Below, piece by piece: positions 1 to 64,000 of a stretch of 64,000 nt of DNA. This stretch comes from Elsinoe ampelina. Lineage: Eukaryota. Made by a program: the position numbers and the translations under genes. The notes below the pieces were generated by a model. It searched no databases and was not told where the DNA came from. It was given only the letters and a program-made list of their open reading frames with translations. Every line of letters begins with the position of its first letter. The first letter of the stretch is position 1. Where the stretch lies: the NCBI GenBank assembly GCA_010093995.1, contig ML992503.1, positions 2,186,919-2,250,918 on the forward strand, given 5' to 3'.

Positions 1-477
1 GGAAACGGACGTGTCACCCAGGACTCACTCGGCGACCTGCTTCGCGCATGCGGACAGAACCCAACACTCTCTGAGATCTCCGACCTCGAGAAGTCCGTCG
101 GCTCAGATTTCGACTTTGATTCGTTCCAGAAGGTTTTGAACAGGCCCGGTGGTTTCCGTGACCCAGGCGAGCCGGAAGAATACTGCAGAGGTTTCCAGGT
201 GTTTGACAAGGAGATGACTGGATTCATTGGTGTTGGTCAGCTACGATACAGTATGTCACGAGAAGAAGAAATTGGACACGAAGAGCCAGGCTGACAATAC
301 ACGTAGTCCTCACAAACCTCGGAGAGAAGATGAGCGACGATGAGGTGGACGAGCTCCTCAAAGCCGTCGACACTAGCAGCGGCGAGATCAACTACATGGG
401 TAAGCAGGCTCTAGATCGGCAAGCAACGTTGGGACTGACATGCTACAGATCTTGTCAAGACAATCCTCGCCAACTAG
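1..477 (+). CDS. cdc4: Myosin light chain (Cdc4/Mlc1-like EF-hand protein), 5'-truncated by the window edge
   Basis: Spliced translation GNGRVTQDSLGDLLRACGQNPTLSEI...FQVFDKEMTGFIGVGQLRYILTNLGEKMSDDEVDELLKAVDTSSGEINYMDLVKTILAN*; GT-AG introns 251-306 and 400-448. Confidence 0.92.
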
Positions 478-605
478 ACGGAACGAAAAGCAATGTCTAT
501 ACTCTTAATGTTTCAGCGAGCACGATCGGCGTTGGGTCTCCTCCACAGTCATGACCTTTTGCATGACAACCAGATAGCCTTCCAATGAACCAATACCCTC
601 CATCA

Positions 606-1259
606 TCATACTGAGCCTCGCTCGTCCCTCGCAATCTCTCTTGCCAGCATCTCCGCCTCCTCCCTCATCACCTCCGCCGATCTATCCTTCCTCTCCTCGT
701 CCGTCGCAAACTTCCTTTTTGACTTGCCTTGCCGTTCCCTCAAGTGCCCTCCCACGTTCCCGCCTTCCCCTTCTAGTTCAGCATAGATTGCGTCTCCGCC
801 GCCCCGGTCATCCATGTCCCCCTCCCTCCTCGGAATGACATGGCAATGCACATGCGGGACGCTTTGTCCAGCAGCCAACCCATCCTGAATCGCCACGTTG
901 AAAGCTGTAGCGTTGAAGACTCTTTTGAGAGTTGGTTGAAGCTTTTGTACTGTGAGGAACAGATCGCTGATTTCCGCCGAGGATAACTGTGATAGATGCG
1001 GTACAACTCTGTGCGGGCAGACCAGGATGTGGCCTGGCAGCAAGGGGCGCAAATTGACCAGGGCAAAGGAGTGAGGCGTGCGGTGGAAGACCTATGGAGT
1101 CAGATGCGAGCATGTGAAACATTGTGTGGGCAAATAGGACGCAGGGGCATGATAGTGACGGGTACAGGAATCGAGAGATCAAGGAAACTTGAATCGTACT
1201 TGTGGTGTAACAGTGAATGACCCAAACCGCACGGCATTGCTCAGAGAAGGTGGCGGCAT
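606..1259 (-). CDS. HNT2: Bis(5'-adenosyl)-triphosphatase, Fhit/HIT family
   Basis: Exon 1 MPPPSLSNAVRFGSFTVTPQ, intron 1199-1092, then FALVNLRPLLPGHILVCP and the HIT motif QDGLAAGQSVPHVHCHVIPR. Confidence 0.9.
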
Positions 1260-1604
1260 GTCAGCCTCGAGCTGGGTATCGCCCATGGACAACAAATATT
1301 GAATCTAGGATTTTAGCACAGCCAACGTCTCGCTTGAAATCTTTATCGTGAGCTCTGCAGTAGCGTCAGAGATGGAGGAAGTTGGGAAGCAGAAAGTGCA
1401 GATCTAGGATGAGATGAGATGAGAGGTGTTGGCACGTGAAGCAAGTCAGAACTTCTGTCACATGTTTTTTCTCCAACCTCACAACTAACATTCAAATTCG
1501 AATCCTCACGACAACTCTTCTTTGGGGGCCGCGATTCCCTCAAAGCTGTCAACGGACTGCATCGATGTCATTCCACAAGCCATAGCACGACACAGTACTC
1601 CAAC

Positions 1605-2105
1605 ATGCCTGCCGAAATCCACACCTACCACTGCCCCTGCACTTCTCTCCTCTTCGCCAGCTCGACCCTTCTCACTTCTCTTCCTCAGCGCAAACTCGAC
1701 TCTACTACCATTCTTCCGGTCACGAGCTCCCCGACACCCATCTCCCCGACCAGCAATCCGCACTTTGCAACCCTCTACTCCAAGCTAGAAGAGCACATCT
1801 TCGACCCCTCTCCCCAGGACTCACACAACCCTCACGCGACCAACGGCAGCAGCGCAGAGAAAAGAGTCAAGCTAGACCAGAGTGTCAAGAGTGAGGAAGC
1901 CCTGCCGAAAGAGTTTGTCGCAAGTCTCGAGGATGGATTTGAGAAGCGCTACCTCTTGAGATGTGGCAAGTGTGAGGCGCCTTGGGGGTATCTGCTGGAC
2001 TGGGCTTCCTGGAGTCGCGGAGAAGGGAAGGAGGGGAGGAGAGAGGACGTGCTGTATGTGCTGAAAGGGGCGGTGGAAGAGACGGAAGAGATGGGAAGGG
2101 GTTGA
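1605..2105 (+). CDS. UPF0428/STEEP1 (CXorf56)-like protein
   Basis: N-terminal IHTYHCPC...LPQRKLD and C-terminal DGFEKRYLLRCGKC..WGY; family recognised from memory. Confidence 0.6.
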   Translation: MPAEIHTYHCPCTSLLFASSTLLTSLPQRKLDSTTILPVTSSPTPISPTSNPHFATLYSKLEEHIFDPSPQDSHNPHATNGSSAEKRVKLDQSVKSEEALPKEFVASLEDGFEKRYLLRCGKCEAPWGYLLDWASWSRGEGKEGRREDVLYVLKGAVEETEEMGRG

Positions 2106-2313
2106 ATGCAGCCATTCGCGAATGGGTGTGTTGTGAAGAAGTTATGAGCATAAGCTTTGCGCCGCCACTGCAGGGGACACAGACTTGGATGGCAGCGAAA
2201 GAGCGCAGAGCATCACGATGCTTGGGACCTGGAGGGAAGCTCTGGCGACTTCATTACTGGCACCTCATTACTACGTCCTGAACTGGCCATCGTCTCCAGG
2301 AATCGGGTATCGT

Positions 2314-3450
2314 TTAGCCCCTGTAGTACCTCGCCCACTTACTCGCCCCGTCCAACACCCCGAGAAACTCCCTCGCAAAGATCCTCTCCGCCTGCTCACC
2401 CGGATGCAACTCATCGAACCACAAATAACTATCTGGACTATTACTCCTCACACAAGTCCTATTCGCGGTACACAAATTCTCCACCCCCGTGGTACTCAAC
2501 GGCTCCGCGGTCCCATTCAAATACCTCGCGGGGTTGTAGTAGATATCACTGATCAACCCCTCCATATTAAACGTCGCCACGTTCGCCCCCTTGAAGTTCT
2601 TCTCCAACACAACCTCGACCGGAGTGCGATACTGGTAGATCTCGTTCACGGTGGCGACCTCCTCGGCCATATCCGCGGAGATGTTATTGATGGCCGCCGG
2701 CGCAGACGGCTTGTTCATCCAGTACTGGTTCGGCCCGAAGCCGCCTGCGTCTGCGCGCCCGTAGAGCGGAGAGAGCTGCAGCGGTGCGATGTTGAAGAGG
2801 ACGAAGTAGCGGGCGCCGCTGTCGTATAGGCGCTGCATTTGGGCGTAGACGCAGTCGGTGTAGGTGGTGAGGTTGGTGCCGGGGACTTGGGAGTTGGTGA
2901 GGAACGAGTTGTAGTCGAGGTCGTTGGTGCCGATCCAGATTGTGTAGACGGTGCGGGACGGGGGGATGTTGAGGAAGGGTTTGCCGGTTGAGGGGACTGT
3001 GTAGGCTTTGTCGGCTAGGTAGGCGGGGAGTTCGTAGGATTCAATGTCAGGGAAGTTGGCGTTGATGGCGGAGAAGAAGCGAGGGGAGATGTTGTTGGAG
3101 CACACGGCGCCAGAGACGGCGTAGTTGTAGATGTTGATGCCCGAGTATTGGTGGACGTACTGTGGCCACGGACGGCCGCCGGAAGCAGAGTTGTAGTTCT
3201 GCATGGTGGTCAGTGGGGACGGTCAAGCTTGTGGGGGTTCGCATACCGGAGGGTTCACCCATCCGACTGGCGGCGCTGAGCCGTTGTTGTTGATGAAGTA
3301 GCCGAGCCTGCTGTCGTCCGTATAGCTGTCACCAAAGGTAACGGCAGAAACGAATCTGTCTCTGCTCCATGGTCCTTTCTTGCCTCCCAGGGTAGCAGCG
3401 GCGGTCAGCTGCGCTGAGAGTGTCAGTCCCGCAAATGCGTGGAGAAGCAT
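2314..3450 (-). CDS. Secreted SGNH/GDSL acetylesterase (CE16-like)
   Basis: Signal peptide; block I FGDSYTD; NYAVSGAVCS; WIGTND; WFDELHP; intron ~3246-3199. Confidence 0.88.
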
Positions 3451-4750
3451 CTTGTCTCTGTACGTAGCTGAACAGATGGACGGCGAGAGAAAACGGAGCT
3501 CAGAGATCGTCCTTACATATATTCCATCCCATCAAGCAAGTTTTCACTTGCCGACATCACCGCCACCGGCACCGATCTTCCATGAGTCCATGGTGATCTC
3601 CGCATAATTTTTGTCACCAGGGTACGGCTAAATTACAGCTACTCGTGTGTTTTTAGGTGGAGTGTAGAGCTTTGGGGATGAAGTCCGCGGCTAATCAGGA
3701 TAGTTACGTCGATCGTCCTGTGGAAATTCAGGAGACTAGGCCGCAACAGGCAAGTGTACCATGTCCAAAAGTGCGGAGGCTTCGGGTGAGGGGAGCATTA
3801 TAGTCAGGAAGGTAGGCATGGATACAGACCGGTTGTGAGGGATCAACTATGGATCTTGCAGGATTTGACATTGGCAGCTGCAGCCCGGCTTGATTGTCGT
3901 GCAGCATATATTTTGATGGTCAGCCACTCGTATAGTTGTGACGTCCAGTCTAAGCTCAATTTGGATTGGCCACAATATTCAGTTGACTGTGGCTAGCTGA
4001 GCTCCGTGCATTTGCTGCTCAATATCGTCATTTCAGAAGCTTGATGGCCAGCAATTGGTCGTCCTATTTCACACTTGACAGACTCCGGTCTGGGGCCGGG
4101 CACCGCTTCCACCTGCTCGGAACGCGCCATGATGCAATGCAGTGTCTGCATATTCAATCTTTGCTGTGCCCAGCCATGTTGGAAGACCTTGAGTCGAGGC
4201 AGAGTCCAGATAAGGAAGTGCGTTCGATCGAGGCAGATGAGCAACGAGAGTGACAGGAAAGGGATTGCAAACTTCGGAGCTTTGTGTTATTGCCAAGCTG
4301 GCTGATGTCGTCGAGAATGCGGCTCCTATACCCACTGTCTTGATGGCATGGTGGTGATGCCGCGTGCGTGGCTGAATCTGATATTGTTCCTGCAGATCAA
4401 TGGGGAATGCCGATATCCCTTTGCCACGTCTGGATAGCCATGTGCGCTCGCAATCATGTAGCCGTAGTCGCTACAATCACTTGTATGAGATTTTGCATTA
4501 GACAAGAGCGGAATGTTCCTGGCTTACAGATTCCTGCTGGCATTATTGGCGTCGTCTCAACATGAGTTGTTGTTTGGTATCCTATTCGCCAGCTCGCCTC
4601 CCCGACTCCGTCTTTGGGCTAAGCATGCAGGATGCTGTATAAACGACAGTGCTTCTAGTTGCTCAATGCGTATGCCCACGTCGTCCGATATTTTCATCAA
4701 ATCTCCGGCGATTTGGTATAACAAGAAGTCAATGCCAAGATATGTGTTTA

Positions 4751-4784
4751 TTCTTGTGCCCAAAAATCGCGGGATAAGCTTGGC
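4751..4784 (+). repeat. Left TIR TTCTTGTGCCCAAAAATCGCGGGATAAGCTTGGC
   Basis: Exact reverse complement of 8275-8308. Confidence 0.97.
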
Positions 4785-4914
4785 AAGCCCTCCGCGAATT
4801 TGCGTGACCAGACACCAATTTACCCCTAAACAACACTCCTAACACGGTTTACACCCCCTATGAAGCTGTAATCAAGCTGGATAACTGACTGATATAGGAT
4901 TTGAGGGTGTACTA

Positions 4915-7023
4915 ATGTCCCTATCGACCGATATTTCCACCTAAGCTCGAATTGGCTATCAGCGCGCCCTAAACAGTTTACTTGACTTCTCTATGGTATT
5001 ACTACCACTAGACAGCTTAATCGAGAGTTCTAAGCAATCTCTAACTCCTCAGCCAGAGGGTGGTTATAAGATCGACAAAGAGAGGTCAACTGCATGTCCT
5101 GTCTAACGCGTAACACAATTGCGCACTTCGTCGGCTACTAGAAGATCGTCGCCGCTCTCGAACTTAGAGCAAACACCTACTTCGCTAAGCGATAGTAACA
5201 CTCGGTCAAGTGCTTAGAACGTTCAATTTCGAGACCCTCTAGCATTAGAGGAGCCTAATAAACACCCTCTAAGTAATTTACGTCGCTCTAGCTACTTAAT
5301 AGCTAGTAAGCCACTATCTACCTTTAAGCCTAAGCCTATCTATTTAAAACCGCCGACTAGTCGTAAGAGAAGGAAGCCTTAAGCTACAACTATAGAAACT
5401 AGTAAGGAGGAGGACGCGCCGGTTATAAAGGCCGTTAAAAAGACTCTGCCGAGACAGCCAAAAAAGAGAGCTAAGAATGCTAATAGTCTAAGAACCTGCG
5501 CTTATGCTAAGAGTAACCCCCGACAACCTCTTAGAGTACTATAAGATAGCGATATAAACAAACAAACACTATAAGGGGCTTTAGGGGGTCGGAAAGGTGC
5601 CTAGTGCTCTATTTCTAACTCCTTCGGTGCTTATAGTATTATGTCGTTGTCGCCGAGGAGTTAGTAGGCATTAAGCTAGTAGGAGGCTTTACTACTAGCC
5701 TCCTTGTAGCTGCGGGTCGTTAATTTCCTTTTGTAGTGGATTACTAAACTTAACAGAGATATAATTAGCAACGTAAAGAGTGCTAGAAACACTACTAAGA
5801 GTCTATTAGGCCTCTAGCTAGATTTAAGCCGCCTTGTCGACTGTACTGCCAGCGAGATAGGGGTCGAGTTACGTATTAAGGACTGTAATGCCGAGCTCTT
5901 TAACTATATAAACACTCTTAAACTATGCGCCGTCTTTAAGGACTTTAGTGCTCTCGACTCTTTCTATTATAGGCTTAAGTAGCAGCTGCAATTTTATAGC
6001 AATATTAAGGTCTAGTACCTTAAGCTTGTTGTTAGAGAGTTATAGATTACACCGGCGGTAGAGGTGCTAGTTACGCTAGTTACGCTAAGCGCTTCTCTAG
6101 AGGTGTTATAATCTTAGTAGTTAGCGCCTTCTCCGCTAACTAAGTATATGCCACCGGATGCTTAAATAAGCTAGAATAACCTTAGGGAGGTGCGCACTAA
6201 CTTAGCACGTAATTACTAGGCTAAGATGCACTTCCGAGACTAATTCTAGCTTAATATAAGAAGTTTTTAGAGTTATACTAGCGTGTACTATCTAAACAAG
6301 CGTCAAGTAGCATGCTTCTCTATAGACAACGCTAAGTTAATTATATACTATTCTATTACTAAGGACATAGCTTTTGCATGGCGTAAGGACCTCTGCGCTA
6401 GCAATTCGACTATCTAGCAGCCTTCAAAGTACGTGATTAAGCAAATTTAGAAGGCCTATTACCGGATTTAGAAATAACATAACTAACGCTAAGGTATTAA
6501 AGGCTAGTTCTTCTCCTCTTTCTCTAGGGCTCTACTATACCCCCTCTACTCTCTCCCTCTCCACTAACAATTCTTTATAAATAGCTATAGTCCTATAGCA
6601 CCTCTTCCGACCTCTACTAACACCTCTACTAACTCTTATTATCTAGCTTAACGTAGTTCGAGGTTACTACGCTCTTAAAGTAATAGATTCTCCTTGTGTG
6701 CTAAGGGACTTAACTCTCTAGCCTACCTCTGCTAATTTTTTAAGTTTCTTAAGCATAAAAATCCGGCTTACTAAGCACAGCTTAGTGCCACCTTTACAGA
6801 CCTCGAGCGTGGCTATTAGAACGTAAGGCTACTTTAAAAGGCATTAAAGGACGACGTTAAAGAGGCTATACTACAATTTAGCCTTTGTAGCCTTATCTAG
6901 TCGTCTCTCCGGAGGTTTATACGTAAGCATTTACCACCTATCGATAGAGCACTATAGAACGACGCGTAGCGTAACAATAAGGCTAATATTAAGACTAATA
7001 TAGATAATAACGAGCTTATATAG
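4915..7023 (+). pseudogene. RIP-inactivated ~700-codon accessory ORF of the DNA transposon, function unknown
   Basis: One frame from ATG 4915 to TAG 7023 interrupted only by TAA/TAG; low-complexity N-terminus with SRKRRKP, Cys/His-like motif at ~6268-6380, acidic tail after de-RIP. Confidence 0.75.
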
Positions 7024-7037
7024 TCCTTCTATTAATA

Positions 7038-8080
7038 TTATACATTTACTGTACAACTTCTAAAGATAGCCTTCTAATTCACACTATTACTAAACCTATT
7101 AGCCGCCTCTTGCACAAAGTCTACAAAATCGCTGTAATACTCTAGTAATAGCTACTCCGGCGCAAGGTGGCAGTAACGGCGCATCTACTACTTTAATAGG
7201 TAGAAGCTCTTCTCTATTGGATTAAGATCTAGTAAATAGGCTAGTAGGAAGATAATAGCAACCTCGTAACTACGAGCAATATATATAAGTACCTAAAGTA
7301 TTAGCTTAGCGCTTACTTATATTCGATTTTGCTTACTTCACGCCGGTAAATCGAGTAATTATCTAGCACTACTACTGACCGCGGGCCTAGAAAAGGTATA
7401 CACTATAGCATTAGGCAGTTCTAAAACCAATCCTTAAAGATCTCGGCGGTAATTAAGCCTTAGAAGACTATAGGATCCTTTAACTACCCCTCCTTAGTAA
7501 TGGCTAGAAGCACTAAGAAGCGCTTACTAATATGCCGGCCTATCCGATCCGCTACTAGCACGCCTTATGTAGCACGACCTTAGCGCCTTATTAAGCACCT
7601 TTCGCTTACTATAGCCTTGTTAACAAAGACGAGCTAGTTGCTCTAATAGTGCTTAACGTCCTTACGCTAAGTACTACGTAATCCCTTGTCCCTCTAGCTA
7701 GCAATCCGACCTATCACCTTAAGTGGCAAATCTCGAGAAAGGAGGCTACGACTAACAGTAGATTATAACACTAACACTCCCTATTTAAGCTTAAGGTACT
7801 CTACGTACTTGTCTAAGTACATATTAGGCTTATCTATTGCAAGCCGCTTAAGATCATTAAGCATCTCGTCAGTAAGGGTCCTTAGCTGACCCCTATCTTA
7901 GAGGGCTATTAGAAGCTTAATATAGCTAGTATTATGCCAATTTTTGCGCCTCTAGCTAATAGCGCTACGTAAGAGGTAAGGCATAAGCCTATACACGCTA
8001 TCTATTGTCCTTCTATCCTTAAAAAAGGCTTAGAGATCGCGTTAATCTTGGATAGATAGCTAAGATAGTTACGGCGCTAT
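7038..8080 (-). pseudogene. RIP-inactivated DD34E transposase (DDE_3/IS630-Tc1 type)
   Basis: LVFVNKA (=FVDEA), PRSVVVLDNYSIY, intron 7336-7293, IFLLAYLLDLNPIEKSF (=FLPAYSPDLNPIE); 34 residues between the second D and E; start codon probably ATG>ATA. Confidence 0.9.
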
Positions 8081-8274
8081 AAGATAGCAATCCAGCTCGC
8101 GTCTAGTTCGTGATCCGAGATAGGGTCCAATTCGCGCTAGATGGATGTCTAACTCGGCCTCTAAGATAGATTAATAGTATAGACCAGTTCGGCTTCAAAT
8201 GGATGCGAGATGGATGAATAATTCACGAAATGGGCAAATATTGGTGGATTTTAGTGGGTGCAGCTATCTAAAAC

Positions 8275-8308
8275 GCCAAGCTTATCCCGCGATTTTTGGG
8301 CACAAGAA
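8275..8308 (-). repeat. Right TIR
   Basis: GCCAAGCTTATCCCGCGATTTTTGGGCACAAGAA followed by TA. Confidence 0.97.
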
Positions 8309-8521
8309 TATCGATGGCCGGGCCAGGCCTGGCACGTGCCAGGTTCAAAACTGTTGTGCGGTTCAACGTCACCCTCTCGCCTCATCTATTTCGTGTTTCA
8401 TCGATGGGGTCCTCACCCGATAGCGCGACTAATCCGCTGTACAGACGCCATGCTAGGTGCATCCAAGATATCGCATCCGCTCAGATGTTCAGTCACAGAG
8501 CGATAGTGAACGACAATACTG

Positions 8522-10027
8522 TCAGAATGGACGTTTCTTGAGGGCTACGACCGGAGAGATGGGCTTCATGAACCCGTCACGGATATCATCGTCTCCCTGG
8601 CCCACCGATTCTTTGGCCTCGAAAGGAGCTTGCCGTGTGTAGCCTTTTGGCGGACGTCGAGCGATAATGACACTCCTTGCATAGATCAGCATGATACCAC
8701 TGCTTGCAGCGACGAGGACAGAGGATACCACTCGATATAGGCTTGAACATCAGCCCTTCGTAGATCAGCGACAGCGCGGCGCAAGAGGTTGTCAAAGTCA
8801 TCTTTGGACATGTGCTGGACACCACAAGCAAGCCACAGACCTAAACTCGCAAGACTCTGTACGACTAGGTCAAATGTCTGCTCTTTCAATGTGATGTCGC
8901 CTATCACTGTAAGCCTCGAAGTTCCAACTGGAGCTGATACTCACGATCGGCCTGCCATGCACCAATATGCCATCGATGTATTGTGCGCGATATATCCACA
9001 TAACCGACAGAGTCCAGGATGGAAGCGGCATGCTCAACGAAGGAACCGTCACGACCCAACATGTTCATACCTGTTCGGTACATCTCGATCCAATCTTGAA
9101 GTCCTTTCGCATTCCTGGCATCGTCACCGATAAGTCGACCCGTCCTCGATTGTATATTGCCAAAATTAGCCTCGATGATTTGGATCCAGCCACCTCTGAT
9201 CAATAGGCCCCTGAGCTCCCTCAACAGGGGTCGCCAGCGTCTGTGCGAGATGCCTTCTGTCAAGCATCGGATATTTACCAAGTCGAAATTGGCGACTGGA
9301 TCGTACACCTCCAAAGCATTCCTTCTGGCACGGTAGAGTGGGCTTTGTTGAAGAGAGTCGTTTTCCAAGTGATCTTCGCTGGAATCCTGCCGTCAGGAGA
9401 CTCGGTAGTGGGATCGACGCGGTCGGTCATCAGATGGTCGTCGCGTACGGCATCACCAGTCAATGAGATATCCGGGTCGAGGTTGTTCGATCCAGACTCT
9501 TCCTCTTCGTCCAAATCATCCTGAACATCATCGTCGAAATTATCAGTATACACGTCAACGTTTGTGATCTGGAAGGTATCAGCGCTTCTTCCGGTCCAGA
9601 CAGTCGAGGACCCTGCAAGATCACGACATGTTCCAGCCCAGCAAGTTAAGGACAACGTACCCTACATGTCTCTCCATCCTCGTCCTCGGACTGCCCATCA
9701 CAGTATTCCTCGATGTCGTCGCTCCAGAATCCTGGTCCGCCTCCGCAGTCGAGAATCCTTCTAGGTCGTTGGTCTCTTGTGAACACCAGCGTATCGAATC
9801 TAGCGATCAAATGCCGATTCACTAGTTCGAGCCGAGCCTCTTCAGTCTAGACACCATGGAATCAATACTCGTTCGTGGACTTCCCGATTAAAAGATCGCT
9901 TGCCATGTTCGATTGATCCAGGACTTACTTGATCGACTGGGAGAAAGTTGGCGCCTTCACGCAGCGAATACCCGTGAAACTTCCTTCCGAAATGAACCTC
10001 AGTTTCTTGATCGATGGTTGGCATCAT
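8522..10027 (-). CDS. Class I SAM-dependent methyltransferase, LaeA-like/Methyltransf_23 type; about 6 exons
   Basis: FGRKFHGYSL..FLPVDQ|TEEARLEL..RILDCGGGPGFW..FDLVNIRCLTEGI..RWRPLLRELRGLLIRGGWIQIIE; start codon uncertain. Confidence 0.75.
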
Positions 10028-13000
10028 GCCTGCTGCTCCGGAGAGCAAGATTCTTTAGGTCAGTCAACCTGTTTCTATTCTTTAGCAGAGAATGATTGTT
10101 GGAAAGATTTGCTCGAGAGTCGTTTCGCGTCGTGGTCCAAGGTCGTTATACGAGATTACCCGTATCCTATGCAACCACCTACGACACGTCCAAAGAAGGA
10201 GTAGAAGTAAGTAGGTGCTTGAGAAGAAGGTTTTGACCTTGATGACCTAGCCAAGAAATTTTCGGGCCACAACCAGGTGCCGGGATCCATTTGACGTGTC
10301 TAGTAGCCATGAGAAAGTATTGGATTGGCTAGGCATGATTCGGTGAGCCCAGTCGAGAGATCGCGTAGCAGCTGCAGCGTCTATGCAGAGGCGGCACTAC
10401 TGGAGCCTTGCAGCACGGCAGCACTCATCCGAAGCGGATAACTCCACAAAGCTGGAGCGAGTTTGGCCCGGGCTACAGACATATCTGCATCACTGTCCGC
10501 CAAACGCATCGCAACAGCGGCGCATAGAGAGGGAAGGTTGGCGACATCAGAAACTGTTCGCAGCAGGACAAAAAGGCCAGCGAGTGGACATTAATGGGAT
10601 TTGCACGGAACGGCCCTTCATAACAAGGCAGTCCCTTGACGAAGGACCAGGTTCAACAGTGGTTCGGGGTGAAACCTTCTCGACGACAATATCAACGGCG
10701 AACTCTAATACTATGGCAAGCGTAACGAATATTATCACAGAGCACCCTGTGCAAGCAACGGTTTCTACACTGCCGAGCGTAGCTTCTCAGACGAGCGAAT
10801 CAGCTCCTGTCGCCGCTTCCAAACCGCTGTCAATGCCTTTCTCAGGTTTTGCCAGATGAAACTTTAATTCGCAGTGTCCGACATCCCTCGCTCAGCTCGC
10901 TGACAACACAAGGTGACGAGGCTCTCGGATTTGACATTCCAACGCATCTACAAAACGCCAGCAACCACACCTCTCAAATTCAGTCTTGCGGAAGTCCACG
11001 TGTCACTCGCAATCATGTGCATGGCCGACACGTGCCAATGAGTCATTCAAGTAATCCTTCCTTGGTATTATGCCTGCTCTGCTGGCAGGACATGTCGGAG
11101 AATCCCCAGCTCGGATGATTAGCTGCACGGGCGGCTGCATGGTAAGAAGCGGACAAACAACGATGGCATTCATGTCGCACCAATTGCGTCTGTTTATGGT
11201 ATCGCGCTCCTTAGGCGGCGCAGAACATTTTCAGGCGGTGCGACCCGCCACATAGCGTATGTATTGCTGAGTCGTGTAACCCCAGACACCCGCGGGTATT
11301 GCGACGAAAGGGCAACAGTACACACCGAAATGCGATGCGAGACTCCGTTGGCAAGAATCTGGAATCTCACTGGAATCCATACGGCCGGAATACAAGGCCC
11401 TCAAGTCTATACGTGGCCGTCGACTCAACGATCCCGTTCATTACGAGCATCAGCGGTTTTGCAGCACACGTTACATCGTCACTCTACAAACGCTTGACCC
11501 AGATCATAGCCAGCTCTTAACACCGTTCGATCGAGCGCGCAGAACTTCCAGTCCAGCTAGCGATTCATGGGAGCCTCGAGAAAGTAACGTTGTCAATGTC
11601 TCGGCATCACCATACAAGCGTGGTAGACGTTGCATTTTTGGAGGCTAACAGAGCCTCGAACCATCATTTTCCGCTCCGTCCAGATCGCGCAACGTACACG
11701 GTCTTCCTTGGATGACGTCGACATCTAAAGCTGCTGCATACTGCTCTTCGAAGTCTTGTGCAAGATATCACGAGGCCAGAGTGGTACAAGACTCGCTTCG
11801 CAATTTCCCTGCATGCGCATGCAAGCCAGACGTCCAGTAGTAAGGATCGCAATGGCCACGCAACGTTGATGCATTGACGTTGAGAATTATTCCCCGGACG
11901 TTGCCTGGAGCCACAGTTCATGAAACGGCGTTCGGTCAGGAGGTTCCGGCAGGGCAACCGTTCCCTCACCGGCCTCAATCCAGTTCAAAATAACCTTGTC
12001 GACAACCTGATGGCCAACGTCCGCTTTCGAGACAGGTACGTTGCGACTTGCCGTTGACCTAGACTGCTGACGAAAACATACCTCATGGGAATGCATAACC
12101 TCGATCAAATTTCACGACCCTCGTCATGTACCGGATCTCGAGCCAACCATAGAAGCTGAAGTCCTGTGACCTGCCGATGATCACCGAGCCGTCAACTTCA
12201 TCATCTCTGCCAGTTCCAGTTGCACGCACTGGTCTATTGCAAAATCAATGAGAAGATATCTGCATCTCGAGACATTGCTATGCAGACGCCATTACAACAG
12301 GGGACGACTCGAATACCTCACTGATGGCATTGTTGTCGCGATCGCAAGGCCGCCCAGTGATGGGGCCTACTAACGAGCGAGTGCAAATTCCTCCTCGGGG
12401 GTGTAACTGGCAGATTACCGTCGCCATTCGAGCAAGAAGATAAGAGGTTCACGACCGGAAAGAGTTGCGGTGATGATGATGTTCGTAGAGGCTATTGTGG
12501 CAAGCCTTGATTCTAGCACTGTCCAAAAATCCTGCCTAAGCGGCTATGAATCCTGGCGTGGTTGCCAATGAGTCCGATGAATCTCTCAAAGGCAGACTAC
12601 CAATTTTTGCACGACCTGAGGTCTCTTGAGCCAGGGGCTACATTTTGAATGTCAGCAACCTTCTCAGAGATGTCAGCGGAAAATGCGGGAACCGCATATC
12701 AGGCGATTCTTAAATGCTTTGGTACAGTTGACGATGGTAAGGGCCAGTGGATCTAGAACACGTCTTCGCGTCTCTGCATCTCGCTGCTAATGCACCAAAG
12801 GAAGCGACATGTACAAGGCGGAGAACCATTGCGTGGACAGGAACGTGGACACGTGTTGGTACGCAAGAACGTTCGTCACTTCTGGTAGCTTTCTGCAACT
12901 CTCATGGACCATGCGCTCAGTGACAGTGATCGCATCTGCGATTGGTCGTGTCGTCGATTGCTCCGCGGAGCAGATCCTTCAACGTAGAGCAGGCGGGAAG

Positions 13001-14946
13001 CGTACCAGGCTCTGCTAACGGCACGGCTCGTGTACTCACTCGTCGACAACAAGGTTCCCTCATACCTTTCTATCCTTACCCTACAGTATCAAAGCAACGA
13101 TACAGAGATAAGAGCAGCTTATATGGCAGGAAAACCATTGCTGATTGTCAAAAGACGGCCCTGACATCTAAAACACCACCTAGCCCTCGCGCTGACGACT
13201 TCTTGGTTACAGCGCGTACAAGACCTGCCTATCACGGCGGTCTACGATCTCACTCCACCTTTTTGAACAGGCCAAGTCCACTACCACCACAGGTCTCGAG
13301 CGATGACATGGAGTACACCTCACTTTGCAAGGTCGCGTCGCATGCAATACTTGGCCCTTCACCAGGTCATGCAAGAGCTAGGATGGTTATCCACAGCCTC
13401 CCGCTGACCTCAGCGCTGAATTCTTTCAGATGGACCTTCAGATATCTCGAACCAGGCGGCCATCACTCCGTGAGACAAGGGGTACACCGAAAGAACCTCC
13501 CAGACGCGTCAAGATTCGCAAACATACTGGAACGACTGACCTGGAGAGAGCTTCTCGACTCTTGGTTCTTCGAAGGTTCTAAAGATGACTTGAGACTTCG
13601 AACACAACGCCAAAGATGTTACCAAGCATAAACGATGGATGATAAGTGTCGAATTATTGCCCATGGCGACTTGCAACACCACCAGCTACTGGCGGAGGTC
13701 CCTTCCCGAACGCTGCGTCCATGCGCAGGCCTTCGGTGGATACACGGAATTGACTCATGGCTGCTGTACTTGCACACAGACTTCATGGGCCGCATGTCAC
13801 GGAAACGTTAATGCCAGCTGATGCCTCTCGAGTCGTGCAACGAGAACCCACGCACCCGACACAAGTCGCGAAAGCTAAGAGGAGAAAGTCACAAGGGTCA
13901 CAAGATCAGTGCCCGAACGCAGAATTGCAGCCAAAAGCAAGCATAGAAAGACGGCAGACATGCCTCAACGGCGTCCTACCTTGATCGAATCATCAAAGCA
14001 CCTCGGCAACCTTTTCCTCCACCGAGGTAGCGTGGAACGCTAATGCATACATGGACCCACAGGTATTGCATGTGCTCAAGTTGGTCCACTGCCAACAGGC
14101 TCCTGCAGGTCATGCATCGGACGCGTGCTCGTGTCAGCAAGCCGTTCCTAGTATGCTCACCGTCAGACCTCTCCACGGATAGTGCTCTATGAAGCGTGCG
14201 CCGACACTGGATTCGACCTGTGACTATGCAGAGCATCACAAGCTGTCCTTTGTCACGGAAGAGCTGGGAAATAACAATTGTTCTGGGCACAAGACGTCTC
14301 TGTCTCGGTGCGGAACGCGTCGGCACCAAAATCTGCTCGACAGGGTATCAGACGTGCCATTTACTCCCTCTCGGAAGCTGCACCATCGTTCGTGCTCGCC
14401 CGCCACGCTCGAGTGTCGCTTAGTACGTGCATATGCACGGTGCGTGATCCTTCGACGAACATTGCAGGCATTAGTGCTGCAGGCATGAGCATGTTGGCTG
14501 GGCGAGGAGACCTAAATGTGCACGTGTCCCAGCGGCTTTAACTGTGAACATGTTTTCCAGTTCTTGGTGCGCTGCATACTGTATGGTAGGTCACTGAACA
14601 TTCACGCTGCGTCCGTGGCTGGATCATCTCACACACAGACGTTGACTCAGGAGCCTGATAGAACGGCTAAAAGGAAGAGCAATCGGAAGATTCCCGAGTC
14701 CACTGACCTGCTTGATGCTTGCAGCGAACTTTAGAACACCTTCAGAGGAAGTCAGTTTCCTTTGAGATCGGACGACATATCACATTGACCACGAGGGATA
14801 CACTCACTAACGCAGGCCTCGGGAGACCAGTGTGATTGACATTGCCATTCGGTCATGACTACCAAAGATGCGATTCAAGAAACGCCAAATGCTATGCTGG
14901 GTATCAGAAATGCAGTAAGTCTGCACATACTTCTCGGGCCATGTCT

Positions 14947-16137
<1,191 letters not shown>

Positions 16138-16189
16138 TCAGGAGAGCTTGGTCTGCATCATTCTCGAATATTGCGATTGGGACCCCAAT

Positions 16190-17595
16190 ATGGAATCACA
16201 ACGCCCCCGGGCGTTTTTGGACATCACAATTGATGCTTCACCAGCTGGACGGTTGGTTCTGGAGCTCTTCAACGACAAAACTCCGAAGACCTGCGAGAAG
16301 TACGATTACTTCGCCCTGAAGGCCTTCATATCTAACTGTTCCAGCTTCCTCGCGCTGTGCAACGGATCTCACGAAGGCCTTACCTACGCGCTCTCGCCGT
16401 TCCATCGCATCATCGACGAGTTTATGATCCAAGGAGGGGATATCACAAAAGGCGACGGAACCGGCGGAAGTTCGATCTACGGAGGAGAATTCGAGGACGA
16501 GAACTTGACCTGGCGTGACATGGACGCCACTGGTCTGGTGTGTATGGCAAATAGAGGCCCAGGAACGAACGGCAGTCAGTACGCGCTCCTTCTGTCTTCT
16601 TCATTGGCCAGCTTTCTTTGCCCTTGCATATCCGCATTCACGGTGAGATCTATACTGACAGGCTCTATAGATTCTTCATCACCTTGACTCCCTGCCCACA
16701 CTTGAACGGGAAGCACACCATCTTTGGCCGTCTTGTCGCTGGCCAGGACGTCCTGGCCAAGATCGCGGAGGTGCCGGTAGACAAGAATGATCGACCGAAA
16801 GGATCAGTTCTGATCTCCCGCTGCGGCGAGCTGGAGCGTAAGAAACGCGCGCCCCCTGCGCCTGCAACGACAGCGCACGATCCGAAGAAAGAACCAGCTC
16901 GAAAGCCCGTCTCAGGGTCTAGATCGCCAGCGAGCTCACCACAACGAGAGCGTCGCAAAGACGACAGGAACGGACGACCAAGAGAAGAGCAGGACAGCAG
17001 GAAGCGGAGACGCAGATCAGATCAAGGCCCAGATGAGACATTCCGTGGCCGACCGAAGACAAGGTCCGAGTCTCGTTCGCCGACCCGCAGAGGAAGCTCA
17101 GATGCGATGGTCGATGATGCACCTGTTGCCAGGAAAGACTCACCACCACGGAAACACCGAAGAGTGCGGAGCAGAAGCCCCAGTCGAGATGACGACAAGG
17201 ACGACAAGAGGACAAGATTGAGGCGAAGCAGGAGTCGTAGTGGCAGCGGACACGAAGGACGGAGAAGAAGGCACGACCGCCCAGACAACGATAGAGACCG
17301 ACGCGGCGGGAACAGAGATGAGCGCGATGTCGACTGGCGGGATCGCCGAAGGGATGACCGCGAACGAGCGAATCGAGGCGGAGGATACCGGGATCGAGAC
17401 CAGACAGGAAGCAGATTCAACGACAGACGATTCGACGACCGCAGAGGAAACGGCAACAGACGCTATGGCAACAACGACGGACGACTCAACGACGGCAGAT
17501 TAGGTGGCGACGAGCATGATGCGTCGTCAGAAAGCGGCATCAAATTCAAAGGCCGGGGGAGCATGAAGTTCCGCGAACCAGACCGGAGATGGTAG
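16190..17595 (+). CDS. Cyclophilin-type PPIase with RS/RD-rich tail (PPIG-like)
   Basis: FHRIIDEFMIQGGDITKGDGTGGSSIYG, MANRGPGTNGSQFFITL, HLNGKHTIFGR; introns 16300-16344 and 16579-16670. Confidence 0.9.
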
Positions 17596-17711
17596 TACAG
17601 CTAATCCAACCACATCCATGCGTTCCCACATGCCCATCTTCCTCCACACCAGTCCCTCCCCAGTCCCCTCCCTGTGCCACTCGTCTCCACCTTCGACTCG
17701 AGACGCCGGTC

Positions 17712-20111
17712 TCATATCTCCCTACACCACCTCACCATCCCCTGCCCCACCCCCTCCACCCCTCCCCCCTCCAAAACCCCCCCAATCTCCTCAAGGCTAA
17801 CATCCACCCTCCCCGCCCCCCTCCCCCCTCCCACGCCATCCTCAACCACCAACCCCCTCTCCACCAGCCCCTCCCACGCCATCCTCGCCACCCTTACCCC
17901 CCACACCCTCGCCCCCTGCCCCGTCGCCAGTGCCCCCGACGCACTAGCCGCGATCCTGGCCTTGGAGGCGAGGGATTTATACTCGTCGTACGCCAAGGGG
18001 AAGGAAATGGCGTCCGAGTCGTGGATGATGACTAGCCTTGCCGCGGCGATGAGGAGGGAGAGTTGGAGTGTCGACAACGAGGGGAGGAGGGAGAGGAGGG
18101 AGTCCGGCGGGGAGAGCGAGGGGGCGTGGGCGAGGTGGGAGTCGAGGTGGGACGTGAGGGCCGCGAGGGTGGTGGGGGACGTGGGGAGGGAGGCGAAGGG
18201 GAGGTAGAGGGCGGTGAGGAAGGAGGGGACGGATTTGGTGGTGTGGTAGGTTTGGAGGAGGAGGGTGTTGAGGGGGTTGTTGGTGGTGAAAAGGGTGGTG
18301 ATGAGGGTGTTCCATGTGTTGAAGGTCGGGGTGGGAAGGGTGAGGTGGGACTGGCACATGGATTTGAAGATGGCGAAGGTGCGGGCGAGAGGGAGGTAGG
18401 TTTGGCGGTGGGAGAAGCGGGATTTGACGCGCTTTTCGAGGGCTTCGGCGACGTCGAAGCGGGTGGTGAGACCGAGGACGGCGATGGGGGCTTTGCGGGA
18501 CTGGGCGATGTCGAAGAGGTTGTAGAGGAGGGTTTGGCGGGGGTGATGGGTGAAGAGGTCGAATTCGTCAAGAATGATGATCACGCTCTTGGCCATACGA
18601 CCCTGAGTCTCCTGCCCAGTCTCGGAAGGATGAGATAGCAGAGCAAGAAGAGTGGTGAGTGTGTCCGCGTAGTTCTTCACAAGGCTGTCGTCGTCGATCT
18701 CCATTTCTCGACCGAGTTGCCGCCATATCTCGCGTATGGCAACCTTGTCATCAGTGTGAACGAAGCCACTCAACCGCACCACGTGAAAGTCGTTGGCATG
18801 ACTGACTTGCTGTTCGCGGATGACGTTGTCCACGAGCGCTGATTTGCCACTTCCTCGAGCCCCAATCAAGACCATAGAGTTGCTCTCGCCGGCTGTAACG
18901 GTCTGCTCAATCATACCAGCGACCTTCTGATACTCAGCGTCGAGCCCGACCAAAGGATGATAGGCTCCTTCGTGGCCGGATGGTGGCTTTCTGGTGAGTC
19001 TCCTAAGCACGGCTGTCTTCGCCTTTCGAAGCTGATCCTCTTCCAATTCCAGGCCTCCGTCAGCATCTACATCCGGCATCTCTTCGTCCTCAGCGACAAC
19101 CAAATCTGGAGGCGCCGTTTCAGGTCCTTTCGTACTTCGCTTGGTTACCTTTGGCGCCGCGATATTAGTTTCGACCATCGGGGCCGAGTGTACTGCCATA
19201 GTTCGCTTTTGTGGTGTCTTCTTGAGCTGCGGCGGGTCAAGAACCGTGGTTGGAGTAGGTACGTCCACGGAGTCCTCAAGCCCTATGGCTTTGATGGGCA
19301 TCGGTCTCTCTGCGAGAGTTGGCTTGATCTTTTTCTTCTCTGCTTTTGCGTTTGTCTCGGTATCTGATTCGGACTCCGGTATTTCAGCAGGCAGTATCTT
19401 CTTCTTCACAGCGGACGATCGACCACTCCTCGGAGCAGAGGCTGGCGTTACCTTTCCCTTCCCTGTAGCTCCATTGGGCGTCTGCCGCTCTTGGGTCATC
19501 TTCGATCGAGCAGCAGGTGAGCTCCTCGCAGGTGTTGTAGCCAATTGCGCTTCCTCGAGCTTCCTCGAGATTTGCCTCTTCCTGCCACTCGTTCGTCGTG
19601 AATCCAGGTCGACTGAGCCTTCTTTCGAGTCCACTGTGACCGAGGGTGCATCTTGCATGTCAACGTCCCCTCCAGAATCTCCACGTGTGCCGTTCTGCCC
19701 AGCCATCGCTTCCTTATCCAGCTTGCCATCATCTTGCTCCTCCTCCGTAGTGATTGCCGACCTCCTTGTCTTTCGCCCAACTGTCTTGACCGCTGCCTCG
19801 CTATTGACCTTCCCTGAGCTCCTCTTGGCTCTAGTCGCTGTGACCAGGCTTTTGTCATCCCCATTGACCTGATCTCCAGCTCCTGTTTCCCCGTTCCCAA
19901 ATGGAGAAATATTCCTCGCTCTTGTCTGTGTTGTGCGAGCAGCAGCAGCCGAATTACTTTCCTCACGCTGATCAGAAGCCAAACTCGCGCCATTCGCACC
20001 TCTTCCCATCTCCCTATATCTCCTCATCTCGGCGAGCTTCGCGCTGGCACTGCTTCCCTCGGGCAGAGCCACCGCATCCAGCTTTCTCCGTTTAGAGGCG
20101 CGTTCGGACAT
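17712..20111 (-). CDS. ORC4: Origin recognition complex subunit 4
   Basis: AGESNSMVLIGARGSGKS (Walker A), IIILDEFDLF..RQTLLYNLFD, LEKRVKSRFSHR; likely start MSERASKRRK. Confidence 0.93.
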   Translation of the reverse strand: MSERASKRRKLDAVALPEGSSASAKLAEMRRYREMGRGANGASLASDQREESNSAAAARTTQTRARNISPFGNGETGAGDQVNGDDKSLVTATRAKRSSGKVNSEAAVKTVGRKTRRSAITTEEEQDDGKLDKEAMAGQNGTRGDSGGDVDMQDAPSVTVDSKEGSVDLDSRRTSGRKRQISRKLEEAQLATTPARSSPAARSKMTQERQTPNGATGKGKVTPASAPRSGRSSAVKKKILPAEIPESESDTETNAKAEKKKIKPTLAERPMPIKAIGLEDSVDVPTPTTVLDPPQLKKTPQKRTMAVHSAPMVETNIAAPKVTKRSTKGPETAPPDLVVAEDEEMPDVDADGGLELEEDQLRKAKTAVLRRLTRKPPSGHEGAYHPLVGLDAEYQKVAGMIEQTVTAGESNSMVLIGARGSGKSALVDNVIREQQVSHANDFHVVRLSGFVHTDDKVAIREIWRQLGREMEIDDDSLVKNYADTLTTLLALLSHPSETGQETQGRMAKSVIIILDEFDLFTHHPRQTLLYNLFDIAQSRKAPIAVLGLTTRFDVAEALEKRVKSRFSHRQTYLPLARTFAIFKSMCQSHLTLPTPTFNTWNTLITTLFTTNNPLNTLLLQTYHTTKSVPSFLTALYLPFASLPTSPTTLAALTSHLDSHLAHAPSLSPPDSLLSLLPSLSTLQLSLLIAAARLVIIHDSDAISFPLAYDEYKSLASKARIAASASGALATGQGARVWGVRVARMAWEGLVERGLVVEDGVGGGRGAGRVDVSLEEIGGVLEGGGVEGVGQGMVRWCREI

Positions 20112-20328
20112 TGTGCCCTCTTCTTTGTTATTGGTCACCGAGGATGTCGGAAGGAGTGTACGGATCCATTTCCAGCTCATATATGATTCGCCAATTGCAC
20201 ATGCTGGGAGATGTCCAGAGAAGGGACGAGGTCCGGAAAGTAGAGCTGGGACCAGTGGTTCGGGGAGAGGTCGGGTCGAGTTGCCAGCCACGAGATTCAC
20301 ATGGTTGGATCATGTGGCTATAACCATG

Positions 20329-20586
20329 TGTTGACTTGTGTGGGGAGGAAAAAGGATTAATTACTGCCTGATCCACTAACCTGAGGTGGATTGTAACTAC
20401 ATAAATACTCAACCTGATAAACTGAGAGATAGATGAATCAATAGAACTCCTAAGTAACAACAGATTAAGACAATAACTATCTAATTTAATTATAGATTAG
20501 TAAAATAGTAAGATAGTGTTTAGTTCATCCTTGGGATAAACTAAATCAGGGTCTTCTTGGCGCTCTAGCTTATGCCTCGGTTGACA
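20329..20586 (-). repeat. Copia 3' LTR (258 bp)
   Basis: TG...CA termini; direct repeat of 32395-32652; adjacent PPT AGTGAAGGGGTG on the minus strand. Confidence 0.95.
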
Positions 20587-21123
20587 CACCCCTTCACTAA
20601 GTAGCTATAACTCTATAATAGCTAGTTAGTAGACTACTAACTCGAGGGATAGCTATTATAAGAAGGCCTTATACCTCCTAGGTGGCAATGATTTAGTAAA
20701 TCCATTAGCTAGTATATCTGCTAATAGTGTCTATGTAACTAAGATAGGACTAGATAGATCTCTAGCTTAATTAATCTCTTGTTTTAGCCAATAATAATAA
20801 ATATTAATATAGTAAAGGCGTGTGTTTAGCTTCTTAATTAGAGTAGTAATAAGACTAATAGTTTACTAATTATTATACTAAATGCTAACATGTTTAAGGG
20901 GATAGATAGAGGCTATTAGCCTCCTCTACTATATAGCTTGCTTAGTAGTCTCTATAAGAGTAAGTAGCTTAGCCTCTATAGTTAATATTATAACTATTAA
21001 TTGCTTTATAGCTTTCTAGTTAATTAATCCTTAAAACATCTTAAAGAGATAGCCTTAAAGGCTCTTCCTTGTTAGGTAGCTACTAAAGCTAGTATCTAAT
21101 AAAGCTTAAAAGATTAGTAGTAG

Positions 21124-21693
21124 NNNNNNNNNNNNNNNNNNNNNNNNNNNNNNNNNNNNNNNNNNNNNNNNNNNNNNNNNNNNNNNNNNNNNNNNNNNNN
21201 NNNNNNNNNNNNNNNNNNNNNNNNNNNNNNNNNNNNNNNNNNNNNNNNNNNNNNNNNNNNNNNNNNNNNNNNNNNNNNNNNNNNNNNNNNNNNNNNNNNN
21301 NNNNNNNNNNNNNNNNNNNNNNNNNNNNNNNNNNNNNNNNNNNNNNNNNNNNNNNNNNNNNNNNNNNNNNNNNNNNNNNNNNNNNNNNNNNNNNNNNNNN
21401 NNNNNNNNNNNNNNNNNNNNNNNNNNNNNNNNNNNNNNNNNNNNNNNNNNNNNNNNNNNNNNNNNNNNNNNNNNNNNNNNNNNNNNNNNNNNNNNNNNNN
21501 NNNNNNNNNNNNNNNNNNNNNNNNNNNNNNNNNNNNNNNNNNNNNNNNNNNNNNNNNNNNNNNNNNNNNNNNNNNNNNNNNNNNNNNNNNNNNNNNNNNN
21601 NNNNNNNNNNNNNNNNNNNNNNNNNNNNNNNNNNNNNNNNNNNNNNNNNNNNNNNNNNNNNNNNNNNNNNNNNNNNNNNNNNNNNNNNNNNNN
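21124..21693. other. Assembly gap (570 N) inside Copia pol
   Basis: Run of n. Confidence 1.
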
Positions 21694-22662
21694 AATACTA
21701 GGATAGTCCTTTATAAGATTCTCTACTACTAGCTTAAATCTAAAAGGGATAGTATAGTAGGTAGTCTTATTAATAGAGCTATTAATATAGGCATTAATAA
21801 CATCTATCTAGATAGCCTTTATGTCTTTATAAGCAAGTAGAGCTATAAGTATTCTAAAGATCTTAGCTGCTAGAGTTGCTATATAAGTCTCTAACTCTGT
21901 TAATTATAGATTACCTCTTATATAAACTCTTACTTTATACTTTATAACCTCTTCTTTATTATTAACTTTATAGGTAAATACCTATATTAAAGAGATAGGC
22001 TTACTAGTTACTTAAGCAACTAGTATAATAGTCTATATGTGTTTAGAGTGTAAAGTAAGTAATTTAGCCTTTATAGCTTCTTAAAATTGCTTCTTATAAG
22101 AATAAGCCTTAAGCTCTTTAATATTAGCTAGTAGTAGAGGGAGATTGTCCCTTAATTCTAGCTTATGCTAAGTTAGCTATATTAATAGATAAGCATTAAA
22201 AGCTTAATAATATCTAGGTACTTTATTAGGCTATATAAGAGTAGTAATATATACTTACCTTCTTAGCTTCCTTGTCCTTCTTATAGTAAGGATATACTTA
22301 GGAAGAAGGTTAGCTAACCTAGTAGTAATTCTTTAAGAGAGTTACTTAGATTAACTTTTAACTACCCCTTTAGTCTAAACTTCTACCTTATCTCTCTTAG
22401 CTTTATCTCCTCCTATTAGTAGAGGAGATAGCTATACTACTATAGGTAGTAGTAAGGCTAGAACATTAAAGAACTAATTATTTAGTAAAGATTCCTAGAT
22501 CTAAGCTAGGTTTAGATCTAGAATAGCCTTATCTAATTAGTCTAATAGAGGTAGTAACTAATCTAGTATAATAGAGTAACCCTTATCTAGCTACTAAGAT
22601 AGGCTTAGCCCTTAAGCTAGATTACTCTAACTTAGAGTCTAAGATAGTATCTAGTTCGGCTA

Positions 22663-22722
22663 CTAAACTAGATTCTAAACTAGATTCTAAACTAGATACT
22701 AAACTAGATACTAAACTAGATT
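22663..22722 (+). repeat. 12-bp tandem repeat CTAAACTAGAT(T/A) x5 in the Copia IN-RT linker
   Basis: Directly visible; unit length preserves frame. Confidence 0.85.
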
Positions 22723-23203
22723 TAGTTTAGTTATTCCCTCTACTTTATATATCCCTTTAGATTTATTAATCTCCTATAGGAGCCTTAGTAGATTAAGCAA
22801 TCTAATTAGTTTTAGCTAAGGTTGTTCCTCTAGCTTATAGAACTAAGTTTTATTAAATCTAATATCTCTTATTCTAATAACCTTCTTAGAGGCTAGTATA
22901 AAGATCCTAAAGATGTTAGTTAAGTTATAGCTAACTAGATAGCTAATATAAGCCCTTAGTGTAAGCTTATTACTACTTATAATAAGCTTATCTAAAGTAT
23001 AAGCTTTATATCTAAGTGGCCTAAGATAAGCAACTAATAGAGAGCATCTATAAACTAGCTTAAAAGGAGTCTTCTAGTCTAGCTTCTTAAGAGATGTTCT
23101 ATTAATTAGATAGGCTACTAATCTGTATAGTTTAGAGTGTAATTCCCTTAGTAGATTAGCAAAGATAGTAATTGCCCTTACTCTTCTTAATAGTATAGCT
23201 CCT

Positions 23204-23666
23204 TGTCACGAACCGTCTAAATACAGCCTACGCTAGTAGTCTAAGCTAAGCTAGGAACGAGGTAGTTCTACTTCTATAGTAGTATAGTACTAAGGTAAGA
23301 GTTAGAGAAGGTATGTCTTATAGATAATAAAGTACAATTAGATAGTATTATAAAGGCTAGCCTTAGTAATACTAGTATTTGCTATCTAGACGAGGTTAAC
23401 TATAGTACTTATATAAGGTAAGGACTATTCCTATATATATATGTTCTCTATTGTGTTCTCTATATACTCTATATACTTCGTAGCGAGAGTCGGGGGCAAT
23501 ATAGAGTACACGTCCGCTAGTAACCTACGTGCTCTATAGTTTTAGGGGTAGAGCTACTAGAGAAGATAGAGAACTAGGTAAATATTAGGCTAGGTTACGT
23601 AATAATCTCGGCAGCTTAATTAGTCCTAACGTCCCTATATTCTAGCTGTCCTACTAGTTCGTAACA
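23204..23666 (-). repeat. Gypsy 3' LTR
   Basis: TGTCAC...GTAACA; matches 29759-30221 with transition differences. Confidence 0.95.
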
Positions 23667-23740
23667 TTACCCTCCTCCTTTAATTAAGTTATTCTAACGA
23701 GTAAGTATCCTTTCTTGTCCTTACGCGCTATGCACTAAAT

Positions 23741-24289
23741 ATGCCTCCTAGTTGTCGAAGGCATAGCAAATCTAGTATATCCGTACGAAAGAATCTCTCG
23801 AAGTTTATTAAACTATTTAGAACTAACATGCTATAGGCTTATTCTCGTTGCAAATCGAAGGGGCTAGACTATAAGGTCTATATTCGGTCGGGTATCTATA
23901 GCTAGTGTATCGTAAGTAACTACTCGAGTTATAATATTTAGATAATAAAATCGAAATAATAGTGTCTTTAGTCTAAGCATATTCGTTTGCGAAAGGAATT
24001 AGTTATAGCTAAGGCTACTAGAAGAGAAGCTAAAGAAGCTTATAAAAAGGCAAAAGAGGCTTATTAAAGAGCTATAGGCGATAAGCTTCGCCTACGCGAA
24101 GAGATATAAAAGTTAAAGGACAAGGCGGAGAAAGTAATCTCTCTAGAAAAGACCTGTATTTAAGTCTTAGAGTAGGAGGAAATACTATCGTTAGTGGATC
24201 CCGTTCTACTATAGGACTAGTAGTTATTTATGCCCGACTCTAATTAGAGTTCCTTACTTAGCAACGATTAAGGTACTTCTATTAGTTAA
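23741..24289 (+). pseudogene. Antisense accessory ORF of the Gypsy element: Zn2Cys6-spaced motif plus coiled coil
   Basis: AYSRCKSKGLDYKVYIRSGIYS*CIVSNYSSYNI gives C-x2-C-x6-C-x8-C-x2-C-x7-C when TAT is read as TGT; followed by an E/K/R-rich helical stretch; start uncertain. Confidence 0.7.
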
Positions 24290-27200
24290 GCGATCTTCCT
24301 TAGGCATTCTCGTTTTTGTTTAGTGTTTAGAGTGCTAGGTCCGTCTAGTTAGTTTACTTAGGATAGGTTCTCGATCTAGTAATTTAGAATTACTTACGAG
24401 GTAAGGTGCTCCTCTAGTTCCTATGTTACTTTACTATACTAATGTCCCTTCTAGTAAATAAGATAGTAGCGTTTTTCTTTTATAAGTTTATAACGTAAAA
24501 CCCTTTCTATCTTATACCGTAGCTCCTATGTTTCTTCCTCTAGTTCGATAAGTCTAGGTATAGTATTCTATAGTACTTTCTCTAGTAGTAATATATAAAA
24601 GACTAGATAAATCCTTATATGTCTTAGTAGTTCTAGTTTATATACGTTCTTGTTTTTCTTTTCTAGGATCTTAAAGGGTCCTAGTTTAGTGTAGTTAAGT
24701 TTCTTACTCAGTCGTTTCGTTTTAATGTTTTTACTAAGGAAGTAAACTTTCTCTCTCTCCTATAGAATTAGTCCTACAATTCTCTTCTAGTTAGTAAACT
24801 CTACTATTCTTTGTAATATAAATACTATATTATAGTATAGCTAGTCGTGTAGTTTCTTAATGTTAGCTACTAGTATATTAGTATCCTTAGATACTAGCTT
24901 AATTCTAAGTGTATCGTAGTATAGATCCGGGTATATTCTATAGTTTACATAGAATAGTAAAATTCTATTTGCTAACTTTCTATTGTTAATAGCGAGCTCT
25001 ACGAGTAGTAATAGCGTTGCCTATAAGTCTTGCTTATAGTTTAGGTAGCATCGTAGGTACTACTCTAGTACTTAATTTGCCCGTTTAGTTTATTCGTCCG
25101 TTTATAGGTAAAAGGAGGTTAATAGCTTATATTTAACTCCTAGTAGGTCTATAAATAATTACTAGAATTATAATGTAAATAGCTTATCCCTGTTAGTTAT
25201 TAGGTCTTATAGTACTCTATGTTATAAAACAATTGTTTAGAGGAAGGCAAAGGCTATATCCTTAGTAGTTGCTATTATCTTATATAAGACAAAGTAGTAA
25301 TACTTCGTAAATCTATCTACTAGGACTAGAATGCTATTGTACTTTACACCTATAAGAGGTTCTTCTAATAGCAGTAGAGGTCCTATAAAGTCTATCGTAA
25401 CTGATTGCTATAGTTTGTCCGGTGGTAGTAAGGGTTATAGTAGGCTATATAGTCTATATCGAGAGTGCTTAGACTTGTAGCATGTATCGTAGGCAGCGAT
25501 ATATATCTTAACATCGTTTCGGAGTTCTTTCTAGAGGTAGTTTTATATAATAAGTTTGATAGTCTTATTAATCCCGCTATGTCCCGCTATTAGATTATTA
25601 TAGTATATTCGAATAACTTCTTTCTTCCGTTCTTATATAAGCTCCTAGGTAAGGCTATATAACTACTTTACCTTCGGGTACTTATAGACTAGAGCGCCGT
25701 CCTACTACTTTAGTATAGAGGCCTCTATTATTGTTATGTTTTTTAAGTAATTTAGCTAGCGGCTAAGAGCGTCTACTCCGCCGTTCTCTAATTCCTTAAT
25801 ATAGTAGATCTAGAAGTTATAGCTTATAAGTGTTTCTAACTATCGAACCTGTTGTCTATTAAGAACCTTAGTTATTATCTAATATAGAAGGTTCTTGTAG
25901 TTGGTATAGACTTATATAGGTAAGGTCGTCCCTTCTAGGTATACTCTCTATTCGTAGAACACTTCTATAATTGTAAGTAATTCCTTGTCGTGTATGTCGT
26001 AGTTAAGTTTAGGTCCGGTTATTTTTCGTAAGTAGTATATAATTAGGCAGCATCGTCCTTCTATGCCCTTCTACGCTAGACACGCTTCTATCGCAAAGTC
26101 TAAGGCATTCGTTTCTAGTAGTGCTTATTAGTCTAGGTCGAAGAGTACTAGGATAGGTGCTATTATAAGCCTAAGCTTTAGCTCCTTAAAGGCCTACCTA
26201 TACCTCTCGTTAAAGACAAAGCTAGTTTCCTTTTTCGTGAGGTTAGATATTAGCGTAGCTACCTTAGAGAATCCTTTAATAAACTTGCGGTAGTAGTTAA
26301 AGAACTCTAGTAGCGCTTAAACCTCCTTAACTATCGTAGGTTCCGGCTAGTTATTTACTAACTTAATCTTCTTCGGATTAGGTCCGATGCTATTAGTAGA
26401 TATAATATAGTCTAGAAATTGTATCTTATGTTTATAGAACTTATACTTAGAGAGTTTTACTAGTAGGTCTTTTTCTTTTAGTTTCTATAGTACTTTACAA
26501 ACATGTCCTACGTATTTGTCATACGTCTTTAAGAAGATAATAATATTATCTAAATATGCTAAGACAAAATCGTTAAGGTATTCTCGTAGAGTGTTATTAA
26601 TTAACTCTTAGAAGGTTACGGGAGTATTAGTTAACTTAAAGGGCATAACAAGGTACTTATATAGACTCTATTACGTTCTAAAAGCTATCTTTTACTCCTT
26701 GCTCTCCTTTATTTATACTTAATAATAGGCATCCCTAATATTAATTACAGTAAACTATTTAGCTCTAAGTAGTCGGTCTTAAAGTTCGTTAATCCTTAGT
26801 AGGGGATAGCGATTCTTCCTAGTAAGTGTATTAAGTTTCTAGTAATTAATATATATTTGTAACGTTCTATCCTTTTTTAGTGTAAAAAGCACTCCGTACG
26901 CAATAGGTAATTTTAATAGTTATATAAATCCTTTAAGTAAGTACTTGTCGATATAGTCCTTAAGGACATTCTTCTCTTATTTTGATAGTAGTATAAGACC
27001 TTAATAGTGTATCGGGGATTTATCTTCTTTAAAAGGTATTTCGTAATTCTATAGTTTATATTAGGGTAAGGCTACGATGCCTTCCCTTTCTTTAAATAAG
27101 TCCTCGAAGTCTTTATATTCTAGCGGAAGTGCTTAATTACTTACGCTAGCGATAGCTCTAACTATTAGTTGTACCTATACTATCCTTATAGTTAGTATCT

Positions 27201-27660
27201 ATAGAGCCGATTATACTCCCTATATTCTATAATTACACTTAGGGAATTCAAGTGTTCCTTTAATCTAGTCTACGTCTAGATTGTGTTATTAAAGCTAGTC
27301 TATACTAAGTACTATATTATACTACATGTTAACTATATCGATTAATCGTTTTTCCGTGTGTATTCTAATTTAGATTATAACGTTTTATAGTTCTTAAGTA
27401 ACTTTCCTATTCTTCTCTATAGGGGTTCTATCTACTATAGTAAGTAGGTAAGGTAACTCCTTCTAGTGTTAATAAGGTTTAAGCTAATTAGCAACTGTTA
27501 TAGAGACGTAGCTATAGTTAGCTCCCGAATTTATTATTGCTCTTACTTTACTCTCTTATATTTTAACTTCTAGTATAAAGTAGTTTAACGTGTAGATCTT
27601 TATTATATTAAGGCTTTAGCTAGTGTTATTGTCTTGCCTTATTAGGCGACAACTAGCTAG
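24290..27660 (-). pseudogene. Gypsy pol (PR-RT-RH-IN-chromodomain)
   Basis: Motifs listed above; 3' end approximate. Confidence 0.88.
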
Positions 27661-29642
27661 TTTTTTGTCATTATAGCTCCTTAGATAAGTAGCTAATCCC
27701 TTCCTATACGTATCTACTATTAGTACTATATCTATTAGGCAAGTTGTGTTTTATCGCTATTTAATATAGTAAGGTAAACTTCTAGCGCCTAAGTCCCTTA
27801 GTAACTATAAAGTCTAATAATTCTCTACTAGTTACACTAAGTAGTGTTATACACCTATATAGGTATAACTATTCCTTCTAGGTGTAGCTAGGCGTTAGTA
27901 TTAAAGACAAAAACAAGTTATATAGATTTGTCTTGTCGCGTCCTATTCTAGTAGTAGGTGTATATTATTATATAATTCCTCTATATCCCTATAAGGTATA
28001 CTTTAAGTCGTCCGCCCGATAGTAGTATATCGTTATTATTGTTATTGAATAAGTTCTTATCTATATTATTATATCGTAGTTGTTCGGTATATTCTTCGTT
28101 ATATTTCTCTTCGTCGCTACTGCCCCTAGTATAGTTATAGTTAGTAAGGCTACACTAAGTACATTCTTTTACTTAGCTATAGGGAATAGTACTATCTATC
28201 TTAATTACTGAGAAGTCTATAGTATATTTAAGACTAATAGTGTCTTCTCTAAGCACATCGTGTAAGTAGATAGTATAGTACTATTTATAATCTAGATTTG
28301 TACATTTCTAGAGCGACATATAATACGCCTTTTCTTATAGTTCGCTATAAGGGCTAAAGGTAAGACTACTATATTATTGCGTGGCACTCGCGTCCTAATA
28401 CTTTGTCTCGATAATCGTATATTAGTAATTGTCGCTAACTACCTTCTAAGGTTAGTTAATGTTACTACTAATTATAGAAAGCCTTTCTAGGTTAAGCCCC
28501 TAGTCTAGCTATTTTGTTAGTTGCCTACGCTTAGATAGCTTATATAGGAACTAACTAGATCCCTACTTGTCTAATAAGTAAATATAATAAGAGTTATTGT
28601 AATATACTATCTATAATAGCGTTGCGTTTTAGCTTTGTCGTTCGCTATTAGTCGTAGAGATATTAAGTATAACATCTAGAGAGGATTCTATTATCTCTCG
28701 AGTCGTCGTAGACCTCTTCTATATTTCCTTGCCTACGCTAAAGGTCGTTAGGTCTTCTATAGTAGTGTCGGCCTTTTTTTCTACTAGCCTAGCAACTATT
28801 ATATGTAATCTATCGGCTGGCGCCCCTTGTCGGTAGTCCCTAGCCCGATGCCTAGGTCTTTTATACTTAAAACATAGATTATCTCGTCTATACTTCTCTC
28901 TTTCTTTTCTACTAAGGAACTTTCCTCTACGACTGTAGCCTCGTGCCTATAAGGGGTAGCCTTCGTGTATAGCATTAAGTTCTATAGGGTCTCTATAGTT
29001 TTGAAAGGAACGCATATATCTAGTATTTGCCTTATATCCCCTATAACGTTCTATACGTCGTTCGTAAAGTCTGTTATCGATAGTAATTATAGTGTCTACT
29101 AGTTCCTAAAGGCTATTAGGCGGCTCGGGTATTATTTAGTCTTTAACTAAGTCGCTTAGTCCTTAATAGAATACTAAGTGTTTAGTACTATTGTCCTAGT
29201 CTAGGTGTATTACAAGTTGTTAGAACTAGGAATAGTACTAGGCTATAGACCTACGTTGTTATAATTATTAGATCTTCGTTGCGGCGACACGTTCCTTGTT
29301 AGATATATTAAAGACTTACTTAATCTTTGCCTAGAAGATACTAAAGCTCTTAAAGATAGCCTTTATATCTAGGCCTAGTTATCTATCTAGGTAGCTACTT
29401 ATATAAGGCTCGAACCACTCGAAGGCGGCGCCCTTAAGGTATATCCCGGCATAGAGGACCTTTGCTACGTCGTTGCCGTACTTGTCTCTCTCTAGGGCGA
29501 AGAAGGCTTTAAGTTAAACAAGGAAGTGCCTTAAGTAGGCGCGGTCCCCGTAGAAGAGTTCCACCTCTAACTTAGGCCTACTCTGTCCTTCTATACTAAA
29601 AGACCTTCTATATTCGCCCGAGGTTAAACTAGTAGTAGACAT
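27657..29642 (-). pseudogene. Gypsy gag with CCHC knuckle and long C-terminal extension
   Basis: ATG 29642; LKGAAFEWFEPY; LCFKYKRPRHRARDY (=CCHC); start is in frame with ACA AAA AAC TAG ending at 27657 (662 codons). Confidence 0.82.
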
Positions 29643-29758
29643 GTTATTAATAGTAAGCTTTCCTAGCTTACTAGCGATCGAAGATACTAATAGTAACTTA
29701 GAGCGAGAGTTACTTATTAACCTCGTAGCGTGCTATACTATAGTAAGGGTAGTTAAAA

Positions 29759-30221
29759 TGTCATAAACCGTCTAAATATAGCCTACGCTAGTAGTCTAAG
29801 CTAAGCTAGAAACAAGGTAGTTCTACTTCTATAGTAGTATAGTACTAAGGTAAGAGTTAGAGAAGATATATCTTATAGATAATAAAGTACAATTAGATAG
29901 TATTACAAAGGCTAGCCTTAGTAATACTAGTGTTCGCTATCTAGACGAGGTTAACTATAGTACTTATATAAGGTAAGGACTATTCCTATATACATATATT
30001 CTCTATTATGTTCTCTATATGCTCTATATACTCCGTAGCGAGAGTTAGAGGCAATATAGAGTACACGTCCGCTAGTAACCTATGTACTCTATAGTTTTAG
30101 AGGTAGAGCCGCTAGAGAAGATAGAGAACTAGGTAAACGTCGGGCCAGGTTACGTAATAATCTCGGTAGCTTAATTAGTCCTAACGTCCCTATATTCTAG
30201 CTGTCCTACTAGTTCGTAACA
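29759..30221 (-). repeat. Gypsy 5' LTR
   Basis: Direct repeat of 23204-23666. Confidence 0.95.
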
Positions 30222-32394
30222 CTTCTATCCTTTTATTATAACTATTCTAAGCTTAAGTATAGGGAGTAGATAGCTTATAATAGATTCCTTTACTATCTAG
30301 AAAGATAGTAAATTTAAGGCTAAAGGCCCTCTTATTGTCACTCCTAAGGAATCTAATTTTAAAGCTAAAATTGCTTTTAATATAAGTAATTATCTTAATA
30401 TAGATTTTATTAATCTTATATCTATAAGTATAGGTAGTAACTAGTTAATAGTTAGTAGTCCTATAAGCAAAGTAGCTTATATATCTTGCCTTATTATAGC
30501 TAGTAAATCTATTAATAATAATATTAAAGGTAGTTCTCTTAAATAGCTTTAATGTAGCATGTTTAGTGTTAGAACTCCTTAATATAATCTACTAAGCATT
30601 TAATAGCTTATAAGTCTAATATAGAGACCTAAGATAAATTAGTTAAGCTAAACTAGGCTTAGTTAGAGTTAGTTCACTACTAACTATAGCAGTTAGAAGG
30701 TAATTAATAGACTCTAGACTTAGATAGCCTATAACTTTATACTAAGATTAATTAGTCCTTATAGTAACTATAGTAAATACTAATAGTAGACAATTATTAT
30801 TATTCCTTAATACTATAGTAGTAACATTAGGAGCTTTAGAGTTATCCTTAAGGATATATTAGTTATACTTTAGTATAACTAAGAAGAGTACTCTTCCTTT
30901 ATAGCTAATTTCTATAGTTTAAGTATTCTAGTAAACTCCACTATTAATAAACCTCCTAAGGCTAACTAGATTAGTTATAATTAATAGTATATAGGCTACC
31001 TTTATAAGATAGATAGTTATAGGCTTTCCTTTATAAAGAGCTATAATATTAATAGTTCTCTAACTCTTAATACTAAGTAAGGTATTACTATAGAATAGCT
31101 TCTTATAAGGTTCTATAATTCTAGTAACCTTATATCTGTCCTTTATAGTATAATTATAGATGTAATTAGTTACTCTAGAATCTAGTATCTATAAGCTTAA
31201 GATGTTACTAGTGGCTAAAATAAATACTAAGTGTAATCTAATAGTTATAGCTATGTTAATTAGCACTAGTAGGGTTAACCCCTTCTAATGTTATACTTTC
31301 TTAGTAAGGATAGTATTAATTCTCTCTTTAAGAGTCTTATTATTTAGCCTCTGTCTAACCTCCTTTATAGTCTACTAGTTTAGTGTCTATCTATCTAGCC
31401 TTATATACTTATTTAAGTAATAGCACTTGCTCTACTTATACTAGCCTTAATATACACATTTAGGCTCCCTAATAGAACTAGGTTTCTTATAAAGAACATT
31501 CTTAGTAGCTATAGAGAAGGCCGTAGCCCCCTTGCTAGTCTTTGTGTTATTATATAGCTTATGAAGTTTATAGAACTATCTAAATTTAGTAATTAGTTTA
31601 AGTATAGTTAGTAGAGTTAGTAAATCTAGATTAATAAGGTACTTATTAGTAAATGCTAGTTTAGTCTTAGAGATAGAAAGTAAGAAGTCTCTTTATAGCC
31701 TTAAGCCTTAAGCTTCTAGTAGATTATAGTTCCTAGCCTTATCTATAACCTCTTCCTATTACTAAAGCTAATAGTCTATGTTCTATAGGGAAGAACTAGA
31801 GAGTTATTTCCTCTAGAGTGCTTTAACTTCGAGCTATATAGCTACATTAGATAGAGCAAATCTATTCTTTAAGGCTCGAAGAATAGCCTATAGATAAGGA
31901 TCCCCTTCTAGCTAAATAACAGTAAGAACTTATAGTATAATTAATAACTAAATAAGGCTAGCTAAATTAGCTAAGGCCTTATACTATTTGTTATGTTATG
32001 CTTGTTCCTCCTTATATATCTAGAAGAGTGCTAAGAAGTTAACATTTGCTACTTCTAGCCTCTAAGGCTTAGGAAGCCCCTCTAGTTTAATAGTCTTCTA
32101 GGGATTAATAAGGTTCTATATCTTAGTGTTTAATACTCTTGTCTTAATAATATATAGCTAGCTAGTCTATTTAGCTAATGTAGCAAGAATAATAGGTGTT
32201 CTAGCTATTAAGGTGTTAGTATCTATAGTTATTTATCTCCTTGTTAATACCTAAATCCTATAGTTGTAGTTAAGGCAGTTCTTAACAGATTCTAATGCTT
32301 AAAAAGCAAGATAGTAGAGAATTAACTAATGAATAGAGTAGGAAAGTAACTAAGTGATGTGCTTATGCAGGGGTAGTTATACTAGGCTTATAAC

Positions 32395-32652
32395 TATTAA
32401 CTTGTGTAGGGAGGAAAAAGGATTAATTACTGCCTAATCTACTAACCTAAGGTGGATTATAACTACATAAATACTTAACCTAATGAACTAAGAGATAGAT
32501 AAATCAATAGAACTCCTAAGTAACAACAGATTAAGACAATAACCATCTAATTTGATCATGGATTGGTAAAATAGTAAGATAGTGTTTAGTTCATCCTTGG
32601 GATGAACTGAATCAGGGTCTTCTTGGCGCTCCAGCTTATGCCTCGGTTGACA
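32395..32652 (-). repeat. Copia 5' LTR
   Basis: Direct repeat of 20329-20586. Confidence 0.95.
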
Positions 32653-32750
32653 CCATGTTATTCACATTTCACAAGAGAAGAACAGTCTGATCAGAATCTA
32701 GAATACATGTGGCTAGTAATCTACTAGCAAGCAAATGGGGTCCCTGGATA

Positions 32751-34158
32751 TCATCTGAAGCTACTACCCCTGTAGTTGAGCCCGTCCCTCGAAACGCCTA
32801 ATCTATCCTCTCGACTCCTGCCTGCATCACCAGGCGTGCTCATTCTCTTCAACGGACTCCCTTTCCTCGCTGCAGCCCGATCAGCATCTAGCCTTGAGCT
32901 TGGTCGAAGATGGGATGAGCTTGCCGCCTTCTTCAGCGGGCTGGCGGCGTGCGAATAGATCCCAAGGCTACCTCCGTCGCCTCTTGTCGGACTCACTTGT
33001 CTGGCTGATGGCTGTTTCGAGGGGCTCGTGAGTTCTGGAATGCTTCTATATGGGGATGCTTGAATTTTGTGGTTTGTGTATCCATTCATCGGTGAGAACA
33101 GGTTGGGAGTGGTGGTGCTGCGGGCAATTCTACCAGCAGAAGGCGAGTCTATCTCCGCAACAGACTCGTCCGACAGATGCGACAGGTAGCTGGGGTTTGG
33201 GTTGACCCTGAATCCACGATTGATGATGGTCGTGGGCGTGTAGACATCGACCTCCCGAGTTTGTGTCCCGGCGGCGCTCGCACTTTCCCTAGTCTGCGTC
33301 CCGACGTCCCGCACGGGGGGGTTGAGATGCGGATGGACGAACTTTGTGTCGTACTCGTTCATGACTTCTTTGTTTATGATTTTGAGATCCTTGGCTTGTT
33401 GGGTAAACGATCTTCGCATTGCGACTAGTTGGACTGAGAGAAGGGCACTGAGAAGGACAGAGGTCACCACTGTCACAGATGGCCTCGGATCAGCTGATAC
33501 CGTCGGCAGAAACAGCCAGTAGATCAAGACATGACCAGGCGAGAAGAGCGTGAAAAGCTCAAGGTTGAGATCCTTTGGGTCCCAGACACTAATCTCCCAA
33601 ACGTCTCGTTTCTGATCCGGGTGTGCACATGATTGTGCTGTCGGCGACTTGACCAGATTCGTGAGGTAACGCAAAGGCGATGAAGAAGCAGGCGAGGAGT
33701 CCACGTTGACCCTGCGAGCCGAAGGTGTGGATGGCATGGCATCTATCGAGCTCTCGAACAATCGATAGTGGCGTTTCCGGAAGAAGGTGTACACTGCATT
33801 GAGCACGGCCAGTAGAGCGAGGAGATGCGACATGAAGGAGCACTGTATCGTTTTAGCGACTTGTCCTTGAAAGACAAGCATAGCTACTCACCAGCCATGT
33901 GAACCACCCCGACGAGCTCCGGCCATCGAAATCCCCAAAGACATCGCTGCTTCTAGACGAAGCTGCACTGCCACTGTTGGCTCTAGCAATCACATAGATG
34001 AAATTCGCCGCCGCTCCTATCGGAAGCGTCCAGTCTTTTAAAGCTTCGTCCCAGGTACTGTCGTGTAGCTCCTCTGCCAGCCAGAGCAGAAAATCGTACG
34101 GATCCAGAGCCGATTTGATCCTTTCAGACCAAGGTTGCCTGCGAACGAGACGAGGCAT
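32751..34158 (-). CDS. mug154: Nuclear rim protein Nur1/Mug154 family (DUF2418)
   Basis: MPRLVRRQP..LDPYDFLLWLAEE; RKRHYRLFE..PSTPSARRV; WEISVWDP; LFSPGH; KEVMNEYDTKFVHP; one intron ~33890-33845. Confidence 0.85.
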
Positions 34159-34463
34159 ATTGTCGATGCCGATACAACGACACTAGCAGTCCATCACGAT
34201 ATGCAGAAGCCGTGGATGCTGACCATCGATTCGTAAAATCTTCAAACTGATGTAATGTTGTGAGTTCCTTCAATCATCCATGGTGGTTGTTCCGTAAGAG
34301 CATGCAGGGAGCTCGAGTTTTGTGTTCACTTGCAAACAATCGTCACTCCGGACGCACAGACCCCACTTCCAGGTCCCACCATCTCGACCCGGCTGAGCAC
34401 ATCTCTTCTTCGACCATACTGTCACTTGCCAGAGATTAGCTGCTGTCACGGTAGCTTCTCGTT

Positions 34464-34991
34464 ATGGCGTTGCCAGTGTCAGCCTATAAAGACAGGCAGT
34501 TCCTGGCCGTGATCGGAGACGAGGTGAGCAGGCATTGCTGGTGCGATGAAGAGCTCCAAAGTGCTGATCTCGCACAGGATACGGTCACTGGGATCTTGCT
34601 TGCTGGTGTTGGAGTATGTTGAGGCTTTGGTCGCAGGAAGGAAGCTTCTAACATCGACCACAGCATGTCACCGAACCTCCAGACTCGCAGAAGAACTACT
34701 TGGTAGTGGATGGAAAGACGCAAGACAAGGCGATCGAGGAAGCTTTCGACCAATTTACGAGCGAGCGCAAGGACATTGCGATTGTGTTGATCAACCAACA
34801 TGTATGTTACTGGACGAGTTGAGGGTTTGCACGTGCTGAGCCAAAGACAGATTGCTGAGAGAATACGAGGCAAGGTGGATGCGTACAATGAGGCTTTCCC
34901 GTCATTACTAGAGATACCCGCCAAGGATCACCCGTATGATCCAGAAAAGGACAGTGTGCTGAAGAGGGTGCGCAAGCTGTTTGGAGATTGA
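34464..34991 (+). CDS. VMA7: V-ATPase subunit F
   Basis: Four exons: [66 protein letters not shown]. Confidence 0.95.
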
Positions 34992-35284
34992 AAGGTCCAT
35001 GGAAGATGCTGGGCGGTCGCAGATGTCGGACAAATGGCCAAGGTCAGACGGGCAGATTGGAACAGGATTGTACAGAATCACATCATATTATGCAGTATAC
35101 CGCTCTTCCGATACTCGAGACATGGAAAGAAACGAATCGCTCGCCGGGGACGCATCTAGATGCCTGGAACTGAATGCCCTCGTCTTTACTGCCCTTTCTC
35201 GCACCCACAAGATCCTGCTCACAGCTCCAAGTGTCCCACATTGATCTTCACCCCATCCCGCCTCTTCAACTTGTCCATGGATTG

Positions 35285-35864
35285 TCAACCAAAGATAGCA
35301 ACACCCCCACGAGAGAAGGTGACGGTCGCAGTCAAGCAGGTGATTTTCTCCTCATCCTTGGTGACCACGTCGGCGAGAACAGTGTACTTTCCAGGCGGGA
35401 TTTCCTTTGGCAGATCAACATCCTTGGTGAGCGTCTTTGCACCCTCTTTGAGCGGGCATTCGAGGTCGACATTCTTGACAGTGTCGCAGAGATCGGCGGT
35501 CTGGCGAATGATGGTGATCAGACCGTACTTGACTTGCAGGTGGATCTTTGCGCCCTCGGCGATGTCCTCCTTGAATTTGCCTGTGGCGGTGATTGTGAGG
35601 GCGTTGCCGCTGTGATGCGTTAGCGCTGTTGGTCGTGCAGGACGAGAGATTTTGTGACACTTACGGCTTGGGTGGGTTTGGCGAGAGGTCGACGCGGTCG
35701 ATCTCGAGGATATCCTTGTCTGGTGCTGAGCAGAAGAAGAGCGGGTTGTCGCCTGGAACGCTCAGTGAGTCGTCGACAAGCGTCTTCTGGTCTCTGGTGT
35801 TGAGCGACTTGGCCGTGGCAGTGAAGGCGCAAAGGCCAAAGGTGAGAAGGCTGGTCAACTTCAT
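35285..35864 (-). CDS. NPC2: Phosphatidylglycerol/phosphatidylinositol transfer protein (ML domain)
   Basis: Signal peptide; [54 protein letters not shown]. Confidence 0.92.
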
Positions 35865-36288
35865 CCTGACTGATCTGCTGTCACAAGGTACTGCAGTGTA
35901 GGTGGTATGGTGGAGTGAAGTGGTGGAGCAATGATGGAGAGAGGTCTCGGCGTGCCGTCGTTTCGAACCAAGCCGCAATCGACACAATCGAGCACCTGAC
36001 TGGATCTGATCTGACGATGACGTGCGGTCGGCTGTTTCCGACCTTCGCTGGAGCAACATTGTTAAAATCCTCGCTTTCCACAGACACTGTATTATTCTAT
36101 TGGAATTGTTCGATTGTCATGGAAACATTTGGCACATTTTGGCTATCGCGGACGCCTCAGAACCCATCGAATACCGCCTTGGGTGCGAAAAAATGATTTC
36201 ATCGACACAAGACAGGGTATAGTATTATACATTCGCTCAAATAACAGGATATCAAGTAGGGTATCATCCACAATATCTACACAAAGCT

Positions 36289-37122
36289 TCAGAGCCAGGC
36301 CCAAGTCACAGTCACTCGGCCGAGCTCTTCAGCAGCCATCTTGGTGAAGGCGCTGATGGTTACATCGATATCAGTCGGCTTGCATCCCACACCTTAGACA
36401 AGATTAGCATCCTTTTCGACTTTTCCCTATGCTGCCAGACTTACATCGATCGACTACCGTAAGATCAACGCTACGCTGCGAGCCCGTCTGTTCATTGAGC
36501 CTGCGAAGAGTCAGCGAGGTACAGGTCAATAGCATCTCATTGCGTGCCTGCTCGCTCGTAGCTTTCTTCCGCAGAGAGGATTCTGGTTCGGGTCGCTGCC
36601 AGTCTGTGCAGCGTCGAAGATAATCTTCGAAACAGCCACAATGTTCTCGGACGAGCTCGACGTGATGCCGCATGCTCCTAGGCCAGGTTCGTAGTATGTC
36701 AAATCACCGGTGAAAGTCTCCCGATTGGAAGGCAGCGGCAGGTTTTGGCTGCAAAGAATCATCAGAACACTTTCTTATCAAAGATTGTTTGTTGCTTACG
36801 CTTTACCACCACCGCCCGTCAAGCCTACGGCCAGCCCAATGATGAGCGCCAGAATCGCCAGGAAGGCGCAAACAATCGCAATCACGAACCATTTGCGCTT
36901 CAACCCCAGGTAGGTCCTATTCGGCGGCAAGATGGCGTCGAACCTTGGCCGGACCTTGTTCCGTGTGGAAGTGAATGTGTCGTTCAGTGCATCGAATCTA
37001 ATCGCATGCTGGACGTGGAGCGACTTCTCGGCATCGCTTGATCCGTGCCGTCCTGCACCCTCATGCTCCCACTCTGGCACCTGAATGGTTGTCTGCGGTT
37101 GTTGCTGTTGGTGTTCTGTCAT
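36289..37122 (-). CDS. Membrane-anchored RlpA-like double-psi beta-barrel (expansin-related) protein; 4 exons
   Basis: Single TM segment; FTGDLTYYEPGLGACG, NPLCGRK, TVVDRCVGC..DIDVTISAF, GRVTVTWAW. Confidence 0.85.
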
Positions 37123-37562
37123 GATGAATGCATGCTACATAGTTGGCGACGAAGAGAGAAATGGAGTTGGCAGCGCAAATGAAGACTTTCCAACCTGCCC
37201 GTCGCGAATTGGAACCGCCGTGTTTTGATTGATGAGGGCGGACTGTCGCCGACGAATCAAACTCTCGGGATCAGCGGCCATGATTCACCTCCCCCTTTTC
37301 TCAAGAGCAGATTGTGTCGCTGTCACATATTTCATGACCCAGTGAAGGAACGTCTTCTCGTAGCTTCACATTATCCTTTACTACATGGTCAGTCCTTGTC
37401 GCTCATGACTGAGCACCGGTGAAGAGGCGTCAAGCCGTCTTCTAAAATACGTGAATCGTGCTCAGGGGTTTCGCGATTCAGGCAGAATGAGGGGTTCCGT
37501 GGTGAAGGAACCTGTATGTCCTGGCATGCACATTCGTCTTCCATCCCACTGAGACCGTAAAC

Positions 37563-38306
37563 ATGGCTAGCAATCAAGATGAAGTGACCATCGGTCTGGC
37601 GGAATCAGAAAGAGACCTCGAACAAGCATACTTCTGTCTTTGCGAGGCCTTTGCCCGCCAGGCAAAGGATTCCGTATGGATGCTCATGAACCCTGGCTGG
37701 GATACGGAGGAGGGCCGCAAGCGCAATGCGCAACACATGATCGCAGCTTGGAAGTCCATACCGACCAATAAAGACGGCGAGCCGAATGCACTTTACCTGA
37801 CAGCAAAGGTGCCGGATCCCGACAAGCCTGGAGACCACAGGGTAGCTGGTATAGCAGTATGGAAACAGCTATCCTTTGTTGACGGCCAGGGCATCGCTTT
37901 CACAGGAGACATGTCGGAACCCTTGAAAAGCCTGGATGATAAAAATAGGCGCTTCGCCGGACAAATGTTCAAGTCCATGTGGAAACGACGCATTGCATAT
38001 CTGCACGAGGTCTCCGCGCAAGGATCCGGCCGAAACCCTCCTGCTATCTTCGTCCTAGACATCTGCGGTGTGGATCCTGCATTCCAACGTCGTGGAATTG
38101 CTGCGAAGCTGGTCCAATGGGGTCTAGAGGAGGCGAAGAAGAGAGGCAACCTCGAATGCACGACTGAAGGAAGTGCCATGGGAAGAGGTGTATATCGGAA
38201 GCTTGGCTTCAAGAATGAAGGAGAAGGAGACATCAAGTGGGAGGTTGATGATGAGTTCGCATCCTGGGACAAACCACCAAACATCTTTCTGCGGACAGGT
38301 GTATGA
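37563..38306 (+). CDS. GNAT-family acetyltransferase
   Basis: Motif A VDPAFQRRGIAAKLV; GRGVYRKLGF. Confidence 0.88.
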   Translation: MASNQDEVTIGLAESERDLEQAYFCLCEAFARQAKDSVWMLMNPGWDTEEGRKRNAQHMIAAWKSIPTNKDGEPNALYLTAKVPDPDKPGDHRVAGIAVWKQLSFVDGQGIAFTGDMSEPLKSLDDKNRRFAGQMFKSMWKRRIAYLHEVSAQGSGRNPPAIFVLDICGVDPAFQRRGIAAKLVQWGLEEAKKRGNLECTTEGSAMGRGVYRKLGFKNEGEGDIKWEVDDEFASWDKPPNIFLRTGV

Positions 38307-38781
38307 TAAAGGTCGAGGACATGAAGCATACTGCTTGTCAATTGCAGAGTCGGGATGACGTTCTCAAGTGTCACCATCTGTATTGGAAGCTCTATGACCG
38401 GGATAGACACAGTCGTGGCGGTATCCATGAATTGCCGCGACCGTCCGCTATGTGTACAGGTGAGTGAGTAATGGGAATGGAGCAGCGATTATCAATCAAC
38501 AATCTTTGCCTCACGAGGTTTGTGATGTGCTTAGCTGATCTGATGTGGTCTGTCACGTGATAGGGCGGCGGTTCGACGGAGAGGATGTGAACACTTGCGC
38601 AGCAAGCAGACAGGGACGGGATCTTCAAGCATTGCGCGTTTCCACGTGAGGAAGGGGGCAAGCAGAGTGCAAACTTCACATGACGACAACTCACACCCGA
38701 CGCTACAACAAACGACAATCCATATCCTAAATACACCTAAGCTTGCACGAACCGAAAATCGACCTCTTATGCTTCGTTAAA

Positions 38782-40802
38782 ATGCCTACCACCGATGACC
38801 GCAAGGAGCACTTTGCAAAAAAGAGACTCACATTCATCCTCGTTGCCTTCGTTGTCGGTGTTCTGTGCAGCACACACCCTCGCAAGTACTTTCAAGAAGC
38901 AGGATACGGCCCTCAATCCAAAGACGACAAGAAGGACAAGCCCAACGACAAGGGAAAGAAGAGGCCAAGGAGACCAGCGAGGCCGGAAGAGGAGCTATGG
39001 AGCCCACCACAGCAGGTAAGATTCAAAGAAGTGACCCAGCCGAGGACCTCAAGAATGCCCCGCCGCCGCTACAGCGATTCCGACACTGGTTTACCTCGTC
39101 ATCGACAAGGACGTCCCAACCCTATGGACTTCTATCAGGACCAAGACCAATAGGAAGAAATCATCTCCTGGACGATGATCCTCGTGCACTGGTACTCTCA
39201 CATCTTCACATGGCCTGGCGAGATGGGCCGGACGATGACCCATCCACGATCACAACTCCTAGGTAGGTACCATGACAGGCATGGCCGCAGTCTGTTGACA
39301 CACGACATAGAGACGACCATGCACGAACTCCAAGACCCGCGGCGCAGCACTCTCCTTCGAATGAATCCAAGATGTCCACGTCCTCAGCATTCTCCAAAAG
39401 CTCAAGCGGAAGCAGCTTCGCCCGATTACTCGGCCGCCGCAAGAACGACGCCCATACTTTCAAGCAGAACAGAAAGGCCGCAAAGTCTCTAGCTCTGGCA
39501 TGTCCGGTGACGCCGGAGTTTGAGCGGCCTTCCATGTCTTCACGTCCTATCATTGTCGAGGACACAGCACCAAACCCATTCGTTGTCCGCCGGTCCACCA
39601 GTGGAAGCTCTAGTAACGACTCCGTCTTGCGAAGTCCGTTACCACGAATGCAGAGCACACCACCAACACTCTCGACATCATCCAGTCGTACTGCCGTCTA
39701 CGCTACCAGCCCTCCAGGAGACAGGAGCAGCTTCCTCGACACGGACCCACACGCCGAGACGCCCAAAGTGCGACCTCAATTGAGACGTGGACGAAGCACA
39801 AGATCTGCTGTCCACGAGCAGCAATTCATGACAGGCTCTCAGATTGGACCACCGACTCCGCTCTCTTTCCAGTCACCCATGCCAAGTCCACGCCTCGACT
39901 TCAGAGCACGCAATATCGAGCGATCCACTATCGAAGAAGACCAAGCCTACAGAGGCGGAGAGCGCTTGGGGTCACCATTACCCAACCCTCTGGAGCTGCT
40001 CAATAGCCACCCAAGCATCGCCAAACCCGCCACTGCCACACGCAGAACATCTTTCTTGTCAAGTTTGTGGAAGCGTCGGCCGAGCCAAAATGCTACTCCT
40101 GCGTCGATCGTCTTGCCGTCTCCGAGCATATATATACCGGGTGATTTGACTGGTACTCCAGCGACCACGACCTCGTATGTGCGACCCAGTTATTTTGGCA
40201 AGCGTAGACACCACTCAGACGATACTTTGTCCAATGTCTCACCACACACGAAACGAGGTACCAAACGACGTTCCAAGGACGACTCTGCCACTTCGCCCAG
40301 GGTATACATAGATGTGACCGAGTGGCTACAGCAGAGCGCGACGCCACTCGGTACCGAATACTTGGCGTCAGATGGCAAGCAGTATCCACGGATGTACTTG
40401 ACTAGCCCTAGTAGTCCCAGTTTCCTACCCTCGGAGATGAGGCGAGTGAACACACCTCCCGTACGTCAAGTGGCCAGCGCAGGTGGCACTCGGGGCATAG
40501 GCAGGAACTTCGCTCTCGGTACGAATCAAACGAACGAGTCCGAAGAGTCTCTCGTGTCCCCTCCGGAGCGAAGGAGGAGGAAAGAAAAGCAGTCTCCACC
40601 AATCGACCGTCCAGGTGATGAGCAGAGAGACTTCTTCAGAATGAGAATCGATCAGGTTCTAAACACGCCCGATGAACAAACGGCTGGCTTCTCGTTTGAC
40701 ATACCGGATCATCTACCAAGCAGTCCGCTCTGCCCTCTACATCCGAAGCACCATGGAGGTCAAAAGCTGATCTGTCCGATGCATGGAAGAGCAAAGAAGT
40801 AG
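38782..40802 (+). CDS. Uncharacterised Ser/Pro/Arg-rich protein with N-terminal hydrophobic segment and C-terminal Cys/His motif; 3-exon model
   Basis: Introns 39016-39074 and 39263-39310 join three ORFs in frame; ends DHLPSSPLCPLHPKHHGGQKLICPMHGR. Confidence 0.55.
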
Positions 40803-41077
40803 CGGTGGACGGTCTGGGACCATGGGCGATGGGAATAGCGAAGCTCAGTGGAAGAATGGGTTACCTAGAGGAGTATTGCTCGAGAATATATAGCAGACCA
40901 TGTCATCAAGCATTCGGCCAGAACCACTATCTCAATGCCTGCGCAACCAATGTGAACGCGGAACGCTTCCGCAGTGAAGCTCGAAAGTTTGCGAACAGCA
41001 GCCGCACAACTTCACTTGGTACAACCGCTTGTGCGACTTCACCTCAAGACGAGAACAATACGCATTGATTGACCACA

Positions 41078-42387
41078 ATGGCAGCAGTGAATGGCGATGT
41101 GCCCGACCCTCTCATCCTCTTGCGCGACTCCATTGCCAACAATACGACACCTCTCCCAACCTCGACAGCGAATCCATCAGAAGCCTCGGATGCAGCACCT
41201 CTTGTGAGCGCGACTCATCTCCTCTTCAATACACAAAAGCCAGGCGAGGCAGCTCAGACGATCATATCCCTTTCCACACAAACAAGATTCATCTCACAGC
41301 GCGACAATGCACCGCTCGATCTACTCTCGGTCTACTTTAGTTGGACGAATCGCGATGCAGGTCTACAGGATTACATTGCAGCTGTAAGAGCTTTGGACGA
41401 GGCGCGAACAAGCAGTGGACTTTCTGGGGTTACCAATGTCGGCTTCACAGAGCGTGTCGACCTTGCGAGTTGGCTCAATGGCGAGACGGACGAGAGCGAG
41501 TTCATCAAGCGTGCAGATGACAATAAGGAGTCAAGGAAGGCAGCAGATGGCGCTGCTGACCTAGCCAGGGGGGATGATGTGACGATGGGAGATGCACCAC
41601 CGTCGGGCAGGCGGGAGGAGGAGAGAATCAAGAGCATATATCGAATGGAGCGCAGCTTGGGAGACAGGAACACAGTGTTGAGGGGGATCAAGCCAACCGT
41701 GAGTACCACTAGCGACCCTGCGTAGCATCATACTAATTATGCCAGGACTTCTCCCACGTACGTAAAATCTCGGAAACACTCCTCCGCCGCACCTCATCCC
41801 GACCCAACGGACCAGTCCCCGCACCACCAACAACAGTCGCCTCACGGCCCGCGAAACCATCCGGACGACGACCAGAGCCCATCATCCTCCTCTCACCCTC
41901 CGCTTCCTCCCTCCTCCGCCTAAGCAATATCAAATCCTTCCTCGTCGACGGCGTCTACAACTCCCCCGCATCATCCAGCACAGGCGCCAACATGGTGCAA
42001 ATTACCCGCACCATCCCCTCCATCGACGCTTCACGTCCTCTACGATTCATCCTCGTCGAATCACCCGAGAACTTCAAGCCGGACTACTGGAATCGTGTCG
42101 TGGCTGTCTTCACTACAGGTCAAGCGTGGCAGTTCAAGGGGTACAAGTGGTCGCATCCTGCTGATTTGTTTGCGCATGCTATGGGCGTGTATGTGGGGTG
42201 GCGGGGCGAGACCGTCCCGGATACGGTCAAGGGGTGGGGGAGAGGTGTGCTGACTGCGCAGATTGATGCGTGGAGGGAGGGGCAGACGGCGCAGCAGCGG
42301 TGGCGGGACAGGGAGGTGGTGGAGGAGATTTGGGCGGCTGTTGAGGCGAGTATGCGGAGTAAAGGGTTTGCGAGGGAGGGGAGGTAG
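41078..42387 (+). CDS. CDC73: Paf1 complex subunit Cdc73
   Basis: DPLILLRDSI; DRNTVLRGIKPT|DFSHVRK; PIILLSPSASSLL; DYWNRVVAVFTTGQAWQFKGYKW; intron 41699-41745. Confidence 0.94.
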
Positions 42388-42645
42388 CTGGAGGCTTACA
42401 TGCTTGGAAGTATAGCGTGGTAGCACGGTTGTGCGCTCATGATAGTCTGTAAGGTGGAGGTATCCTGTTATGAAGCATCCTTTGGGTCGGAGCGTGGCGT
42501 TCTAGGGCAATCAGTGGTGCGAGGAAATGCCAGGTTAAGCCCAGAGATTAGCGATTCGGGCAAATGAGACCGCTCGGAATGAAGGCACCATGCCTCCCAA
42601 GGGACTGTGCAGGCGAGAACAGTGCCACCCAAATAGCCCTACCCA

Positions 42646-43509
42646 TCATATAATCTTCCCCCCAGCATGCGCCATACCCTGCGTCTCCTCCACCCTCCTC
42701 AACCAATCCCCCACCAACGCCCTCAACACCTCCACCTCCATCTCATCCACCGGCAACCCATGCCCCGCCCTATCCAACACCACATACGTCGCCCTCGGAT
42801 ACGCCTCCAGTATCCCAAACGCATCCCTAAACCCAACATCCGCATCCACCCTCCCGGCCACAATCAAAGTCGGCTTCCCAAACGGCTCCTCGCGAGTATG
42901 CATCCTCGCCGTCAACCTATACCTGGCCGGATCCCCCCTGATTCTCCCCAAAACCACCCCGTCCGCCTTCACCGACTCCTCGTCCCACAACTTGACCTTC
43001 TCCCGGAGCGCAGCGACGTACGCCCTCGTCTGCACGGAAATGTCCCCCAGCGCGTCCCGCTCCGCGTCCGGCAGCCATGACAGATCCCCCACGACGGCAG
43101 GGGCGAAAGGGTCGACGTCCCGGTTTGGCGAGTGGGGTTCTGTCACCGGGACGCGCAGGAAGAGACCGTCGACGTGGGCGGCGAAGCGGTGGGCCAGGGC
43201 TCGGGCGAGGTAGCCGCCGCAGGAAGTGCCGATGAGGAGGAAGCGGGAGGGGAGGATGTGGGTTTCGATGAAGGAGGCGAGGTGGAGCAGGATGTCGGTG
43301 AGGGATTGGATGGTGGTGGTGGGGGAGAGGGCGTGGGCGGGGAGGAGGGGGTAGATGCGGCGGTGGGTGGGGGAGGTGGAGGGGAGGGAGGTGAAGATGG
43401 GTTCCAGGTCGGCGGCTTCGGCGGTCGGGGACATGGTCCAGCCGTGGATGATGAGGATGGGGGGGCCGGTGCCGAAGGATTGGAAGGGGAGGTCGGGTGG
43501 GGTGGTCAT
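42646..43509 (-). CDS. Alpha/beta hydrolase, intronless
   Basis: ILIIHGW; nucleophile elbow GTSCGG; PTLIVAGRVD; LDRAGH. Confidence 0.88.
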   Translation of the reverse strand: MTTPPDLPFQSFGTGPPILIIHGWTMSPTAEAADLEPIFTSLPSTSPTHRRIYPLLPAHALSPTTTIQSLTDILLHLASFIETHILPSRFLLIGTSCGGYLARALAHRFAAHVDGLFLRVPVTEPHSPNRDVDPFAPAVVGDLSWLPDAERDALGDISVQTRAYVAALREKVKLWDEESVKADGVVLGRIRGDPARYRLTARMHTREEPFGKPTLIVAGRVDADVGFRDAFGILEAYPRATYVVLDRAGHGLPVDEMEVEVLRALVGDWLRRVEETQGMAHAGGKII

Positions 43510-43946
43510 GGTGGTGGTGGTGGCGAAGTCTCAGAAGTTGTCGTTTTGGGCTAGGATTGATGATATTGTGAGGTATCTTGCATTCGGCGTCCAGGTCAGG
43601 ATGGGAGGGTAACACTTACTCTACCTGAGCGAACACAGGTACGTTACAGAACGAATCTGACATGTATTTGGTGGCGATCCATCGCCGGTTCTCTGACGAA
43701 GACTTCAGCGGAGGCACATGGGAAGCCTAAATCTTTCGTAATCGCAACCACCAGTTGACGCACTATCTATCAGTGGCTTGATCGGCATCATAAGGTTTGC
43801 TTACAGACCTCGCTACTGAGGCAGTAAGTCGACTATTTTCGAATGCGTGGGATGTTTCTGTAATTGATATGTGTCCGTAGCATTATGAAGAGCAAGCCCA
43901 CCCAAGCCACACCGACCCTCCCCCCTGATCTCTCCCTGTCCCGCCT

Positions 43947-45686
43947 CTACTCCTCCAAAGCATAAGGTTCCACGACCGCAATACCCGTCACCGCAGGAAT
44001 AGTCACACAGATCGGGAACCCACCATAATCCGGATCCTCACTGGGCATGATGGCCAACTTCCCACTCCTCGTCTCATCCCCATTCAATCTCCTCCTCGTC
44101 TTCAGCTCCGTGCCCCCCACCACCTCCTTCTCCTCAAAGTTCAATATCCCCGTGAACGTCGCCTTGCTACTCAACGACTCAAACCCCACCTGAAACCCAT
44201 ACCCGACAAGCAAAAACCTATCCCCCTCCAAATGCACCACCATCCCCGCCCCCGGCGCCGGGTGACCAAACACAAAACTCCTCTCAATCTTCAGCCTCCA
44301 CCCCGCCATCTCCACTGTCCTCACCGGACTCGGATCCGATCCCGCCTTGGGCATCTCGTCGAAGTAAAACCCCACCGCACTCCCCGGCCTCCTCTGCGCA
44401 TCCAGCAACCAATGCTTCACCTTCCCCAAAAGCGCATACTCCCTCGTGAACGGATTCGTCGCAGGGACCAACCTCTCGTCGTCGATCCCGAACGGACTCA
44501 CCCCCAACGCAGAGAAGGTCGCGTAGGCGGTCCAGATCCGTCTCGCGCCGAACGCATCCCTTCTCTGCTCAGGGATGAACAAAGCCTGGTTGCGATGGCG
44601 GTACTTCTCGCACGAAGAAGTGTAGTCGTTCAGGTACACGTCCGGCGCGATGAAGGACAGGGATGGTGCGAAACGTTGCCATATGTCGAGCACGTTGATC
44701 ACGCCGCCGCCTGACGGGTAGTCGCCTGGCTGGTTCCCGCCGCCGACGATCGAGGGGGAGCTGAGAGCCGAGGAGTCGGCGTCGGCGTCGAAGTAGTTTT
44801 GCCAGACGTTGGTGTAGAGGGGGATGGGGTAGGCGGCGAGGCCGGCCGAAGCGACTTGTTCGAGGTAGAGGGTGTAGTGGTAGGCCATGAAGAGTTCGTC
44901 GGTGGAGGGGGAGGGGCCGAAGACCTCGGCCCAGGATGAGTGGCCGGGGGTGTGGGTGGTGGATCTGAAGGTTGCGAGGCGAGATTGGAGGGCGGGGTGG
45001 AGTTGGTCGTAGTCATTGGCGAGGAAGTCGAGGAGGTCGGTGGGGACGGGTTGGGAGAAGCGGGCTTCTGCTGCTGGGCTGCGGTCGCGGGAGTCGCCAA
45101 GGAGACCGGTTTCGTTTTCGACTTGGACCATGAGGACGGTGGAGTGGGCCTCGTCGATGTCCTTGAGATGACCCATCAGCTTGGCAAATGCTTTGGCATC
45201 GGCACGCTGAGCTTCGGTGTGGAAGATGGAGACAACGTCAGCGGTCTCGAGCACTGCACCGGCCTTGCTGAGCTTTGCTCGTGGGAATCGCTTGAAATCT
45301 TTCTTGACCCAGCCGGGAGCATAAGTTGAGATTCCTGCGCACACGTAAGTATCATAGCGGTGCAGTACTGTCCGGCAGCTCTTACCATTCTTGAAAGACC
45401 CGAACCAAAGCAGCACCAAGTGCATGTCATGAGACCGAGCATCCAGGATGATCTGATCGATAACAGAAAAGTCAAAAGAGTCTTCTATCGGCTCGATCAT
45501 TTCCCAGGTCACACACCCGAGGGCAGTGTTGACATTGGTGTCTTTCAGCTTCTGCCATGTCTCCCGCATGTATTCTACAGATGTGAGGGAAGAGTTCTGA
45601 AGTTCTCCGGCAAGCATTAAGAAGGGTTCGCCATTGACAATCAGCTGTTGCGTGTCCGCGGTCTTCTGGAGGTAAGGAGGAGACAT
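43947..45686 (-). CDS. GH35 beta-galactosidase with DUF5597-type C-terminus, no signal peptide
   Basis: PFLMLAGELQNSS, LLWFGSFKNG, VLMVQVENE, YPSGG, IAPDVY, LFIPE, RRLNGDE; one in-frame 51-nt intron after KNG. Confidence 0.88.
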   Translation of the reverse strand: MSPPYLQKTADTQQLIVNGEPFLMLAGELQNSSLTSVEYMRETWQKLKDTNVNTALGCVTWEMIEPIEDSFDFSVIDQIILDARSHDMHLVLLWFGSFKNGKSCRTVLHRYDTYVCAGISTYAPGWVKKDFKRFPRAKLSKAGAVLETADVVSIFHTEAQRADAKAFAKLMGHLKDIDEAHSTVLMVQVENETGLLGDSRDRSPAAEARFSQPVPTDLLDFLANDYDQLHPALQSRLATFRSTTHTPGHSSWAEVFGPSPSTDELFMAYHYTLYLEQVASAGLAAYPIPLYTNVWQNYFDADADSSALSSPSIVGGGNQPGDYPSGGGVINVLDIWQRFAPSLSFIAPDVYLNDYTSSCEKYRHRNQALFIPEQRRDAFGARRIWTAYATFSALGVSPFGIDDERLVPATNPFTREYALLGKVKHWLLDAQRRPGSAVGFYFDEMPKAGSDPSPVRTVEMAGWRLKIERSFVFGHPAPGAGMVVHLEGDRFLLVGYGFQVGFESLSSKATFTGILNFEEKEVVGGTELKTRRRLNGDETRSGKLAIMPSEDPDYGGFPICVTIPAVTGIAVVEPYALEE

Positions 45687-46211
45687 CCTGATGATGTGAG
45701 TGGCAGATGGTTGTTGGGAAATCGTAAAAGAGCAGAGGTACCTCTATCGACCTACCGTCTGCAGAATATATACTGCATAGTCAAGCACAACAACGGAATG
45801 GCGGCTGAATACCTAGTCGACATTGCAGGAAATGACCAATGATGCGGCAGGATGAATGGAAAAATAGCCTCCACACGTGGCGGCATCTCGGATATGCGAC
45901 TTGGTGTGGAGAGGACACGTCGATTCTGCGGAGTTTCGAATCGTTGATTGGGTCATTTGCCGCGGTCTCAGAGATCCGTCGGCGGGTCGGAGTATCAGCC
46001 AATCAGACTACTTGGACGCCGAAGTGGTCGTATAGAGTGAAATGCTTAACCGGTACTTTCGTAATTGCCCCGACTTCCATCTCCGCATTTGACCATGTGC
46101 TAGATCGTGGGGTCAAGACATATAAACATGCTCCTTGTCTGCACAGTGAAGGACGCACCTTCGACTTCTCCTTCTATCGATTTCTACTATTAGGAATCTG
46201 CAGCAGCAGCC
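45687..46211. promoter_or_regulatory. Divergent promoter shared by the GH35 gene and the sugar transporter
   Basis: TATAAA 46121; SYGGRG matches at 45869, 45906, 45928, 46081, 46107; CGG-N10-CCG at 45963-45978. Confidence 0.5.
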
Positions 46212-48091
46212 ATGGCAAGCCACACCCTCTCCGAGAAAGCACCGGTGGAGACAAGTAGTCACCACGAGGTCGGGGTGCAGACCAATACTCGCATTGAGTT
46301 CGAAAGAGTCACTTGGTACAAGCATGCCGGCCTCCGCAAGTTGTACGCCATGATACCCATCTTGTTCCTAGGGTCGACCATCAATGGCTACGACGGAAGT
46401 CTACTCAACGGATTGCAGACCATGGTACCCTGGCAGACATGTAAGCTCTCTGCCCCTCCCTATATGTTGATGGTTCCTGACTCACGCCCTTCTAGACTTT
46501 GACAACCCAGACGGCGCGCGTCTTGGGCTATTTACTGCCATCCAAAACATCGGTGGTGTTTGCGCTCTCTTCTTTTGTAAGTCGTTCGGGTGGTTGGATG
46601 ACGCGTCTCTTACAATAGATAGCTTCGTATGCCGCAGACTTGTTGGGGCGGAGACTTGGAGTGGTGGTTGGAATCATTGTCCTGCTTGTGGGGACAGTCA
46701 TGCAAGGTATGCATGATAGTGGCTGCCTTCTTGCAAGAGAGCTGATCGCAAACAGTGGTGCCCGCTGTCAACGAAGGACTTTTCATCGGAGGACGATTCT
46801 TGGTCGGTCTCGGGTATGTCTACTAGTTCTATCAGGGGAATTTCTGGTCTGACCCAGTCTAGGTCGAATCTATCGCAAGGATCTGCACCTCTTCTCATCA
46901 TGGAGCTAGCCCACCCCCAGCATCGCGGCACTGTTACGACCATGTACAATACTTTGTGGTATATTGGATCGATTATCGCGGCATGGACAGTATTTGGTAC
47001 TGTAGGATACACGACGGACGCAGGGTGGAGGATACCTGTTGCACTTCAAGCTCTTATGCCTGTCATTCAACTCTTCGGTATCTGGTTACTTCCGGAAAGT
47101 CCACGTTGGCTTTGTGCGCGTGGCCGTCACGATGAAGCAAAAGCAGTCCTCGTTAAGGTGAAATTGACCTGATCGATCGGTAGCTCTGTCTGACCTGTTG
47201 CACAGTACCACGCCAGCGGAGACAGCCAAAACGAATTCGTACAAAGGGAATTTATTGAGATTCAGGAGACGATACTTGCGGAACAGGAAGCCTCAAAAGC
47301 CGGATGGCAGGTATTCCTGCAAACACCAGGCAATCGTAAGAGATTGCTCCTCATCGCTTTGACCTCCTTCTTCTCTCAGTGTTCTGGCAATGGCCTGGTG
47401 TCGTACTATCTTCACGACATCTTGAACTCGGTCGGCATTGTCGGTTCTTACGAACAGTCCCTGATCAACGGCGGGCTCCAGATATGGTCGTTCCTGGTAG
47501 CAATCATCTTCTCTGCCTTCTTGGTAGATAAATTGGGGCGTCGAAAGTTGTTCTTGATCGCTGGCGTCGGAATGCTGATCACATTTAGCATTTGGACCGG
47601 GTATGTCGCTGACTCAATCCTCATTGACTTTGACTGCATCAGTGCTAACAATTCCTAGATGCTCGGCCGTATATGCAAAGACAGGCAATGCCGGTGCCGG
47701 ATCTGCGGTGATAGCCATGATCTTCCTCTTCTATGGCGTTGCAGGGTTCGCTTGGCCAGGTCTGACAGTGGCATATTGCGCGGAGATTCTGCCCTTCAAC
47801 ATTCGAGCCAAAGGACTGGCGATCAATTTTGCTCTCACCGCATCAGCTTCGGTGTTCAACCAATACGTCAACCCTGTAGGGCTGAAGTCTCTGGCTTGGA
47901 GGTTCTACTTCGTGTACATCGCCATCCTGGTCATTGAATGTCTCTGCATCTACTTCTTATTTGTCGAAACCAGAGGGCCTTCGCTGGAGGAGATCGCAGA
48001 GTTGTTCGACGGACCGGACGCAGCGATTGCTGGAAACAGGCTATCGGAGAAGACTGATAAAGCCGTCGAGGTCGATAAGGACGATAATTGA
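46212..48091 (+). CDS. MFS sugar porter, lactose permease/cellodextrin transporter-like; 7 exons
   Basis: TINGYDGSLLNGLQ, ELAHPQHRG, WRIP..PESPRWL, FSQCSGNGLVSYY, VDKLGRR, AEILPFNIRAKG, FVETRGPSLEEI. Confidence 0.92.
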
Positions 48092-48188
48092 GATTTGCTC
48101 TCATTCCGATTGATCGAAAGTATGAAATTGTCGAGAATGTAATGGTGCACACTTTCGTCGTAGTTCCATGTTTGTGATTTGCCGAGCT

Positions 48189-49827
48189 TCACCGTGGAGC
48201 GACATGAGACATCGACTCCTGGTTTTCCAGCAGACCAGACAGCATTCTTGTTGTGTACATCCCTCTCGTAGAACTTCGTAAAGCACGACCGTTTTCGACT
48301 GGCGAAGAGATCGGAGGTGGCTTGTCCTGCAGCTCGGATGCATGTTGCAACAGAAATTTGAGCATCCACCTGTCGACCTTATGAGTGTGCTCATCGATCG
48401 ACCAGAAGCAGAAGTCGTGGAAGAGGGCAAGCCGATCCATCATACCCTTGACGCCAGGCCAGTAAACTTGTAGAGTGCAGAGAGCCTCGAAATTATGCTC
48501 CAGTCGTACTCTCGCAGGACTCAACTCGTGCTCCTCACCAAATAGCAAGGTATGGAGCAGGACCGACGAGGATACAGTAGCCATGTGCGCAACGATGACA
48601 TATACGGCTGCGGAATCCTTGTGCTGGAAGGAAGCGTGCAAGACGTCACTGAAGGCAGCCGCGTGGTGTTTGCATCGTTGTGCCCAGTGTGAGTCAGTGG
48701 AGTAATTGCTGGACTGCGTGTCGAGATATTGGAAATATAGCAAGGTAGCATAATGATGGAAGCCTAGGTGAAGGGCCACGAATGTCGCACCGGCTCCATT
48801 GTCAGCGTATCCTGCCAGATTTTCGTCAGACCATTGTAAATCATTGGGTAATCGTGCTTCGTATCCGTCTAGTCTGTCAATCAGCTGTTGCGCCCTTCCG
48901 ACTTCAGCGTCTAGTCCACTGTTTGTTTCAGCCGCGGTGCGATTGAATTGCTGAATATCGACGAATATCTCCACCAACGATACCATGTATGACCAGAGAC
49001 CGTAACGATACAGTGTCCGCGGTGTGCGGGATTGTGCGACGTCCAGATTCTGAAAGGCGAGCTCGTCCATTGGTCGTATCGGGTGCTTACAGTTCAAGCC
49101 GAAACGCGGTGTCAAGCCCATACCAGCTGACGCCCATCGATCGATCATGAACAGGCTCCACCATACACGGCGCTCTGTCTCCCGTTGAATTTCATTCATG
49201 CCTTCACGCTCGACTTCAAGATGCAATAGCTGTGCTTTGCAGGTAGCCAGACCTAGGAAGTATGAGTCGCTCTGGTGCTCATTTCTAGAAGCTTTCCACC
49301 ATACCAAAGTACAAGGATTCGCCGCCATAGTCGCCATCAGCACCACAAAGATTACCTGCCAGGATACAGCCTTGGACGTTGGCCAATGATATGTCCTCGA
49401 GACTCTCCTTGAGCAAGCTGCGGGCAGAAAGACCACATCTGTCTCCCAAAGCTCTAACATCAGGCTTACTGGAGAATCTAGCGGCCATTCCAATAACAGC
49501 AAGTACATTCATTTCTGGTGCAGTCTTGTCGGCGATTGATGCCCGGAAAGTCTTTTCATGAAAGATAGTGTGCGGCTTATCGTGGATGTGTCGGAAGTAC
49601 AATCCGACTACTTCGTCAACTACACTTTCGTCCAGATCGTCCAATCGAAGAGACTGCTTTGGGGTGGGAGACTGATATGCTGGCTGTAATGTGCGAGATC
49701 TGCTCGACTTGATAGATCGAGAGCATTTCAAACTCCGGCGTGCGCATGGTTCACATGTCTGCTGATCGCGAACCAGATCGCATCGACGTTTGCTGGACCT
49801 GCATTGATGGCATGCTTTCGATACCAT
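48189..49827 (-). CDS. Zn(II)2Cys6 transcription factor with fungal-specific TF domain
   Basis: ACHQCRSSKRRCD..CEPCARRSLKC; ETERRVWWSLFMIDRWASAG; one intron ~49300-49255. Confidence 0.92.
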
Positions 49828-50147
49828 GGCACTGCTGACTCGAGCTATGGCCTTGTTTGTGGCAGGAGACCTGCTGATACGGTCGGCAGTGCTGTGACAT
49901 CGATTCTTGAATTACGGAGAACCTCCATTGAGACTCCTAGTCAGTGATCCTTCATGTGTGGATGGAGTTAGAGGCGTGCAAGCTGAAGTCATGGAAGAGG
50001 GTGACAAAACACGTGCACCACTTCACGACGCGCCAAGAAATCTGGGGAAGCAGGCCATCTGGAATCGCCTGGGCAAGCAGCTCCACCTCCCAAAAATTGT
50101 TGGATGGTCCATCTCCACATCGTGCAAGTCACTCCTTTGCCCTCAGT

Positions 50148-53100
50148 ATGGCGCGACTCGGCCGGACTGGCTTTCTAGCCATTGCCGTGCTCTTTCATAT
50201 CACCTACATCTTTTCAATCTTTGACATTTATTTCGTCAGTCCGATTGTCCATGGCATGAAGGCATATCGCGTCGAGAGCCGCGAAGCTCCCGCCAAGCGA
50301 CTTGTGCTATTCGTCGGTCAGTTCCAGCGCTCAACACATTGATCGTGCCGCTGATTCTCCAGGTGATGGTCTCCGCGCCGACAAGGCCTTCCAGTACCAT
50401 CCGGATCCTTCTCCACCTCCAGGGACCGATCTGGAAGCCGCGCTGGTCCCCCGGCCTCTTGCGCCCTTCCTGCGATCCCGAGTACTCGATCATGGTACCT
50501 TTGGTGTGTCGCATACCCGTGTACCCACAGAATCTCGCCCAGGTCACGTCGCCCTCATCGCTGGACTGTACGAAGATGTCTCTTCCGTCACCACTGGCTG
50601 GAAGCTCAACCCTGTCGAGTTCGACAGTGTCTTCAATCGCAGCACGCATACGTGGAGTTGGGGCAGTCCGGATATTCTTCCCATGTTCTCGGAGGGTGCT
50701 ATACCAGGAAGGGTAGATTCCTACACTTACGGCGCCGAAGAGGAGGATTTCAGCAAGGACGCGACCGAGCTGGACATTTGGGTCTTCGACCATGTAAAGG
50801 ACTTCTTTACTGAAGCAAGCAAGAATGAGACACTTGGTCGACAAATCAAGCAGGAGGGAAATGTGTTCTTCCTACATTTGCTAGGTCTAGACACAACGGG
50901 ACATGGCTACAGACCCTACTCGAAGGAGTATCTGAACAATATCAAGGTTGTGGATGAGGGTGTGAAGGAGATTACGGAGCTCGTGGAGAGCTTCTTCGGA
51001 GATGACAAGACAGCGTTTGTCTTCACTGCGGACCATGGAATGAGCGATTGGGGAAGTCATGGTGATGGACACCCGGATAACACAAGGACCCCTCTCATTG
51101 CATGGGGAAGTGGGGTAGCGAAACCAAGGACGGTGCAGAAGGGTCTGGCACGAGGACATGAAGATGGTTTCAGCTCGGACTGGCACCTCGACCAGGTCCA
51201 GCGAAACGACGTGGCACAAGCAGACGTAGCAACGCTGATGGCCTACCTAGCTGGACTGGAGTTCCCCGTGAACTCTGTAGGTGAGCTTCCGCTAGAGTAC
51301 GTGGCATCTTCCGATGCGGAAAAGGCAGAAGCGATGCTCGTCAATGCGCGAGGCATTCTTGAAATGTACCGTATCAAGGAACAGGATAAGATTGCCAAGG
51401 AGATTCGGTACAAGCCATTCCATGGCTTCGGAGACGAAGAGCACTCCATCGAACACCGACTTGGAGGTATTCAGGCGACAATAGACAAGGGCGAGTACCA
51501 GCAAGCCATCCGTGATTCGGATGAGCTGATGAAATTGGGCCTCGACGGCCTCAGATATTTACAGACGTACGATTGGCTCTTTCTGAGAACCATGGTCACG
51601 GCGGGCTATCTTGGCTGGATCGCCTTCAGCTTCACCATGGCAATCGATCAGCATGTGCTGAACAGCGCTTATGATGCCAAGCGGACCACAGCAAGCACCA
51701 TCGCTTTCTCCTCGTTTGCGGTAGGTCTCTTTGCGCTGCTGGCGGTGCAGAGCAGTCCTATTACATACTATGCCTACGCAATATTCCCTGTCATCTTCTG
51801 GGAAGAGGTCTGGACTAGACGGAGAGCAATTGTCACTGGCGCAAAGACATTGGCGCATAGTGTTGCCGCACAAGATCTGGCTGCGTTCGCATTCAACGCT
51901 TTGCTTGTGATTGGACTCATGGAAATCATGGTACGCCGAGAGCATATATCTTTCGGAAAGGTCTTACTAACGATGATGCAGGTCCAATCCTACTACTACA
52001 GGGAGTCATATACGATAATGTACTTACTAGGGATCATCTGGCCTGTATCATACGGATTCGATTTTCTGCGCAAGAACTTTGTACTGTGCTTGACTTGGAT
52101 CCTTTGCTGCATTGCGATGAGCATTTTCACGCTTCTCCCTGCTATGAAAGTGGAGAGCAGTAATTTAATGTATGGCTGCAAATTCACGCTGTGAAGATGT
52201 CACTGACCTTGTGACAGATCTTTGGGCGGATTCTTTATGCTCATTCTGGGCGTTGCATATATTTCATTCAGTAAAAGTGTGCTCCAGCAGAGCAGACCGG
52301 ACAGTGACGGACTGGGTGAACCAGCAGCGGATGGCATTTCTCGCGCGATTCTTGGAGTCCAGGTAGGTTGCACACATGCTTGAACGTTGACTATACCTGA
52401 CATCCACAGGTGGGACTCATCGCTTTGGCCATCTTGGTGACCCGGTCCAGCGTGGCATCGTTACAGGCCAAGACAGGTCTGCCACTCGGCACACAAGTAG
52501 TTGGCTGGATCGTTCTGGCCAGCTCCCTCATCTTACCGTTCGCCCACTCGTTGGATCCAAACAACCACTATCTACATCGACTAATGATCATCTTCCTCAC
52601 TTTTGCACCCATGTTCATCATTCTCACAATCTCATACGAAGGACTCTTCTACTTGGCCTTCTCGCTCACCCTGATCACCTGGGTCAGACTCGAGCACAGG
52701 ATCTATAGATCGTCACTGCCCGCGGACAAGCCCGACATTCCGTCCGATCCGATATCAGAGCTCAATCCTTTGACCCCTGCACTTGCGAACGGAGATGCCG
52801 CTCTCAAAGCTGCCGACGCCGCTACCTCACCCAAGACCTCTCAGGCGGAGAAACAGAAGAAGTGGTCGGAGTTCCGGACTCTCACTCTCGCCGACACTCG
52901 CATCGCTCTTTTCTTCCTGTATCTGCTACAATCTGGTTTCTTCTCCACCGGCAATATTGCATCCGTTTCGTCATTCTCGCTCGATGCGGTGAATCGACTG
53001 ATACCAGTCTTTGATCCCTTTAGTCAAGGTGCATTACTGCTCATGAAGATTCTGTCTCCGTTTGTGCTTGTTAGCGCCAATCTCGGGATCTTGAGCAAGA

Positions 53101-53399
53101 GGTTGAAGCTTCGTGGAGGAGCACTGTACTCGATTGTCACCGGCATCGGAGACTGGCTGACGCTTCGTTTCTTCTGGGCGGTCAAGGATGAGGGCAGCTG
53201 GCTGGAGATTGGCGAAAGCATCTCCGTCTTTGTCATTGCAAGCTGCATCTGTATTTTCGTGGCCGCATTAGAGACCGTGAGCGAGGTCCTCGTCGGCGGG
53301 ATAGAGTTCAACGATGAACCGAAGCGCACCGAAGACAAAGTCAAGAAGGAAGGCAACGGTACAGCCACAAAAGTGAAGATCGAGCCGGATGATCGGTAG
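50148..53399 (+). CDS. MCD4: GPI ethanolamine phosphate transferase 1 (PIG-N); 5 exons
   Basis: SIFDIYFVSP, FVGDGLRADK, SHTRVPTESRPGHVALIAG, TADHGMSDWGSHGDG, VKDEGSWLEIG. Confidence 0.96.
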
Positions 53400-53443
53400 T
53401 AATTACACAATGCATACATGACTTTTTACCCCTTTGCTCCCAT

Positions 53444-55080
53444 CTAGCATTCAATAATCGCCGCACTACTCCACGGCACCTCGACCACCAAACTCCCCTT
53501 GACCCTCTTCGCCTTTTCCTGACTCTCCCTCTTCACCCTCACCGGCTTCCCCTGCTTCCTCTCAAAATCATAACTCACCCCATCAAACGTCACCCCATCC
53601 CTCGCATCGGCCCCGACGGCCTCCAACCTCTTCACCTTGCCTTCACACTCCACCCCCTTGGCCAAATCAAGCACATACCTCCCCGTCTTCCTCGTCCCCT
53701 GATTCTTGTACACATTGGCCTCCGTCCCATTCCACTCCCTCAAATCCACGACCAAAACCCTCCTCAACCTCCCCCCCTTCCACGCACCGTACACGGCCCC
53801 CGTATCCCCCGACTCCTTCCACAAGTCCGCCACGCTCGTCTTGCCCCCTTCCTTTTCCCCGCCGCCCATCTCCCCCAGAAACGCCGCCAGCGCCACGTTC
53901 CCGTAATACGCCGGCTTGGTGGCGCGGGCCGAGAAATTCGTGTCCACGGGCTGCCACATCTGGTACCGGTAGTTGGTGCCCTGGTGCATGTGCTGGCGCT
54001 TGACGCCCTGGGCCGCGGCGGCCGTGTTGTACGTCAGACCCCACAGGGCGGCGCCGAAGGTGTCGGAGAGGCCCGGGCGGCCTTGTTGCGCGAGCGAGTT
54101 GTGCTCGCCTAGCACCAGGGGGGGTTGGCGGTTGGGGAGGTTGGTTCCCAGCTGGACGATGCCGGCGACGACGGCGCGGATGGCCGTGTGGTTCATGAGT
54201 GTGCCTTGGAGCGAGATGCCTGGGGCTGAAGCGATGTTCATGTAGTTGTGGGTTGCGAGGTAGTTGATGGGCGAGGTGGAGAGGCCGTCGCGCCAGGAGA
54301 GGGTGGGGTCGAGGGTGGTGAGGCCGTTGATGTCGCCTTTGCGGAGACCGGCGAAGGTGGGGCCGTAGAGGGACAGGGAGCTGGAGAATTGTGGGCAGGA
54401 GGTCGTGATGGTGGATTGGAGGGTGCCGAGGGTGCGGGTCCATTCGTCGACGTAGTATTGGTCGTTCCAGGTGGTGGCGTTGCGGAGGCGGAAGAGGATG
54501 TAGAGGTCGGGTTCGTTGCCGTATTCGAAGGCGAGGAGGGAGGGGATGCCCTTGCAGGCGTAGGGAATGGAGGCGATGGTGGAGTTGAGGACGGCGAGGT
54601 TGCCGTAGTTGAGGCCGTGAGTGAAGGTGTAGCCTGGCCAGGTTTGATAGGATTCGAAGAAGGAAGGGCCGATGTTGACGATGCCTGGGAAGTCGGCAGA
54701 GATGGCAGGGACGATGACGCCGATGTATCCTTGCTTTTGGGTTGGGTTGAAGATGGTACGGTCCCTGGAAGGATCAATTAGTGAGTTTGTAGTGTCATAA
54801 GGTACGTGTCTGTGACATACTGTGTGGCTCCACCAACCCGGATGACCGACTTTGTCCCGGTAAGACGAGCAATGTTGTTCAGCAGATTAAGCGAGTAGGT
54901 ATTGGGATTCGAGCGGTTGCCGGCATAGTCGAAGAGAGAGGAGAATTCAATCGAGTAAGAAACAAAATCCGGCCATGGCTTTCCAGCATCTTTCGGTGCT
55001 GACTTTGAAACTTTGACTGTTCTATCAGCCTGCACCAGACCACCAAGCAAGAGGAGAGAGAGTAATGATGGGGCGAGCAT
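53444..55080 (-). CDS. Secreted GH79 beta-glucuronidase-like protein
   Basis: Signal peptide; FVSYSIEF, IRVGGATQ|D, FEYGNEPDLY, LVLGEHNS, SDTFGAALW, HMHQGTNYRYQMWQP. Confidence 0.9.
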
Positions 55081-55754
55081 GATGTATACTGTCCAATTGG
55101 AAGCCACAAGGGCGTGGTTGAAGGGATGGCAATACCTACTTATAACAGCATCTTACCAAAAACCAATCAATAGCGGAGTAGATCTCCCCAGATCTCTCTC
55201 CACATTCGCCCACATGGCTACACCCCACGTTTCCGGGGAAGCATGACAGATGTGCACTGACACGAGCGTTGGGAAAGGGAGAGATGGTTTTGGGAATGGG
55301 AAGATGGAGAAATGAGGAGACGTCTTGGAAGAGGATGGGCCGCTTGACTGAATGCGGTATAGCACATGTCTCTCAATCGCGGACAGGGAAATCAGGCGAG
55401 ACCTTTGTAAGGAAGATGAGGACGACTTTTGGCCAGGCAAAAGATGTAATTTCAGCGACAAGCAAGACATCCCCTGTATCGAAATTGCCAATTGATCCAA
55501 AGGTCACATTGATGTTGATATCATGAAACTTGACAGTGTCGAAATACCTAAGCTAGGTACCCTTGGTAGAAAGTAGCCCGCCGCACTTTGTTTTCGTCGG
55601 CAACCATTCTTCCGATTCGCCGACATCATCCGCCAGTGGCGTAGCTTTCGTCCGGGAGACCGATTCTCCTCCACTTCCCTCCCACACTAACCATCATCTA
55701 CTATACAGTACAATCGTCGGCCATCTATCGGAGCCGTCCTGGCTCAATGTCTTG

Positions 55755-56717
55755 ATGCAGAACCTCACAGAGCTGGTGCAATTCATCCCAGCCAGTACAG
55801 AGGAGACGCCAGAGGATATATTTGCCTCAGCACCAGGCCTGATCTTTCCTGATGATCTGCGGAACCATCATGGCGAGGCAGGAGCCGTCTTGATATGCCG
55901 GAGTGTCAAATTCGGGAACGTTGAGCTCCGGACGGCGGATCCAGATGGAGAGACTGATAGGAGACTCTTTGGTCACTATCTATGGAACGCTGGCATTTTG
56001 ATGTCTGAAAGGATTTCTGGGCAGCGACTCTTGGATGAGAATGAGGTCAAGACGTGGAATGTGGAGCGACAAACGGTCCTCGAGCTCGGGGCAGGTGGGC
56101 ATACCAAGTGAAGGTCTGGATCATGGCTGGTACTGACGGTTGTGGCGAAGGAGTCGGCTTGACCGGCATTATTGCTTCTTTAGCTGGTGCGAAAGAGGTT
56201 TGTTCATTTCTTTTGTGGTCGAGGTAAGTATCTGATCGCAGTGCAGGTCGTCGTGTCGGACTACCCTGCCAAGGTCATCCTTGACAACATCCACAAGAAC
56301 ATTGAACAGAACGAAGCGCTTTTTGGCACACGAAAACCCCTTGTTCAGGGCCATGAATGGGGTGTTTTCAACGATGATTTCTCTCTCACAAGCAAACATC
56401 GCTTCTCCAGGGTCCTTGCCGCTGATTGCTTCTGGATGCCTCAAGTACATGAGGAGCTGGCACAGTCCATGCTCCATTTCTTGTCCCTAGAAGACACAGC
56501 AAGAGTCTTCGCCATAGCCGGCTTCCATACCGGTCGAGCAAAGCTTGCTGCCTTCTTTGACACCGCTACAGCCTGTGGCCTGATTATCGACGACATCCAC
56601 GAAGAAGACGCAAACGGCATCCGGCGGTCATGGGAGAAGGAGCGAGACGGCGGAAGAGAAGACCAAACGGAGCGAAAGAAGTGGTTGACCATAGCCATTC
56701 TCCGCCGCAAACCATGA
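55755..56717 (+). CDS. EFM7: Protein N-terminal/lysine methyltransferase Efm7/Nnt1-like; 3 exons
   Basis: LFGHYLWNAG, VLELGAG|VGLTGI, VVVSDYP, GHEWG, VLAADCFW. Confidence 0.78.
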
Positions 56718-56733
56718 TGCTACCATCCCAACC

Positions 56734-57113
56734 TCACTTTCCCCGCCTGAAAGCTAGCGTGCAAACACTCTGACCCTTCTTGCCCCCAAACGTGAAACTA
56801 GGATACTTCACCTCCCTAAACAACCTCAACTCCCCCTCTCCCCCTCCAAACCACTGCAACACCTCCTCCCTAGTCCAATTACAAGACGTAATCACAAAGA
56901 ACCCCCCCTTCTTCACCAAAGGCAGCACCCTGTCCCTATACCCCTCATGCGCCCTCCTCCCCTGCCCATCCGTCCCCTCGGCCAACGAAATAGCATCAAA
57001 CGTCCCCTTGTCAAGCACCACATCAAACCCCTCCCCCAACCAATTCCCCGGGTCATCCGCCAACAAATCCCACCTATAAAACTCCACCGTCCCCTCCCCG
57101 CTTTCCCCGCCCT

Positions 57114-57195
<82 letters not shown>

Positions 57196-57573
57196 AGCTC
57201 GAAAATCATATGCCCGTTGCCCGTGCCCAGATCCAAAAACCTAGTCGGCGGCGGGACAGCCGTGCCATCGTCGGCGTCGGCGTCAGACGACGGGCATTTG
57301 TGCAGGATTCCTTCGTCCGCGAGGTCCTCGAGGAGGGAGAGGACTTTTTCCTCGGCGCCCGTGTCGGAGAACCAGATGGTGCCTTCGTCCGAGGCGTCGG
57401 TGGCGTGGTTGGAGAGTTCGGTGCGGTAGGCTGCGTCCCAGCTGGGAGGGGGGGGTTAGGGGTGGTGGGGGGGAGGCGAAGACGAGAGGAAGGGGGAAAG
57501 AGGGACGGATGTGCTGAGGGAATACTGACTAGGATTTTGAGCCGAGTTCACTCGTGTTGAGGGGTTCGGCCAT
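56734..57573 (-). CDS. EFM4: Protein-lysine N-methyltransferase Efm4/See1; middle disrupted by a homopolymer run
   Basis: SELGSKSY|WDAAY..DEGTIWFSD, FLDLGTGNGH, FDVVLDKGTFDAISL, ITSCNWT, YPSFTFGGKKGQ. Confidence 0.88.
57117..57193 (+). repeat. 77-nt poly-C run, probable assembly artefact
   Basis: Lies inside the EFM4 CDS where the frame breaks. Confidence 0.85.
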
Positions 57574-57869
57574 TTTTTGTTGAGGGTGTGGATGATGCGG
57601 CGGTGCTGGGGGGAGTGGGAATTTTTAGCAAGACTGCATCTGAGTCCTTGGGTTGTTTTGTGATGGTGGGATTACTCGAGTATGCATTCAGGTTGACGAG
57701 TAGTGTCTTTAACTCAACTGTACAGGTGTGTGAAATTGGGATGGTCATGGACTCTGGTGAAAGACTTTATTCGAGCGAGAACGCTCCGAGAGATGACCGA
57801 AATATACTGTGATCTATCTGGTATAATGATATTTGTCGTCACAAAGCCATTGCTTTGCTCTTACGATGG

Positions 57870-58676
57870 TCAACTGACCATTGCTCCACCATTGACTAAC
57901 AATTGTACCACCTCAGCATGTCCATTCATGGCAGCCAACTGTAATGCTGTAAAATCCCCATCATCCTCGACCTCGGTACTGGCGCCAGCGCTGAGCAAGG
58001 CTTGGATGACCTCATGATATCCTCTACTGGCCGCTATGTGTAATGCTGTCGAGCCCGACTTGTCTTGAACGTTCACGTCGAGCTTCATCTGCACCAGTGT
58101 CCGCACCACCTCGGCACGATCGTTTTGGGCAGCAAGATGAAGGGCGGTAGTGCCTTTTTGTTCATCAGAGGTAGTCGAAGTTTGACATTGTGCATAACCG
58201 GCGTAGACTGACTGAGACGGTACCGGGACAGAGCCACTATATGCTGTACTTGAAGTTGGGATGCTCCGTTGGTACTGCTGTGGACTTCGTGGACTTCGAG
58301 CCGATCCAATGGTCGAATGGCCAGGGCTGCGCGGCGATTGGTGCACAGCATGATGGTCGAGTCTAGTCGGAACCGAGTTGTGATAGTATGGCGGACTCGT
58401 ATGATTGGATCGGTCGTGCGCATGATTGTATCGATGCTCGTCATGAGAAAAGCCGGTGCTAGATGGGCAAGGGGATGGAAAAGAGGTCCGGCGAGGCGAG
58501 CTCTGATGACAAGCGTGGGATGCATGCCTCTCCGCTAGAATACTAGCGATCGTGGCCCAGTCCACGGGGCAGTCATCGCATATATTCTGACTGTGACCAT
58601 GAATGGATCGAAGGTTTGACGGGGGCCGATTTAGTCGATCTCTGCCGTATGGATCTCTCTTGTGAGGATAGTTCAT
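57870..58676 (-). CDS. Ankyrin-repeat protein with low-complexity S/H/P-rich N-terminus
   Basis: GTTALHLAA, GSTALHIAA, DFTALQLAA repeats; start uncertain. Confidence 0.78.
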   Translation of the reverse strand: MNYPHKRDPYGRDRLNRPPSNLRSIHGHSQNICDDCPVDWATIASILAERHASHACHQSSPRRTSFPSPCPSSTGFSHDEHRYNHAHDRSNHTSPPYYHNSVPTRLDHHAVHQSPRSPGHSTIGSARSPRSPQQYQRSIPTSSTAYSGSVPVPSQSVYAGYAQCQTSTTSDEQKGTTALHLAAQNDRAEVVRTLVQMKLDVNVQDKSGSTALHIAASRGYHEVIQALLSAGASTEVEDDGDFTALQLAAMNGHAEVVQLLVNGGAMVS

Positions 58677-59219
58677 GGTCGAGATTAAACATGAGAAATG
58701 CTGGGTTGAGCTCTGTACATGTGATAATGGTACTTGAGCCAGCGCAGTGCGGCGGCAGCTTGATACAATGCATGATCCTGTTGTGCTCGAGTTCTGTGCC
58801 ACCACACTTGATGATACTCGACCAGTAAGTTCTGTCGAGGATTGAACATGTCGAAAGAATCAGCTTGTGCCGGTTGGGTGTGGCTGATGTTCTTTCGCGG
58901 AAGCGGTGGACCGCGCGCATCGCACTTGAGCGGTAGAGGTGTCGATGAGCGCCTGGGCAAGCCTTCTCAAGCTTATGCGTGAGCCAAGTACAGTGCTCAC
59001 CGGCCAAGGGATTTCAGCAGCAACAAAGTCTGGTACGCTTGTCTGCCGATTATGGCGCTATGGAAGTCGACAGCAGGAGGCTCAGCTGATCCGATCGGTT
59101 CAGTGATAGCCGCATAAACGCCGGTCATACAGAGTATCTCTGGGACTTACAACTAGCCTGATGGCCGCGATACAGTATAGGAAGCGGTGTGTCAGTTCGA
59201 TCATCCATTCAAGGCGAAC

Positions 59220-60358
59220 ATGGACGTCGAACCATGTCGAAACAGGTCAGCTATTGCGGTGCTACCATGTCTGGACTGCTCGATATTTGACAACGACTCA
59301 GCATCGGTCAGAGGGGAATTTGCCGCATCCCTACGAGCATCCCTAGAGCGCTTTGGATTCGTCAAGTTAGTCGGGCATGGTATTTCAGACCATTTGGTCG
59401 GCGAACTTTTCGAGTGGGTAAGCAATCCATGGATGGCGATAGGCCTCCGTGCCACGACTGAAGCGAGATGCAGGCAGACAAGCTTTTCCGCATGCCTGTA
59501 GCGCACAAGGAGCAGATTGCACATCAGCCAGGACCAAACCCACAGCGGGGTTGGAGCGGTGTCGGATCAGAGAATGCAGCAAAGCTCTACGCTGCATTGC
59601 AGGGTCTTGATGACCAGATCGGAAAGGCCGACTCCAGGGTGAGCACATGCGTCAGCAGATCGTCTCGAATGAATGGAGCACTGATTGTTGCAAAGGAGCA
59701 CTTCGATCAGGGGTGCAGGGATGATGTCGTGTTTCCGAACCGGTGGCCAGAAGATGCACATCTACCCGGCTTTCGGCCATTTGCCGAGTCAGCTTACCTC
59801 GCCTTGCACAAGGTCCGCAATCTGATTCTCAAGGCTTTGGAACTCGCGTACAGCTTACCGACTGGATCCTTCACGGATAGGTGCATGGATAGTGCGGATG
59901 AGCTCCGATTTAACCATTATCCAGCCATGAACGTCGCGGAGATGGACAAGGGCCACGTCAGTCGCATTTGGCCTCACACGGACCTCGGTGTAATTACATG
60001 TCTCTTCCAGGATGATGTAGGCGGTCTGGAGATAGAGGATCGCGCCAGTATCGGCTCATTCCTGCCTGTAGTGCGCGGCAGTGCGGAGGAAATGATAGTG
60101 AGCGTTAGCGAGACGCTTGAAAGGTGGACCAACGGGAAGCTGAAAGCGGGTGTTCATCAAGTCACGATTCCTGCATACTTGAAGGGCACCGTAACAGGAT
60201 GGGTGCCAGCAAGGATGTCCGTACCGTATTTCGTCAAGGCCGACAGGAATGCCAGCGCAGGACCATTGCCAGAGTTCCTGGCAGGTGGAGAGGCGCCACG
60301 ATTCGATGAGATGACGGCCCTGGAGTACCACATGCACCGGGTGGCAACAGCGTATTGA
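59220..60358 (+). CDS. 2OG-Fe(II) dioxygenase (IPNS-like DIOX_N fold), resembling amino-acid hydroxylases of NRPS clusters; 3 exons
   Basis: FGFVKLVGHGI, PNPQRGWS, IWPHTDLG, GVHQV, RMS; introns ~59418-59473 and ~59639-59695. Confidence 0.88.
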
Positions 60359-61216
60359 GATGGCTGGCGTCCAGCTAGGTCAGATGTAGACTAGACAAGT
60401 CTTGTGTGTTGTGTAATACATTCTCAGCTGCCAAAGAGTGCGTCCATCGTTGGGGGGCGTGGGGCGACACGTGTCCAGGTCTACATGCACCCACTTGTGT
60501 TGCAAGATCGCAAGACGACCTTTTCGACAGCTCTCTGTCAGTAGTGAAAGAGATGAAGGCCGAGTTGTTGATGTACAAAATAACATTCGAAGTTGAAGCG
60601 GGCCGTAGGAAAGTGACCAGGGTGGGCAGAGACGAAAGAGGGCAAATAACGCCATCGCCATGCAGCTTCCCGCTTCATGACCCATTGACCAAGTTTCCTC
60701 CTTGTCCCGCATCAAAGGACTGTTGCTAACCGAATCATCGACATCGTTACGATGTTCCGGCATGACACTAATGCAACTCTTGACCGGTTGCGTGCATGAG
60801 GCGAAGGTCATTGGGTCTGATGAGCTAGTGCAGGCGTAGCTCAGCCGACTTGCTGCATGGCTACCCACCCGGCCTGTACCACATGCATGGCAGTGAGTAT
60901 GGCCTCTCTCTTCTGATCATTGTGGTCAACAGAGCCGATCCATGTCAATACTTGATGATATGAGTGGTCGAGATGTTGTCGGGCATCTTCCAATGAGGTC
61001 CGACCACAGGTGAGCTGGACCACGACTAAACCACCCCTCCACGCTTCTCATGCCGAGATCCTGGTTGAGAGCAAAGCTCCATTGGGGCTGCCGTGGTCCC
61101 GCCATGACATACATGGAGCGCTTTGCAGATATTCATTACCACTAGGAGGAACCGCTCTCATTGTTGCGCATGGCGACGTGGTCTGCGCAGCTCAAGCATG
61201 AGCTTCCGCATCCCTC

Positions 61217-62300
61217 ATGGAAGCGACCTTCGAAGATTTGTTGAATCTACCGGACTCACCTATATCGGAACTACCATCTCCGCACCATACTTTGCAAGGG
61301 TCGCCAGAAGCCGGTCCAGAGGCATCTTCCACTACCGGGCGTGCCAGACGGAGTCGAGCACAGAAACGCAAAGCCCAAGATGATGACGACGAGGAAGAAG
61401 ATTGGACAAAGGTACAGGACATGGCAGAAAGAAGAAAGATTCAGAACCGTAATGCTCAGAGGACATATCGTAAGCGCTTGTATGCCTCTCTGCTCGATCT
61501 TTTTCTGACTGCGACGAGGCAAGAAGAGAAAGCAGCCAAAGAACACTGCAGCTTCTTTGCCAACGGAGCAAGAGCCAAGGTCAGAAACAATGCATCGTAC
61601 CTTGTCTCAACCCACCGCTGCGACGCCAGGCCCAGTGCAAGCACATGTGGATACCCCCGTGGCTGGACAACGGGATGAGGCCGTCGAAGCTTCACTCGAT
61701 GAGCTACCTAATACTGAAGACTTTATGTTTGATGCCGGTTTCTTCAGCAGCAACGACTTGAATTTGCTAGACCTTGACTTTGTCCAGACTGGTGGTACTA
61801 TCAACAGCGTCCCAGAGCATAATGCAGGTCCCGCAGATCACGAGGGTCAACCATCAGCCGTTCGTGTCGCTCCGCGGAGCCAACAGAGCCAACAAACGAA
61901 AGTGCGATCAGCCTTGCGGCTTGCCCTGCAGAATGGTCACTACTCGACTGCAAAGGTGCTTCTCAAAAATAGTCCAGCCCTTGTTGTCACACCCAAAGGA
62001 GAAGCGTCTATCCTTCAACAATTGAGGGACGCAGGACAACACGAACTATTGAGTGATCTTTGTACCGCACAGACAGCCGACGACTGTACAGTCATGCATC
62101 TTCTTGCAGCGAGCGGGAGCACTGCTGACATTGATATCCTTCTCGGAGGGACTGTAGACCTGGAAGCAACAGATAGTGAAGGCAAGACCGCGCTGCACGT
62201 CGCAGCAGCCAACGGGCACACAGACGCTGTGAGACTACTTGCTTCAAAAGGGGCCAACATCAAAGCACTTGTTCGACCGAGGAACAACTCTGGAGCATAG
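61217..62300 (+). CDS. Basic-region + ankyrin (bANK, ToxE/Aps2-like) transcription factor
   Basis: DWTKVQDMAERRKIQNRNAQRTYR|KKRK, intron 61470-61518, no leucine heptads, C-terminal GKTALHVAA ankyrin repeats. Confidence 0.8.
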
Positions 62301-62423
62301 GTGAATATGCTCATATCGAATATCGAAGGACGATTCAAATTCGCAAAACAGACCCCCAACTCAGACAAAGAATATAGCAAGCTGCAAAACCGAAAACCTC
62401 CCCAAAACAAAGTCCCAAGAGTA

Positions 62424-64000
62424 CTACGCCTCCAGCTCTATCCCAGGTGCTGTGAGCATTCCCGCCAACATGACCGCCTGATCTTTGAACGTGTGTCTCT
62501 GCAAAACATCCTCCACCACCACACCATAGCCCTGCCTCTGTAGCGATGTGGCCAAATATGCCGCCGAGACCAAATCACCTCCGACATCGAAGAAGGAGTC
62601 TGTCAATTGATACACTGTGCCCCTCTCGGCACGAAGAGCCTCCTTCCACAGCTCCTGCAGATTCGTCCGTATGCGTGCCACCATAGCTTCGTCAGAATTG
62701 CGCAGCCCAGCTGAGCTCTGCCGACCCTCACCCACCTCCCCGCTCCCCTCTGTCGTCATCATCAACCCTCCATTCGCCGGTAGCGGAAACACCGCCCTCC
62801 CCTCCTGCAAATCCATCCCCACCACCCTCTCCTCCCCATATAACACCCCAACCTTCTCCTCAAACTTATCCACCATCACCCTCAAATGCCCCTCCCCGAT
62901 CGCCTCACAAAGCGACACGATCCCCACCACCACCCGCTCATTCTCCACGGCCGTATGCACAGCCACATGCGCCATCTCCGCCGGACGACAAAAGCTCGCC
63001 GTCTCGTACCCCACATCCCCCAAACGGAAAGCAGGGGCGGAGCTGATATGGTCGTCGTGCTGGAATATCGAGCCGAATTTGACCCAGCTGGGCCAGGGGG
63101 TGCAGTGCTTGATGATGTCTCGGAGAGACGTCAGCTCGTAGGGGATGGTGTCGGAGAGTTGGCTTTGGACTTGGCTGAGCAGTTGGTGGGTGGTTTGCTC
63201 TGGGCGGAGTGAGATGCGGACGGGGATGATGTTGATGCATGCGCCGACGACGGTGTCGATGCCGGCGAGGGGGAGGTTGCGGCCTGCTATGGTGACGAGG
63301 AAGGTGGCGTTGGGGATTTGGAGGAGGTCTATTAGGGTGAGGGCCCATGCTGTGCGCATGTATGTCGCTGTGGTGTGGCTGCGGGATGTGTTTGGGTGCA
63401 GGGGGAGCTTGCGGACCGCTTTGGGAAGTGCTCGGATGTTGAGTGGGTAATTGGGTTGCTGGTGGTTGACCAGAGAGCTCGGGGAGGAATCCCTGAGATA
63501 CGATTGCCAGTATTCTTTCCAGTCCGCTGGCTGCGAAGCCCGCAGCTGCTGAACGTAGGCGGGAAATGTGCTGCTGTTAGGTCTCCTTGCTTTGGCCTCG
63601 TAGTGGTCTGAGATGGACTGCCAGATCGATGGGACACACAAGCCATCGTATTGAGCGTGAGATAGTCGGATGACTATGGTGTGCTCCTTCGTGTCGTTGT
63701 TGTTGATGATGAAGAACTTCAAAGACTTGTCGCTCAGATGGAGTGGTCGTTCGAGGTCCCGAGCGCAAATTGTTCTTGCCACTCGTCGAGTCTCCTCATG
63801 AGTCTCATAGCACTCCAATACAATACTCTCCATGGCCATTACCACTTGGAGAAGGCTTCCCTCGCACTGGACGAACCTCGTCCTCAACATTTCGCAGGAC
63901 GCCGTCGTCTTGTTCAGCGCATCTTGGAAGCGATCCAAGTCGCATCCACCCCTCGCAGAGAACAGGAAGTAGCCCATAAGACCCCGGTTCATTCTCAACC
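62424..64000 (-). CDS. NRPS C-terminus: terminal condensation domain plus degenerate carrier domain; runs off the window
   Basis: CEMLRTRF, RLSHAQYDG, GRNLP..VVGACINIIPVR, DSFFDVGGDLVSA. Confidence 0.92.
   Translation of the reverse strand, partial: LRMNRGLMGYFLFSARGGCDLDRFQDALNKTTASCEMLRTRFVQCEGSLLQVVMAMESIVLECYETHEETRRVARTICARDLERPLHLSDKSLKFFIINNNDTKEHTIVIRLSHAQYDGLCVPSIWQSISDHYEAKARRPNSSTFPAYVQQLRASQPADWKEYWQSYLRDSSPSSLVNHQQPNYPLNIRALPKAVRKLPLHPNTSRSHTTATYMRTAWALTLIDLLQIPNATFLVTIAGRNLPLAGIDTVVGACINIIPVRISLRPEQTTHQLLSQVQSQLSDTIPYELTSLRDIIKHCTPWPSWVKFGSIFQHDDHISSAPAFRLGDVGYETASFCRPAEMAHVAVHTAVENERVVVGIVSLCEAIGEGHLRVMVDKFEEKVGVLYGEERVVGMDLQEGRAVFPLPANGGLMMTTEGSGEVGEGRQSSAGLRNSDEAMVARIRTNLQELWKEALRAERGTVYQLTDSFFDVGGDLVSAAYLATSLQRQGYGVVVEDVLQRHTFKDQAVMLAGMLTAPGIELEA

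Follow-up and report, generated by a model that had tools for sequence, protein, structure and literature searches.

A segment of the analyzed 64,000-nt stretch of DNA (the window), at positions 4749 to 8310, is tentatively read as one dead copy of a multicopy, two-gene Tc1 (DD34E) transposon from a RIP-proficient filamentous fungus, in which the second gene, ORF2, would have an accessory role; as a whole, this reading falls slightly short of evenly balanced. Its parts carry different weights. Sequence comparison with two intact relatives shows that, before RIP, ORF2 was intact and belonged to a rare family of fungal proteins, and it is very likely a real gene inside the mobile unit.

Boundaries, transposase gene and RIP mutation of the element

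The element is bounded by two arms of 36 nt (4749 to 4784 and 8275 to 8310) which are 100% complementary and consist of a TA dinucleotide and a 34-bp TIR on each side (left TIR, 4751 to 4784, plus strand; right TIR, 8275 to 8308, minus strand). Within the window, this 34-mer is present at two places only, and none of 100 shuffles contained it, which agrees with the perfect TIRs of the original prediction. The span from 4751 to 8308 measures 3558 bp, and the TA at 4749 to 4750 and at 8309 to 8310 corresponds to the target-site duplication. Both this duplication and the predicted length were borne out by a contig from run X4, taken from a different sample of this organism, in which position 4748 is joined to 8309, with 3560 bases skipped and a single TA present. 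This junction indicates an empty site, and therefore the 3558-bp unit went in as one piece. The element sits upstream of a host gene, at a site that is transcribed, and is absent from the X4 sample. Of the features by which IS630-Tc1-mariner elements are recognized, the TA duplication and TIRs complementary at 34 of 34 bases were found at the locus.

The minus-strand transposase gene, predicted as an intron-containing DD34E reading frame at 7038 to 8080, was recovered as 332 codons plus a stop. Exon 1 (8080 to 7337; 248 codons) encodes a putative helix-turn-helix region together with two of the three catalytic positions, the first and the second, and exon 2 (7292 to 7038; 84 codons plus the stop) carries the catalytic E within DLNPIE. 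Between them lies a predicted intron of 44 nt (7336 to 7293; GTAAGC...CTTTAG), the removal of which restores the frame and results in 34 residues between the second D (D240, VVVLDN) and E (E275, LNPIE). The first catalytic position, 154, is separated from D240 by 85 residues and is now N (LVFVNK), a G>A change; the triad was located by motif (VVVLDN and LNPIE) rather than by structure-based alignment. The frame is dead, with 22 internal stops and a start codon that now reads ATA. The NCBIfam profile NF033545 (IS630 family transposase) matched residues 42 to 247 (206 residues) at profile positions 30 to 237 of 299 with an E value of 8e-6, a score of 25.5 bits against a curated cutoff of 100, from a query carrying 22 stops as X and many RIP missense changes. 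With the same RIP-damaged query, Pfam DDE_3 matched weakly (E of 0.05 to 0.075; 13 to 14 bits against a cutoff of 28.6), HTH_32 matched the N-terminal part under its cutoff (E of 0.045 to 0.098), and a phmmer search against PDB sequences gave no match. Judged from its sequence, the dead transposase appears to be of the Tc1/IS630 type with D-85-D-34-E geometry, belonging to the IS630-Tc1-mariner superfamily as a member of its Tc1 (DD34E) branch.

The interior of the element (4910 to 8080) has a TpA/ApT ratio of 2.15 and a (CpA+TpG)/(ApC+GpT) ratio of 0.53, compared with 0.54 to 0.61 and 1.21 to 1.27, respectively, in the flanks. Taking RIP as a TpA/ApT above 0.89 (the threshold quoted in the available text of PMC4112212) together with CpA+TpG depletion, confined to repeated DNA, the signature is present in the interior and absent from the flanks. 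The indices are as extreme across ORF2 as across the transposase, and the density is continuous over the junction between the two genes. All 65 internal stops, 43 in ORF2 and 22 in the transposase, are TAA or TAG; as originally proposed, these RIP-introduced stops are the reason that ORF finders miss both genes. Overall, the two genes had become repeated in the genome before RIP destroyed them.

The RIP signal declines over the last 150 to 250 bp at each end of the element, and thus the TIRs are still intact. The subterminal regions inside them, at 4785 to 4914 (plus strand) and 8081 to 8274 (minus strand), have normal RIP indices. We infer that they are the promoters of the adjoining genes, presumably with the 5' UTRs of ORF2 and the transposase, respectively. 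The heptamer CACCAAT is found in both, at 4813 to 4819 (plus strand) and 8240 to 8246 (minus strand), each 62 nt from its element end.

ORF2 and its intact relatives

A plus-strand frame of about 700 codons had been proposed at 4915 to 7023, and it was indeed found to comprise 702 codons plus a stop, without an intron and with 43 internal stops. The three plus-strand frames of 4785 to 7040 contain 91, 48, and 54 stops, and only as far as about position 5650 does the frame of ORF2 clearly have the fewest. Since stop counts alone fail to single out this frame, its identity was proven by homology. A phmmer search with the stops written as X, over 1.84 billion representative proteins, gave only two matches, P0007 (E of 2.1e-58) and P0008 (E of 7.6e-50), collinear with ORF2 over residues 18 to 671 of 702; by tblastn, the homologue match was confined to one frame, at 4993 to 6870. 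Both proteins are singleton clusters, the only two clusters matching ORF2 among about 15 billion proteins. One of the two is a hypothetical protein of Elsinoe fawcettii, the gene of which is annotated as an ordinary one in single copy, and the source of P0007 is an assembly contig of 2144 nt. The homologues are free of stops over 546 and 670 residues, and they are 34% identical to each other (E of 1e-67), collinear, and conserved at W, C, and H positions. The ORF2 start codon is common to P0007 in the alignment, and its C terminus (..DNNELI) is matched in the alignment by the last residues of P0008 (..DDDEL), suggesting that the present stop is close to the original one. It ends at 7021 to 7023 and the transposase stop occupies 7038 to 7040, leaving the predicted 14 bp (7024 to 7037) between the convergent genes.

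The alignment also gives the direction of the changes. Opposite the ORF2 stops, Q is found in 7 of 32 aligned cases for one homologue and in 8 of 39 for the other, compared with 6.4% and 4.5% overall; W accounts for 3 of these 32 and 3 of these 39 cases, compared with 1.6% and 1.0% overall. The two homologues agree in 187 columns, of which ORF2 shares 95 and differs in 92; 43 of these 92 can be reached by C>T or G>A alone and 3 by the reverse changes, compared with 13 and 8 for transversion controls over the same columns.

Pfam searches at E values up to 1 assigned no family to ORF2 or its homologues, including no Myb/SANT match in ORF2 and no match to a SAM domain (PF00536 or PF07647) at its C terminus; no recognizable DNA-binding or enzymatic domain was found in ORF2. 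The N-terminal part has a pI of 10.0 to 10.6, 77 to 79% disorder-promoting residues, and basic clusters. Both intact homologues carry a W-x-C-x4-C-x7-C-x10-H motif, probably a zinc-binding hairpin, whose changes in the window copy are all C>Y or H>Y substitutions of the RIP type. In protein-atlas features, residues 395 to 670 of P0008 lie nearest to three SAM-domain clusters (0.87; 155 to 161 of 256 features shared), which is a lead only. Two AlphaFold models disagree at low confidence, one with five short helices (pLDDT of 46 to 58) and the other with three long ones (mean of 59), and gave no usable fold for ORF2. On these features, we commit to the view that the product would be nuclear, with NLS-like clusters in an N-terminal half that is basic and disordered and with a helical C-terminal module.

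Copies in the genome and the role of ORF2

In run X1, the likely source genome, 456 contigs were placed on the element at 80% likeness or more. Summed depth was 956 to 2372 per bin over 4832 to 6991, compared with 179 to 183 in the flanks, and the whole element, including ORF2, was covered at roughly 5 to 19 times the flank depth; as the contigs are short, summed depth does not equal copy number. Separate contigs of about 300 nt over ORF2 each have about single-copy depth and 33 to 39 differences, and 511 of the 548 kinds of difference among copies (93%) are transitions. Since multicopy contigs cover ORF2 and their differences are mostly transitions, ORF2 was multiplied with the element. At 4748 and 8312, X1 contigs pass from the element ends into unlike flanks (two records each, with low agreement), which indicates other insertion sites. 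We hold it likely, with good confidence, that ORF2 is carried by the family, beyond this copy alone.

The original prediction had regarded the second gene as an integral part of the family, acting as a targeting factor, regulator, or anti-silencing protein. Its first half is favored by the evidence for a real gene, the one-piece insertion, and the multicopy coverage; as to the second half, no domain, fold, or partner pointing to any of these roles was found. In the mechanism that we propose, the transposase would have mobilized the unit by cut and paste through binding to the TIRs, with each unmutated subterminal region driving the gene beside it. With the stops separated by 14 bp, the 3' ends of the two transcripts would have to overlap. 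The ORF2 protein might help the element, for instance, as a recruiter that delivers the transposase to chromatin or the element ends, or as a regulator of the transposase, for which MURB in MuDR and the Myb-like protein in Harbinger offer models by analogy. That ORF2 is such an element-borne accessory protein and not a passive passenger is possible, and we hold it tentatively. Counted for it, over a housekeeping host gene, were the two singleton clusters, the start shared with P0007, the tight packing (130 bp from the TIR to the ORF2 ATG and 14 bp from stop to stop), and a search around ORF2 that found no nested TIR or direct repeat. Counted against it were the published fungal parallel, the lack of a recognizable domain described above, and the fact that Tc1/mariner transposases work without an accessory protein.

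That parallel leads to transduplication, in which ORF2 would be a gene of host or other origin captured between the TIRs and copied passively, without a role in transposition; we regard this as a serious, although rather doubtful, possibility. In Pyrenophora tritici-repentis, according to the available text of Manning et al. 2013 (PMC3538342), one Tc1/Mariner family carries an ORF "sequestered between the TIRs," with both coding regions in 31 of its 46 members; those authors interpreted it as transduplication, i.e., host gene capture, and noted a similar tandem pair in an Alternaria alternata BAC. The independence of Tc1/mariner transposases from helpers, the lack of a transposon-type domain in ORF2, and the annotation of the E. 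fawcettii homologue as an ordinary gene would fit the same interpretation. However, a captured host gene should have many orthologues, and only 2 of 1.84 billion proteins match, each a singleton cluster. Moreover, typical captures are fragments, whereas ORF2 is complete from a conserved start to a conserved end, without extra flanking DNA, and the A. alternata pair (PMC3538342, available text) hints that such pairs persist across genera.

It is improbable that ORF2 acts against the host, as an anti-silencing or anti-RIP factor, or that the convergent layout matters through antisense RNA limiting the transposase. The expected overlap of the transcripts and the nuclear, largely disordered appearance of the protein are hints only, and the copy described here was RIP mutated anyway, as were other copies, judging by their transition-dominated differences; no similarity of ORF2 to known silencing suppressors was found. 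We consider it more improbable still that 4785 to 7037 is a separate repeat nested in or fused to a one-gene Tc1 element, the two-gene form being peculiar to one or a few copies. Mean summed depth is about 1750 over ORF2 and about 2710 over the transposase, so that some copies may be without ORF2 or ORF2 may be more diverged, and the short X1 contigs include no other single copy holding both genes end to end. Against this, the ORF2 segment is not framed by repeats, either inverted or direct, it encodes nothing able to mobilize it, depth remains multicopy across the junction bin (6992 to 7135; 2262) and likewise at both ends, and RIP density is unbroken across the junction. Lastly, the view that the frame is not a gene and that its matches are false protein predictions made on decayed copies of this repeat, to which the short source contig of P0007 and the unnamed or "hypothetical" status of both matches might lend color, is close to refuted by the long, stop-free, collinear, and W/C/H-conserved homologues and by substitutions directed as in decay from an intact coding state.

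Comparison with known transposon systems

Tc1/mariner elements are the textbook self-sufficient, one-gene transposons and the basis of widely used gene-transfer tools. With single-gene Tc1-like DD34E elements, the element described here shares the TA duplication, TIRs that are short and perfect, and D..D-34-E spacing in a transposase about 330 residues long; their N-terminal helix-turn-helix part may have its counterpart here in the weak HTH_32 match. Unlike them, it has about twice the usual length and a larger, convergent second gene between the TIRs. By the usual description of cut-and-paste elements, as given in the available text of PMC4122938 and PMC4112212, one transposase gene lies between the TIRs; the canonical rule that the transposase is the only gene does not hold for this element, given the second gene at 4915 to 7023 with its intact homologues.

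The P. tritici-repentis family, as far as the available text of PMC3538342 describes it, is likewise a Dothideomycete Tc1/Mariner family with a second ORF between the TIRs that was amplified with the transposase. Its ORF is recognized by Pfam Osmo_CC (PF08946), whereas no Osmo_CC match was found in ORF2, P0007, or P0008 at E values up to 1; this comparison is with the published description of the element (PMC3538342, available text). No P. tritici-repentis protein was among the two phmmer matches of ORF2. The novelty assumed originally is therefore weaker, as a Tc1/Mariner family with a second ORF, albeit an Osmo_CC one, is already described in PMC3538342: the layout is unusual but published, with one comparable fungal case in print in the literature as available.

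A more far-reaching view, which we think unlikely, is that ORF2 marks a two-component Tc1 lineage in Dothideomycetes. Its nuclear protein would coevolve with the transposase and be needed for transposition, target choice, or evasion of defense, the 14-bp tail-to-tail layout would provide antisense control, and the P. tritici-repentis and A. alternata pair would be a second example and not an accidental capture. The protein would then be nonenzymatic and would combine a zinc hairpin with an arm that is basic and disordered and a tail that is helical and oligomerizing. Helper proteins evolved in Mutator, CACTA, and Harbinger; if a lineage stably keeps a second conserved protein, Tc1/mariner would have evolved helpers as well, and a new protein family would gain a function to test. 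Annotation pipelines miss ORF2 in RIP-mutated genomes because of the RIP stops and the lack of a Pfam family, and in clean genomes they label such a gene "hypothetical protein." If ORF2 was only captured, it would be a second, cleaner example of fungal Tc1 transduplication, which is useful but modest.

Among elements with more than one gene, MuDR of maize has two convergent genes, mudrA and mudrB, between its TIRs, each driven from its own end, and the second encodes a nonenzymatic helper protein of narrow taxonomic range. The convergent two-gene layout is thus shared with the element described here, and MuDR differs in belonging to the Mutator superfamily, in its long TIRs and 9-bp duplication, and in having no sequence relation. 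PIF/Harbinger elements encode a transposase and a Myb-like protein that binds DNA, is competent for nuclear import, and is required. They may serve as a model for an accessory role of ORF2, although they differ in superfamily and target site, and ORF2 has no Myb/SANT match. Within Tc1/mariner itself, the TBE and Tec elements of ciliates combine a DD34E transposase with extra ORFs, including one encoded by the complementary strand, according to the available text of PMC7325037. As described there, they differ from the present element in having three ORFs, Tec TIRs of about 700 bp, and a ciliate germline biology, and their extra genes encode a recombinase or a zinc-finger protein, unlike ORF2 (PMC7325037).

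Element boundaries, empty site and genomic setting

The segments 4749-4784 and 8275-8310 form a perfect inverted repeat of 36 nt, corresponding to the TA plus a 34-bp terminal inverted repeat (TIR) on each side. The 64-kb window contains exactly two occurrences of the TIR 34-mer, which appeared in 0 of 100 shuffles. As seen in a contig of run X4, another sample of the same organism, position 4748 is fused to 8309, with 3560 bases skipped and a single TA retained, and this junction is an empty insertion site. Splicing was considered as an alternative origin of the junction and was rejected: neither the ends of the omitted piece (TA..AA) nor any of the three equivalent shifts resembles an intron on either strand, and no X4 contig covers the element interior. 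The perfect 34-bp TIRs, the TA duplication and the 3558-bp length of the element proper (4751-8308), as originally predicted, all hold.

No second copy of the element was detected in the 64-kb window by blastn, nor a second copy of its plus-strand gene, ORF2, by tblastn (remaining matches had E values of 0.44 or worse), and a 22-base piece of the TIR gave 0 matches among metagenome contigs. Other copies were viewed through contigs of public sequencing runs placed on 4400-8700. Run X1, probably the source genome, provided 456 contigs at ≥80% likeness, with a summed depth per bin of 956 to 3542 inside the element versus 179 to 183 in the flanks; although summed contig depth is no measure of copy number, the stretch is plainly repetitive in X1. 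At 4748 and 8312, X1 contigs also pass from the element ends into dissimilar flanks, a sign of further insertion sites.

The element lies within a transcribed host region (4400-4748 and 8311-8700). Contigs from X3, X4 and X5 omit 4471-4527, which has plus-strand CT..AC ends and is thus a GT..AG intron in a transcript of the minus strand, and an X4 contig crosses the empty site. No long ORF runs through the insertion point. Approximately 1.2 kb downstream, a minus-strand ORF (3531-2316) carries an FGDSYTD motif and may be GDSL/SGNH-hydrolase-like. The insertion may lie within a long 5' leader, in which case the ORF could be affected in strains carrying the element. Elsewhere in the window, an AT-rich block (20331-32653; GC, 0.12 to 0.40) is bounded by outer direct repeats of 257 nt (20331-20587 and 32397-32653, 93% identical), contains inner direct repeats of 300 nt (23204-23503 and 29759-30058, 94% identical) and a tandem array with a 12-nt unit at 22663-22722, and looks like nested, RIP-mutated LTR retrotransposons.

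RIP pattern, gene layout and transposase

GC content falls from ~0.53 in the flanks to 0.39 to 0.43 inside the element. In the interior (4910-8080), TpA/ApT is 2.15 and (CpA+TpG)/(ApC+GpT) is 0.53, versus 0.54 to 0.61 and 1.21 to 1.27, respectively, in the flanks; the RIP threshold for TpA/ApT quoted in PMC4112212 is 0.89. The interior indices are a RIP signature. Among X1 contigs, 511 of the 548 kinds of differences are transitions (C>T, 204; G>A, 158; T>C, 78; A>G, 71). A sliding profile revealed that RIP declines over the final 150 to 250 bp at either end without leaking into the single-copy flanks, so that the TIRs are still perfect. These terminal segments (4749-4950 and 8050-8310) are unmutated though repeated as much as the interior. 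The taper could simply reflect weaker RIP close to repeat borders or, alternatively, the survival of copies that can still be moved in trans. The prediction that RIP had filled both genes with stops was borne out, with 43 in ORF2 and 22 in the transposase, every one TAA or TAG; CpA>TpA changes can create no other stops.

The two genes are convergent with their stop codons 14 bp apart, as described at the outset. Between the left TIR and the ORF2 start lie 130 bp, and between the right TIR and the transposase start 194 bp; both subterminal regions are RIP-free. In each of them, the heptamer CACCAAT (4813-4819 and 8240-8246) lies exactly 62 nt inward from the element end and in sense to the adjacent gene. 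We roughly estimate the chance of such a same-offset match at ~0.01; across the entire window, it shows no enrichment (9 observed versus 6 expected). The heptamer may be a CCAAT-box promoter element or an inner transposase-binding site. In such a layout, the promoters would lie in the element ends and the 3' ends of the two transcripts would overlap.

With stops read as X, the NF033545 IS630-family profile matched the minus-strand frame from 8080 (E value of 8e-6, residues 42 to 247), as did Pfam DDE_3 (E values of 0.05 to 0.075) and HTH_32 (E value of 0.045). All these scores are below curated cutoffs, as expected from a sequence carrying 22 stops and numerous missense changes. The reading shifts frame near 7300, and a 44-nt intron predicted from sequence only (GTAAGC...CTTTAG, 7336-7293, minus strand) repairs it, giving 332 codons. 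After intron removal, exactly 34 residues separate the D of VVVLDN from the E of LNPIE, and 85 residues separate the first catalytic position (now N, in LVFVNK) from the same D. The start codon is now ATA. A word-index protein search with exon 1 found no match among the ≤8,000 word-sharing candidates scored. The original reading of 7038-8080 as an intron-containing DD34E transposase is right, the intron being a predicted one.

ORF2 as a RIP-decayed gene of the repeat

ORF2 had been proposed as a frame of about 700 codons at 4915-7023 on the plus strand. The three plus frames of 4785-7040 contain 91, 48, and 54 stops, and the ORF2 frame is distinct by stop count only up to ~5650; stop counts alone are weak evidence for the frame, and homology decides. 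With the X-read frame (4915-7020) as query, phmmer returned two proteins from among 1.84 billion representatives, each a singleton cluster: P0007 (546 amino acids; E value of 2.1e-58, query residues 18 to 535), from an assembly contig of 2,144 nt, and P0008 (670 amino acids; E value of 7.6e-50, query residues 37 to 671), annotated as "hypothetical protein D9617_69g078030" of Elsinoe fawcettii (KAF4547024.1). The two share 34% identity (E value of 1e-67). In tblastn, both matched a single frame (4993-6870) with no shift, and the alignment spans from a shared start codon to a shared acidic C terminus. These collinear matches in one frame show that the proposed frame is a real gene.

The comparison with the homologues also suggests how ORF2 decayed. 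Of the aligned positions opposite its stops (32 and 39 in the two homologues), 7 and 8 hold Q, respectively, and 3 in each hold W, several times the overall frequencies of these residues in the homologues. In the 187 columns where P0007 and P0008 agree, ORF2 is the same in 95 and different in 92; starting from a codon for the residue common to both homologues, C>T or G>A alone can produce 43 of these 92 differences, versus 3 for the reverse changes and 13 and 8 for two transversion controls. Moreover, Tyr replaces conserved Cys/His residues in the window copy, which are RIP-type changes. Overall, the sequence comparison indicates that ORF2 decayed through RIP from an intact coding state.

Further searches for relatives were also performed. 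Word-index protein searches, which are little informative because ≤8,000 word-sharing candidates are scored, returned no match among those candidates for ORF2 and P0008 only for a three-sequence ORF2 profile. The same profile gave 292 pattern matches in metagenome contigs and 168 in viral contigs, of which 0 were confirmed in either set. According to the available text of the E. fawcettii genome preprint, which does not mention contig 69, genes whose models overlapped RepeatMasker hits were dropped; therefore, a transposase beside the E. fawcettii homologue may be absent from the annotation.

Several observations place ORF2 within the repeat. Multi-copy X1 cover is unbroken over 4832-6991 and through the junction bin (6992-7135), and ORF2 is also covered by separate contigs of ~300 nt, each close to single-copy depth and with 33 to 39 differences. 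RIP acts only on repeated DNA and is as heavy over ORF2 as over the transposase, so ORF2 belongs to the repeat. No inverted or direct repeat bracketing ORF2 was found inside the element. Mean summed X1 depth (within 4832-8143) is lower over ORF2 (~1,750) than over the transposase (~2,710), and one X1 contig omits 83 bases (5072-5154), a hint of variation among copies, some of which perhaps lack a complete ORF2; all X1 contigs are too short to span both genes in another copy. Run X3, which includes spliced host RNA, contains a 255-nt contig identical to the RIP-mutated 4984-5238 in ORF2, at a depth of 6 versus 55 to 91 for neighboring host exons. This contig may represent low-level transcription of the dead copy or DNA carry-over and is not counted as evidence of expression.

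Possible role of ORF2 and published parallels

Pfam gave nothing at or near cutoffs for ORF2 in three frames and nothing near cutoffs for P0007 or P0008, whose best matches, GH134 (E value of 0.016) and Arch_fla_DE (E value of 0.056), were far below cutoffs and judged to be noise. Among PDB sequences, the best E value was 0.86, with no usable relative. The N-terminal 235 to 265 residues have a pI of 10.0 to 10.6, 77 to 79% disorder-promoting residues and NLS-like basic clusters, and are broken up by short conserved motifs. An AlphaFold model of P0008 built from three sequences had a mean pLDDT of 38, with only residues ~398 to 510 at 60 to 74, and a wide fold search with it reached a Z of 5.1 at most (none above 8), which is in the commonly seen range and leaves the fold unnamed. 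A conserved W-x-C-x4-C-x7-C-x10-H motif (P0008, 430 to 456; P0007, 450 to 476) sits in the one part of this model that reaches moderate confidence, a β-hairpin followed by helices. The C-terminal 100 residues were modeled as three long helices (mean pLDDT, 59). The protein-atlas features of the conserved helical C-terminal module are nearest to SAM-domain clusters (0.87), a likeness supported neither by Pfam nor by this second AlphaFold model; the SAM-domain idea, which comes from these features and a reading of the sequence, is a lead only.

The original prediction that the second gene is integral to the family stands insofar as ORF2 is real, sits within the mobile unit and multiplied along with it; its accessory role is a proposal, which we put forward tentatively. 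From these sequence features, ORF2 could be an element-encoded nuclear accessory protein, a reading that we hold with somewhat less than even confidence, and for which MURB of MuDR and the Myb-like protein of Harbinger are models. The main rival, in which ORF2 is a captured gene carried passively, is only a little less likely in our view.

Capture is how a comparable case was read in print. Manning et al. 2013 (PMC3538342) describe, in the text available, a Tc1/Mariner family of P. tritici-repentis that likewise has an extra ORF, "sequestered between the TIRs," which the authors interpret as transduplication; 31 of its 46 members have both coding regions, and a similar tandem pair is present on an Alternaria alternata BAC. 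That ORF was found via Pfam Osmo_CC, whereas ORF2, P0007 and P0008 have no Osmo_CC match, and P. tritici-repentis proteins are absent from the phmmer matches to ORF2; hence, the second genes of the two elements seem to differ. This was the only two-gene fungal Tc1/mariner case found by full-text literature search. The available parts of PMC4112212 (a fungal transposable element survey that reports complete copies as long as 3.9 kb), PMC5751038, PMC3017866, PMC4522978, PMC4210507, PMC4994206 and bioRxiv 2025.06.16.659975 do not mention a second gene in Tc1 elements. The two-gene layout is therefore not new as such, the architecture having one published fungal parallel, and what seems to set this element apart is its second gene, whose protein family is so far without a name. 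The ciliate TBE and Tec elements are also multi-ORF members of the superfamily (PMC7325037).
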